DNA of 61,435 nt, counting the filler, from Nemertoderma westbladi (lineage: Eukaryota > Animalia > Xenacoelomorpha): the NCBI GenBank assembly GCA_032718475.1. It is 4 parts of 4 records of this genome, joined end to end, with 100 filler letters (N's around TTAATTAATTAA, not from the genome) between each part and the next. Parts side by side here need not be neighbours in the genome. Positions count along the whole stretch, not along the records: positions 25,831 to 43,810 come from JAUCBJ010000360.1; 3 more parts are not named here. One strand, given 5' to 3'. This document shows, in pieces, positions 1 through 61,435 of the stretch. Position 1 is the stretch's first letter. Each line of letters opens with the position of its first letter. The translations under genes were made by a program, and so were the position numbers. Under the pieces are notes generated by a model, which saw nothing but the letters and a program-made list of their open reading frames with translations, searched no databases and was not told where the DNA came from.

Positions 1-600
1 TGAAGAAGTCAACAAAGATAACAGCCAGATGCCTGTCTTTCTTTTTTGATAATTCTTCAATTATCCTTCTAAGTGCCAAAATGGGCTCCATGGTCCCACG
101 ACCTTTACGGAACCCATTCTGATTTCCACGGAGCAGTCTCTCAATGGGATCCCTGATGCGATTTAATAGAATCATATTGTATAGCTTTGCAGCAATCGAG
201 ATCATTTGTTTTCATTTCTTGTGGGACTCTTGTTGTTCGGTACATGTCTACTATGATGGGATAGATGAGCTTTAAACACTCAGGTATTTTAAAGACCTCA
301 GGTGGAACACCATCTACTTCACTGGCACGATTGGTCTTAATGCTCTTTGCAGCAGCCTTCACTTCTGCAAGGAGATATCGCCAATGGGAATATCTGGGAG
401 TACAGACTCAGACACTTTTACTTCTATAAAGTTATCAGGCAGTACCCTGTCATTATTGAGGAGCTTTTCAAAGTGGGCTTTCCAACCATTGAGGCGATCG
501 GCTGGTGATTCAGCCTTAACCTTGGTGGTTGGTTGGCTTTTCCACCCAGTAAGCAGCTGTCGTCAGCATCATTGATAGCATCAACCTGTTGGTTTATTAG
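1..600 (-). mobile_element. RTE-type LINE reverse-transcriptase fragment (degenerate)
   Basis: Minus-strand translation gives RASEVDGVPPEVFK and RLLRGNQNGFRKGRGTMEPILALRRIIEE...AVIFVDF (LINE RT domains 0-3). The same family recurs at 25831, 44124 and 55647. Confidence 0.85.
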
Positions 601-1656
601 CTCCTGTAGATTAACAGAGTACTGCCTGTTCAGGGACCTAGATGCAGCCTTATTGAGTTCTTGATTGACTATGCCTCACTGAGACACTGAGGCATGGTAG
701 GGAGTGAGACAGGGGTCAGGAGATAACTGATGAGTGTGAGGCCTATTGTGTCTGGTAATTCTACTGGCCTCTAGTGGCCGGATCTCCGCGCTACTAATGT
801 AATCCATAGTGGGGGGTTGGGGTGCTTTTTTGCCGAGTCAGCTCTCGGGGCAAAAACCAACCCTGGTTTGCCATTGCACAGGGCGGGTGTAGAATTGGAG
901 TCAGATATAGAGTCGAGATATAGATATCACCCATACCTAATCTGATGCACATGACCCACCATTGGCTCTGCAGCTCATCTGCTGGCCCATGCCCTGTTCC
1001 CCTGCTGCCAGGTGCAGGTCGCAGTGAAGTGCACTCAGAGTGGACATGAGAACACTCTACTCCTGACCAGTCATTGGTAGATCACCATCTGCCTGGTCAG
1101 GCCATATACCCCTGCAGCTGAGTATATGGGTCCTTAATTCAGGACCAAGGGCGTCCCTATCCCAGAACAAAGGGGGTCCTAGTTACAGGACCAGATTTGC
1201 CCTTAGTAAGAGCAGTCACAGGTGGCACATCCTTAATATATGCTGCATAGAAGTTTTCTAGATCAATGACCTAGCATACCTGACCTGACCTGATACAAAA
1301 CATACATTGTATGCTGGACAATACCTATATACATTGTAAATAGGAATTGTCCAGCATAACATATAGGACTAACCCTAAATTTTTCAGCTTATTTTCAAGG
1401 TGGTCCTGTGGGTCTACCATTCATGACTACACGAAACACACTACTAGAGGGCTGGAAACTTTCAATGCGAACTTGAAACAGCATAGGAAAATACTAATTA
1501 ATTGAGAGCAGCATGTTATAATGGTAGTGGTGGGGGTTTGTCTAAACAAAACAAAAAAAAACAGGAACAAATTCATTGATTTAATTTTCAAGGGGGTGGG
1601 GGGTGGGTGGGGGGGGCTGAAATGTTGCCATTCTGTCGTTCTAACGTTTTTCGTAT

Positions 1657-1965
1657 CTAACCTCTTTCTCTACTGATCCACCGTTTCTCTCCTGTATCCG
1701 CCTCCTCCCAATCATTCATCTCCGCGAGACAATCCTCCTGATTTATCGTACAAATACCATCCCTGTAGCTGAATCCCCAACAATCCTGATGCATTTTCTC
1801 GCACTCAATGCTGCAGAAGTGGGATGATGACGTTACAACTGATACTCCACCTGTTATCGAGTTTGTACAGAAACTGTTGCTATATAATGATCCAAGTGAT
1901 GAAGTTACCAGATTGGTTATGACATAGAGGATGGCCAGGGTGGCCAACATCGTGGGTAAAATCAT
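1657..1965 (-). CDS. Small putative secreted Cys-rich protein (PAN/Apple-like), 102 aa
   Basis: ATG-initiated ORF with a hydrophobic N-terminus (MLATLAILYVITNLVTSS), then six Cys including C-x3-C-x6-C-W-G-F-S-Y-x4-C, the spacing of PAN/Apple domains. AT-rich flanks. Confidence 0.55.
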   Translation of the reverse strand: MILPTMLATLAILYVITNLVTSSLGSLYSNSFCTNSITGGVSVVTSSSHFCSIECEKMHQDCWGFSYRDGICTINQEDCLAEMNDWEEADTGEKRWISRERG

Positions 1966-2764
1966 TTCTATAAGTAATGAAGACGATTTGATTTTGATAT
2001 ATTAGTATATTGAATAATAGTAATTATGTCAAATAAAATCGTCTCGTACTATATTTTCACAATCTGAGAAATCACGGGAGTGCAATTATGCCTATCTATC
2101 TATCTATATACAAATATATCCATATACAGTATATAAATATTATCTGTCTGTATATGTGTCTGTCCTAGCTAATCCTTTTTGACACCCGACCACCTATCAG
2201 AGCTAATGTTACATTGATCACAAGATCGCATCCTAAGCACGTGAACCGTCGATTTATCATGGCAAATTTTACACTTACAGTACATTGTATGCTGCTTGGG
2301 GAATGCATTATTTGTGGTCAAATTGGGCTATTCTGTAGTCATTTTGGCGAAATTACTGGTCAGCATCAGGCAGGAAACTGTATAGCAGCAATTACACCTT
2401 CAGACCCAGTATTTTCTAAGTGACACTTTGTAGATATGTACCTGATCATAGGCTGCGTGTTTGGGAGGACACCGACCTCAAACGGCTGAAGATAACTTTA
2501 CTTTTTCGTCACTTAAAAGTGAAATTATATCAAATCAAATCAAATACGGTCACGTGTAGAAACTTTTGGAAACAACTATAAACGACATTTAGTAAAAGAA
2601 ACTTAAAAGAAAGTGATGACTATAAATAAAATTGCAGGTAGTTAGTAAATCACTTACTATATCGGAAGTGTGATTGGTTAGAAAACAATTGCCTACTTAA
2701 TTATTAAAAGCATAGAGCAGGTGATTATGTAGCATGTAGGGCCTACATATTATATGCATTGTTG

Positions 2765-3245
2765 TTGGGTAGGAATGGTTCGGCCGCGAAGGGGTGATGG
2801 GTTGGGTAGGAATGGTTCGGCCGCGAAGAGGTGATGGGTTGGGTAGGAATGGTTCGGCCGCGAAGGGGTGGTGGGTTGGGTAGGAATGGTTCGGCCGCGA
2901 AGGGATGTGGTTTGGGTAGGAATGGTTCGGCCGCGAAGGGGTGGTGGGTTGGGTAAGAATGGTTCGGCCGCAAAGGGATGTGTGTTGGGTAGGAATGGTT
3001 CGGCCGCGAAGGGGTGGTGGGTTGGGTAAGAATGGTTCGGCCGCGAAGGGATGTGGGTTGGGTAGGAATGGTTCGGCCGCGTAGGGGTGATGGGTTGGGT
3101 AGGAATGGTTCGGCCGCGAAGGGATGTGGGTTGGGTAGGAATGGTTCGGCCGCGTAGGGGTGATGGGTTGGGTAGGAATGGTTCGGCCGCGAAGGGGTGG
3201 TGGGTTGGGTAAGAATGGTTCGGCCGCGAAGGGAAGTGGGTTTGG
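2765..3245. repeat. 37-bp G-rich satellite, left part (GGGTAGGAATGGTTCGGCCGCGAAGGGGTGATGGGTT; 36-bp variant)
   Basis: Direct tandem units visible; same unit as 8663-15015. Confidence 0.97.
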
Positions 3246-3371
3246 TGTCGTGACCTCATAACAAACTAGATGGCTCGCCCCAATATACTTTATGGACCTA
3301 CCCCAGATCGATTAACCTGTACTTAACACTGCAAGGCCTATCAGTATTCTGTATATAATTGAAACATAATA
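3246..3371 (+). repeat. 5' LTR (126 bp, TG...TA)
   Basis: TGTCGTGACC...GAAACATAATA, repeated at 8537-8662. Confidence 0.95.
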
Positions 3372-3386
3372 TGGCGCAGCGTGCGG
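3372..3386 (+). promoter_or_regulatory. Primer-binding site, probably tRNA-Ser
   Basis: TGGCGCAGCGTGCGG directly after the LTR; complementary to a ...CGCTGCG-CCA tRNA 3' end, as in eukaryotic tRNA-Ser(UGA). Confidence 0.7.
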
Positions 3387-3447
3387 CTGGCCGGTATGGT
3401 CAGTTGAACTAACGTGGGAGTTAATTCACATAAGATTAACAACCGTA

Positions 3448-4662
3448 ATGGCAACGTCGATAGAACCGGAGGACTGGCTGGATCTAAACGCAGCTCAGAT
3501 AGAGCTACTGGAACGCCCCGCGTTAAAACAACATTGCAGCAACGCCGGGGTCCCGTTCGATCCAAAAACGCCATCAGCAACTCTCCGTAAACGACTAATA
3601 AAAGCGGTAAACGAGCAGGAAGATTCGAGCGAGGGGGAAAAACAAACTCCTCCGGACTGGACTCAAATCCTTCAGTACATGGAGCGTCAACGCGCAGCTG
3701 ATCGGGCGGAAGAACAACAGCTCCGCCTTGAGGAGGAACGTCGACGCGAACAACGGGACGAGGAACGGGAGCTTCGATTACTGCAACTCCTGCAACAACC
3801 TGGCGGACAGTCTGCAGGTCGCCGCGAGGATAACGCCCCGCGGAACAACGACGGTACAACCGCGGCCGCTAAACTAACAGCCAGAGCACCGGATAAACTC
3901 GAGGTAGATTATAGCTACCACCGTTTCGTGCGCTGGGAGAGGCAGTGGCTGAACTACGGCCGTATCGTCCACCTGGAACAAAAATCGAGGGAAGACCAGG
4001 TAGCTATATTTTTCAGCAACTGTTCCCCCGAGTTCCTCAACCGGATCCACCACCGACTAGATATTCCCGCAGATACGACAAAAACTCTAACAGAAATCAT
4101 CGATGATATACGGCAATATCTCCGGGCAGAACGCAACATCGTTGTGGATCGGCACCAACTGGTACAACTTAAACAGGAACCAGGTCAGACTTTCGATGAT
4201 TACTATGTCAGACTGCTCGAGTTGGCGCAAGATGCCGACCTAGACACGATGAACCGTGACGACTGGATAAACACCCTCATAGTTCGGGGAATTCAGGACG
4301 ATGAAACAAGGGAGGAAATATTCGCTAAACGTCCTCCACTAACTCGGGAACAAATCCCAGACTTCTGCCGATCGCGCGAAGTTGCCGCTCGCGATAATAA
4401 ACTCATTCGCGAGCAACGCATTAATGCTGTCCAGCATACAACCTCGGCCAATCAGTGGCGAGGTCGGAGTCGCTATAAGAAGAAGAGTAACTACCAGCGC
4501 TCCAAGTCCGCCATATCTACAGACAGGAACCGGGGTACCTCTAACTACAACGTACGGGAAACAATCCACCAAGTGAAACAGCGGGGGGAATGCTTAAACT
4601 GCGGGGGTCAGTACCCCCAAAAATTAAAATTAACGCAACCACCTCCACACCCAAACCTATAG
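3448..4662 (+). CDS. gag: Gag (Gypsy), C-terminal zinc knuckle truncated
   Basis: 404-aa ORF with a major-homology-like QEPGQTFDDYYVRLLELAQD and GIQDDETRE; only half a knuckle (CLNCGG) before the frame ends. Confidence 0.88.
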   Translation: MATSIEPEDWLDLNAAQIELLERPALKQHCSNAGVPFDPKTPSATLRKRLIKAVNEQEDSSEGEKQTPPDWTQILQYMERQRAADRAEEQQLRLEEERRREQRDEERELRLLQLLQQPGGQSAGRREDNAPRNNDGTTAAAKLTARAPDKLEVDYSYHRFVRWERQWLNYGRIVHLEQKSREDQVAIFFSNCSPEFLNRIHHRLDIPADTTKTLTEIIDDIRQYLRAERNIVVDRHQLVQLKQEPGQTFDDYYVRLLELAQDADLDTMNRDDWINTLIVRGIQDDETREEIFAKRPPLTREQIPDFCRSREVAARDNKLIREQRINAVQHTTSANQWRGRSRYKKKSNYQRSKSAISTDRNRGTSNYNVRETIHQVKQRGECLNCGGQYPQKLKLTQPPPHPNL

Positions 4663-7600
4663 AGCACTGTGAGACGACTGAGCCATATACCAACATTGCA
4701 ATAACGGACACTGGTGGCATACAACCGCTCATCAGTGACACACAACCGCACATCAGTGGCGCACCTCTCCTCAACAGCGGCGCCCAAACGCCACTTATTG
4801 CACAACGCGCAACACATGTGGCCACCATGAAACAAGGCATAGAGAATGAGGCGACCAAACTAAAACTCATGGAGGAATTTAAAGATGTCTTTGCCTCCAA
4901 GGGTCACCTCCTAACCATGTCCGGCCCACCAATGAGCATCCAATTAGTGGACGGTGCGCAACCATTCTGCGTAAATGCGGCTCGACCCATACCCTTCCCT
5001 CTCCGTGAGAAAGTGCGCCAGGAACTGGCTCAGATGGAGGAGAAGGGTATCATAGAACGCATCGGGGACCGACCAACCGCCTGGTGCCATCCTATAGTTG
5101 TGTGCAACAAACCCAACCGCCCTGGTGAAATTCGCATGACTGTGGACTTAACAAAACTTAACTCACAGGTCATGCGAACCATACACAACTCTAGGACGCC
5201 ACACGATGTAGTCTCCGACCGGACTAAGGGAACCTGCATATTCACCACGCTAGACGCAAAGTCTGGCTATTGGCAGGTTGCCTTAGACGAAGACTCACGT
5301 GATCTAACGACCTTCATTACGCCGTGGGGCCGTTTTCGTTATTGCCGTGCCCCCATGGGCTTTATATCAGCTGGAGACAGCTATAACTTCAGGGGCGATA
5401 TGGCACTCCAAGGCGTAACCCAGGTCCATAAGATCGTCGATGATATACTCATCGAAGATACCAACATTCGGGAACACATCGAACGGGTCCGCACCATTCT
5501 CGAGAAGTGTCGTGCAGCCGGAATCACACTTCACCCAGAAAAATTTAACTTTGCTAAACCAAGCGTTAAGTTTGCTGGTTTCATTGTCACCGAGAATGGA
5601 ACTGAGGTGGACCCAGGTAAAATTAAAGCAATCGCTGAATATCCTACCCCAAAGAACGTAACGGATCTTCGCAGTTTTATGGGGCTGGTTAATCAATTAG
5701 GACATTTTTCCAGCGATATCAGCACCACAGCGGCACCTCTGCGTGATCTGCTTCGAACAAGGAACGAGTTCCTATGGACTGCGAACCACCAACAAGCGTT
5801 CCAGCGGGTTAAAACCGCCCTCGTTCAACCACCTGTACTCGCTCCGTTCGACTTGAAAGCAGAAACAAGACTCGAAACGGACGCCAGTCGTCTCCATGGC
5901 TTTGGTTTTAACTTACTCCAACGACACGGGGACCACTTCAAACTTATAGCTTGTGGCAGCAGGTTCATCAGCGACCCGGAAACAAGGTATGCCACGATTG
6001 AACTGGAAGCTATTGCTATCCGGTACGCCATTAACAAGTGCCGGATATATCTGTCTGGTCTACCGGAATTCACAGTGGTCACCGACCACCGCCCACTGGT
6101 CACTATATTTAATAAATACAGCGTTGACCAAGTGGACAATGGCAAACTGCAGCGTATAAAAGCGGATCTGCAGAGTTGCTACCAGTTCCGCGTAGAGTGG
6201 CAGAAGGGCAAGGCGTAACCCAGGTCCATAAGATCGTCGATGATATACTCATCGAAGATACCAACATTCGGGAACACATCGAACGGGTCCGCACCATTCT
6301 CGAGAAGTGTCGTGCAGCCGGAATCACACTTCACCCAGAAAAATTTAACTTTGCTAAACCAAGCGTTAAGTTTGCTGGTTTCATTGTCACCGAGAATGGA
6401 ACTGAGGTGGACCCAGGTAAAATTAAAGCAATCGCTGAATATCCTACCCCAAAGAACGTAACGGATCTTCGCAGTTTTATGGGGCTGGTTAATCAATTAG
6501 GACATTTTTCCAGCGATATCAGCACCACAGCGGCACCTCTGCGTGATCTGCTTCGAACAAGGAACGAGTTCCTATGGACTGCGAACCACCAACAAGCGTT
6601 CCAGCGGGTTAAAACCGCCCTCGTTCAACCACCTGTACTCGCTCCGTTCGACTTGAAAGCAGAAACAAGACTCGAAACGGACGCCAGTCGTCTCCATGGC
6701 TTTGGTTTTAACTTACTCCAACGACACGGGGACCACTTCAAACTTATAGCTTGTGGCAGCAGGTTCATCAGCGACCCGGAAACAAGGTATGCCACGATTG
6801 AACTGGAAGCTATTGCTATCCGGTACGCCATTAACAAGTGCCGGATATATCTGTCTGGTCTACCGGAATTCACAGTGGTCACCGACCACCGCCCACTGGT
6901 CACTATATTTAATAAATACAGCGTTGACCAAGTGGACAATGGCAAACTGCAGCGTATAAAAGCGGATCTGCAGAGTTGCTACCAGTTCCGCGTAGAGTGG
7001 CAGAAGGGCAAGGCCCATCGAATAGCTGATGGCCTGAGTCGTGCCCCCGTCGACAAACCGACGATCGATGATAGTCAACCCGAGGAAGAACCTATAAATA
7101 TCGCAACAATCTGCGCAAACTTACCTCACACTACGACATCGATCAAGGATCCCATGTTGACCGAATTACATAACGCAGCATTGGGCGATATTGACTATAT
7201 TGAACTCATCCGGCAAATCCGGGATGACTTCCGGAATATAAACTCAGCCTCGCCGTATATTCGTCAATTTAAATCAATATCGGACAGTCTCGCAATCTCA
7301 CCCGATAATCTGATAGTTTACGGGAACAGACTGGTTATCCCACAAACCTACCAGCATCAGGTTCTAGAACGACTACATGCCTCCCACCAAGGCATAACCA
7401 GAACCAAACAAAGGGCGCGGCAAACGGTTTACTGGCCAGGTATTGGTGGTGATATCGAGCGTACTATCCGACAGTGTACCAAGTGCCAGGAAATCCGGCC
7501 GAGTCTCCAGAAGGAGACTATGCTATCAGAGGACATTCCAGGACGTCCATTTGTATCTGCCTCCGCCGATCTATTCTCCATAGGGGGGAAACACTATCTA

Positions 7601-8491
7601 GTGTATTCCGACCGACTGTCGGGATATCCCGAAGTCCATGAATGGAAACACGACCCAACATCACGGGATGTTGTATTCGCAATTCGTAGATGGTTCGTTA
7701 ACCTCGGTGTACCGACAACACTACGCACCGATGGTGGACCACAGTTCGACTCTGCGCACTTCAGGGACTTTTGTAAACGATGGGGGGTCAACTGGACTCC
7801 CAGTAGCCCACACTACCCGCAGTCCAATGGCCACGCCGAGTCAGCGGTGAAGGCTGTAAAACACCTGCTATTAAAGGTACCGAGGAACGACTCCAACTCC
7901 GACGAATTCCTCACTGGACTTTTGGAGTTGAGGAACACTCCACGCGCTGATGGGCTGTCTCCTAATGAGACTGTCTTCGGGCACATACTACGGTCGAAGG
8001 TTCCTGCCCATCACAGCGCCTACGCACAACATTGGCGGGAAACGGCGGATGAAACAGACAACCGTGCGGCCGAACTCCGGAACCGAAACATTGCTCACTA
8101 TAACGAGACTTCGCGGGACCACAAACCACTCAGGATCGGGATGGACGTCCGCATCCAGAGTACGGACCGACCGAAACGTTGGACTAAAACTGGAACGATC
8201 GTCAGTATCGGAAAAAACCGGGATTACCACGTGAAGCTGCCATCTGGCAGAACATGGTGGAGAAACCGTCGATTCCTACGTCCTTTATATCCGGAAGTTG
8301 AACCAATAACACCCGAACCAGCGAATGAACTGTCAAACAACGTTGGATCGCAAAAAAGTGCCATTTACCAGCCAAGTGACAACGAGTCCGAAACTGAAAG
8401 TAATTGGCAAGTTGTTGAACCACGCCGCAGTACACGCCACAAAAAGCCCGTGGTCCGGTTTGGGGATACGACCGTAAAACTATTCTCTTAA
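4590..8491 (+). pseudogene. pol: Pol (RT-RNase H-integrase), split by an 800-bp duplication; protease not found
   Basis: RT (LDAKSGYWQV, APMG, IVDD), RNase H (ETDAS, ELEA, TDHRPL), integrase HHCC and D,D,E (SADLF, TDGGPQF, SNGHAE). ORFs 4590-6218 and 6176-8491. Confidence 0.93.
5409..7014 (+). repeat. Exact 800-bp tandem duplication within pol
   Basis: 5409-6208 repeats at 6209-7008; CAAGGC microhomology at 5409, 6209 and 7009. Confidence 0.97.
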
Positions 8492-8522
8492 CTCTTAAGA
8501 CCATTGTAGAACTAATGATCTC

Positions 8523-8536
8523 GGAGGAAAGGGGGG
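8523..8536 (+). promoter_or_regulatory. Polypurine tract
   Basis: GGAGGAAAGGGGGG immediately before the 3' LTR. Confidence 0.9.
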
Positions 8537-8662
8537 TGTCGTGACCTCATAACAAACTAGATGGCTCGCCCCAATATACTTTATGGACCTACCCCAGATC
8601 GATTAACCTGTACTTAACACTGCAAGGCCTATCAGTATTCTGTATATAATTGAAACATAATA
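8537..8662 (+). repeat. 3' LTR (126 bp)
   Basis: Identical by eye to 3246-3371. Confidence 0.95.
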
Positions 8663-11600
8663 TTTGGTAGGAATGGTTCGTTCGGCCGCGTAGGGGTGAT
8701 GGGTTGGGTAGGAATGGTTCGGCCGCGAAGGGGTGATGGGTTGGGTAGGAATGGTTCGGCCGGGTAGGGGTGATGGGTTGGGTAGGAATGGTTCGGCCGC
8801 GAAGGGGTGGTGGGTTGGGTAAGAATGGTTTGGCCGCGAAGAGATGTGGGTTGGGTAGGAATGGTTCAGCCGCGTAGGGGTGATGGGTTGGGTAGGAAGG
8901 TTCGGCCGCGAAGGGGTGATGGGTTGGGTAGGAATGGTTCGGCCGCGTAGGGGTGATGGATTGGGTAGGAATGGTTCGGCCGCGTAGGGGTGATTTGTTG
9001 GGTAGGAATGGTTCGGCCGCGAAGGGGTGATGGGTTGGGTAGGAATGGTTCGGCCGCGAAGAGGTGGTGGGTTGGGTAAGAATGGTTCGGCCGCGAAGGG
9101 ATGTTGGTTGGGTAGGAATGGTTCGGCCGCGTAGGATTGATGGGTTGGATAGGAATGGTTCTGCAGCGAAGGGGTGGTGGGTTGGGTAGGAATGGTTCGG
9201 CCGCGTAGGGGTGATGGGTTGGGTAGGAATGGTTCGGCCGCGAAGGGGTGATGGGTTGGGTAGGAATGGTTCGGCCGCGTAGGGGTAATAGGTTGGGTAG
9301 GAATGGTTCGGCCGCGAAGGGGTGGTGGGTTGGGTAGGAATGGTTCGGCCGAGAAGGGGTGATGGGTTGGGTAGGAATGGTTCGGCAGCGAAGGGGTGGT
9401 GGGTTGGGTAGGAATGGTTCGGCCGCGAAGGGGTGATGGGTTGGGTAGGAATGGTTCGGCCGCGAAGGGGTGGTGGTTTGGTTAGAATGGTTTGGCCGCG
9501 AAGGGATGTGGGTTGGGTAGGAATGGTTCGGCCGCGTAGGGGTGATGGGTTGGGTAGGAATGGTTCGGCCGCGAAGGGGTGATGGGTTGAGTAGGGATGG
9601 TTCGACCGCGAAGGGGTGATGGGTTGGGTAGGAATGGTTCGGCCGCGAAGGGGTGGTGGGTTGGGTAAGAATGGTTTGGCGCGAAGGGATGTGGGTTGGG
9701 TAGGAATGGTTCGGCCGCGTAGGGGTGATGGGTTGGGTAGGAATGGTTCGGCCGCGAAGGGGTTGTAGGTTGGGTAGGAATGATTCGGCCGCGAAGAGGT
9801 GATGGTCTGGGCAGGAATGGTTCGGCCGCGAAGAGGTGATGGGTTGGGTAGGAATGGTTCGGCCGCGTAGGGGTGATGGGTTGGGTAGGAATGGTTCGGC
9901 CGCGAAGGGGTGATGGGTTGGGTAGGAATGGTTCGGCCGCGAAGAGGTGATGGGTTGGGTAGGAATGGTTCGGCCGTGAAGAGGTGATGGGTTGGGTAGG
10001 AATGGTTCGGCCGCGAAGGGGTGATGGGTTGGGTAGGAATGGTTCGGCCGCGTAGGGGTGATGGTTTGGGTAGGAATGGTTCGGCCGCGAAGGGGTGATA
10101 GGTTGGGTAGGAATGGTTCGGCCGCGAAGAGGTGGTGGGTTGGGTAAGAATGGTTCGGCCGCGAAGGGATGTGGGTTGGGTAGGAATGGTTCGGCCGCGT
10201 AGGGGTGATGGGTTGGGTAGGAATGGTTCGGCCGCGAAGGGGTGATGGGTTGAGTAGGGATGGTTCGGCCGTGAAGGGGTGATGGGTTGGGTAGGAATGG
10301 TTCGGCCGCGAAGGGGTGGTGGGTTGGGTAAGAATGGTTTGGCGCGAAGGGATGTGGGTTGGGTAGGAATGGTTCGGCCGCGAAGGGGTTGTAGGTTGGG
10401 TAGGAATGATTCGGCCGCGAAGAGGTGATGGTCTGGGCAGGAATGGTTCGGCCGCGAAGAGGTGATGGGTTGGGTAGGAATGGTTCGGCCTCGTAGGGGT
10501 GATGGGTTGGGTAGGAATGGTTCGGCCGGGTAGGGGTGATGGGTTGGGTAGGAATGGTTCGGCCGCGAAGGGGTGGTGGGTTGGGTAAGAATGGTTTGGC
10601 CGCGAAGAGATGTGGGTTGGGTAGGAATGGTTCGGCCGCGAAGGGGTGATAGGTTGGGTAGGAATGGTTCGGCCGCGAAGAGGTGGTGGGTTGGGTAAGA
10701 ATGGTTCGGCCGCGAAGGGATGTGGGTTGGGTAGGAATGGTTCGGCCGCGTAGGGGTGATGGGTTGGGTAGGAATGGTTCGGCCGCGAAGGGGTGATGGG
10801 TTGAGTAGGGATGGTTCGGCCGTGAAGGGGTGATGGGTTGGGTAGGAATGGTTCGGCCGCGAAGGGGTGGTGGGTTGGGTAAGAATGGTTTGGCGCGAAG
10901 GGATGTGGGTTGGGTAGGAATGGTTCGGCCGCGTAGGGGTGATGGGTTGGGTAGGAATGGTTCGGCCGCGAAGGGGTTGTAGGTTGGGTAGGAATGATTC
11001 GGCCGCGAAGAGGTGATGGTCTGGGCAGGAATGGTTCGGCCGCGAAGAGGTGATGGGTTGGGTAGGAATGGTTCGGCCTCGTAGGGGTGATGGGTTGGGT
11101 AGGAATGGTTCAGCCGCGAAGGGGTGATGGGTTGGGTAGGAATGGTTCGGCCGCGAAGGGGTGGTGGTTTGGGTAGGAATGGTTCGGCCGTGAAGAGGTG
11201 ATGGGTTGGGTAGGAATGGTTCGGCCGCGAAGGGGTGATGGGTTGGGTAGGAATGGTTCGGCCGCGTAGGGGTGATGGGTTGGGTAGGAATGGTTCGGCC
11301 GCGAAGGGGTGATAGGTTGGGTAGGAATGGTTCGGCCGCGAAGAGGTGGTGGGTTGGGTAAGAATGGTTCGGCCGCGAAGGGATGTGGGTTGGGTAGCAA
11401 TGGTTCGGCCCCGTAGGGGTGATGGGTTGGATAGGAATGTTTCGGCCGCGAAGGGGTGGTGGGTTGGGTAGGAATGGTTCGGCCGCGTAGGGGTGATGGG
11501 TTGGGTAGGACTGGTTCGGCCGCGAAGGGGTGGTGTGTTGCGTAAGAATGGTTCGGCCTCGAAGGGATGTGGGTTGGGTAGGAATGGTTCGGCCGCGAAG

Positions 11601-14600
11601 GGGTGGTGGGTTGGGTAGGAATGGTTCGGCCGCGAAGAGGTGATGGGTAGGGTAGTAATGGTTCGGCCGTGAAGAGGTGATGGGTTGGGTAGGAATGGTT
11701 CGGCCGCGAAGGGGTGATGGGTTGGGTAGGAATGGTTCGGCCGCGTAGGGGTGATGGGTTGGGTAGGAATGGTTCGGCCGCGAAGGGGTGATAGGTTGGG
11801 TAGGAATGGTTCGGCCGCGAAGAGGTGGTGGGTTGGGTAAGAATGGTTCGGCCGCGAAGGGATGTGGGTTGGGTAGGAATGGTTCGGCCGCGTAGGGGTG
11901 ATGGGTTGGGTAGGAATGGTTCGGCCGCGAAGGGGTGGTGGGTTGGGTAGGAATGGTTCGGCCGCGTAGGGGTGATGGGTTGGGTAGGAATGGTTCGGCC
12001 GCGAAGGGGTGGTGGGTTGGGTAAGAATGGTTCGGCCGCGAAGGGATGTGGGTTGGGTAGGAATGGTTCGGCCGCGTAGGGGTGATGGGTTGGGTAGGAA
12101 TGGTTCGGCCGCGAAGGGGTGATGGGTTGGGTAGGAATGGTTCGGCCGCGTAGGGGTGATAGGTTGGGTAGGAATGGTTCGGCCGCGAAGGGGTGGTGGG
12201 TTGGGTAGGAATGGTTCGGCCGCGAAGGGGTGATGGGTTGGGTAGGAATGGTTCGGCCGCGAAGGGGTGGTGGGTTGGGTAGGAATGGTTCGGCCGCGTA
12301 GGGGTGATGGGTTGGGTAGGAATGGTTCGGCCGCGAAGGGGTGGTGGGTTGGGTAGGAATGGTTCGGCCGCGAAGGGATGTGGGTTGGGTAGGAATGGTT
12401 CGGCCGCGTAGGGGTGATGGGTTGGGTAGGAATGGTTCGGCCGCGAAGGGGTGATGGGTTGGGTAGGAATGGTTCGGCCGCGAAGGGGTGATGGGTTGGG
12501 TAGGAATGGTTCGGCCGCGAAGGGGTGATGGGTTGGGTAGGAATGGTTCGGCCGCGAAGGGGTGGTGGGTTGGGTAGGAATGGTTCGGCCGCGTAGGGTT
12601 GATGGGTTGGGTAGGAATGGTTCGGCCGCGAAGGGGTGGTGGGTTGGGTAGGAATGGTTCGGCCGCGTAGGGGTGATGGGTTGGGTAGGAATGGTTCGGC
12701 CGCGAAGGGGTGATGGGTTGGGTAGGAATGGTTCGGCCGCGTAGGGGTGATAGGTTGGGTAGGAATGGTTCGGCCGCGAAGGGGTGGTGGGTTGGGTAGG
12801 AATGGTTCGGCCGCGAAGGGGTGATGGGTTGGGTAGGAATGGTTCGGCCGCGAAGGGGTGGTGGGTTGGGTAGGAATGGTTCGGCCGCGTAGGGGTGATG
12901 GGTTGGGTAGGAATGGTTCGGCCGCGAAGGGGTGGTGGGTTGCGTAAGAATGGTTCGGCCTCGAAGTGATGTGGGTTGGGTAGGAATGGTTCGGCCGCGT
13001 AGGGGTGATGGGTTGGGTAGGAATGGTTCGGCCGCGAAGGGGTGATGGGTTGGGTAGGAATGGTTCGGCCGCGAAGGGGTGATGGGTTGGGTAGGAATGG
13101 TTCGGCCGCGAAGGGGTGGTGGGTTGGGTAGGAATGGTTCGGCCGCGTAGGGGTGATGGGTTGGGTAGGAATGGCTCGGCCGCGAAGGGGTGGTGGGTTG
13201 GGTAGGAATGGTTCGGCCGCGAAGGGGTGATGGGTTGGGTAGGAATGGTTCGGCCGCGTAGGGGTGATGGGTTGGGTAGGAATGGTTCGGCCGCGAAGGG
13301 GTGATGGGTTGGGTAGGGATGGTTCGGCCGCGAAGGGGTGATGGGTTGAGTAGGAATGGTTCGGCCGCGAAGGGGTGGTGGGTTGGGTAAGAATGGTTTG
13401 GCGCGAAGGGATGTGGGTTGGGTAGGAATGGTTCGTTCGGCCGCGTAGGGGTGATGAGTTGGGTAGGAATGGTTCGGCCGCGAAGGGGTGGTGGGTTGGG
13501 TAAGAATGGTTCGGCCGCAAAGGGATGTGGGTTGAGTAGGAATGGTTCGGCCGCGAAGGGGTGGTGGGTTGGGTAAGAATGGTTCGGCCGCGAAGGGATG
13601 TGGGTTGGGTAGGAATGGTTCGGCCGCGTAGGGGTGATGGGTTGGGTAGGAATGGTTCGGCCGCGAAGGGATGTGGTTTGGGTAGGAATGGTTCGGCCGC
13701 GTAGGGGTGATGGGTTGGGTAGGAATGGTTCGGCCGCGAAGGGGTGGTGGGTTGGGTAAGAATGGTTCGGCCGCGAAGGGATGTGGGTTGGGTAGGAATG
13801 GTTCGTTCGGCCGCGTAGGGGTGATGGGTTGGGTAAGAATGGTTCGGCCGCGAAGGGCTGATGGGTTGGGTAGGAATGGTTCGGCCGGATAGGGGTGATG
13901 GGTTGGGTAGGAATGGTTCGGCCGCGAAGGGGTGGTGGGTTGGGTAAGAATGGTTCGGCCGCGAAGGGGTGATGGGTTGGGTAGGAATGGTTCGGCCGCG
14001 ACGGGGTGGTGGGTTGGGTAGGAATGGTTCGGCCGCGAAGAGGTGATGGGTTGGGTGGGAATGGTTCGGCCGTGAAGAGGTGATGGGTTGGGTAGGAATG
14101 GTTCGGCCGCGAAGGGGTGATGGGTTGGGTAGGAATGGTTCGGCCGCGAAGGGGTGGTGGGTTGGGTAGGAATGGTTCGGCCGCGAAGAGGTGATGGGTT
14201 GGGTAGGAATGGTTCGGCCGCGAAGAGGTGATGGGTTGGGTAGGAATGGTTCGGCTGCGAAGAGGTGATGGGTTGGGTAGGAATGGTTCGGCCGCGTAGG
14301 GGTGATGGGTTGGGTAGGAATGGTTCGGCCGCGAAGGGGTAATGGGTTGGGTAGGAATGGTTCGGCCGCGAAGGGGTGGTGGGTTGGGTAGGAATGGTTC
14401 GGCCGCGAAGAGGTGATGGGTTGGGTAGGAATGGTTCGGCCGCGTAAGGGTGATGGGTTGGGTAGGAATGGTTCGGCCGCGAAGGGGTAATGGGTAGGGT
14501 AGGAATGGTTCGGCCGCGAAGGGGTGGTGGGTTGGGTAGGAATGGTTCGGCCGCGAAGAGGTGATGGGTTGGGTAGGAATGGTTCGGCCGCGTAGGGGTG

Positions 14601-15015
14601 ATGGGTTGGGTAGGAATGGTTCGGCCGCGAAGGGGTAATGGGTTGGGTAGCAATGGTTCGGCCGCGAAGGGGTGGTGGGTTGGGTAGGAATGGTTCGGCC
14701 GCGAAGGGGTAATGGGTTGGGTAGGAATGGTTCGGCCGCGAAGGGGTGGTGGGTTGGATAGGAATGGTTCGGCCGCGAAGAGGTGATGGGTTGGGTAGGA
14801 ATGGTTCGGCCGCGAAGAGGTGATGGGTTGGGTAGGAATGGTTCGGCCGCGTAGGGGTGATGGGTTGGGTAGTAGGGGTGATCGGTTGGGTAGGAATGGT
14901 TCGGCCGCGAAGGGGTGATGGGTTGGGTAGGAATGGTTTGGCCGCGAAGGGGTGGTGGGTTGGGTAGGAATTGTTTGGTCGCGCAGGGGTGGTTCGGTGG
15001 TGGGTTGTGTATGGT
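8663..15015. repeat. 37-bp G-rich satellite, main array (~6.3 kb, roughly 170 units)
   Basis: Continuous tandem units of 35-37 bp with recurrent variants; the long minus-strand ORFs are a by-product of the repeat. Confidence 0.98.
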
Positions 15016-15904
15016 TCGGATGAACTGAGAAACTTTTGCGCTTTGCCAAAATTTTTCATAGTTATCCAGTAAGTATATACGTGTAAAGCGTGGGAATGCG
15101 TGGCAAGGAGAATTGTAAAGTTATTATATATAAAACGCAGTTGGGGGATGACAAAATGAAAGTAAATTCAAATCTGAACGTAATCCGTACCTGTGCTTGA
15201 GACTGTGACTAAGAATACCATATAATACAATATTATATTGAATGTGTGGTTGTCGAAGAACATAGGAAATATGGTAACCCCCCCCCCCCCCCCCCCCCCA
15301 CCTTCCCCCATGCTGTAAATCATTATTACATTACATTTTCGGACCTCATCTGTTCGTAAACACCATAGTAGAATAATATTGATAATGATTCCCTATATAA
15401 GACTAAGACAGTAGATTAGCCGAACGCGACAAGTAGAGGTAGCGTGAATTTTTGAGTAGCCGGAACGCGACTTTGAAAGTCGCGAACGGCTACTCTCCCA
15501 ACAAATTAGCCGTAGCGCGACGATACCATTATTTATTAGCAATAATTTAACATTATAAGGTCCGCTGTAATTATCAACAAACCATAAATAATTATTATTA
15601 TTTTCTTTATGTTTGCAGCGCCGCATATATTATTTAACAGTGATTTGCATCTAAGACTCTAGTAAATCTCATTATATCCTTTATTACATTATTTATCACC
15701 CACTTATTTAGCCGAGGGTTTCGTTAACTCCCCGTCGATAAATAACTCGTAATCACTATTTACATTCTTGTGTGTAAAGTAGCACAGCACTTTACAGTGT
15801 AATGATCCGAGTGGATTGTTACACGAACGAACGTAGTGAGAGTGTGAAAATAAAGCCACGAGGATCAGAATACTGTTAAGTACTTTACAACAAGTATGTA
15901 TGTA

Positions 15905-16336
15905 GTTTTATTCCAAAATTTTAACATTACGAAATGATTGTACATATACATTATAAGTGATAGAAACTCAACAAATTATATTAGTTGCTGTATAAATAAA
16001 TGTAAAAACGAAATCAATTATGTTATAAAAAAGTTAGCTTATATTTATGGTGGCGTTTGAAGCCATGTTAATAGTTTATAGCTACTGGTTATTAGTTGCC
16101 ACCGGTAGATAATACTGTAGTCCTATCTGGCTGTCAGGCAATTAATAATAAATACCTAATATTGTTTATGTGGTAACCATGACGCCGTGACTTTACGGTC
16201 ATGCCTTCGGGACATTATACATAAATAATAATACACCAATACAATACTGTAATGTCCCGAAAGTTGTAAAGAGCTAAATAACAACTCGCTGTTAATACTA
16301 ACGGCATTGAGTAATGTTACAATTTTGGAATAAAAT
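15905..16336. mobile_element. Possible small MITE-like element
   Basis: GTTTTATTCCAAAATTTTAACATTAC (15905) is nearly the reverse complement of GTAATGTTACAATTTTGGAATAAAAT (to 16336). Confidence 0.4.
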
Positions 16337-16849
16337 AACTAAATACACCATGTCCTGGAATATGGTGTCTTTATTTAGGTACCCGCCCCCATCAAATTTT
16401 TCTACAAAACTTAATGAGATTGCATGAAATTTGAAACAGAGATAGTTTCACCTCCCGACCACTGACTGGGTGAGCCAGAATTTTTATTTTCGCCTTCATC
16501 CTTTAGCTACAAGCGTTTGAAGAAGGTGTCTCTGACGATATTTCACCATATGTTCACCGCAGTTATTCTTCAACCTTATAACGATTTGATGATATTGACG
16601 GAAAGCTGGCCTGGCCATGCAAGGATTCCAAATATTTATCACAATCTGATTTTCATCATAGAATAACTGAGATACGGGCGTTCAAATATGGCATGGTTTT
16701 GCACCTGTGCGAAGCTCTTTATTCTATTTAATAAATAATATGATTAAATTAATATATATAGTCACATTTCTACAATTGATTTAAAATAATCATAATGATT
16801 AAACAATAAACAATTCCTCCAGGAGAGTAGCATATAAATTAATTAGTTC

Positions 16850-17010
16850 CCAAGACATTATTGAAGCCCTAATACATTTCAGGGTCAAGATCCCGCACAC
16901 CCACTCCATCACCGAAACCGAGACTCCTCCATGGTCTCCTTCCACCCCTGAGACACAGTGACGCAGCCCGCAACAGCCCAAACTGCAATCACCTCCTCAC
17001 AGCACCCAAC
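16850..17010 (-). mobile_element. 3' end of the CRE-like LINE, separated from the rest by the TIR-element insertion
   Basis: Translates to ...SVSVMEWVCGILTLKCIRAS, like CRE ORF C-termini; rejoins 24669+ through the ACCCAAC TSD. Confidence 0.55.
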
Positions 17011-17273
17011 CATGGAATACTAAATATACACGGAAGGACAAATGTATCATACCCCTGGAGGCAATCTTTTTATTTTATAAAACGATAGATATGGATGACA
17101 GAAAACCGCTGCTAAATTTTTTTCCAAATCTGTTGTGCCGTTTTTGAGATATAGCATTTTATATAACGCTCCCATGGCCTACTATATATACACGGCCTAA
17201 TAAGCTGCATTTTGAGGCCATTCAAAAAGAGACCAGTTTTTTTTACAACAATTTGATATTTTGATATAATTCT

Positions 17274-17956
17274 TTAATTTGACTGAATTGAAGTCTCCTC
17301 GTTAAGCAAGATACTAAATTATATGGTAGCTAGTGTTTTAGGTAGGTTTAGCTAGTAATTTTGACACTGGTTCCGACATCCTACTTCCTTCTATAAATAT
17401 TTTGTAGTAGCTAGTTCTTATTACTATTTGTATAGAAAATGTTCCAGAACATGTTAGCTATTCATTTTTAAAAAAATATGTTCTAGAACAAATACTTTTT
17501 GTTCTAGAACATTTTTTAGAAAAAAATCTGGATTCTATTTAAAACGCATGGCATCGTTCTAAAACGTGTTTAAAATCAATAAAAAAATTGTGAAAAAAAA
17601 CATTGAAAAAAAACATTGAGAAAAAATTTAAAAAAGTTTTTCTTTTTTTTTTTAATTTTAAACACGTTTTAGAACGATGCCATGCGTTTTAAATAGAATG
17701 CAGATTTTTTTCTAAAAAATGTTCTAGAACAAAAAATATTTGTTCTAGAACATATTTTTTTTTAAATGAATGGCTGACATGTTCTGGAACATTTTCTATA
17801 CAAATAGTAATAAGAACTAGCTACTACAAAATATTTATAGAAGGAAGTAGGATGTCGAACCAGTTTCGAAATTACTAGCTAAACCTACCTAAAACACTAG
17901 CTACCATATAATTTAGTATCTTGCTTAACGAGGAGACTTCAATTCAGTCAAATTAA
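17274..17956. mobile_element. Foldback/palindromic MITE (~300-bp arms) inserted in the left TIR
   Basis: TTAATTTGACTGAATTGAAG...CTTCAATTCAGTCAAATTAA with near-perfect arms and an A/T-rich spacer; absent from the right TIR. Confidence 0.9.
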
Positions 17957-18687
17957 TAGTACGGGCTCTGGCGGCGTTAACCCTGACACTGTTATTGACA
18001 TTGAATTGACACTGTTAAGCGCAATACCTTCATTAAATTAACGAGACTATTATTTTTTGATGGAGGACCATGTTAGACGTCAGAACACAGTTGGTGATCG
18101 GTATAGCTAATTTGCATTCTAGAACTACAGGCCAAAAACAAGCTAGCTAGCCGACCCCTACCTAACTCTATGTTGGGCCCTCTGGTTGAATATAAATCAT
18201 ATTCACATCAATTTTTTCAAATGAACATTATTCTTATAGAGGGAAGACCGGCGATTAATTTAAATACAAATATATCGCCACTTTTATTTTCTAAATGCGA
18301 TAAATTTACATGAGAACAAAATACTTTAACTTTTTTTAAGAAACCAACATTTACATTAACTGCAATAAAATGTAGCTACTTTGGTTTAACACGTTCAAAT
18401 ATGTATCAAAATTTGCGCTAATTATTTCTGCATTCACCCATGCAACTCATTTTGGATGAGTACTAAATCCTCCTAGTCAATTAGCCCGATTATTATCGTA
18501 TAACCCATAATCAGAGAATATTCAGAGAAAGGATACTCTCTGACATTTGGAAATATTTTCTACAGTTACTAAGGTAACTAACAATTCTGTGAACGGCACT
18601 CCCTTACTGTACATGTATTACCTGGCGTTGTGTAGTTTCTAGGCGACTGACTGTATACACTAAACACGCAGGCACAATCAAGTCGTT

Positions 18688-20040
18688 TGGTTTTTTTAAT
18701 ATAATTCTGAAACAAACGCAGTTGGGAATCTGAAATTTTGTGACTTTCCTTAATATCTATTGTCTTCATAGAAGTGCAAAGCGTTTTAAAAAATATTGGG
18801 TAGTTTTCGAGTTATAGCACAATTTTTTAACCCTACTTTTGGCACTTTTTTGAGACGTTTTTTGAAAATTACATTTCATTAAATATTGTTTGGAACATCT
18901 CTATTTTTGATTTACACCGGTTTTTTTTGTTCGCAATTGGATGGAATTCATATAACTTGATTTAGAAATTTCAAACTTGTTTTTTTCGGCGGGTGCCAAA
19001 TTTTGGTGCCAGCACGAAATTTTGAATATCCATTCAATATAAAAAATTGCTTGTGACAATTTATTTCTTGCGTTTTAGAGGTTTATGGCTGTTCTGAATT
19101 CAATGGAATATATAATTATCGAACTAGACATCTCAAACTTGTATTTTTTGAAAGTGGGTGCAAAATGTGGTGCTAGCACCAAATTTTGAAAACCATCAAA
19201 TATATCAATTGATTGTGTCACCTTGTTTCTTGCGGTATACGGGTTTGTTAGGGTTCTGAATTCAATGGAATCAGTAAAAATTTCATAAGAGTTTTCAAAC
19301 TTGTATTTTTCGCCGGTGGGTGAAAATTGTTGTGCCAGCACCAAATTTTGGAAAATGAGTAAATTGATCAGTAGATATTATCATTTTGTTTCTTGCGTTA
19401 TACGGGTTTATGAGGGTCCTGAATCCGAGGGAATCAATAAAAACAGCACTGGAGATCGCAAACTTGTACTTTTTGTTGATGGGTACGAAATTTGGTGCTA
19501 GCACCAAAATTGGCCCAATTACGCCGAAAAATACAAGTAGCAATGATTTGGCATATTTGAAATGTATTCCGTTAGAATCAGCGCCCTAGAAAACCTGAAA
19601 ATGTAAATTTATAGCATCGTATAAGTGAATTAAAAATTTTGTGTTCTAACTGAAAAGTGCTGGTTACTTGTTTTTTTCAATTTTTTCCTACGCAGAGACG
19701 ACTAAACAGCCATTTATGGTAAACATATCATTTTTAAATATTTTGCAATGCATTTTGCGCCCCAGAAAACCTGTATTGAAAAAGAATTAGCCGAAAAATG
19801 TAACTTTCAAATTTTGTGAAAATTGTGCACTACTTGTAATTTTGGTGCTGCAATGTTACCACCCCAGTACATTTTTTCGAAAAAATTTTTTTTCCGTCGG
19901 ATCCAGACTAGTAATACCTACGTACATACAAAAAATCAGACGTTTTCGTAAAAATTTGTAGATTTTAGAGGGGGGGGTCAATATGACCCCCCTCCCCGGT
20001 ATTTGTACAGCATTTTATAGCCCGGTACTAATAGGGTTAA
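18688..20040. mobile_element. piggyBac-like non-autonomous element, copy 1 (one intact end)
   Basis: Ends in ...ACTAATAGGG-TTAA. Internal recurring palindromic AAATTTTGGTGCCAGCACCAAATTT motifs; direct repeat of 21797-23921. Confidence 0.65.
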
Positions 20041-20099
20041 AGCAGCCCCCTGTGTTTTTTTTTAAATAAGAGTTAGTAGTTTACGTACCGCCGATGTTT

Positions 20100-21159
20100 C
20101 GGAATTTTAGGAAAATTAATATCAGGCTCTGGGTTTGAAGACATCATATATCAGTCAGGGATTTGTACAGATGGGGCGATAAGTACCATTATATCAAATT
20201 CACCACATTACAACCTGTGTTGGTACATACATAGCCATTTTTCTGAGTCCCTTGAAAGGCTTATGTTTGAACGATTTGTAATAGAACAACCCGAACTGGA
20301 GTGGAGGATATCGAAATCAAAGCAAAATTTAGGTACTGATCTCGCAAATGAACAATGCGAACACGACAAATACATTTTGCAGCAGTACAGCAAATTTACC
20401 AATGACTGCAAATTAGGTGTTTACGGTATTACTCCTATGTTTTGGACAATTTGTTACCTTGAAATATACACTGCAATCCAAGCTCTTCACTGCGCAGTAC
20501 AAACAAATAACCGTTTGAACTAAAAATTTGAGATAATAAATATGCTTGGAAGTATCTTATAGCATGGGCGTTTTCACTAAACAAACAAAACTATTCTCGA
20601 TTTGGCTCATATTACATCAGAAGTTTAGAGACTATAGACATATCTCACCCAGGTTGCCGACAAATTATTCAAGAAAAGGGCTTATCTGTCCAGGCACAGG
20701 ACAAATACTTATGCCGCACTTCCATAGATCAACGAGGGGAGCAGACCATAAACAAAGAATGATGCTAAAGTAGCTGGTGGTATCAAGTACTTTGCAACAA
20801 ATGAAGATGCAGTACTTAGTACGTAAATGGACATTGAATCGAGCTGCACAAGCAGAAAACACAAAAGCTCTGTGCGAAATGGCTAATATTAAGCGACACT
20901 CTGAATTATACAAGTTACTCCGTCCTTCTGGCATTTTTAAATCATATAATAATAAATAAATAAATAAATAATATTATCACGATAAATCGATTCAAAGATC
21001 ATGGCTGGAATGATGATGGATCCATCCAGTGGTCGGATGAGTATTTCCCTGATTACATCAGCAATATTTTGATACATTGTGACGAGGAACAAGAAAGCGG
21101 CAAAGATAGTGGCTGGCGAAGATAGTGAAACGAGCGATGAGGATGAAGAAAGTGATTAG
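20100..21159 (+). pseudogene. Degenerate Academ(X)-like transposase fragment
   Basis: Across frames: LGKLISGSGFEDIIYQSGICTDG...HYNLCWYIH...LERLMFERF; DQRGEQTIN...DAK; KWTLNR; C-terminal DHGWNDDGSIQWSDEYFPDYISNIL plus acidic tail. I recognise these motifs from Academ-type transposases. Stops, frameshifts and a large internal deletion. Confidence 0.6.
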
Positions 21160-21359
21160 TTTAGGACAACTTTCATGATTCATTTGGCATTATTACCAAT
21201 GCATTTACATTATACTGTATTAGTAGTAATATACAATATATTTATTGATAATTACTAAAATTAAATAGTTAAATAAGCACCAAAGTTCTGGCGACAAGGC
21301 AGAAAGGCTCTGCAAATCTGATTGCACTACCGGATGCTAAACTTACTACGTATATGTGG

Positions 21360-21720
21360 AGACATACTGTAGGACAGTGAAGTAGAAAATGATGTTCGTC
21401 CTGTACAGCTGAGTTGTCGCACTGACAGACTCGCATATCCCGCGTAGTTCTACTCCACCGACCCTTCTCGATTCTTAAACTATGTGAGCTTAACCTAATT
21501 CGTGTAAAAGCAATACATCTATAGTCCGGTATATAACAGTTTTCTGCCTTATAAATAAGATGTGGTAAAAGAGATGAATTTACTATTCTCCTGTACATAA
21601 CAAATTTTGTAGCGGACATCGGTTTGTTAATTATACGCTGTCATACAGTACCTAGTGGGTCTGTAATGTCAAAGTCTAATGAAGAATTAAGTAACTTATA
21701 ACCAGGAGTGTTTGCATTCT
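21360..21720 (-). mobile_element. LINE ORF2 C-terminal zinc-finger fragment
   Basis: RIRLSSHSLRIEKGRW...RVCQCDNSAVQDEHHFLLHCP. Confidence 0.8.
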
Positions 21721-21796
21721 TACATCATTTGAATATACAGTGGAATATCCATATATATGTTTTTAACCCTAACCCTAAACCCTAAATCCATCCCAT

Positions 21797-23921
21797 GGTT
21801 TTTTTATTATAATTCTGAAACAAACGCAGTTGGGAATCTGAAATTTTAGGACTTTTCCTAAAAATCTATTGTCTTCCTAGTAATGAAAACTGTTTTCAAA
21901 AATATTGGGTAGTTTTCGAGTTATAGCACCATTTTTTAACCCTACTTTTGGTACTTTTTTTGAGACGTTTTTTGAAAATTACATTTCATTAAATATTAAT
22001 TGTAACATCTCTATTTTTGATTTATACCGGTTTTTTGGTGTTAGCAATTGGATGGAATTCATATAAATTGATTTAGAAATTTCAAACTTGTTTTTTTCGG
22101 CGGGTGCCAAATTTTGGTGGCAGCACCAAATTTTGAAATATGTCAATTTTGTAAATTGATTGTTTGAAACTTGTTTTTACGCAATTGGGGTTTTTTGGGG
22201 TTCTGGTTTCGATAAAACATATACGAGTTGCACCAAGCGTATCAAACTTTTATTTTTCGGTGCTGTGTGCAAATTTTGAAAAAATTTCGAAATTTTGAAA
22301 ATCCATTCAATAGATAAAATTGCTTGTGAAAATTTATTTCTTGCATTTTAGAGGTTTATGGCTGTTCTGAATTCAATGGAATATATAATTATCGCACTAG
22401 ACATCTCAAACTTGTATTTTTCGGAAGTGGGTGCAAAATGTGGTGCTAGCACCAAATTTTGAAAACCATCAAATATATCAATTGATTGTGTCATCTTGTT
22501 TCTTGCGTTATACGGGTTTGTTAGGGTTCTGAATTCAATGGAATCAGTAAAAATTTTATAAGAGTTTTCAAACTTGTATTTTTCGCCGGTGGGTGAAAAT
22601 TGTTGTGCCAGCACCAAATTTTGGAAAATGAGTAAATAAATTGATCAGTAGATAGTATCATCTTGTTTCTTGCGTTATACGGGTTTATGCGGGTCCTGAA
22701 TCCGATGGAATCAATAAAAACAGCACTGGACATCGCAAACTTGTACTTCTTGGTGATGGGTACGAAATTTGGTGCTAGCACCAAAAGTTGCCAAATTACG
22801 CCGAAAAATACAAGTAGCAATGATCTGCCATATTTGAAATGAATTCCATTAGAATCAGCGCCCTAGAAAACCTGAAAATGTGAATTTATAGCATCGTATA
22901 AGTGAATTAAAAATGTTGTGTTCTAACTGAAAAGTGCTGGTTACTTGTTTTTTTCATTTTTTTCCTACGCGTAGAGGACTAAACAGCCATTTATGGTAAT
23001 CATATCATTTTTAAATATTTTCCAATGTATTTTGCGCCCCAGAAAACCTGTATTGAAAAACAATTAGCCGAAAAATGTGTGACGGGATCCGAGAATCCCG
23101 ACTGGTGTTGTTTATGTACGCGTCAGCCGCACCGTGTGATGGAAAAGGAATTTGTTGTTCCGACGTTCTTAATAATATAGATATATATGTGATGTACAGA
23201 TGTAAATACAATAGCAGATAGCAACTGGTTATATGTTAATAGACCAGTAATATGGGTGACGGCGGTGACGGTCTTAAACTGTCACCGTACTGCCATGACT
23301 GTACTGAGATAACTGAGCGACTGAATAACACCGACCAGTAATATACTACACTACCTTTGGCCGTGTTACTCAGCTGATGGCCTGCTGTCCCCCCATTGGC
23401 CGACAACCTAATTCTCGCCCTGAACATTGTGGGAGTGTTTCCCCCCCCCCCCCCCCCCCCCCCCCGCTGCTGTTACTCTCTCTCCTTGAGGTACCTTGAC
23501 CTCTAACCTCTATTGTGTGAGGCCCTTTGGGGTTTGTCGTCCCCGTTGCCGTTTATTGGGGGTGGTACGAGGTTGATTGGCAATCAACCTCGTGCTTCCC
23601 AATATTGCTTAAAGGCCCTGCTTTCCCACTTATTGGGGTTGGTGAGGCGGAATTGAATACGCTCACAAAATGTAACTTTCAAATTTTGTGAAAATTGTGC
23701 ACTACTTGTAATTTTGGTGCTGTAATATTACCACCCCAGTACATTTTTTCGAAAATCTTTTTTCGGTCGGATCCACACTAGTGATACCTACGTACAAACA
23801 AAAAATCAGACGTTTTCGTTAATATTTGTAGATTTTAGAGGGAGGGGTCAATATGACCCCCCCCCCCCCCCCCCCCCGGTATTTTGTACAGCATTTTATA
23901 GCCCGGTACTAATAGGGTTAA
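21797..23921. mobile_element. piggyBac-like non-autonomous element, copy 2, carrying a solo LTR
   Basis: Direct repeat of 18688-20040 ending AGGG-TTAA; has ~190 bp missing from copy 1. Confidence 0.65.
23078..23667 (-). mobile_element. Solo LTR of a BEL/Pao family related to the 42182-42761 LTR
   Basis: TGTGA...TCACA with 5-bp TSD AAATG (23073-23077, 23668-23672). The empty site is visible in copy 1 (CCGAAAAATGTAAC, ~19791). Colinear similarity to 42182-42761. Confidence 0.9.
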
Positions 23922-24668
23922 GGATTTATGTAATAAAATTTTTCCTAGGCTTAAAAATACGTTACCTTAATGAATGCAGAAATAATTAGCGCAAATTTTG
24001 ATACATGTTTGAACGTGTTAAACCAAAGTAGCTACATTTCATTGCAGTTAATGTAAATGTTGGTTTCTTAAAAAAAGTGAAAGTATTTTGTTCTCATGTA
24101 AATTTATCGCATTTAAAAAATAAAAGTGGCGATATATTTGTATTTAAATTAATCGCCGGTCTTCCCTCTATAAGAATAATGTTCATTTGAAAAAATTGAT
24201 TGCATTTATATTCAACCAGAGGGCCCAACATAGAGTTAGGTAGGGGTCGGCTAGCTAGCTTGTTTTTGGCCTGTAGTTCTAGAATGCAATTTAGCTATAC
24301 CGATCACCAACTGTGTTCTGACGTCTAACATGGTCCTCCATCCAAAAATAATAGTCTCGTTAATTTACCGAAGGTATTGCGCTTAACGCCGCCAGAGCCC
24401 GTACTATAAAGAATTATATCAAAATATCAATTTGTTGTAAAAAAGTGGTCTCTTTTTGAATGGCCTCAAAAAGGCCGTGTATATATAGTAGGCCATGCGA
24501 GCGTTATATAATATGCTATATCTCAAAAACGGCACGACAGATTTGGAAAAAAAAAAATTTTCTGCAGCGGTTTTCTGTCAGCCATATCTATCGTTTTATA
24601 AAATAAAAAGATTGCCTCCAGGGGTCGTATGATACATTTGTCCTTCCGTGTATATTTAGTATTCCATG

Positions 24669-25660
24669 ACCCAACACAACCCCCAACCCACGCTGCCTCA
24701 TCCCCACCCGCTTTGACACAAGTGTCTCTGCAAGGTGTTTCATGAACATCTGAGTTTCTGCCCCCAAACACCATCAGTTGAGCACACGAGAGGAGTGAAG
24801 TACATACAGCGTGTCTCGCATGGCTCCTGATAGTGGGCCTACTTGACACGTTCCCTTTGGGTGAGTAAGGTCTCAGCAGAGGCATTTGATCGAACATAGG
24901 AATTAGCGTCGAGATTTATAATCGAAATGTCGAAAGATACCACAACCTGGTTCGCCCAAACACCTCTAGAGACCATATCTGCCCTCATTCCATCGACTGC
25001 TCGCCCATTAGTGTCCAGGTGACATCCAGACAAGGTGACCTCCCACTTAACATTGGATGAGCCAAAGGCCTCCGCAAGGAGGTCTCTAAAGATGTCCCTA
25101 ACCTCATCATGCCGACGAATAACCAGGCCTCTAACCTTACAGCTAATGGCATGTGCTGTGCTAAACGCATCACCGCACCTCTCACAATTAACGGGAAGGT
25201 CAGGCGGTGACAGGCCATAATGCAGAGCGAGGCCATTACGGAATGAGTGTGGGTGTAGATCAGTGTTGTCAATCGGCGATGGTTGGGCTGTGAGCCAGCT
25301 ACCAGTCTTGTACTGTGCTGCCCGATTTACTGTACAACGCTGGTCCGGAGGAAGATCCATGAGTGCCTCGACGAATTGGGCTTTGTATGGTCTTCCTACA
25401 TTCTTTAAGGGCCTCGTTGAGCAAGCATTGTGGTCTGCCACAAGTAACTCCCTGCAGTTCTTGATGAACTCCGCAACCTTTGTTGTGCCTAGTGATGATG
25501 CAAGGTGTGAGGGTCCACAACGAATAAGAGGATCCCTGATCCCCAAGCTGCCATGTCAGACAGGAAGAAGCAGTAGAGGTTCGAGTGTTTGACTGGGAGT
25601 AGATCCAAACAGAGCTGGAGCATATTGGTCAACTAGGCCGGAACGAATCGGTGTAAGTTC
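24669..25660 (-). mobile_element. CRE-clade non-LTR retrotransposon, C-terminal CCHC and restriction-like endonuclease
   Basis: GSWLTAQP, CERCG...HAISC...RRHDEVRD, RAD...FDI; after a stop, HYQEPC...YFTPLVCSTDG. Confidence 0.82.
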
Positions 25661-25730
25661 TCACTCTTTTGGATTGCACACCCAAAGGAAATATTCCGAC
25701 TGTAATATTCTGACTGTAGGCAATGTGTTA

Positions 25731-25830
25731 NNNNNNNNNNNNNNNNNNNNNNNNNNNNNNNNNNNNNNNNNNNNTTAATTAATTAANNNNNNNNNNNNNN
25801 NNNNNNNNNNNNNNNNNNNNNNNNNNNNNN
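25731..25830. other. Artificial contig linker
   Basis: N-run, TTAATTAATTAA (stop in six frames), N-run. Confidence 0.97.
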
Positions 25831-26110
25831 AGAAGCTTTTACACCCTTACGTATTCGAAGGTCCTCACCTGACTTCCGGATCCATGATCCCAGGTAACAG
25901 AAGTTGTCCACATGCTCAAGCATACCATCCTTTGAGCTTATGCTCATCCGATCAGAGACTTGCTGAGGACTTTCAAAGTTAACTGTCAAAATTGTGGTCT
26001 TTCTGGAGGTAATAAAAAGACCAACACTAGAAGCAGAATGTTCTAATGAGCTGAGGAGCCGTTGGGCTCCCTCTAATGATTCTGAGAGTACTCCTAAGTC
26101 ATCAGCAAAG
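25831..26110 (-). mobile_element. RTE LINE RT fragment
   Basis: DFADDLGVLSES...FCYLGSWI; nearly identical to 44640-44910. Confidence 0.88.
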
Positions 26111-26942
26111 TCTATCTGATCAACATTGAGGTTTCCAAGCTAAATTCTCACATGTGAATGAATAATATGTCACACACTTTAGGTATGTTGCTACATAGTC
26201 GGATCCCAAGTGGGGTTTCTCATCGGGCTTTAATGTGGATCAGTTGGAGAAAATCTTCAAAAGTTACTTACGAATGAATTTTTCATTACAGACAGACAAG
26301 CGGACAGAACGACCGACTGGAGATGAAATTTTGCCCTATTTTTACTAATTGCAATTGTGCGCTAAGGCTTGCCCTGACTGCGTGACTCGTCCCAGAGAAC
26401 ACCAAACTCTCCAACCAACTACACTCAACTTTGACTCACTTTCACCCAACTACACTCAACTTCCACCCAACTACACCCAACTTTCACCCAACTACCCCCA
26501 ACAACACCCAACTTTCACCCAACTACACCCAATTCTCCACCCAACTACACCCAACTATCACCCAAGTACAGTACACTCAACATTGTCTCACTTCCACCCA
26601 ACTACACTTACCTTTCACCACTTTCTCGCAGGTCAGGATTTTTGAAAATAAAAAATTATAAAGCAAATTATAAAATTTTCAAAAACCATACAAATCCTAA
26701 TCTACGTCGCTTTTTTGGATGTGAAGATGAGTAGGACATACAGTACAATATATCTAATGTTTAGTTCTGAGGCATAACAGCGAGAACATGCGAGCCACGT
26801 AGTAAAGGCGAGCCTTAACGCACTATGATAATTAGTAAATACTGGAAAATTTATTTCGAGTTATTTTCATATTCGAGTTAGTGAAATATTGAAACGAGGG
26901 ACCGAAGTGAGATAAAAGTACATTATACACTATAATACGTTG

Positions 26943-27070
26943 TTTTATTGTTAAATTTCTTGATTACTTAACGCTCGTCTATGGACGAGCCGCAAATAAT
27001 CCATCTATCTACTGTATTTACGGCTTGTCCAAGGACGAGCGTTAAGTAATTCAGAAATTTAACAATAAAA
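26943..27070. repeat. ~128-bp hairpin / mini-MITE
   Basis: TTTTATTGTTAAATTTCT..TTACTTAACGCTCGTC pairs with GACGAGCGTTAAGTAA..AGAAATTTAACAATAAAA. Confidence 0.8.
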
Positions 27071-27075
27071 TATTA

Positions 27076-27461
27076 TAATTATCCTTTATGTATCATATTA
27101 CAAGAAAGATTGTAACATAGTCTTTATTTTCAACAGTTTTATTCTAAACTTCGTGGCCTTTATATTAATTTGATCTTATCTTTCGTTTATTATTTTGGTT
27201 CCATGATAAATTTATTATTCGCCTATATTATACAGAAAGTACTTTATTTGCTAACCATTAAGATTGGATCAGGGAGCCAAATGGAGTGTAAACTTGAGAC
27301 ATGTAAAATGTAATGAGAAATGTAAAAAGTTCTAAAATTATTTCTGTTGTTTCGTTAAAAATTAATTAATATAGTATAAAGGCCATAAAGTTTAAGATAA
27401 AGAAGCTGAAAATAATGTTACAGTTTTTTTCTTGTATTCTATGATACATAAAGGATAATTA
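27076..27461. mobile_element. MITE with 21-bp perfect TIR extending imperfectly to ~90 bp
   Basis: TAATTATCCTTTATGTATCAT ... ATGATACATAAAGGATAATTA. Confidence 0.75.
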
Positions 27462-28589
27462 CATTATTATAATTGCATTAAACATACTGTATGTATAATA
27501 TAGAACTTATGTCCATTAACTTTGTACGAATTATCTGCATTGCTATTCCCATAACAGAAGTTTCCAATGCGATTTCGTCGTTAAGGCTGTGACGGTGACC
27601 CTCCTGTGTATCAATACCGTTTTCATTTTCACCGCAATCCCTCAGCGCCAGTTTAGTTTGGAGTTTTGATGCGTGGTATGTGTAGACATCTATAGGTATC
27701 TGGATCGTTCGTCAATAGTCTCTGTGTCTCTCCTTTGTATATTTATTGCTAAATTCATCAATTATTCTAGAATCAACCTGCAATAAAAATAAAATGTTAG
27801 TTAGTTATTTTCATAATTGCAGGGCAGTGATGGCAAAATACAGCACGAGTACATGCAACTTTTAAAAGTTCATATCTCAGCAATTCCTCAAAGAAGTTCA
27901 GAGTTTGTTACTGTACATATTGTAATTTGTGGAAGATAGGTGCCATACAGTATAGTTTGGTGTAAGTTGGATGCTGTTGTGTTGAACGTTGAAGTTTGGT
28001 GTATTTGCAGAGTTGGGTGTAGATGGGTGGTATAGTTGGGTGTAGTTGGTGAAAGTTGTGTGTAGCTGTGTAGTTGGGTGAAAGTTGGGTGTAGCTGGGT
28101 GTAGTTGGGTGAAAGTTGGGTGTAGCTGGGTGTAGTTGGGTGTAGTTGGGTGAAAGTTGGGTGTAGTTGGGTGAAAGTTGGGTGTAGCTGGGTGTAGTTG
28201 GGTGTAGTTGGGTGAAAGTTGGGTGTAGTTGGGTGAAAGTTGGGTGTAGCTGGGTGTAGTTGGGTGTAGTTGGGTGAAAGTTGGGTGTAGTTGGGTGATT
28301 AGGCTGACCCGGAGATACGCAATGCGTATCCCATTGCGCCTCATAATAGCCTCTCCGTCAACAAGTCAACCCCATCGACTAGCGGCACTGGCTGTTTCAG
28401 CTGACGGGGCTCTGTCGAAAAACGCGTCCCTGATGCAGCAAGGGCCAGGGCTGGCAAAGGGCCCCTTACTAAGGGCCCTCTTTTGAGGAGCAATATTATT
28501 ATTGTCGCGGAACTGCTTCTACTCTCTGTGAGAAATGAGAAATATTTAATTTCTATAAGGAGTATGCAGATTTTGGAATGAAATTGTAT

Positions 28590-28968
28590 ACCTAAATAAG
28601 AAACCCATGTTAAAAAGTTCTTATTTAAGGACTTTTAGTATTTATGTGTACAATTTCGATGTCTTAAATAAGGTAAATTTAAAAAATCCCTCTTATTTAG
28701 GAACTGGTCGTATTTTTGATGCAATTTTAAAACGCTTGTAGAAAAAAAACCGGACGGTGAAATGTTTTCTGGTTTTTTGCATTATGTTCAAGAAAGAACC
28801 AACTTTTATATTGTGAAATAAAATTATGCGGTATTTTTTACTGAAACAAGTTCTTGCATATTATGTCGAAAAAATATCCAAAAAAGGCCCAAAAACCCCT
28901 AAATAAGAGCCATTTTCCTTAAATAAGAACCCACTTTTGGAGCTTATTTAAGGGTATGTTCCCTACTG
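28590..28968. mobile_element. Partial DNA-transposon/MITE end with repeated TAAATAAG motifs in both orientations
   Basis: Several CTTATTTA / TAAATAAG motifs ending in GGGTATGTTCCCTACTG. Confidence 0.4.
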
Positions 28969-29130
28969 ACGTTCTATAGGTTGATACTTGGAAGGCTGGA
29001 ATCGTCTTGCCCGATCGGGCCATACATAAAATTATCCGTGCGGTGGCTGAGGAATATTATTATACATACATGACATACTGACATATGGCCGGATCTGGCC
29101 AGTATGATGCTACAGTAGATACCCCCCACC

Positions 29131-29231
29131 CAGGGATCAACCGAATTATTCGGTTCGGTACCGAATTTTGCCGAATATGGCATACTCGGTTCCGGCCGAA
29201 TTTGAAAATTTGAATTACCGAATATTCGGCA
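29131..29231 (+). mobile_element. hAT-like transposon end
   Basis: CAGGGAT start followed by clustered CCGAA/TTCGG subterminal motifs. Confidence 0.5.
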
Positions 29232-30134
29232 CAAATTGCAAATTACTACTGCAGCACTGTACTACGGTAGAAGCACCATCCAGCCATCAGAACATACCTG
29301 TAAGAAATTAAATATTATCAGATAATGAATCTGATGTATTATGCTGTTATGGTATTATACTGTTATACTGTTATAGGATATACTGATATAGGCCTAACTA
29401 CCTAAGACAGTTTGCAACTGTGATTTGCCTTATTTTATAATATGTAACATATGATTAGGCCTACTGTCTGACTGTTAGGCGAAGTAACGAGTTCAAATCC
29501 CACTCGCTGACATACTTTTTTGTAATGACATTTTTAGCACTCAATCGGGCAGTCGGGACAAAATTGCAATTGTCAGATTGTACCGGTACCGTCAGACCGT
29601 AGGCTAACCTTAAATTTGAGCATTGGTCAGTTGGCATGGTAGGCCCTATGCCTATAAAACAATATACCGGTACAGACAGATATAGGATTGCATTTTTTTG
29701 CAGCGAAAAAGTAAATTTAAATATTTTTGTTGGAGTAGTTAGTGCAGTTGCAGTAGTCTGACACTGCATACCGGTATATCAGTATGTCAGTTTATCCTAT
29801 AGGCCTACTGTGCTACTGGCCTATACTCTGATAGGCCCTACTGGCTGACTGGTGTAACAGAGAATTTTCACTCCCCCCTCGCGCGCGAGCTGGGGGAAGA
29901 TCTTCTCTGTGCTGGGGGTAAGGGCGCGTAAGAAAAGGGGGAAGAGGGGGAAAGAAAAGGGGTATGGATCTATAAATAGCATCCAATGGGACGCTTCTAT
30001 TTTACTACCGTTCTATACGGTAAACATACAGCTGTCTACCTTATTGAGAAGTGGTAATACTACTTAATAGTTGCTAAACTTACCCCCACCCCCCCACCCA
30101 TTCATATAAAATCAGCTAGAAATTTTAATCTTGT

Positions 30135-30620
30135 TTTTAGCGGCGGGTGCCAAATTTTGGTGCCAGCCCCAAATTTTTAAATTTGTTTTAAATTTGTAAA
30201 TTGATTATTTGAAGCTGTTTTTTCGCAATAGGGGTTTTAGGCGTTTTAGGCGTTCTAGTCTCGTTGTAATATATATGAATTGCACCAGGCATATCATCAA
30301 CGTTGTATTTTTCGGTGCTGTGTGCAAAATTTGGTGCCAGCAAGAAATTTTGAAAATTCATTCAATAGTTCAATAGTGACAACTCATAGTCCTATCTTAC
30401 ATTTTAGAGGTTTATGGGGGCTCTTAATTCAATGGAATAAATATTTATCTATAACAACTATATATCTCAAATTTGTATTTTTCGGAAGTATGGGGTTTCT
30501 TGCGTTATATGGCTGTACGGATTTGTGAGGGTTCTGAATTCAATGGAATATGTCTCAATTGCTAAATTGCATAAGAATTCTGAAACTTGTATTTTTCGGC
30601 GGTGGGTGAAAATTTTCAAC
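30135..30620. mobile_element. Diverged fragment of the piggyBac-like family at 18688/21797
   Basis: Shares GGCGGGTGCCAAATTTTGGTGCCAGC, GGGTTCTGAATTCAATGGAAT and GGTGGGTGAAAATT. Confidence 0.7.
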
Positions 30621-31025
30621 AACATCATTTATTGTTTTGGTTAGAAATTGCCGCCGCTGTAACCTGCTCTTTTCCTTCAATTGGAAGGTAACAACATCGT
30701 TTATTGATTCCCACCTTCCCATCGTCCTTAATCGTCTGGATATAAACTCCGCTGTATCAGCTGGCACAGGCCCGTATGGTGATCATAATATCTGGGGGGG
30801 GGGGCAGAGGCCAAATCTGGGGGGGGGGGGGGGGGGGGCAAACCCATAACTGGGATTTGGGGAGCATACAACAAAGTGAGAGTTAATTTAGTACATAAAG
30901 TATAATCAATATTGTTGAAAGGTGTGTGGGGCGAGCCACAAAGTTGGTGGAGCCATTGGCGAATTGACACTGTTAAGGAGTATGTCAATAATGGCAAATA
31001 GTTGTTGACGTAACTATTTTGACAT

Positions 31026-33162
31026 TCAAATTATGGCGCCGACATCGGCCCACTCCTCGAAGATCTTAAACTTCTCCTCGTCGTCCATCCAGTCGCACTG
31101 GTGTCTGTAGTGCCCCTGGAAGTTGCACTTAGAACACCGGTTGTGAAACCGTGGACACGCCCCCATCCTATGACTCGACTCGCGGCAGTAGAGGCAGCTC
31201 GTCCCCTTTTGGAATCGGTACAAGCAGCTCCTTTCCTGGTGAGTTTGCCTCCCGCAGTAATCGCAGCCGAGTACCAATGCCTCCCGCCCCACGTCGTCTT
31301 TCGTCCCAAGCGATCTCCTCGGTCTATGGAGTCGCTGGTAAGCGAACTTCTGGAGGTTAGCGTCCCTGTCCATGTCTATCTCCTCGCCTCGCCTGGGCAT
31401 CGTCTCTCCAAATACTACCCGTGGTGCCGTTCCCGGTTGCTTGCCCAACCTGATGGTGCTCCCCGCGAAATCCATCGCCGGCTCATCATGCGCCCAGGCC
31501 CGCTTGCTTTGTCAATCCCAGAAGGCCCACGCCCGGCTGGCCGTCACCACCCTCACGCCAACCCAGTCTGTGTCTGAGTGGCCGATTCTTCCAATGGGCG
31601 GCATTTCTCCGAACTTGTCGTCATCCTTGTCCTCCTCTGGGAGTGGCTCCAAACCCAGTATCCCGGTGGATCCACTGTGTCCCTTCCCACCTTGGCTCTC
31701 GCCCATGACTCTCCATCCTTCCAGTTCCCCTGACCTTCTCTCTGCGAAATCGCCCTCGGCGCCCGCTGGTATGGGCGTCGTCTGCAATCCCGATGTCGAC
31801 TGTTTTGGTGATCCTACCGTCCACCCCAATTCTCGCCCTAGAGACTCGCCCGAACTCCCTGATGTCCAGTGTAGATCGTCCAAGGCCGCCTGTTCCTCGA
31901 ACCCGTAGCCCTCTCCTCTAGCTTCCGCCTCCCTTTCTTCTGCCTCACTCCTTTCTCGTCTAGCGATTTCTTCCAATCGCTTCGCCTCTCGCCTCTCGCC
32001 TATCTGCCTCTAGCTGCTCCCACCTCTGATATGGCGTATCCACCTCCCTGTCTACTAGATATCGGCAGTTATAGTATACCGACTCGCCCTTCAGCCCCGG
32101 GTGGTCTACCAGACCCTCGAAAGCCACTTTGAAGGCTCTTCTGTAGTTCAGGGGTGATCCCGATAGCAGAAATGCTGTTGGTTCTCTTTCGATAACCACG
32201 GTCATGAATAGGTTTAGCAAACCTATCATTATCCAGTCCTCCTGCAGGATATATCGCTTCTGATATATCTTTATCGCTCCTCTCCGGAATTGATACACCT
32301 CTAGTTTCCCTGGCCTCGCTCCCCACTTCAGCGAGTTCGCCAAGTCCGCTCCGTACTCCTCCCTGAATTTACCCCAGTCCATTGGCTTATGGCATACGAG
32401 CCCCATTAGCTGGCCCATCGCCACCGCTCCACAATGGCCCGCGTTCTCTACTAGTCCCAACCCGTCTGGCGCCGTCATAGCCATGTAGACCGTTTGCATG
32501 TCAAGGAGGTTGGGAGTCTCCGGACCGATGATACTCTCCGCATCGTCACGGATCGCCGATCCCACCTTTATCGTCGACTTCTCTCTTACTAGGCTCTGCA
32601 CCGCCTTTGGCAACCGGTTTAACTTCGGCCTGTTCTTCTTCCCATACGTTCCCAGATCGAACAGGAATATATCCCCATTTGGCGCGGCCAAATGTAGGAG
32701 TATGGTTCTGGCCGACCCCGCCGACCCTCTTCTCGAACCTTCCTCGTCTTCCACGGTCCCCTCATCGTCTAGGACCATGTATCCTCCCCTGCTGACGGAC
32801 TCTACGAACCTCTTCCAGTCCTTTCTCGGTGGTTCCTTTGGATACTTCGGTATCCCGAACTTCGCCTCGTCTCCCTTTACCACGTAGTGGAAATGCTCTA
32901 AGATCGCATTGTCTAGCGATGGTGTCCCGTAGGTCCCGACCAGCCGCTGTTCGTGCACCTCCCTGAAATGGTCCTGCAGCGCTCGCGCCTTGTGACCCTT
33001 CTCTAACCGCTCGTAGTATCCCCTCGTCTTCTCTTCCGGATGCCTTTCGGTGAAATCCACCAGTATCTCCTTTCCTCCCAACTCCGCCTTTCTCTTTCTA
33101 ACAAGTTTCTCCGCCATTTCGAACTCTCCCGATTGCTCACCTATAAGGTGGTGCCTTACCAA
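31026..33162 (-). pseudogene. Extra ORF (~700 aa when rejoined): DEDDy/DnaQ-type 3'-5' exonuclease, charged linker and three CCHC zinc knuckles
   Basis: ExoI YMVLDDEG; LLHLAAPNGDIFLFDL; LPKAVQSLV; ExoII KVGSAIRDD; LLDMQ; ExoIII-like YQKRYILQED. One frameshift (~31975) and one in-frame TGA (31512) link it to CDYC..H..C, CLYC..H..C and CSKC..H..C. Confidence 0.75.
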
Positions 33163-33537
33163 GGCGCAATATAAGTGAGTGATGTAGTTAGGATGGTCTG
33201 TACGGTCCGATAATGGCCTATCTCTCTCTGAATGCTAGGTTATTGCCTAATTTTTCTACTTTTATTTTCTAAAAGTGCCAAATTTCCTAAATTCCCTAAT
33301 TTTGTCAGTTACTTTAATCATGTTCTGGAATATCCTGCCTACTGTTACCATAATTTGTCTAATTTTTAATTTTTAATTTTAATACTTATTTTAATCCTAC
33401 AACTGTGCTATCAGTATCTACTAATGGATTATTCTATTTTTATTCCATTTTCTGGCCTATTCTATGGGCTGTGCAGTACAGTAGTATGTCTCGTGTGGCC
33501 TACACGATCTTTCCTGCTGTACCCACGTGCCCCCCTC

Positions 33538-33960
33538 TCACTACTCACTACTAACTCTACTAACTTTCTAACTAATTTCTACTAACTCTTACTAACTCTT
33601 ACTACTAACTCCAGTAACTCTTACTAACGGTACTGCGTACCCTCTTACTAACTGACTCCACTAACTCTTACTAATGGTACTACGTACCCTCTTACTACTC
33701 TTACTAGCTAACGGTACTACGTACCCTCTTACTACTCTTACTAACTAACGGTACTACATACCCTCTTACTACTCTTACTAACTAACTAACGGTACTACGT
33801 ACCCTCCTACTACTCTTACTACCTAGCGGTACTACGTACCCTCTTACTACTCTTACTAACTAACGGTACTATGTACCCTCTTACTACTCTTACTAACTAA
33901 CGGTACTACGTACCCTCCTACTACTCTTACTAACTAACGGTACTACGTACCCTCTTGCTA
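33538..33960. repeat. 37-41-bp tandem repeat between pol and the extra ORF
   Basis: Units CTAACGGTACTACGTACCCTCTTACTACTCTTACTA; most contain the hairpin GGTAC-TAC-GTACC. Confidence 0.9.
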
Positions 33961-34130
33961 ACTACTATCTGCTTACTTACTTACTGCGTACTTACTATGT
34001 ACTTATTACTTTCCTTTCTCTTACTCTCTTTTTCTATTATTTTTATTTTTATTATTTTTATATTTTGTGTGGGAAGGGCGTCTCACCCTCAATCCCGCCC
34101 CCCTCAGTCCAACACTTGGACGACTAAACT

Positions 34131-37100
34131 CTACGGTGCCCCTTCTAGCAGGCAACACTTGCCTACAGCCCTCCTGTAGGTCTTCCTGTCTTTCGCTCCT
34201 ATCTTACCCCCTATCCGCACTTCCACCGATCGGACTCTTCCATCCTTGTCGGAGTAAGTGTCCACTACTCTTGCTAATCTCCATTTATTGTTGATAATGG
34301 TGTCGTCCATGACGATCACCAAATCACCCTTCTTTAACTCCCTAGTGGTATTTCTCCACTTGCTCCTCCTATGTAGTGTGGGTAGGTATTCCTCGACCCA
34401 CCTCTTCCAGTACTCTGCGCTTATCGCCTTAGAGACTTTCCAACTCTGTCGGGAGTGTATATCATCTGGGTCTACACCCCGCATGTCGATGGTCGCCGGC
34501 CTCTCCATTAGAAAGTGACTGGGTGTCAGCACATCTAGTGATTCTGGGTCATCATTTTCTGGGTATAGCGGTCTGCTATTATCGTCTCCTCATGGCTGCC
34601 CTGACTTCCTCTCCTTCCAGGATATCTAAGGCCTCTGCCAGCTCGTTCTCCGCCCCCACAAAGTTGGTTCCATTATCGGAGTATATTACTGCGATCGTCC
34701 CACCTTTGCGGTCTCTGAACCTCTCTTGGGCATTGATGAATGCCGATGCGGTTGCGTCTTGGGCGAGTTCTATTCCTACCGCCCGCGTGTTGTTACATAC
34801 GAAGATAATGCCGTAGCGCTTCTCCGTGTGCCGCATCACCCAGATCTTTATCGGCCCGAACATATCTACACCGCAGTGCGTGAATAGAGGGTTGTGCTGT
34901 TTCACCCTGCTGGCCGGTAATGGCGCCATCTACTGTACGGCCCGCTCCTTCCTCGTCCGTCGGCAGGTCTCACACTGCCCCACTACCGCCTTCACCTTCT
35001 TTCTTAGCTGTGTGATCCAGAAGGTCCTCCATATGTCCGTGAGGGTCCGGTTGGTGCCCCCGTACAATATCGACTTGTGGGAGTCCCAAATGATCTGGTG
35101 GACTATCGGCAATCTATTTGGGATGATGATGGGTTTCAGTGGGATAACGAGGCTGTTGTTATTTAGCACTCTGGAGTTCATTACTAAGATCCCATCATCA
35201 TTGAGTTGTGGCGACAGCGTGATGAGCTCGCTGTCCCGACGAAGATGTTGTTGTTTACCGACGCGCTCCACTTCGTCGCTGTAGTTCTTTCTCTGTTTGT
35301 AGCGAATCATGGCCTTGGCCGCTCCCTCCAGATCGATGTTTGGTTTCCTCTTGGCGTCTTTGCCAATTCCCTTGAGGAAATCCCCGAATGCTCTCCAGTA
35401 CGCTACCAACTTCTTGGTCTTATACCAACTTGAGCTGTAGCTGAGGAGTTTATCCGTCGGGTTATCACATGGTTCTTCTGGTTTTGGTTGCACGTCCCTG
35501 ATCTCCCTCACCATCTGACTATATATCTCTTCACCTTCTGAGTCTCCCCCCTCTTCCTCTAGTGCTACTTCCTCTGAGCCCGGGTCCACCTTCTTCATAG
35601 GTGGCCAGGCTGTCTTATCGTTCAGGAATTGTGGCCCATGCTGCCACAATACTTCCTTCTTCAAGAAAGTGTGGCGTGCCACGCCCCTCGATAACAAGTC
35701 CGCTGGGTTCTCGTCCGTTGGGCAGTAGTGCCACCTTTCCAACTCAGTTGTCGCTCTTATTTTGTCCACCCTATTTGCGATGAATGTAGGGTATCTCGTC
35801 TTCTCAATGTGTAGCCAACCAAGCACTACCATGGAGTCCGTCCAGTAGTGTGTTTCCACTATGTTGGGAATAGTGTCCATCAAGTAGGCTGTGGCCCTTA
35901 CTCATAACCTCGCAGCTGTCAACTCGAGTTTCAGGACCGATGCTGAATCTGGCGGTGTCAACTTTGCTTTGCTGAATGCAAGTCTGGGCTTATGAGCACC
36001 CTCTCGTTGTACTAGGTAGAGTGCCACTCCGTATGCTTCCAATGATGCATCGGAGAACATGTGTAGGTCCAGATTCGTCATGTCCCCATCCGGGAAATAC
36101 ACGCGTGGCATGCTGTATGTCCCCATCTGTTCTAAACTATCTGTCCACTTACTCCACTGCTTGCTGATCTCTTCCGGGACCTCTGTATCCCACTCGTCCT
36201 TTAGCTTATATACTTTCTTAAGTATTTGCTTCCCCGTGACTAATAGTGGGGATGCTAGGCCTAGGGGATCGTATATCCTTGCTATGTACGATACATAGCC
36301 CCTCTTTGTATGGATGTCCGCGCCCTCTTGGCTCAGCTGGTACTTGAACTCGTCTGTCTCTCGGTTCCACACGATCCCTAACGCCTTCTGCTGGGACTCT
36401 ACCCTCTTGTTCGCCATGTCCTGTCCCTTTGCTGTCGTGGGATTATCCATGGTCGACTCTGGCCTCCTGTCCTCTATGGCTTTCATAAATTATTCCGAGC
36501 TGGATTGGAACTTGGTCAGGTTAAACCCGGATCCCTTCAGGATGTCGTGAACCTCGCGCCCTGTATCCAGTAGTTCTTTAACCATGTTTCCAGACTCCAT
36601 TCCGTCGTCTACATAGAAGCCGTGTCGAATCATATCGATGGCTTCAGCGCTATACTTCTCCTCTTTCCCCTCTACTGTATCCCTCACAGCCACAGTCGTC
36701 GTAAATGAGGACGACTTGGCCCCCATATTCTGCACCACCATCTTGTACATCGGTATTGTTGACGGTTCCTCGTCGCCGTTGTACCATAGGAAGCGCTGAC
36801 TGTCACTATCCTCCTCTGCCATACGGACTTGGTTGAACATGCCTTCAAGGCGTGCCTCCCATTTCTGAATCTGAGCAGGACCTCGATTCTTGAGTTGCAG
36901 ATATTAGGACCCTCCAGCCAGATAATCGTTTAGGCATTTGCCGTTGGTCTTAGCTGATGCGTCAACTACCATCCGCAGTTTACCTTTCTTCGGGTCTAGA
37001 GCCACGTGAAGTGGTAGGTAATAGGTCCTGTCCGTGTTCGGTTCGTCGACCGGTAACTCCATGCCCACGGCCCATCCTTTCTTGACATACTTTCTTATCG

Positions 37101-40100
37101 TTTTATGAATGTACTCATTCTTTTTGGGGCTCCGTTTTAACGTTTGCTTCAACTTACGAAGCTTCGTGAGTACCATTCCCTTGTTGTCTGGTAGCGGTAA
37201 TTTTGGTTGTTTCCATACCATCCCTATGGTGTACCGCCCCTCGTCACATCTCATCGACTCCTTTACGCTTTGTATTGCCTGTTTATCTTCTACCGAGGTT
37301 CCGACCCCGGTCTCTTTCAATCCCTCATATTCCTGCCTGAGTAGTCTCCTGAGCTGCTCCTCCGCTCCCTCATCTTCCATCTCCCTCATAGTTCCCGCGA
37401 ACATGCACCCTGATGTCTCCAACATCCTAAACGGTATCTTGGTTCTAATTGGGCCGCTTAGCATCCACCCGAATGCCGAATGGTGTTAGAATTGCCACCG
37501 GGTCACGCTGCCTGTCTTCGCCGAAGACCGTCTGCATTCTCTCGTGGGCCGTCGGGCAGTCCATTCCTACTATAATGGATACCTTCCTAACGTTCACCTC
37601 TGGTATTGAGAAGTCGATACTGTCCAGGAATCTATATTGTTCGACCTCGATGTTGGTTGGTCGCCTGGCATTGATATTTATCGACTCTATCACCTGGATG
37701 GGGTCGATCGTCGCCCCATAATCGCATCCCGGTGCTATCGCTGCTATCCCACACTGTCCGGTCCTCATCTCCAGGACCTCATCTTTGCTGGAGATGGTTG
37801 TTACCACCATTCTACTTGGCCTCGTCTTCAATCCTATCTCTTCGGCCACCCAATTCTCGACCAATGTGAAGGCTGCTCCACTGTCGACCAGCACCAGCGT
37901 GGTTACTGATCGATCGCCTTCTCCGATCACCCTCACTGGTACTACCCCGAGTAGTACCGTTCCTCTCTTCTTCGCCCCTACGGTGCTTGTCGCCATTGTC
38001 TGTCCTTTGCCTTGACCGAACTTAATTGGTGTTTCCTTGCATTGGTTTGCTCTATGTCCACCCGTCACACATCGAGGACAGACTTCGTTCCTCCTCGCGT
38101 ATTCTATCTGATCTTCTCTGGGCAGTGCTTGCCAATATCTGCAGTTCATGGTCTGATGAAGTGCGTTCGTGTGTAATTGGCATTTGTTGTTTGGGTTATA
38201 GCCGAACTTATATAGTGCACTGCATATTGCACTTGGGTTCGTACCTAGATCCCTACTATTCTTATTGTTTGGGTTCGGCCTACTGGGCGTGTTGGGGTTG
38301 TGTTTGTTTGTGTTGTTATTTTTCCCCTGTCCGCTCCATGGTGTGGCCCTACCCACGGCTACATGTGGACTAGCAGTCCCCTGCGTCGCCACGTATGGCA
38401 GCGATTGTCTGAGCTTTGGCAATGCGTTCACTGTGTTGTGTTCTGGTTTCGGCCTGTTGTATTCGGTCTTTGGCCCCTTCCCCAGACTATCCTCGCTATA
38501 GACTGGGTCTGTAATCAATTCGGCTGCGTAGTTCAGGAAGCTTGACATTTCTTCTAAGCCCGGTTCTGCACCCTTCTTCTCTCGAGTGGAGGAAGCAATT
38601 TTCCTCCACTTGTTGCGCAGCCAGATCGGTAGTGCCTGCGCTATCGTGGTGATGTTATTAGATGCGTTGAGTTCGTATGGTGCGTCTAGCGTCTTTAACA
38701 CAATTAGCGCCTTCTCGACTTTGTTCGCAAATGTCTTTATACTAATGGGGTTATCCTGTAGGCCACCCGATGTTATACCTCTCAGGGTCTGCCGGATGAT
38801 CTTGGCCAGGTGCCCGTACTCCCTGTATAATGCCCGCCATGCAGTCGTGAAGCCACCCTCGATGCCCTGGTACTGCCTCACGATGTCGTATGCTGGGCCT
38901 CCTGTATACACTTGTAGATATTTTAGGCACTCCGCCTGCGTCAGGTTCTTTGTCAATATTTCATTGCTGTACATGCGCCGAAATTGCAGGTATTCCTCCG
39001 GCCTACTTCCATCGAATTTAAATGGTTCTACGGGTGGTATCTCGATCCTGGTCTTTAATGCATCGATTAATGTAGCCATTCCCATCGCCTGTGCTTCCAA
39101 TGGGTTCGATGGATGCTGTACAGATTCTCCCGTTGGGTGCGGTCCGCCCGTCATGTCTGTTGCCCTTCTTTGCGTCGGATATATCATTGGGGGTAACGGC
39201 CCCCTCCATATTTCCGTGTCGCAGGATCTGTTCTCGTCCAGGGGGTTTGATGTTCTTATTCCTGTTTGAGTATATTGTTGACATTGTGATGGGGGAATGT
39301 CACCCTGCCCCCCCCCCCCCCCCCCCCCCCACCGGTATGTTTGGTACTGGGGTTGATGTTAATATATTGGGGCCCATACACCTATCCGCAATAACTCTCC
39401 CCTCCCCTGGATATATGTTATGTCCTTGCATGCTATAGTCATACTGTTGTGCTGGTACCGGTATAGGCCTATCCACTTCTGGCCTACCTACCGGTATGTA
39501 CTCCGCGACTTCCGGGTTTAATCCCGTCGTCCGCGCTGCCCTATCGCCTACATTATCTCTCCCAGCATGACCTATAGTATGTGCAGTAAGGCCTACAGTA
39601 TGTCCTGCAGTCTGTATGTGTCCCTCTGGACCGAAGTTTAACCTTCTCGAATAATCTAAGAAGTCCTCCCCACGGCTACCGTATCCTCGATCGGCAGCTA
39701 TATCCCGTCGGGAAGTTTCTCTTCGATCCCCTCTGCTATTCTCGTCCTCGTACCGGTACGCCCTGTACCCCTCTCTCGGCGTATAGTACACCTCACCATT
39801 TCGCGTCTCTCCGGGACGACGGCAATCTCCCGGAGTTCGACCCCACCTACTCTCCAACTCCATTTCTACTACCGACGGCTCGCTGTCCATCCTCGCTCTC
39901 CTGTCGCTCGCAACGACACTTCTTCTACACTCTTCTCTTCTTCTTTCTGCAGTGTAGTGTCCCCTCTCGTGTGATCTCTCGTCGACCTCCCGGTTAAACT
40001 CCACTGTTCTTCTTCCCTCTTCCGACTGGGCTCGACGTCTCGTCGCTCGCCCCCTCGCGACGTCAACCTCTCTCTCTCTACTTGGTCGCACGCTGCTGGG

Positions 40101-42104
40101 GATATTCGTAATCCCCCTACTATTCTCCATCGCCTGGTGCTGCGGTTTACCTAATTCGCCCTGCGCATTATCCGCCGACGCCTGTGGGACATTCTCTGCC
40201 CCCCACCCCCCCCCCCCCCCCCCCACTCGCCACCTATCACTTCACTATCTCTCGCTTCGCCTCTACACCCCACTCTAGTCGACGCACTAATTCTACTGCG
40301 GCTGGGTCTATTCACCCCCGCCTCTCCCTCTATCACTGCGTTGCCTGGCAGGCTCCCGTCGGGTTGAATCAAACCCGCCACTCCCTGCGCACTAACTACG
40401 TGGCCTACCAGCCCCCCATCGGGGTCTCTCACCCCTGTTACTCCCTGCATACTAGCTACGTGGCCTACCAGGCCCCCGCTGGTCGGACCACCTACATCTG
40501 CCACGTTCATATTAATAGCACCATTATCAATACTATTTTCTAAATTATTTAAATTATTAGAATTATTCTCTGAATTCGGATTATTATTTAAATTATTCTG
40601 TATATTCGAATTAGAATAGGGATTATTTCGTTTGTTTGAATTAAGATTATTATTTAGATTATTTTGCGTATTTAAATTTAAATTATTTGAATTATTTTGT
40701 ATATTCGAATCTAGATTATTTGAATTATTTGGATTATTATTTAAATTAGGATCGGTCGGATTTAAATTACTATTATCGGGCAAAATATTATTTCCTGCAA
40801 TGAAAGTTTGATTAGGGTTATCCACTACGGTACTATTAATATTAACGTTTTCTAATGTATTATTATTACCCCCCCCCCCCCCCCCGCCCGTATGGTTACA
40901 CCAGTCTTGGGTCTGTCGTCCGGTCCCTGTAAGTGGGGTATTAACAAACGTTTCCATAACCTCTGGCTCCTCGTAAATACTACCCGAGCCAGCCTCACTC
41001 TCTGATAGCCCCAACTGCGCCAGTTCTAATCGGTGTTTCTGTTTGGCCTGATATTGCATAAGCCCCCTCAATCGGGCATGCATATCATCCTGCACATGCT
41101 TTCCCATTCTCTCTCTCTCTCTATCCTCTCGCAGACTTTGGTCGGCCAACTCTGCCTCCCTTGCCTCCTGCTCTCTAAAGTTTCTTGCAGCCCTCTCAGC
41201 CCTCTCTTTATTCTCTCTCGCCAACTCTCTTTCTCTAGTAACGCAGCTCCCTCTTCCAACTGCCTCTCTAACTCTTTCTGGTCTAGCGCCACCATGTCCA
41301 ATTGACACGCCAGATCTATTTCTAACAAACTTCTTGCTTTTGCGGAGGATGTAGCGGACTTGTCGGTCGCGACGGACTCCCGTCGCCTCTCTGTCCTACT
41401 AACTTTCCCCCGCTTTCTGGGGTTCTCGCTAACCAACGAGACCGAATCCTCGGGGTTAATCTCGGATTCACCCTCGTGCGGGTCTGCCCAACCCACTAAC
41501 TTAATTCCCCTAGCATCCACCAAATACGGCCCTATGTACACTATCTGGGGCTCCATTATCCCGGATCGCCACAGTTCAAATAGTTCGGTGGCGACCCCCC
41601 TCGCTCTCTCACTGGCTAGTTCTCCCTGTCCGAAGCGAACTAGGTATGTAAAATGTTTATTCGACTCACCTAGTCGCTGACTCAACTTCCCTTGGTCGAT
41701 CTTTACTCCTTCCCTGGCCTCCTTAAGCTGTTTCCTTGTCGCGTTGTAGGCTCGTCGGAGCCGGTCACTGGTTCCGACGTCCTCGTCGCCGACCTCTCCT
41801 CCTCCCCTCCTGGTTCGGCGTCGTACCGGCGGCCCCACCGTCGCCGTTCCGGTGGGCCGTCCGTCGCCCTCGGCCTGTGGCTGGCCGGCGACATCGGTAC
41901 GTCGACAGCCGTCGTGCGTCGACTCGTCCTCTCGTCCTGGTAGACGGCCGCCCTCCGCTTGGGCTGCCAGATCGTCTCTTTCCGGCGAGTCTGGCGTGCT
42001 GGTCGATACCGTCGCATTACGGCCTCACGGATTGTTTCGTTGGTATCGTCCGGGGTCCGCGGTGGTGTCGTCTCTCCCTCTAGATTTCGGGCTTCTTCGC
42101 TCAT
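34131..42104 (-). pseudogene. gag-pol: BEL/Pao gag-pol polyprotein (frameshifts, stops, deletions)
   Basis: Gag PFKFDG/LKYL, CQLH..H..C and CPRC..H..C; protease LVDSGA; RT YYLPLH, RMVVDAS, MFNQV, FYVDD; RNase H FSDAS, LELTAA, WTDS; integrase GVDMFGP, SDNGTNFVGA; C-terminal YWKRWVEEYL. Confidence 0.95.
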
Positions 42105-42181
42105 CTTTTAACTCTCTGATGGTGGCTGGCAGTCACAGTCTCAACAGTTCTCTAGACTTTGGTACTGGGTGACTTTAGTAC

Positions 42182-42761
42182 TGTGATGGGATCAGAGGAT
42201 CCCGACCGGTTGATTTAAGTTACGCGTCACCGCACGATTGAGAAAAGAGTTTGTAGTTGTGTATCCTGGTCTTAATATAACCCGATGATAATATAGATAT
42301 ATGTAATAGCACAGTTGGAATAATGCAGTAAAGAATGCATGTACCGGTAAATAATATGATAATAGGTGATGGCGGTGGCGGTACTAAAGTGTCACCGATC
42401 TGCCCTACATGACTGAGATAACTGACCGGTAAAGTGCGCTATGCTGATAATATATATTGATTATTCCTACACTATCCTTGGCCTCTGTACCTAGCGGATG
42501 CTCTCCTCTCCCATTGGTTGATATACCAATTCTCGGCTCCCACCTCTGTGGGAGTGCTTCCCCCCCCCCTGCTGTTACTTTCCCTCTCCAGGAGGTTTAA
42601 CCTCTGACCTCCCTTTGTGTGGCCCTTTGGGGGTTTGTTGTCCCCGTTATTGGTTGTGTGATACGAGGTTAATTGGGGTTAACCTCGTATCCCCAATATT
42701 GCTAAATGGGCGCCGTTTCCCAACTTTATGGGGTGGTGGGTGGAATTGGAATCCGATCACA
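42182..42761 (-). repeat. 5' LTR of the BEL element (580 bp, TG..CA)
   Basis: TGTGAT...ATCACA inverted termini; boundaries match the TSD-delimited solo LTR at 23078-23667. Confidence 0.88.
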
Positions 42762-43810
42762 GGGTTCCATCGTTATGCAATTGACATTTGTATCCTGGTT
42801 GTAACGTTCCTTGTATAGCCCTACACGTATTGCGCGTAGATTCACATCTACCAGTTTAGTGTTTTGGTTATTTGGATTTGGCCTACTGGGTGTGTTGGGA
42901 TATATTTGTTCATGTTATTATTTTGTCCCTGTTTGTGCCACAGTGTGGCCCTATTCCCCAGCTATCTGTAGACTTGCAGTCCCCTGTGTCGCCGCGTATG
43001 GTAGTGACTGTCTTAATTTTGGTAACGCATTTGCCGCACTATGTTCTGGTTTCGGCCTGTTGTATTCGGTCCTCGGCGCCCTCCCCAGACTATCCTCGCT
43101 GTAGACTGGGTCCGTGATCAGCTCCGCCTCGTAATTGAGGAAGTTCGACATTTCCTCTAGGCCCGGTTCCGCACCTTTCTTCTCCCGGGTGGAGAAGGCG
43201 ATCTTCCTCCACTTATGTTCCTTAGCCAGATTGGCAGTGCCTGCGCTATCGTGGTGATGTTATTCGATGCGTTGAGTTCGTATGGCGCATCCAAGGTCTT
43301 CAGCACGATCAGCGCCTTCTCGACCTTATTCGCAAAAGTCTTGATGCTGACAGGGTTATCCTGCAGGCCACCCGATGTTATTCCCCTCAAGGTCTGCCGG
43401 ATGATCTTGGCTGGGTGTCCGTATTCCCTGTCTAGGGCCCGCCATGCAGTCGTGAATCCACCCTCGATGCCTTGATACTGCCTCACGATGTCGTACGCTG
43501 GGCCCCCTGTGTAAACTTGTAAATATTTTAGGCACTCCGTCTGTGTCAGGTTCTTTGTCAATATTTCGTTGCTGTACATGCGTCGGAATTGCAGATATTC
43601 TTCCGGTCTGCTTCCATCGAATTTGAATGGCTCCACTGGTGGCAGCTCGATCCTGGTCTTAAGCGCATCGATGAGTGTTGCCATTCCCATCGGCTGTACT
43701 TCTAGTGGGCTCGATGGATGCTGTACAGACTCCCCTGTTGCTGGGTGCGGTTCGCCCGTCGGGCCTGTCGACCTCTTCTGCGTTGGATATATCATGGGGG
43801 GTAACGGTCC
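42762..43810 (-). mobile_element. gag fragment of a sister BEL copy, interrupted by the LTR above
   Basis: Protein nearly identical to 38150-39190 (IELPPVEPFKFDGSRPEEYLQF); ends abruptly at the LTR terminus. Confidence 0.9.
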
Positions 43811-43910
43811 NNNNNNNNNNNNNNNNNNNNNNNNNNNNNNNNNNNNNNNNNNNNTTAATTAATTAANNNNNNNNNNNNNNNNNNNNNNNNNNNNNNNNNN
43901 NNNNNNNNNN
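43811..43910. other. Artificial contig linker
   Basis: N-TTAATTAATTAA-N. Confidence 0.97.
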
Positions 43911-44082
43911 CACACCCACACCTACACGCCTACGTAAACTCTAACGCCCACACCCACACCTACACGCCTACGTAAACTCTAACGCCCACACCTATGCATA
44001 CGCCTACACCTACACACCTACAAAACTCTAACGCCCACACTCACACCTACACGCCTACGTAAACTCTAACGCCCACACCCAC
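43911..44082. repeat. 38-bp minisatellite (GCCCACACCCACACCTACACGCCTACGTAAACTCTAAC)
   Basis: Tandem units; same family as 46892-47399. Confidence 0.9.
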
Positions 44083-45073
44083 TACTGCTACTAGAATCGG
44101 CATGCTGCATTGCAGCTGCATATTTAAGAATGCTGTGCCGGCTTGTCAACAAAATTGCACCGCCACAACTCCCTATCACCCATGACATTTGCTAGATCAT
44201 CCGCATCTTTAAGGCCAGTGTCCTTTAAGATGCGTCTCAAGAAAGTCATGGGCTGTCCACCATGCTTATTCACTCCATGAGGCTGCCAAAGTACAAGATT
44301 ATGCACTGGCTGGGTCCTCACGGCGAAAGCAATGTCCTGCAAAGCGGAGGCGATTTTGTTCTAGTGTCAAGCTTGGGGGAACCAATGAGACACCTCCAAT
44401 GTTATATAGTGTCTGGTTGGAGATGTGTGCATTGTACTTGACACAATGAACCCGACGTAGCATTCTTGTGAATGTGCCATCTAGAGATTTGGTGTCCTCA
44501 GCAGTTAGAGCCCAGCATGGACTCCCGTAGAGGAGTACTGGAACTACTGCTGCTCTAAATAATCGGACCTTAAGTTTCCGATTAATTCTCGGTGACTTCC
44601 AAATCCTGGAAAGCCTATTCAAGGCTGCCCATGCCTTTCCCTTACGTATTCGAAGGTCCTCACCTGACTTCCGGATCCATGATCCCAGGTAACAGAAGTC
44701 GTCCACATGCTCAAGCATACCATCCTTTGAGCTTATGCTCATCCGATCAGAGACTTGCTGAGGACTTTCAAAGTTAACTGTCAGAATTTTGGTCTTTCTG
44801 GAGTTAATAAAAAGACCAACACTAGAAGCAGCATGTTCTAATGAGCTGAGGAGCCGTTGGGCTCCCTCTAATGATTCTGAGAGTACTCCTTAGTCATCAG
44901 CAAAGTCTAGATCAGTTAGGTACTTGGCAGGATTTCCTCGACTTCTGGAGCCAGTAGGTGGAGTTATCATCACCCCATCATCATTATGATGATCTAAGGA
45001 CAGCGAAGATAAATAATGAAAAGAAAAACCAGCGCTAGTGTCCTGAATTTCATAGTATAATATTACCAAAAAA

Positions 45074-45112
45074 GCAAACGTTTCGATTATATCACATAAC
45101 CATCATCAGTGC
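45074..45112 (-). ncRNA. Minimal type I hammerhead ribozyme (Penelope pseudo-LTR)
   Basis: GCA-CTGATGA-T-GGTTAT(GTGAT)ATAATC-GAAA-CG-TT-TGC on the minus strand. Confidence 0.75.
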
Positions 45113-45253
45113 GATCAAGCAGTTCAATGCAGAGAATAAACTAATATATAATTACGAGAAAAAGCTATAAATTGCAACCTAAATATAAATACTAACTAAA
45201 GGCAAAAAATATACTATGGAATGTAAACATGTGCACAACTACAGTAGGGCGGC

Positions 45254-45865
45254 CTAACCAGAAAATAAAGCTAGCTTTATACAACTAAAACCAATCTGTG
45301 TGTTAAGGGTAGGGCGTATATCTCGAATGTACAATGACTCCTTAATTGAGGTATCGAAACTATTTGTAGCAGCACCAATAATTTTGAAATTATCAGTTGT
45401 ACAGATAGCGTGATCAGTTTCTAAACAATGATCGTATATGGCTGAAGCCTTCGGTACCGATAGCCTACCGGTAAGGAAGGAGCGGCCAGCATGCTCTCCT
45501 ACGCGAACAGCAAGGTGTCTGACAGTTTTACCTACATAAGTAGCATTGCAGCTACCACAGGAATATAAATAGACAACCTTGGAACGGGTATGAAGGGGAC
45601 GCTTGTCCTTATAACCGAAGAATGAACCAAGTCTTACAGATGGCCTAAAAATGACCTTGAGTTCTATATGCGCAAAGTTGGTATTAAATAATTTACGTAA
45701 TCTATTCCTAATTAAATAACTAAATTCACCAGCAAAAGGTAGTACTAGATACACGCTCTTTCTTTCTACTGTAGGTGCCGGAACTGGCTGAGGCAGCTGG
45801 GCACGGGATATAAATAACCTAGTGATATCATTAAGTAGTTTCATGGGATACCCATTGCGTAACAA
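45254..45865 (-). CDS. Penelope ORF C-terminus: linker and GIY-YIG endonuclease (partial)
   Basis: LRNGYP; VVYLYSCGSCNATYVGKTVRHLAVRVGEH; SAIYDH; KESLYI..RPTLN. Confidence 0.9.
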   Translation of the reverse strand: MLRNGYPMKLLNDITRLFISRAQLPQPVPAPTVERKSVYLVLPFAGEFSYLIRNRLRKLFNTNFAHIELKVIFRPSVRLGSFFGYKDKRPLHTRSKVVYLYSCGSCNATYVGKTVRHLAVRVGEHAGRSFLTGRLSVPKASAIYDHCLETDHAICTTDNFKIIGAATNSFDTSIKESLYIRDIRPTLNTQIGFSCIKLALFSG

Positions 45866-46094
45866 AATAGAATATAGTTCTATTAGTGCATCGTTGAAAA
45901 TAGTATAGTTAGATGAAATATGAAAAATTCTATAAATTAAAGTGAAAACAAGTTAGTATTTTTAGTATTTTTTATTTTTTATTTTAGTATTAGTATTTAG
46001 TATTTTTTTAGTTAGTATTTATATTTAGGTTGCATTTTATAGCTTTTTCTCGTAATTATATATTAGTTTATTCTCTGCATTGAACTGCTTGATC

Positions 46095-46135
46095 GCACTG
46101 ATGATGGTTTTATGTGATATAATCGAAACGTTTGC
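46095..46135 (+). ncRNA. Minimal type I hammerhead ribozyme (inverted pseudo-LTR copy)
   Basis: GCA-CTGATGA-TGGTTTTATGTGATATAATC-GAAA-CG-TT-TGC. Confidence 0.7.
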
Positions 46136-46891
46136 TTTTTTGGTAATATTATACTATGAAATTCAGGACACTAGCGCTGGTTTTTCTTTTCATTATTTAT
46201 CTAAGGACATGCGTAGAACATAGTCAACCACAATAATGAACAAGAAAGGTGCAAGTGTGTCTCCTTGGAGGACGCCCCATAACACTTCAAATGGTTCTGT
46301 GTCACCGTCAACAGTAGACACAAATGTTGTCGAACCATCGTATACTGTTCACTTTTTTAAAAATCTTTTAACGGGAATCATGACTAATGTGGGGTCGCTG
46401 AATCTTTTCGTAATGTTAAGTTTTTCGATTGGAGCAAGCCTTGAGTGTCCGATTGCTGATCAAAACTGATCTTAACTGATCGCGGCCAAGATCATGATTG
46501 GGCATCTTTAAAAAAAAATTCCTGAATGTAAACCCATATGCTGCCTATCGATTGGCGCCGGTCCCGAGTCCGTAGCGTTAGCGGTTCTTGAGATAAATGC
46601 ATAGCAACGAGGTTGCTAGGGAAGCTGACTTTTTGACTCAAATTGGCTCTAGCCGGAGAACCGTTGAGATTCACGAGTCGCCGAGTTTCACTAAAAGTCT
46701 TATAATTAAATTTGGGGGGGGGGGGTCTAGGAACATTTTATTGGTGGTTTTGGCCTAGTTCTCGAGATAACCTCCAACTCTCTAAAAAAGGCTATCATTA
46801 ATTTTCCGAACCAGTTCAGCTAGAGTGCCGGCGCCGGGATCGCGGCTAGAATGATGTTAGTAGTCCTACGGACATTATACGTGTGAACTGG

Positions 46892-47399
46892 CACACCCAC
46901 ACCCACACCTACACGCCAACGTAAACTCTAAAGCCCACACCTATGCCTATGCCCACACCTACACGCCTACGTAAACTCTAACGCCCACACCCACACCTAC
47001 ACACCTACGTAAACTCTAACGCCCACACCCACACCTACACACCTACGTAAACTCTAACGCCCACACCCACACCTACACGCCTATGTAAACTCTAACGCCC
47101 ACACCTACACGTCTACATAAACTCTAAAGCCCACACCTATGCCTACGCCCACACCTACACACCTACGTAAACTCTAATGCCCACACCTACACGCCTACGT
47201 AAACTCTAACGCCCACACCTATGCCTACGCCCACACCTACACGCCTACGTAAACTCGAACGCCTACACCTATGCTTACGCCTACATCTACACGCCTACGT
47301 AAACTCTAATGCCTACACCTATGCCTACACCCACACCTACACTCCTACGTAAACTCTAACGCCTACACCTATGCCTACACCCACACTTACACGCCTACT
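46892..47399. repeat. 32-44-bp minisatellite (38-bp core)
   Basis: Tandem ACGTAAACTCTAAC-anchored units. Confidence 0.92.
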
Positions 47400-47649
47400 T
47401 GAAGGCAGGTAAACAAAACAATAACGCGTGTTGACAATTGTAGAAAACCCAATTAAATTGAGAATCAACAGTCAGATGTATTGTATAGCCCAACCGACTT
47501 ACTTGATACTTTCATTTTCATTTCATTTAATATTTATATAATATATCTTTCATCTCCACCCAAAATTCACGCAAGGATAGAAAGAAGTATAGGGAATATT
47601 ATGTAGGTAGAGGTTAGTTAGAAGGACATGCCAGATAGCCAAGATTCCC

Positions 47650-48295
47650 CGTACTTAGTTCCAATTTAAGCCTCATTTAGTTCCAATGGAAACGAATTTA
47701 GTCCCAATTTTGGCGAATTTAGTTCCAATTTAGGCAAACTTAGTTCCAATAACTGGAGAAAAACGAAAACGAATTTAGTTCCAATGCATGCGCATTTAGT
47801 TCCAATGGATGCGAACTTTTAGTTCCAATGCAAGCGAATTTAGTTCCAAAGTTTCAGGTGTGGTGCGAGCCACGTAGTTGGCGAAGAATCTGTTTAATGA
47901 CACTATTAGGTGGGTGGTTAAATAATAATTGTAAATAAATAAAAATGGCACAATGTGCATGACTTGAGTATATAATAATACAGACTCAAGTCAGTCAGCA
48001 TCAGTATACTCGAGATTAATATATATTTCTAAATGTGTAATTATACATTTAATTCATTAATAATACAGTAATTCGTTTTTTAAAAATGACAGAAGGGTAT
48101 TAAAATTATTTACAATTATTGTTGACCCTGACCCACCCCAAATAGTGGCAATACGCAATAGGCTTCGCATACTACGTCGATATCCCTACGATGGAAATAT
48201 TGGAACTAAGTTCGTACCACCCATTGGAACTAAATTTGCTTCAATTGGAACTAAATTCGCATGCATTGGAACTAAATTCGCTTCCATTGGTACTC
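47650..48295. mobile_element. MITE-like element with inverted arrays of 22-bp subterminal repeats
   Basis: (GCGAATTTAGTTCCAAT..)n at 47655-47850 versus (ATTGGAACTAAATTCGC..)n at 48199-48290. Confidence 0.65.
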
Positions 48296-48341
48296 GAATG
48301 AGGTGGAATATATCAATCTTTTATGGTCGGATAGGTGCTCA

Positions 48342-49096
48342 CTAATGTAGATTTGTTGGTTGTACTTTTCCAGGGCAAAGATCTGCTATATTGACTTTAT
48401 TCTTTTTATTTATGAGGAATGAACGAACTGTTCTTCGATTTATGAACTGGCAAATAATGGGTCTTGGAAGGTTCTTTCTAGCATTGGAGGTGCTGTCTGG
48501 CAGACGGTGGCAGGCTTCGATGGAAAGATCATTTAGAGGAGAACCACCTAATTTGTATCCAAGGTCCTCGACGAACTGGATGAGATCCTTTTCGCCAATG
48601 GATTCAGGAACTCCATTAAGTATCAAGATTATTCTTGCGCGAATATTGGTCTAGGCGATGTATTGTCGCTTCATTGACAGAACAGCGTTTGGTTAAGGTG
48701 TTGACCTCGGAGGACAGCTTTGCGTTTGTTTCCGATAGGATGTTAACTGTGGCGGAGAGTGTGTCGTATTTATCCGAAAGGAAACCCTGGCTCTTATCGA
48801 TATCGTTGATTTTTACTGAGATAGATTTGAGCATTTGTATAGTTTGCTTTGGTCGGACCTGATAGTGACGCAATTTGTTGTGTAACTGAGACCTTTAGGG
48901 AGGCTATTGCAGACTCTTGTCGCAGTAGGATAGAACGAATGTTGGATGGTAGATCGTCATCATCCTGATCTGTTCGGGATGGGGATACCAGTTCTAGATC
49001 GATGTCGGAATCCGAAGATTGGCAAGAAGCACATACTTTGTTTCTAGGGAGCTTTTCACACGTTGCCCCACACTTGGTGCATTTACCACCAGCCAT
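48342..49096 (-). pseudogene. LINE ORF1 (CR1/L2-type): Cys motif, coiled coil and RRM-like region, frameshifted
   Basis: CTKC..CASC; RLDQYSRKNNL; ILNGVPE; IEACHRL; PRPIICQFINR. Confidence 0.8.
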
Positions 49097-49559
49097 TGCT
49101 GTATTGAGTTATTGAAATATGTAGCAGAGTACTGCTGTACTGGCGCAGTACAATAGTAGGCCTACCGGTACCGCTCAGCCAGTACTGTAGTGCAGTCAAC
49201 TACTTTGACTGATCTGTTGCATACAATCCTGTTCATCAAAAAAAAAAACTTTCTACTACTAGAGCCTGACTAATACGTTACAGACCTGTAATTGCTCGTA
49301 CCACTGCCAGTATATGTTCTTCAAACCCTCCTTGTGATCTTCCAGTTTCTTGATTTGCATACGATTGCTATCCCTCAGACCGTTGAGCTTTTCCAATCTA
49401 AAATTTTTATCACCAGAAAATATGTTAATATTGTACAGGTAAATAATATAGGCCTACTGTTAGTGTTGTAGCAATTTTATCAGGAATACTCCAATATATC
49501 AAGGTTAAACCTGTCAGATACAGGAATTAACGGTTGGAAGATCCTTGAAAGCTGGTTAA

Positions 49560-50895
49560 TAATGAAAGTTTATTTGTATGAAACGTTTATTTACCATATG
49601 AACACCCGAACAATGACGAGCTTTTCTCACACTGTCTAGGTAAAATTAAAAGTACATATAAGTTGTTTTCCTTTACTTATTTGTGCATTGCTGGTGATTT
49701 CAATGCTAATGTTGGTAAAGCTTATTTTGAAGAACTTAAGACATGGTGCAGCCATAATATGTTGAAATTATGCGATCTAAATATGTTACCTGCTGATACT
49801 TTTACATATATTAGCGCTGCTCATAATACTACGTCCTGGTTGGACCATATTGTGTGCTGCGGAACTCTGGAGTCAAAAATATCAACCATGTCTGTAAGTT
49901 ATGATTGTGCTATTCATGATCACATACCAATGTGTTGTAGTTTTAATCTAGAACCTGTATTGTTTGATAGTGCTATCGATTCTGGGGGGATAAAAGTGCT
50001 AATTTTAACGCAAAAGGTCCGGTATGGGCTAAAGTTAAACCAGCTGAAATTCACTCTTTCACCAGAATTGTAGATGAAAATTTATGCTGCCAAACACAAT
50101 CTGAGAGTGTGTTAAATAAATGGCTGTACAGATTCCTCTTGTAAAGATACACGATGTAAAGGTGCTATTGATGACCTATATAACACTATAGTAGATGGTA
50201 TTGAATCAGCCAGTGATATTTCATTCAAGTACAGTAAAGAAATTTTGAAAAGAAAGGCTTTCAGCATGTTCCAGGGTGGAACGATCTAGTTAAGGAGTTA
50301 AATGTTAAATCACGAAATTCACTTACAAACTGGAGGGCAGCTGGTTCTCCTAAGCAAGGGCACATTTTTAATCAATATCAATGTGATAACGCTAATTTTA
50401 AACGAGCTTTAAGATCTTGTAAACAGCAAGAAAATAAGATCAGGGATGAAAAGATGGCTGATTCGCTTTTGTCTAATGACTCTGGTCATATTAAGGATTT
50501 TTGGTCCCATGTGCGCAGGCCCTGCGTTGATAGTTCACCCCCTCCAAATGTGGTTGGTGGCGCTGTAGCTGCTGAATAAATCAGTGGTAAGTGGCGAGGT
50601 CATTTCGGATATATTTTCAATTGTGTAAATGATGACAGTTCTAAAGATTTTGTCGAAAATTATATTTTTAACAACTTGGGTAAAGAACAATTAATATTTT
50701 CAGAATTATATATTTTTGATGTGATACATAAATTGAATACCGGTAGGGCGTGTGGACCTGACTCATTAGTTGTTGAACACTTTATTTATGGATGTGATAT
50801 GAATTTAATGCATAAACTTGCTGTGTTAATTAACACAATATTTTTACATGGTTATTTACTTGATGATTTGATTAAATGTACCACAATTCCCATTT
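49560..50895 (+). mobile_element. LINE ORF2 fragment (AP endonuclease and start of RT; RTEX/L2 group)
   Basis: IAGDFNA, TFTY...TSWLDHI, VPGWND, ACGPDSL..EHF; several stops. Confidence 0.82.
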
Positions 50896-50896
50896 A

Positions 50897-53800
50897 TAGA
50901 ATTATATTCCCTAAATGCCGTGGATTTTCAAAATTTTATTTTATTCGGATTAACTTTGTAAAGATTGCTTTGAGTTCTCATTCGTATTGGTTCTATCATT
51001 TATATGTGTAGTAGGTATCGAGTTCGAATCCTAGTAAGTGCGAATTATTTTTTGTGCAGAATTTCAACTCATTTAAATTAACCGCTACAAATTAATTGCA
51101 TTTATCTGTACCAATGAGACTGTAGTTATTTGATTGTAACCAATGTCGTGCAAGTTATATATTAGCTGGACCAATAGCTATCTTTAAAACCCTGTTAGAA
51201 CCTATAGAACAATCGAGAATTTTCTCGATTGATTGCGGCACAAATTTGCTATATAAAGGTGCGATTTGTTCATTAGTTATCAATCTTATACACTAATTCA
51301 ATCTCAATTGCTGATCTACCTTAACTTTCTGTCTTATTTCAGATTACATTGTTTATTGTATAATAGTTATTATATCCTTTGTAATAAAAGTCAGAAATAC
51401 TAGTCACATCTCAGCCCTTTTCTATCTGTTTTACTATGGATTCACTACGGTGAACAAACTCAGGGACAGGATGGCCGGCTAGAGATCGGGCCGCAGCAAT
51501 GAACGGGAACATCACGGGAATGTAGACGAGAGACAACCCGCAATACCATTTTAGAGTTATTCGCCCATCGCCTGAAAGGTTAGACAGCGTTCGATCCTTG
51601 CTACCTAAGTGTAAGACCAAAAGATCAAAAGGTAGATGTAGTGACACGCTGTAAGCCCAAAATTACATCATAGGGACTGTACTGTCTTGATTCAGGAAAA
51701 ACCCACAGTAGACCTTCATATTCCTACGGGGAGGGAGAGAGAGCAGATACTAGTACGCAGATAGGACGTAGGCACACCGGTACAAGGCATACACATTGGT
51801 TAGGGTGCAGCAAACTGTACGCTTAACTCTTGCTAAGTACAGGTGTGTGTGCGACTATTTGCAGTACGACAGTGTCCATTACATCAGAACTTGTAGGCTA
51901 GGGGGTTGCTGTGTTTTCACCTGAATTGGGATTGTACTGTTCAGGCGGTAGGGCAGTTTACACTAGGCGCAAATAAATTGAGGCTATCAGGGATATACTA
52001 ACATCTACCGTGTCCCCGCCAACGCCCTAATAGGAAGTTACCCGGACTACCTGGGTGACTAAAATTCTAGATAGGAGCCAGGATAGCTATTAGTACCCGT
52101 ACGCCTACAGTAGTAAACTAACACATCTCTTCTTAGTATCAGGGACCTGGTACCTAAAATTGCCGAATTCTGGGCGTAGTATTAACCTTATGCCTGAATT
52201 TGAGTCCTGGAAATACGCAAGAGGGGAAGGAACCTTATCATTCGTGAGTATTGGACCTACAAGTTACAAATTTAGAATATTCGTAAATGCACACTGCACC
52301 CAGTAATTATATATGTGAAGGAGCAAAACTGTTTTCGACCGTTCAGAATTAACACACGCGCGTTAGAAATTATTTACACCTCGAAATATATAAAATTAAC
52401 TTTTGTCCGTACTGTGCTTTGCCCGCTAGTTAGACATCTCCAAATATCTGCCTCTGTACCTAGCTAGCGTCCCTTTGCCCAACCATATAAATCACACCGC
52501 GGCAAAGTATACGAGCCCCTTAGTCCGTCAGTGAGTCAGCCTGATTTTAGGATTCGCTGCGCGGGATTTGTTTTATCGAAGTTTGTCTGCTCGTAGACTG
52601 TTTTCTGCCTCACCGGTTATAAGAGATCGATACTGCAATATATTCACTTACTTAGAGTTTACTGTTTTGGTGAGAAGGTCGGATTTATGATTTGATTCAC
52701 AAACTTTACAGTAGGATATTGCAGGTATTGTTACCGTCTTTTCGCATAGTAGGAATAGGCGTATCTCTTCCAATAGTAGGAATATGTTTTACTGAACTAC
52801 GGTTCGGTAGGACTAAAGTTTTTTGAAAAATTTGTATTTTGAGGTAAAAATTTGTATTTGATTAGCTAAGTGCTAATTTTTGAAATAAAATTTGATTTGA
52901 ACCGCGTGTAAAATACTTTTGGAATTGAATACCGGTGTTTAAAAAGGGTTTAAATACCATATTGTACCGGTACAAAAATTTTCGTAAAGTAAAACCTAAC
53001 TCTTTTGTTTTTCAGGATTCAGAACTCATTTCTAGACTGTAACGGGAGCAAGACCGTGTTTAGCAAGTTTGGGAGATAGATAACTCAACAACTTTGGTTG
53101 GGAAAATCGCGTTTCGTCCGCAACGTTAAAAACGGAAAGGTTCACGTCCGGTTTGTATCTGGGAATCTGTTTTTCTGGAGAATTATTGGAGTGGGTGAGT
53201 TCGAAAAGTTGCATAAATAAGTTAGGCATTACCGTATTAGCTAAAATTATTGTGGGTTCCACTGTCTCAAGTATTTATGCATTCCGTATGATTTCTTTGT
53301 TCATTGCTGAATTAGTCCGTATTATTGTATTTAATTTACCTTTTGATAACGCATATCGTTATCCGATTTATTTGTTATAAAATTGGCCGCTAGGCTAATT
53401 TTATTATATACTTATTCCGTGACATTTATTTGCTGTAAAATTGGCCGTTTAGGCTAATTTTATCCATCTGCTATAAAATCGGCCGGTAGGCTAATTTTAT
53501 AAGACTGTAATTAGTACCGTTTAGATATAAATACGGTAAACTCGATACTTTGACACTCACTTCACTTGACTTACAACTACCGAAATGAGTGACAAACAAG
53601 ACTATACGAAGAATACACCTACCGACTATGACTCGTGTGACGCGGATAAGTCAGCAGCGGAAGAACAACAGGGGAAGACTCGCGAGCCTACCGAACCTAC
53701 ACCGTGTGCGTCACCAGTACACCCAACGGGAGTACCGGATGCCGTAGTACGAGGTGACGGCAGGACCGAGGACTTTCTAACTGTTCCGCAACCTAGACAT

Positions 53801-55546
53801 AGGGAAACGGAATTGGTAAGTTCAGCAGGAAGCACAGAAAGTGTGGTTAGAAGCGTCGGAGGTTACATGGCGCATATAACCAGGAGTATTGGAGAAGGTC
53901 ATCGCATATTAGACGAGTTGACCGCTCCGATGTCTCGATTCGAGTTCTACACCCTCCAGGTTAGAGTACAAAGTAGAGTACACAAGTCCGTAGATAACCT
54001 AATTGGTCTACAAGATCTAGCTAGACAGAGACAGGACATGGATACTCAACTTAGAATCCTCGAGAAACTAATGATCGCTAGAGAGAAACTGATTCAGTTT
54101 AAGTCGACGATTAGACAGATACAACAGGAACAAGCAGACCAGTTGTTAGGTGAGTCAGTTTCGGACGAATTATTACAGCCCGAGGAAGAACAGGAACTGT
54201 ACCGACTGGATGGACAATTAAAACACCTGACGGACCACTTACGCATGTGCGGCGAAGACGTCGGCGATTTGGAAACCGTGCCGGAATACACGAGGGAAAC
54301 TTCATTCGCACAAATCGAATCGGCACCGGGAATACTAAATCAATCGCTGGTAAGTATTCGTAGCGAAATCTGCGAGGGAAGTATGGTCACGTCAGAAGTT
54401 GCTCGACAACAGCAACAGTTCTACAGACAGCAACACGAGATGGAAGAACAAGCTCAACTTCTAATGATACAAACAGCGGTAGAGGAAGAGAAAATACGTG
54501 TCGCGAATGTAGCGAGAATCTCTCATCTGCAGGAACAAGCCGAACTCGAAGCGGCCGAAATGGAAAAGTTAGAGTTGGACATTGCCCAACAAGCGGCAGC
54601 GGCCGAGTTAGCGCAACGAACGGCAACAGCCGAGTTAGAGCGACAAACGGCTGCGGCAGAGTTAGAGCGACAAACGGCAGCGGCAGAGTTAGAAAGAAAA
54701 AGATTAGTTTCGGAAGCCAGAGTCGAGATGAAGACACGGCAAATAAAAGCCCAACAAGCGATACGACAAGCAGAGTTTGAGGCGCAACAACAACAAACGG
54801 AACAACGAGAAAAGGAAGTTAAACTTCGTTTCGAACTTGAGAAAAGGGCGAGAGAATTAGCCGAAACCAAGGAAAATCTGGATCTTCTAGCCTGCGATCG
54901 ATCGATGAGATCTCGAGACGGACACGATCTAGACCAGTTAGAGGTAAGGCACCGCCAAATCCAGGAACGAATGAAGGAAGGTTTGGTAGGGGCACCTGGA
55001 CGAGAAAGACAATTAGTAAAGGACTTATGTCAAAGATTCCCTCAGGTAACTCCTATGTTTGCACCTGTTACGACTAAGGAACCTGTTTCGATTGCTGGTA
55101 GTAGTAATATTTCTCCTATCCATGGTGCGACGGAACACAGGTTTATTATTCCGGACAAGTTTACACCGCCAAGGGCAACGTCGTCGCCTATTCCGAAAGT
55201 CAAGGTAAGTAACCCACCGATTACAGATCGTAGTAGTTTATTAGTCGGACCTGCACTACTGACGACAAAACAGGTGAGTCCACCTTTGACACCTAAACCC
55301 GTTACGCACTACGATTACCCAATGACATTTCGGCCTACAAGGCCTTTGGATTCAAACGCGGTCGTCCGACCACCGTTCAATCAGTTTACGTCGCAATCTA
55401 CGACTTCGAGGAAGACTTGTGAGCCTACCGAACAACGGAGAACAATGGATACGCGACCAGTTCAGTTTACATCGCAATCTACGACTTCGAGGAAGACTTG
55501 TGAGCCTACCGAACAACGGAGAACAATGGATACGCGACCAGTTCAG
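50897..55546 (+). mobile_element. 5' part of another LTR retrotransposon (probably BEL/Pao): putative LTR ~50897-51436, long leader, gag
   Basis: The LINE is cut at ~50896. TATATAAA (51251), AATAAA (51383), PBS-like TGGATTCACTACGG (51437), then a gag-like ORF. The second LTR is not visible, so boundaries are approximate. Confidence 0.55.
53585..55546 (+). CDS. Gag-like coiled-coil protein, N-terminal part (runs into the gap)
   Basis: Uninterrupted ORF of >650 aa with GYMAHITRSI, E/Q/A-rich coiled coil, AAAELERQT repeats and an 81-bp tandem repeat at the end. Confidence 0.6.
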
Positions 55547-55646
55547 NNNNNNNNNNNNNNNNNNNNNNNNNNNNNNNNNNNNNNNNNNNNTTAATTAATT
55601 AANNNNNNNNNNNNNNNNNNNNNNNNNNNNNNNNNNNNNNNNNNNN
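55547..55646. other. Artificial contig linker
   Basis: N-TTAATTAATTAA-N. Confidence 0.97.
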
Positions 55647-56000
55647 CTGCCAGTATGCTGAACATATGTGGTCTGGAGAGTGAGTCGAAGGCTTTAAATA
55701 AGTCAACAAAGATAACAATCAGATGTCTGACTTCTTTCTTGATAACTCTTCAATTATCCTTCTAGGTGCCAAAATGGACTTCATCCTTCATGGTCCCACG
55801 ACCTTTACAGAACCCATTTTGGTTCCCCGTTTCAGTCTCTCAACAGGATCCCTGATGAAATTTAATATATTTATGTTGTATTGCTTTGCAGTAATAGATT
55901 CCATCCCGTCATAAATCTTGATGTTCATTGCTGCAACCTTCATTTCAGCAAAGAAGATGTCTCCAATGGGGATATCTGTGAGCACAGATTCAGATACACG
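55647..56000 (-). mobile_element. RTE LINE RT fragment (internally deleted)
   Basis: Same family as 1-420; IFVDLFKAFDSL. Confidence 0.85.
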
Positions 56001-56787
56001 ATGTACCTCAATGTTATAAACTTTTGAGTCTGTTATGTTACCTCAAAGTTTAGTTTTTACAGTTTCCCTATAAAGTGATACTTTATACGGTGGATATAAA
56101 AAGTTATTGTTCCAAATACCGGTAGGCCTACTGTAAATAAAATTGAATATTTGTATTAATATAAGTACTGTAGGCCTAGTTTGGTTTCATTTTCCAAAGA
56201 TCAGAATCCATTCTCATATACTGTAATTCGATTCCGTAGTAATGAAATTGCGACAACCGGATATAGAAATATAGAGAACCGGGAAGACTGGAAGGAACTC
56301 GTTTACACAGCTCGAGCACGCTCGACCTACAGTAGTTAGTACACCGGTAGTAATTACAAGTCTGTTGTTATAAGTTGTTTAAAAACGATAATAATGGTAA
56401 AAATTATATAAGATATGGAGACGCAAATTCTAACCCCCTCCAGGGAAAATAAACAAAAATAACATATGATTAAGAGCAAAAATTAAACTGTATCCTAAAA
56501 TTAGATGTGATATTATGTGCTCTGTTTTTTTTAATGGGTCGTGCTTTGCTTGTGTACAATATTACCGGGTGCTGTAGTTATGGACGTAATATCGTATCGC
56601 TATGATATATTTGTCTGGATTAAATAAATAAAATAAAACTTCTATACTTGTTAAATAAATATCACCTGGCGGATGTAAGTAAATAGAACTTCCGAAAAAA
56701 CATCTCGGTTTATCAACGATATTCAAAAAGTATTTACTGATTTGGAATCCTCGTAAAGGCACCATTTATGTAAGCGGTAACAACCTA

Positions 56788-56859
56788 CAGTGGCGTATCC
56801 AGGGTTAGTGGCGCCCCGGGGCGAGTGTCCCGGCTCGCCATGGTCTGGTTACGCCACTG
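56788..56859. mobile_element. 72-bp hAT-type micro-MITE
   Basis: TIR CAGTGGCGTA/TACGCCACTG; 8-bp TSD ACAACCTA / ACAACCCA (1 mismatch). Confidence 0.8.
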
Positions 56860-58101
56860 ACAACCCAACATGATAAGGATGAATAATAGCTCTGGGTGCA
56901 TTATTGATGGATGGGCTTTTTAAAGCTTGCAAAATTAATCTTTAACCTTCAATGTAAAATTGAAATTATTACTAATTAATTAATTTAAATATCATTTATA
57001 TAATAATAATAATAATATTATTTTATGGAAATAACAACTTATAAAACTTAACTGCACTTTATGATTTATAAGGGTGATTTACAGAAATAAAAAATACTAA
57101 TTTCTAGCATTTAAACTCATTTAGACCTCGCCCAATCAGTAGAGAAAGGAACTTTGCTTATTTATTTAAGTGGCAGCATCGGAAAAAACCCACTGGAATT
57201 CATATAGATACCGGTAAACGAATAATTGGTTTAGCGAATGTGTTAATTGGTTTTTTCAGATTACTGCCCTATAAAGGAAGATAAAGAATTAAAAAACCAC
57301 CAAAAGTAATAAATTACAAGGTTACCAGAGACCAGTTTGTGATGAAAGATAAATATTAAATATATGAAAGACAGTTAGTTTGTAGAGCTAGCTGTAGATG
57401 ATACACTGGATTGCCTTGATATATTTCTAGCCTTCTTCAGATGATGGTAGCTTGGAAGAACTTTCGACAGCAAATCGAGTTGCAGCAATTGAGGCTGAAA
57501 TTACAAGAAAAACATGTTACATAATCTTATTATAAGAAAAAAATAAAATGTATAACTGATTCATTATTTCTGTCATAATAAAACCGTTAGTTTGGAGTTT
57601 GAGTTATTATTGGATGCATTGCGGTTAAGCACAATTGGCGGGAAATTCAAAATGAATAGTCGGAAAGTAGGAAGTGGGCAGTTCACTAAATTGCAAGTAC
57701 ACCCATCCCTGCCCTACATACATTTCAGGACCCTAGTCTAATTCTTGCAGTCCGAATTACATATTTAAGTGTTTAAGTGGATAGATAAGATAGCGGTGGA
57801 GTGTTTAATCATAAACAGACAGACATACGCGTACCGGTATGTAAATTTATTTCATATATTATTTAATAAGACTTCGTTGTAGGCCTATATTTTGTGTTGT
57901 GGCTACTATAAATATCTATCAGTCTATATCTTTGTCATTTAATTTAAATTGTTGTAAATTATAAAAGAACCATGAAGTGTCGTCAGTTTTAACCCACTTT
58001 AAATTAAATTATTTAATTTATAATGTTAAAATCTTTGTAGACAAGTGACTTTAACCAGTTAACTGTTACATCAAATCATCATAAATACGTCGACATCGAA
58101 G

Positions 58102-58497
58102 ATGTTACGAATCGTAGCATCTACTACCCGGGCGCTACGGGGTGTAATCCCAACACGAACTCGCGGTTTATCCACGGATCAAGGGTACAACTTCCGCCTA
58201 ACATCGGAGCAACTCGACCTCCAGCAGATGGCCCGTAAGTTCTCTCGCGAACGCATCCTGCCCGTGGCGGCCCACCACGACCGCAGCGGGGAGTACCCGT
58301 GGGAGATTCTCCGGGAGGGTTGGCGACTGGGACTCACGGACTCGGCGATTCCCACGGAGTACGGGGGCACCGGGCTGTCTGTGGTGGACGGTTGTCTGCT
58401 AGGAGAGGAACTCAACTACGCGTGTTGCGGCATAGCGGCGGCTCTCGCGATAAACGTTGTTGCCGAGATCGCGTTGATGCTGGCGGCCAACGAACAG
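58102..58497 (+). CDS. ACADM: Medium-chain acyl-CoA dehydrogenase, coding exon 1 (includes mitochondrial presequence)
   Basis: Arg-rich leader; YNFRLTSEQ..ARKFSRERILPVAAHHDRSGEYPW; IPTEYGG; EELNYACCG; GT donor at 58498, phase 0. Confidence 0.9.
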
Positions 58498-59132
58498 GTT
58501 AATATGATTGACAGATAATGTAGCGACTAGTATAAAAGGCGCATTATCGAATGGGGGAACCTTTTAGGCTTGTTAGGGCAAGTAATGACTGTTCACCATG
58601 GAAGATCTTCCACAGTAACTTGAGTAAACCTACTCTTCCACCCTGCTCCCAAGTTGCCTTGGTTCCCATTTATCGACCATTCAAAGATGAAAGCCAGGGA
58701 TGAGCTAGGGTGTAGCTGTAGCATTTAAAGCACTGTGCCCAAATTTGGATACCCAGAATGTCACCATTAGATCAACCTGCCACTTGCGCATTATTTAATG
58801 CGCTATTTAATAAACTGTCAATCGGTTGCACAATATTAACAACATCAAAAGGAAACGATTTTCAAAATGTTTGTCTAATTGATTTTCTAAAGTGCACACG
58901 TGACACCATCTAACTCCAGAAGTACACAAAACTGGCCATCCCCATATCGTAGCAACCAGCTAAAAATAAATCAACATGTTATTTTCAATTGAAAGTTAGC
59001 TAACAAAGGGGGAAGGGGTAAATCTATAAATCAATCAAACAATAACTTTATTTAAAATTAAATAAGAATCGATCTCTATGAATATAAAATATTAATAAAC
59101 CCCTAAATCTAATAAAACCTTGTTGTTTACAG

Positions 59133-59414
59133 TTAAAGAAATCATTCCTGGGTCGAATGACTGAAGAGTTTCTACAGGCGGCGTACTGCGTTACGGAACC
59201 TTCAGCTGGTTCCGACGTGGGGGCGATACAAACACGAGCGAAGAGAGTCGGAGACGAGTTCATAATAAATGGCGCCAAACAATGGATCACCAACGGGGGC
59301 GTGGCGAACTGGTACTTCGTGTTAGCGAGGACGGACGCGAAACAGCGGACGGGGAAGGCTTTCACAGCGTTCGTGGTTGAGGGCGACACCCCCGGGATAA
59401 TTCGCGGGCCAAAG
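59133..59414 (+). CDS. ACADM: Medium-chain acyl-CoA dehydrogenase, coding exon 2
   Basis: TTTACAG acceptor in frame with exon 1; [20 protein letters not shown]; [18 protein letters not shown]; [14 protein letters not shown]. No further exons recognised in the window. Confidence 0.88.
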
Positions 59415-59527
59415 GAATGAAACCATACGCGTTTCAGCATCACTGGCGTTTCGGTTAGTTAGTGGCGGTATCAACCCCGATTTAAAATTGTCTAAAAAAT
59501 TTAAAGTTGTTTCTTTAGAAAGAAATT

Positions 59528-60110
59528 TCTCCTCTATTATCCTCACTGGTATTTCTCCAAGTAGTACCATTCCCTTCCTCTTTGCTCCCATGGTGCTTGT
59601 CGCCATCGTATGGCCTCCAGTCCCATCAGTTTCGGCGTATTTAATTGGTGGCTCCTGGCATTCATCCTTTCTGTGTCCTCCTACCGTGCATCGATGACAT
59701 AGTCCATTCTTACCAGTGTAGGCTATTCAATCTTGTTTAAGCAATGCCTGCCAATGTTTACAATTTATGGTCTTATGTGTACCGAACCTACGCAATTGGC
59801 ATTTGTATTCGGGATTGTAGTGTTCCTTATATAGCGCTTCATGTATTGCGCTTAGATTCATATCTAGCGGTTTTGTGTTTTGGTTACTTGGACTCGGCCT
59901 TGTATTTGTTCGTTTTGTTACTTTGTTTCTGTCCCTGCCAAGGTGTGGCTCTACTCCCAGCTCCCTGCGGACTTGTAGTCCCATGTGTGGCCGCATACAG
60001 TAGCGAATGCCTCACCTTCGGAAGTGCGTTGGCCGCACTATGTTCAGATTTAGGTCGGCTGTATTCCGTTTTTGGTACCTTGCCTAGACTGTCCTCACTA
60101 TAGACTGAAT
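59528..60110 (-). mobile_element. Older gag/protease fragment of the same BEL family, downstream of ACADM exon 2
   Basis: VYSEDSLG; CQL..HKTINC; MATSTMGAKRKGMVLLGEIPVRII, homologous to 37920-38510. Confidence 0.85.
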
Positions 60111-61435
60111 CCCCCTCTCGCCGATAGAATTCTGTCTACCACACACGGTGGGTCTTACGCCGCGCTAGACTGGCTTCTACTGTGGTCATATTTTGTGCGG
60201 GCTGTCAGACATCATAAGACACATAAATTAACAGGTTAAACTGTTAAAGGTATAAAAGCGCGAAAATAGGAGGTTTCCGTAACTGCTATTTTAATATTTA
60301 CAGTATTATTGTGATACTTTGCGATAATCAGTGATACTTTGCATCGCATTTGTGGCAAAATATCAATATTTCGCACATTTGTTGTTGGTTTCACACCTCA
60401 TATGATTGTTGAGAATCGAATTGGAAAAATAACAGAAATCGGTTGGGTTCAATGACTTGGAATGGAATGCAAGCTCTGACGTCGTTACAAATAGCGCTTC
60501 CCGATTGGATAATAGCGAATCTGTTTCATTGACAGCAATCGGTGGTCAATGCGCGACTATTCTCAGCACGTCGGAAAAATATATAATTTTTTGTGAAACA
60601 GGGGTTTTCCTTACTATTGGTCGCTTAGACTCTTCTCTAACCAGCCACCAGTGATCCAACAATAATTCTATATGTATCTTTTACTCCGACGCGACCCATG
60701 AAGGAATTTAAATAATAATACTTTTAAAAGTTGCTTGGCAACTGAAGTTCTTGTGAGACGCCGAGCAGTGTAAGATGGGATATGCATTGCATATATCCCT
60801 TATCTATTGGACCAGAGATGACTAGTGGACCAGGATTCGATCAATAATAACATATGTTGTAGATCTCTTATATTGATGTATTTAGTTTGTGTATCTGTCA
60901 TACCGACGGTGACATGTGTAATTATTATTGCAATTCATTACGTTGCCTTAATGTTTTGAGAATATGTCAGCTTTTCGAAAAATTTGAACTTTTTAATGCT
61001 AAAGTAGGCCTATTGACATGGGTGCAATTATAGAGTAATGCTGGCGGACGCAGAAGAACCGATGGGGGGGGGGGGGGGGGGGGGTTCGACGCAATAAAAC
61101 AAATCCCTCTCCAGCGGAAAATCAACGGAAATAACAGCTGATTACTTAAAAAAAACTGTCCTGTTCTAATGTGTTTAGTTTATTGTTTTGGTTATATTAA
61201 CGTGTCAGTGTAATCTGCACCTTACCCTTAGTTGATATTTTAACATTGAGACAAGATGGGATTTGAGTCCGTCTCCAGAAAAAAACATTTCAGACCAATC
61301 GGTACAACTAAATATAATACATAAACAGGAACAAATACAATTCTTTAAACAACCGATTAACTCAATACTGTCAAGAAAATTGTATAAATATAAAACAATG
61401 TTGGTTAACAATGCAATGTAGACCAAAAGGTTGCT

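Follow-up and report, generated by a model that had tools for sequence, protein, structure and literature searches.

What is the gene that follows the integrase of a BEL/Pao retrotransposon in Nemertoderma westbladi, and does it belong to that element? The locus is part of a 61,435-nt stretch of the assembly GCA_032718475.1, here called the window, which consists of four joined parts, positions 25,831-43,810 being derived from JAUCBJ010000360.1. A preliminary description had read the gene as a DEDDy 3'-5' exonuclease with three zinc knuckles, occupying the place of an env gene. Animal LTR retrotransposons are restrained by small RNAs, and to our knowledge element-encoded enzymes that counter this defence are hardly known. 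As argued below, the gene is probably an element-borne one that joins a DEDDy fold to zinc knuckles, the likely ORF3 of a BEL/Pao family; this reading concerns the identity of the gene, and not the target of its product.

The BEL/Pao element and its truncated copy

The minus strand of the window, from 42761 to 31033, reads as a single LTR retrotransposon of the BEL/Pao type, about 11.7 kb long as far as it is present. Its 5' LTR (42182-42761, minus strand) measures 580 bp with TGTGAT...ATCACA ends, in keeping with the 0.2-1.2 kb and TG...CA ends of BEL/Pao LTRs; on the same strand it contains a TATA-like box at 42456 and a TCAGTT initiator-like site at 42425. The LTR shares 67.5% identity with a solo LTR at 23078-23667, on either side of which a 5-bp duplication is present. 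The primer-site position (42162-42181, minus strand) lacks a TGG start; a weak pairing is possible between 14 of its bases and LTR bases 42380-42397. The gag-protease region (37445-42107, minus strand) is split among several frames; Pfam recognized DUF1759 (E = 1e-9) and an aspartyl protease (5.7e-5) at 37445-39358, and found no family match in the gag frames upstream of these. The pol region at 34131-37485 of this strand carries, again by Pfam, a reverse transcriptase with a weak RVT_1 match (0.0036), the Pao-type RNase H region (Peptidase_A17, 4.5e-37), and an integrase made up of H2C2 (1.4e-9), a weakly matched rve and DUF5641 (1.1e-25). Since the domain order is PR-RT-RH-IN and the BEL-specific domains DUF1759, Peptidase_A17 and DUF5641 are all present, the element is indeed BEL/Pao, as originally proposed. 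Several in-frame stops and frame changes interrupt pol, which marks this copy as dead. Two pieces of pol gave no match when searched against viral contigs.

Just behind the integrase stop lies a purine-rich tract (34093-34105, minus strand), after which no LTR starts, and farther on a tandem array of ~37-bp units (33533-33960) occupies part of the spacer that leads to the extra gene. The truncation point of this copy is at 31026-31033, beyond which an unrelated multi-copy repeat begins. The window lacks a 3' LTR, the copy ending at 31033. Likewise, no LTR or LTR terminus was found in the window either between the integrase and the extra gene or behind the latter, and no inverted or direct terminal repeats were found to bound the extra-gene stretch.

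Architecture of the extra gene

The extra gene runs on the minus strand from a Met codon at 33117 to 31033; 1,014 bp lie between the integrase stop and its start. As first described, it is composed of three open pieces (31960-33234, 31512-32009 and 31026-31511, all on the minus strand) that rejoin through one frameshift and one in-frame stop: the second and third pieces share a frame and are separated only by the stop codon at 31512-31514, while the first is in a different frame, the shift being near 31982. The N-terminal 99 codons (32821-33117, minus strand) have no family match. They are followed on the same strand by a predicted WRN/RNase D-type 3'-5' exonuclease domain (32200-32820), assigned by remote homology, and, behind the frameshift, by a charged, Gly/Glu-rich linker (31512-31990), the frame of which is supported as coding by a synonymous bias. 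The third piece, behind the stop (31033-31511, minus strand), contains three exact CX2CX4HX4C knuckles starting at 31265, 31196 and 31136; a single knuckle or more arose in only 16 of 20,000 shuffles of this piece. All of the DnaQ/RNase D-like motifs quoted in the preliminary description could be located between 32775 and 32233, namely VLDDEG (32775-32758), LLHLA (32700-32686), FLFD (32667-32656), KVGSAIRDD (32568-32542), LLDMQ (32508-32494) and YQKRYILQEDW (32265-32233).

The original length of about 700 amino acids agrees with the roughly 690 codons present here, but not as a full length: in contigs of other copies the match reaches 31033 and then passes into other sequence, and 31026 is not where the gene ends. 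Since this copy is truncated at 31033, ~690 codons is a minimum (the gene has at least that many), and the three CCHC knuckles need not be C-terminal as had been thought. The codons present contain no membrane segment (best hydropathy window 1.46, over ~690 codons of a gene whose true end is missing); as far as it is present, the product would be soluble and probably no envelope protein. In a window that lacks the 3' LTR, the 'env position' stands in the sense of a place behind pol and no further. Since the copy is truncated and has no 3' LTR, we infer the place of the gene inside the element.

In composition, the extra gene resembles pol. Both are on one strand and purine-rich, as had been noted: purines make up 0.59-0.67 of the gene and 0.57-0.66 of pol. 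The trinucleotide profile of the gene correlates with that of pol at r = 0.83, as opposed to at most 0.46 with the gypsy element of the window, and the nine best non-self windows by this profile all belong to the element's own strand or overlap the extra gene. The window contains no second copy of the gene. A search of the spacer for a pyrimidine-tract pattern revealed no strong splice acceptor. A weak AG at 33141-33142, on the spacer side of the gene start, was spotted by eye.

Other copies and selection

Contigs from four public sequencing runs were aligned to positions 30860-33520; the runs stem from no more than three samples, and the window's own may be among these. The four runs yielded 6,209, 3,916, 4,033 and 43 contig pieces, with identities spread over 80-100%, and all 30 bins of the interval were covered in three of the four. 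These thousands of variant pieces indicate that the extra gene, together with its upstream spacer, constitutes a many-copy family. The spacer between the gene and the tandem array is itself multi-copy, and contigs extend into it from the gene; the contigs are short, and none spans both the extra gene and pol. In three runs, contig pieces start at 31033, and four contigs from one run continue there with other sequence (median 150 bases), which shows that the window copy was cut by another repeat. In each of the four runs, 99-100% of the contig depth has another reading at the stop codon (31512-31514). Three runs contain an indel at the frameshift, in 8, 5 and 6 contigs that amount to only 14-26% of the local depth.

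For the analysis of variation, the best 40 of 551 variant rows were chosen by support; 36 were inside the gene and were counted, whereas the 4 outside it were dropped. Among these best-supported sites, 16 show variation between copies, and 12 of them are synonymous (third position); of the 20 at which the window copy stands apart from nearly all the rest, 3 are (Fisher p = 0.0005; binomial p = 0.0003, tested against 0.3). The 16 varying sites are located mostly in the linker (11), with 3 in the knuckle piece and 2 in the exonuclease piece. The synonymous excess among copies leads to the conclusion that the gene is retained by selection in its family while decaying in the window copy. The extra gene is thus multi-copy and under purifying selection in its family.

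Does the gene belong to the BEL/Pao element?

Several features speak for a link of the extra gene to the BEL/Pao element: the two share a strand, only 1,014 bp and no LTR separate the gene from the integrase, its composition is pol-like, and the spacer that precedes it is itself multi-copy. Alternatively, it could be a gene of another mobile element, for example a first, nucleocapsid-like gene, that had inserted in the same direction behind the BEL integrase, in which case the tandem array would be the 5' end of the newcomer. A set of three CCHC knuckles is a typical trait of gag/ORF1 proteins and would suit such a gene; moreover, the purine-rich tract behind the integrase stop looks like the mark of a former element end, nesting is common in the window, no 3' LTR closes the BEL element, and the latter is already 11.7 kb long, as compared with a family range of 4.2-10 kb (PMC8742986). 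Against this stand the absence of any LTR or LTR end behind the integrase in the window, such that a nested insertion requires the BEL element to have lost its LTR as well, the continuity of composition from pol into the gene, in which the stretch is unlike the other elements of the window, and the lack of inverted or direct terminal repeats around it. Overall, we regard insertion of a foreign element as rather unlikely, and membership in the BEL/Pao family as probable. Were the gene nonetheless to belong to a nested element, it would even so be an orphan gene that combines nuclease and knuckles, from a mobile family that has no name.

Remote homology of the N-terminal domain

Standard library searches offered little for the exonuclease piece. 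No Pfam or NCBIfam match was obtained, and the cut-off of PF01612, the profile by which the preliminary description had wished the domain to be checked, was not reached; these two libraries gave only a weak zf-CCHC_4 match (E 0.04-0.09), and that to the knuckle piece. A search of 5.8 billion proteins at near and at longer lengths retrieved 5,038 and 5,344 candidates, none of them related, and no match at E 0.001 was present among 1.84 billion representative proteins. The extra gene also had no match in viral contigs, species genomes, plasmids or phages. The only hit of a PDB sequence search (E 2.4) was taken as chance. In a metagenome scan, two loci among 281 pattern matches showed 49-residue matches, and both were discarded as chance, one of them being an unrelated 603-aa protein on a gene-dense contig.

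Two other methods pointed to the same family. In the ESM Atlas, residues 95-310 scored 0.94, with 185 of 256 features shared and PF01612 in 25 of the 30 matches; the best named match was a Werner syndrome-like exonuclease, in the cluster of which 38% of the members carry PF01612. The whole piece scored 0.89-0.90, which we count with the former result as one source, and a score of 0.9 was reached by shuffled proteins in 4-10 of 100 cases. Independently, a profile was built from 120 bacterial WRN-like proteins, the query being excluded; its 10-sequence seed has WRN, MUT-7 and EXD2 as best structure matches. Against this profile the extra gene had a glocal score of 25.4 (z 4.25), a value reached by none of 500 shuffles (3.9 +/- 5.1, maximum 24.8), and it was the best among 33 long open reading frames of the window, the runner-up scoring 12.7; true distant members of the family score 50-76. 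HMMER with the same profile also ranked the gene first, among 291 window ORFs, although with an E value of only 0.037. Of the earlier profiles, only a set that included 10 WRN-like proteins put the gene in first place (E 0.075), those of RNase D/NrnC-like type did not, and hhalign against 10 sequences was not significant (probability 0.8%). Thus, the predicted domain appears to have remote homology to the WRN/RNase D-type family over its length, by a modest margin.

Structure prediction from the single sequence gave a pLDDT of only 32. An AlphaFold model from an alignment with 97 WRN-like rows reached pLDDT 69 and pTM 0.70, and matched RNase D, Nibbler, EXD1, WRN and the Trypanosoma brucei RNase D (TbRND) with Z 10.5-11.6 and rmsd 3.6-4.0 over 153-167 aligned residues; since its alignment was filled with WRN-like proteins, the model is circular and speaks for compatibility only. 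Because the Atlas and the WRN-like profile agree on both family and region, the N-terminal domain very probably adopts a DnaQ-type (DEDDy) exonuclease fold. The DnaQ-type assignment of the preliminary description is therefore sustained by the Atlas and the shuffle-controlled profile, but not by the Pfam, NCBIfam and PDB sequence searches, which were without significant match.

Candidate catalytic residues

Numbered from the Met at 33117, the candidate metal ligands are D117, E119, D192, Y289 and E293. The motifs fall in order on the Exo I, II and III columns, with D117 and E119 on Exo I and D192 on Exo II; depending on the alignment, the Exo I Glu is placed at 119 or at 123. In Exo III, Q286-Y289-E293-D294-W295 aligns to the Q..YAA.DAW motif, by which the last ligand would be Glu instead of Asp. 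This holds in one register, which offers Y289 and Glu293 with Asp294 adjacent, whereas in a second register the Tyr and the acid are absent. In the AlphaFold model, the first strand carries D117/E119, and the last helix Y289/E293. Several features are atypical, namely the DDE of Exo I, the Glu for Asp in Exo III and an insertion before Exo III. On balance, we consider it slightly more likely than not that the domain is catalytically active.

Proposed mechanism and possible targets

The copy that remains in the window is broken and 3'-truncated; it stems from a many-copy gene, the intact form of which would encode an exonuclease domain, a long charged linker and three knuckles. D117, E119, D192, Y289 and Glu293 are predicted to form a two-metal site. 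Since a 1-kb non-coding spacer separates the gene from pol, it may be read from a subgenomic RNA of its own. By analogy with the trypanosome RNase D, the knuckles would grip single-stranded RNA for the nuclease to shorten from the 3' end. Host small silencing RNAs directed against the element would be the most likely target, a proposal that we hold tentatively. It is conceivable, at a similarly tentative level, that a high-copy BEL/Pao lineage possesses an active small-RNA-trimming nuclease of TbRND-like build, without detected relatives among 1.84 billion proteins, which would destroy piRNA/siRNA guides or make a tRNA-free primer, and would amount to a counter-defence acquired independently of the gypsy cases.

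The RNA or primer of the element itself ranks second as a target. In such a case, an active nuclease within the particle would act on nucleic acid of the element itself, either trimming the RNA 3' end back to a duplex that serves as self-primer, or proofreading cDNA ends. The primer site does not begin with TGG as in tRNA-primed elements, and pairing is possible between 14 of its bases and an LTR stretch that lies ~30-45 bases behind the initiator-like site and would also be near the RNA 3' end; furthermore, the knuckles could bring the protein into particles. The pairing (-17.6 kcal/mol) is nonetheless weak, being equalled by 15 of 500 shuffled LTRs and by 44 of 201 internal 20-mers, the gene is separate and not fused to the reverse transcriptase, and in most BEL elements replication proceeds in the absence of a gene of this kind (PMC8742986). 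This role within the particle is accordingly regarded as improbable, below that of trimming host small RNAs.

Third in rank, and doubtful to a greater degree, is a catalytically idle role, in which ORF3 would keep the exonuclease fold as an RNA-binding module that packages, protects or localises the element RNA. EXD1, Egalitarian and Maelstrom are models for idle modules of this sort, and the structural matches of the (circular) model include Egalitarian and EXD1. The atypical Exo I and Exo III motifs, one alignment that has Arg and Lys in the Tyr and Asp columns, and the nucleocapsid-type knuckles, which fit RNA binding, would all be in keeping with it. However, the better register has an acid at all four positions, with the Gln, Tyr and Trp fitting the WRN-type motif gaplessly, and the rotifer ORF3 nucleases vary their motif too (DEED) and are read as possibly active in the accessible text of PMC5408684. 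Lastly, it is very unlikely that the N-terminal domain is not DnaQ-type at all and its motifs a chance likeness in a protein of no known family, since the blank library searches and the shuffled proteins attaining 0.9 in the Atlas are outweighed by the actual score of 0.94, with most matches in one family, and by an independent profile that no shuffle equalled and that selected the same family and region.

The preferred reading, an element-borne nuclease-knuckle gene, would have two consequences if true. DEDDy cargo would be present in another superfamily, in many copies and under selection, which would imply repeated uptake; and the many natural variants would be material for testing whether catalysis matters.

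Comparison with known systems

The PF01612 group comprises the WRN exonuclease, EXD2, MUT-7/Nibbler, EXD1 and Egalitarian. The extra gene shares with it the order and spacing of the motifs DxE, LxLA, FLFD, KVG..D, LD and Q..Y...acid.W, and differs from the bacterial WRN-like reference set in its ~20% identity, its last-site Glu and the insertion before Exo III.

In the freely accessible literature covered here, no BEL/Pao element with an exonuclease gene was found, and no word starting with 'nuclease' occurs in the accessible portions of PMC3118150, PMC13524379 and PMC12440569. The Belpaoviridae profile of the ICTV names no genes other than gag, pol and env (PMC8742986). Those BEL/Pao elements that have an env-like third gene, such as roo and those with Chuviridae-like glycoproteins, are described in the parts available of PMC8742986 and PMC13524379; they are of the same superfamily and have their third gene behind pol, as in the N. 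westbladi element, but these genes encode fusion glycoproteins, whereas the extra gene lacks a membrane segment in the part present and is a predicted nuclease. On a transposon of another kind, the Dada DNA transposons also carry a DEDDy exonuclease domain, which, as far as the accessible text of PMC3706591 goes, sits inside the DDE transposase and is not, like the extra gene, a separate gene of a retrotransposon.

TbRND (PDB 7C42-7C4C) is a DEDDy exonuclease with a CCHC zinc-finger domain at its C-terminus. According to the accessible part of PMC7797062, which describes this build, the enzyme binds and trims small single-stranded RNAs, the zinc finger increases both the binding and the cleavage of RNA, and overexpression depletes guide RNAs. 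It resembles the extra gene in combining an exonuclease with CCHC, is among the top matches of the (circular) model, and is matched by the WRN-like reference profile. In contrast, TbRND is a cellular gene of a protist, and the extra gene has a long linker, resides in a mobile element and has no detected sequence similarity to it.

The cargo class itself has precedents in Juno and Vesta, LTR retrotransposons of bdelloid rotifers, which we take to be gypsy-like elements. In these, a DEDDy exonuclease is encoded by ORF3 and shared with Terminons (PMC5408684, in its accessible text, and repeated in such text of PMC6431247, PMC5718144 and PMC6338049). Comparison with Juno, Vesta and Terminons is drawn here from descriptions and not from sequences. 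As in the extra gene, the Juno/Vesta ORF3 is a separate gene behind pol, its RNase D/WRN-type DEDDy domain is recognized through remote homology only, its catalytic motif is altered, and it has no membrane segment (PMC5408684, same text), which holds for the extra gene in the part present. Roles in RNA 3' processing and in silencing have been suggested there likewise, expression from a subgenomic RNA is mentioned for ORF3 genes in general, and the rotifer elements are low-copy and their ORF3 described without a demonstrated function, all within the limits of that text.

The differences are equally clear. Juno and Vesta are not BEL/Pao, and the N. westbladi gene is in a many-copy BEL/Pao family; their motif is DEED, whereas the last position of the extra gene is Glu; and the triple CX2CX4HX4C module of the extra gene is not reported for the Juno/Vesta ORF3 in the part of PMC5408684 available. 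The variation test described in that part, which concerned env and GDSL ORFs, was neutral-looking, unlike the synonymous bias of the extra gene. With respect to novelty, the original supposition holds for the BEL/Pao lineage, for which no such cargo was found in the literature covered, but not for the class of cargo, which the rotifer DEDDy ORF3 had already made known. The extra gene, an orphan in sequence, is likely to add BEL/Pao as a new host superfamily to the known cargo class of DEDDy ORF3.

Insertion context of the BEL/Pao element

The BEL/Pao retrotransposon, which lies on the minus strand and probably carries the extra, predicted exonuclease gene behind its integrase, seems to have inserted into the gag of a relative, since a gag/protease fragment of a related element (42774-43810; 83% DNA identity) adjoins its 5' LTR. 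Another such fragment, with 67-73% DNA identity, was found at 59487-60111, and a related family has left a solo LTR at 23078-23667, which shares 67.5% identity with the LTR of the BEL/Pao element and is flanked by a 5-bp target duplication (AAATG).

At the primer-site position of the BEL/Pao element (42162-42181), TGG is absent; an LTR stretch (42380-42397) can pair with this position over 14 bases, a match that is statistically weak. A short distance behind the integrase stop, a purine-rich tract (34093-34105) was read from the sequence with no LTR following it, and this tract is a relic or an internal polypurine tract. The region upstream of the gag core (39300-42107) is of unusual length and contains Arg/Glu-rich and Asn-rich frames of 313-414 amino acids, for which no Pfam match was obtained.

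Other repeats and open frames

A gypsy-like element occupies 3370-8491 on the plus strand, and its RT/RNase H stretch is present twice (4545-6218 and 6128-8491), which is a tandem duplication or an assembly artefact. Several frames are open in a long G-rich tandem array (8600-15100 and 2700-3300), where the GC skew is about 0.65. The scaffold gaps, i.e., the N runs around TTAATTAATTAA, are at 25731-25830, 43811-43910 and 55547-55646. An open frame of 674 codons (53570-55594), rich in coiled-coil and running into a gap, had no Pfam match and is possibly another gag. Finally, the frames at 58063-58518 and 59048-59458 resemble exons of acyl-CoA dehydrogenase-type host genes.
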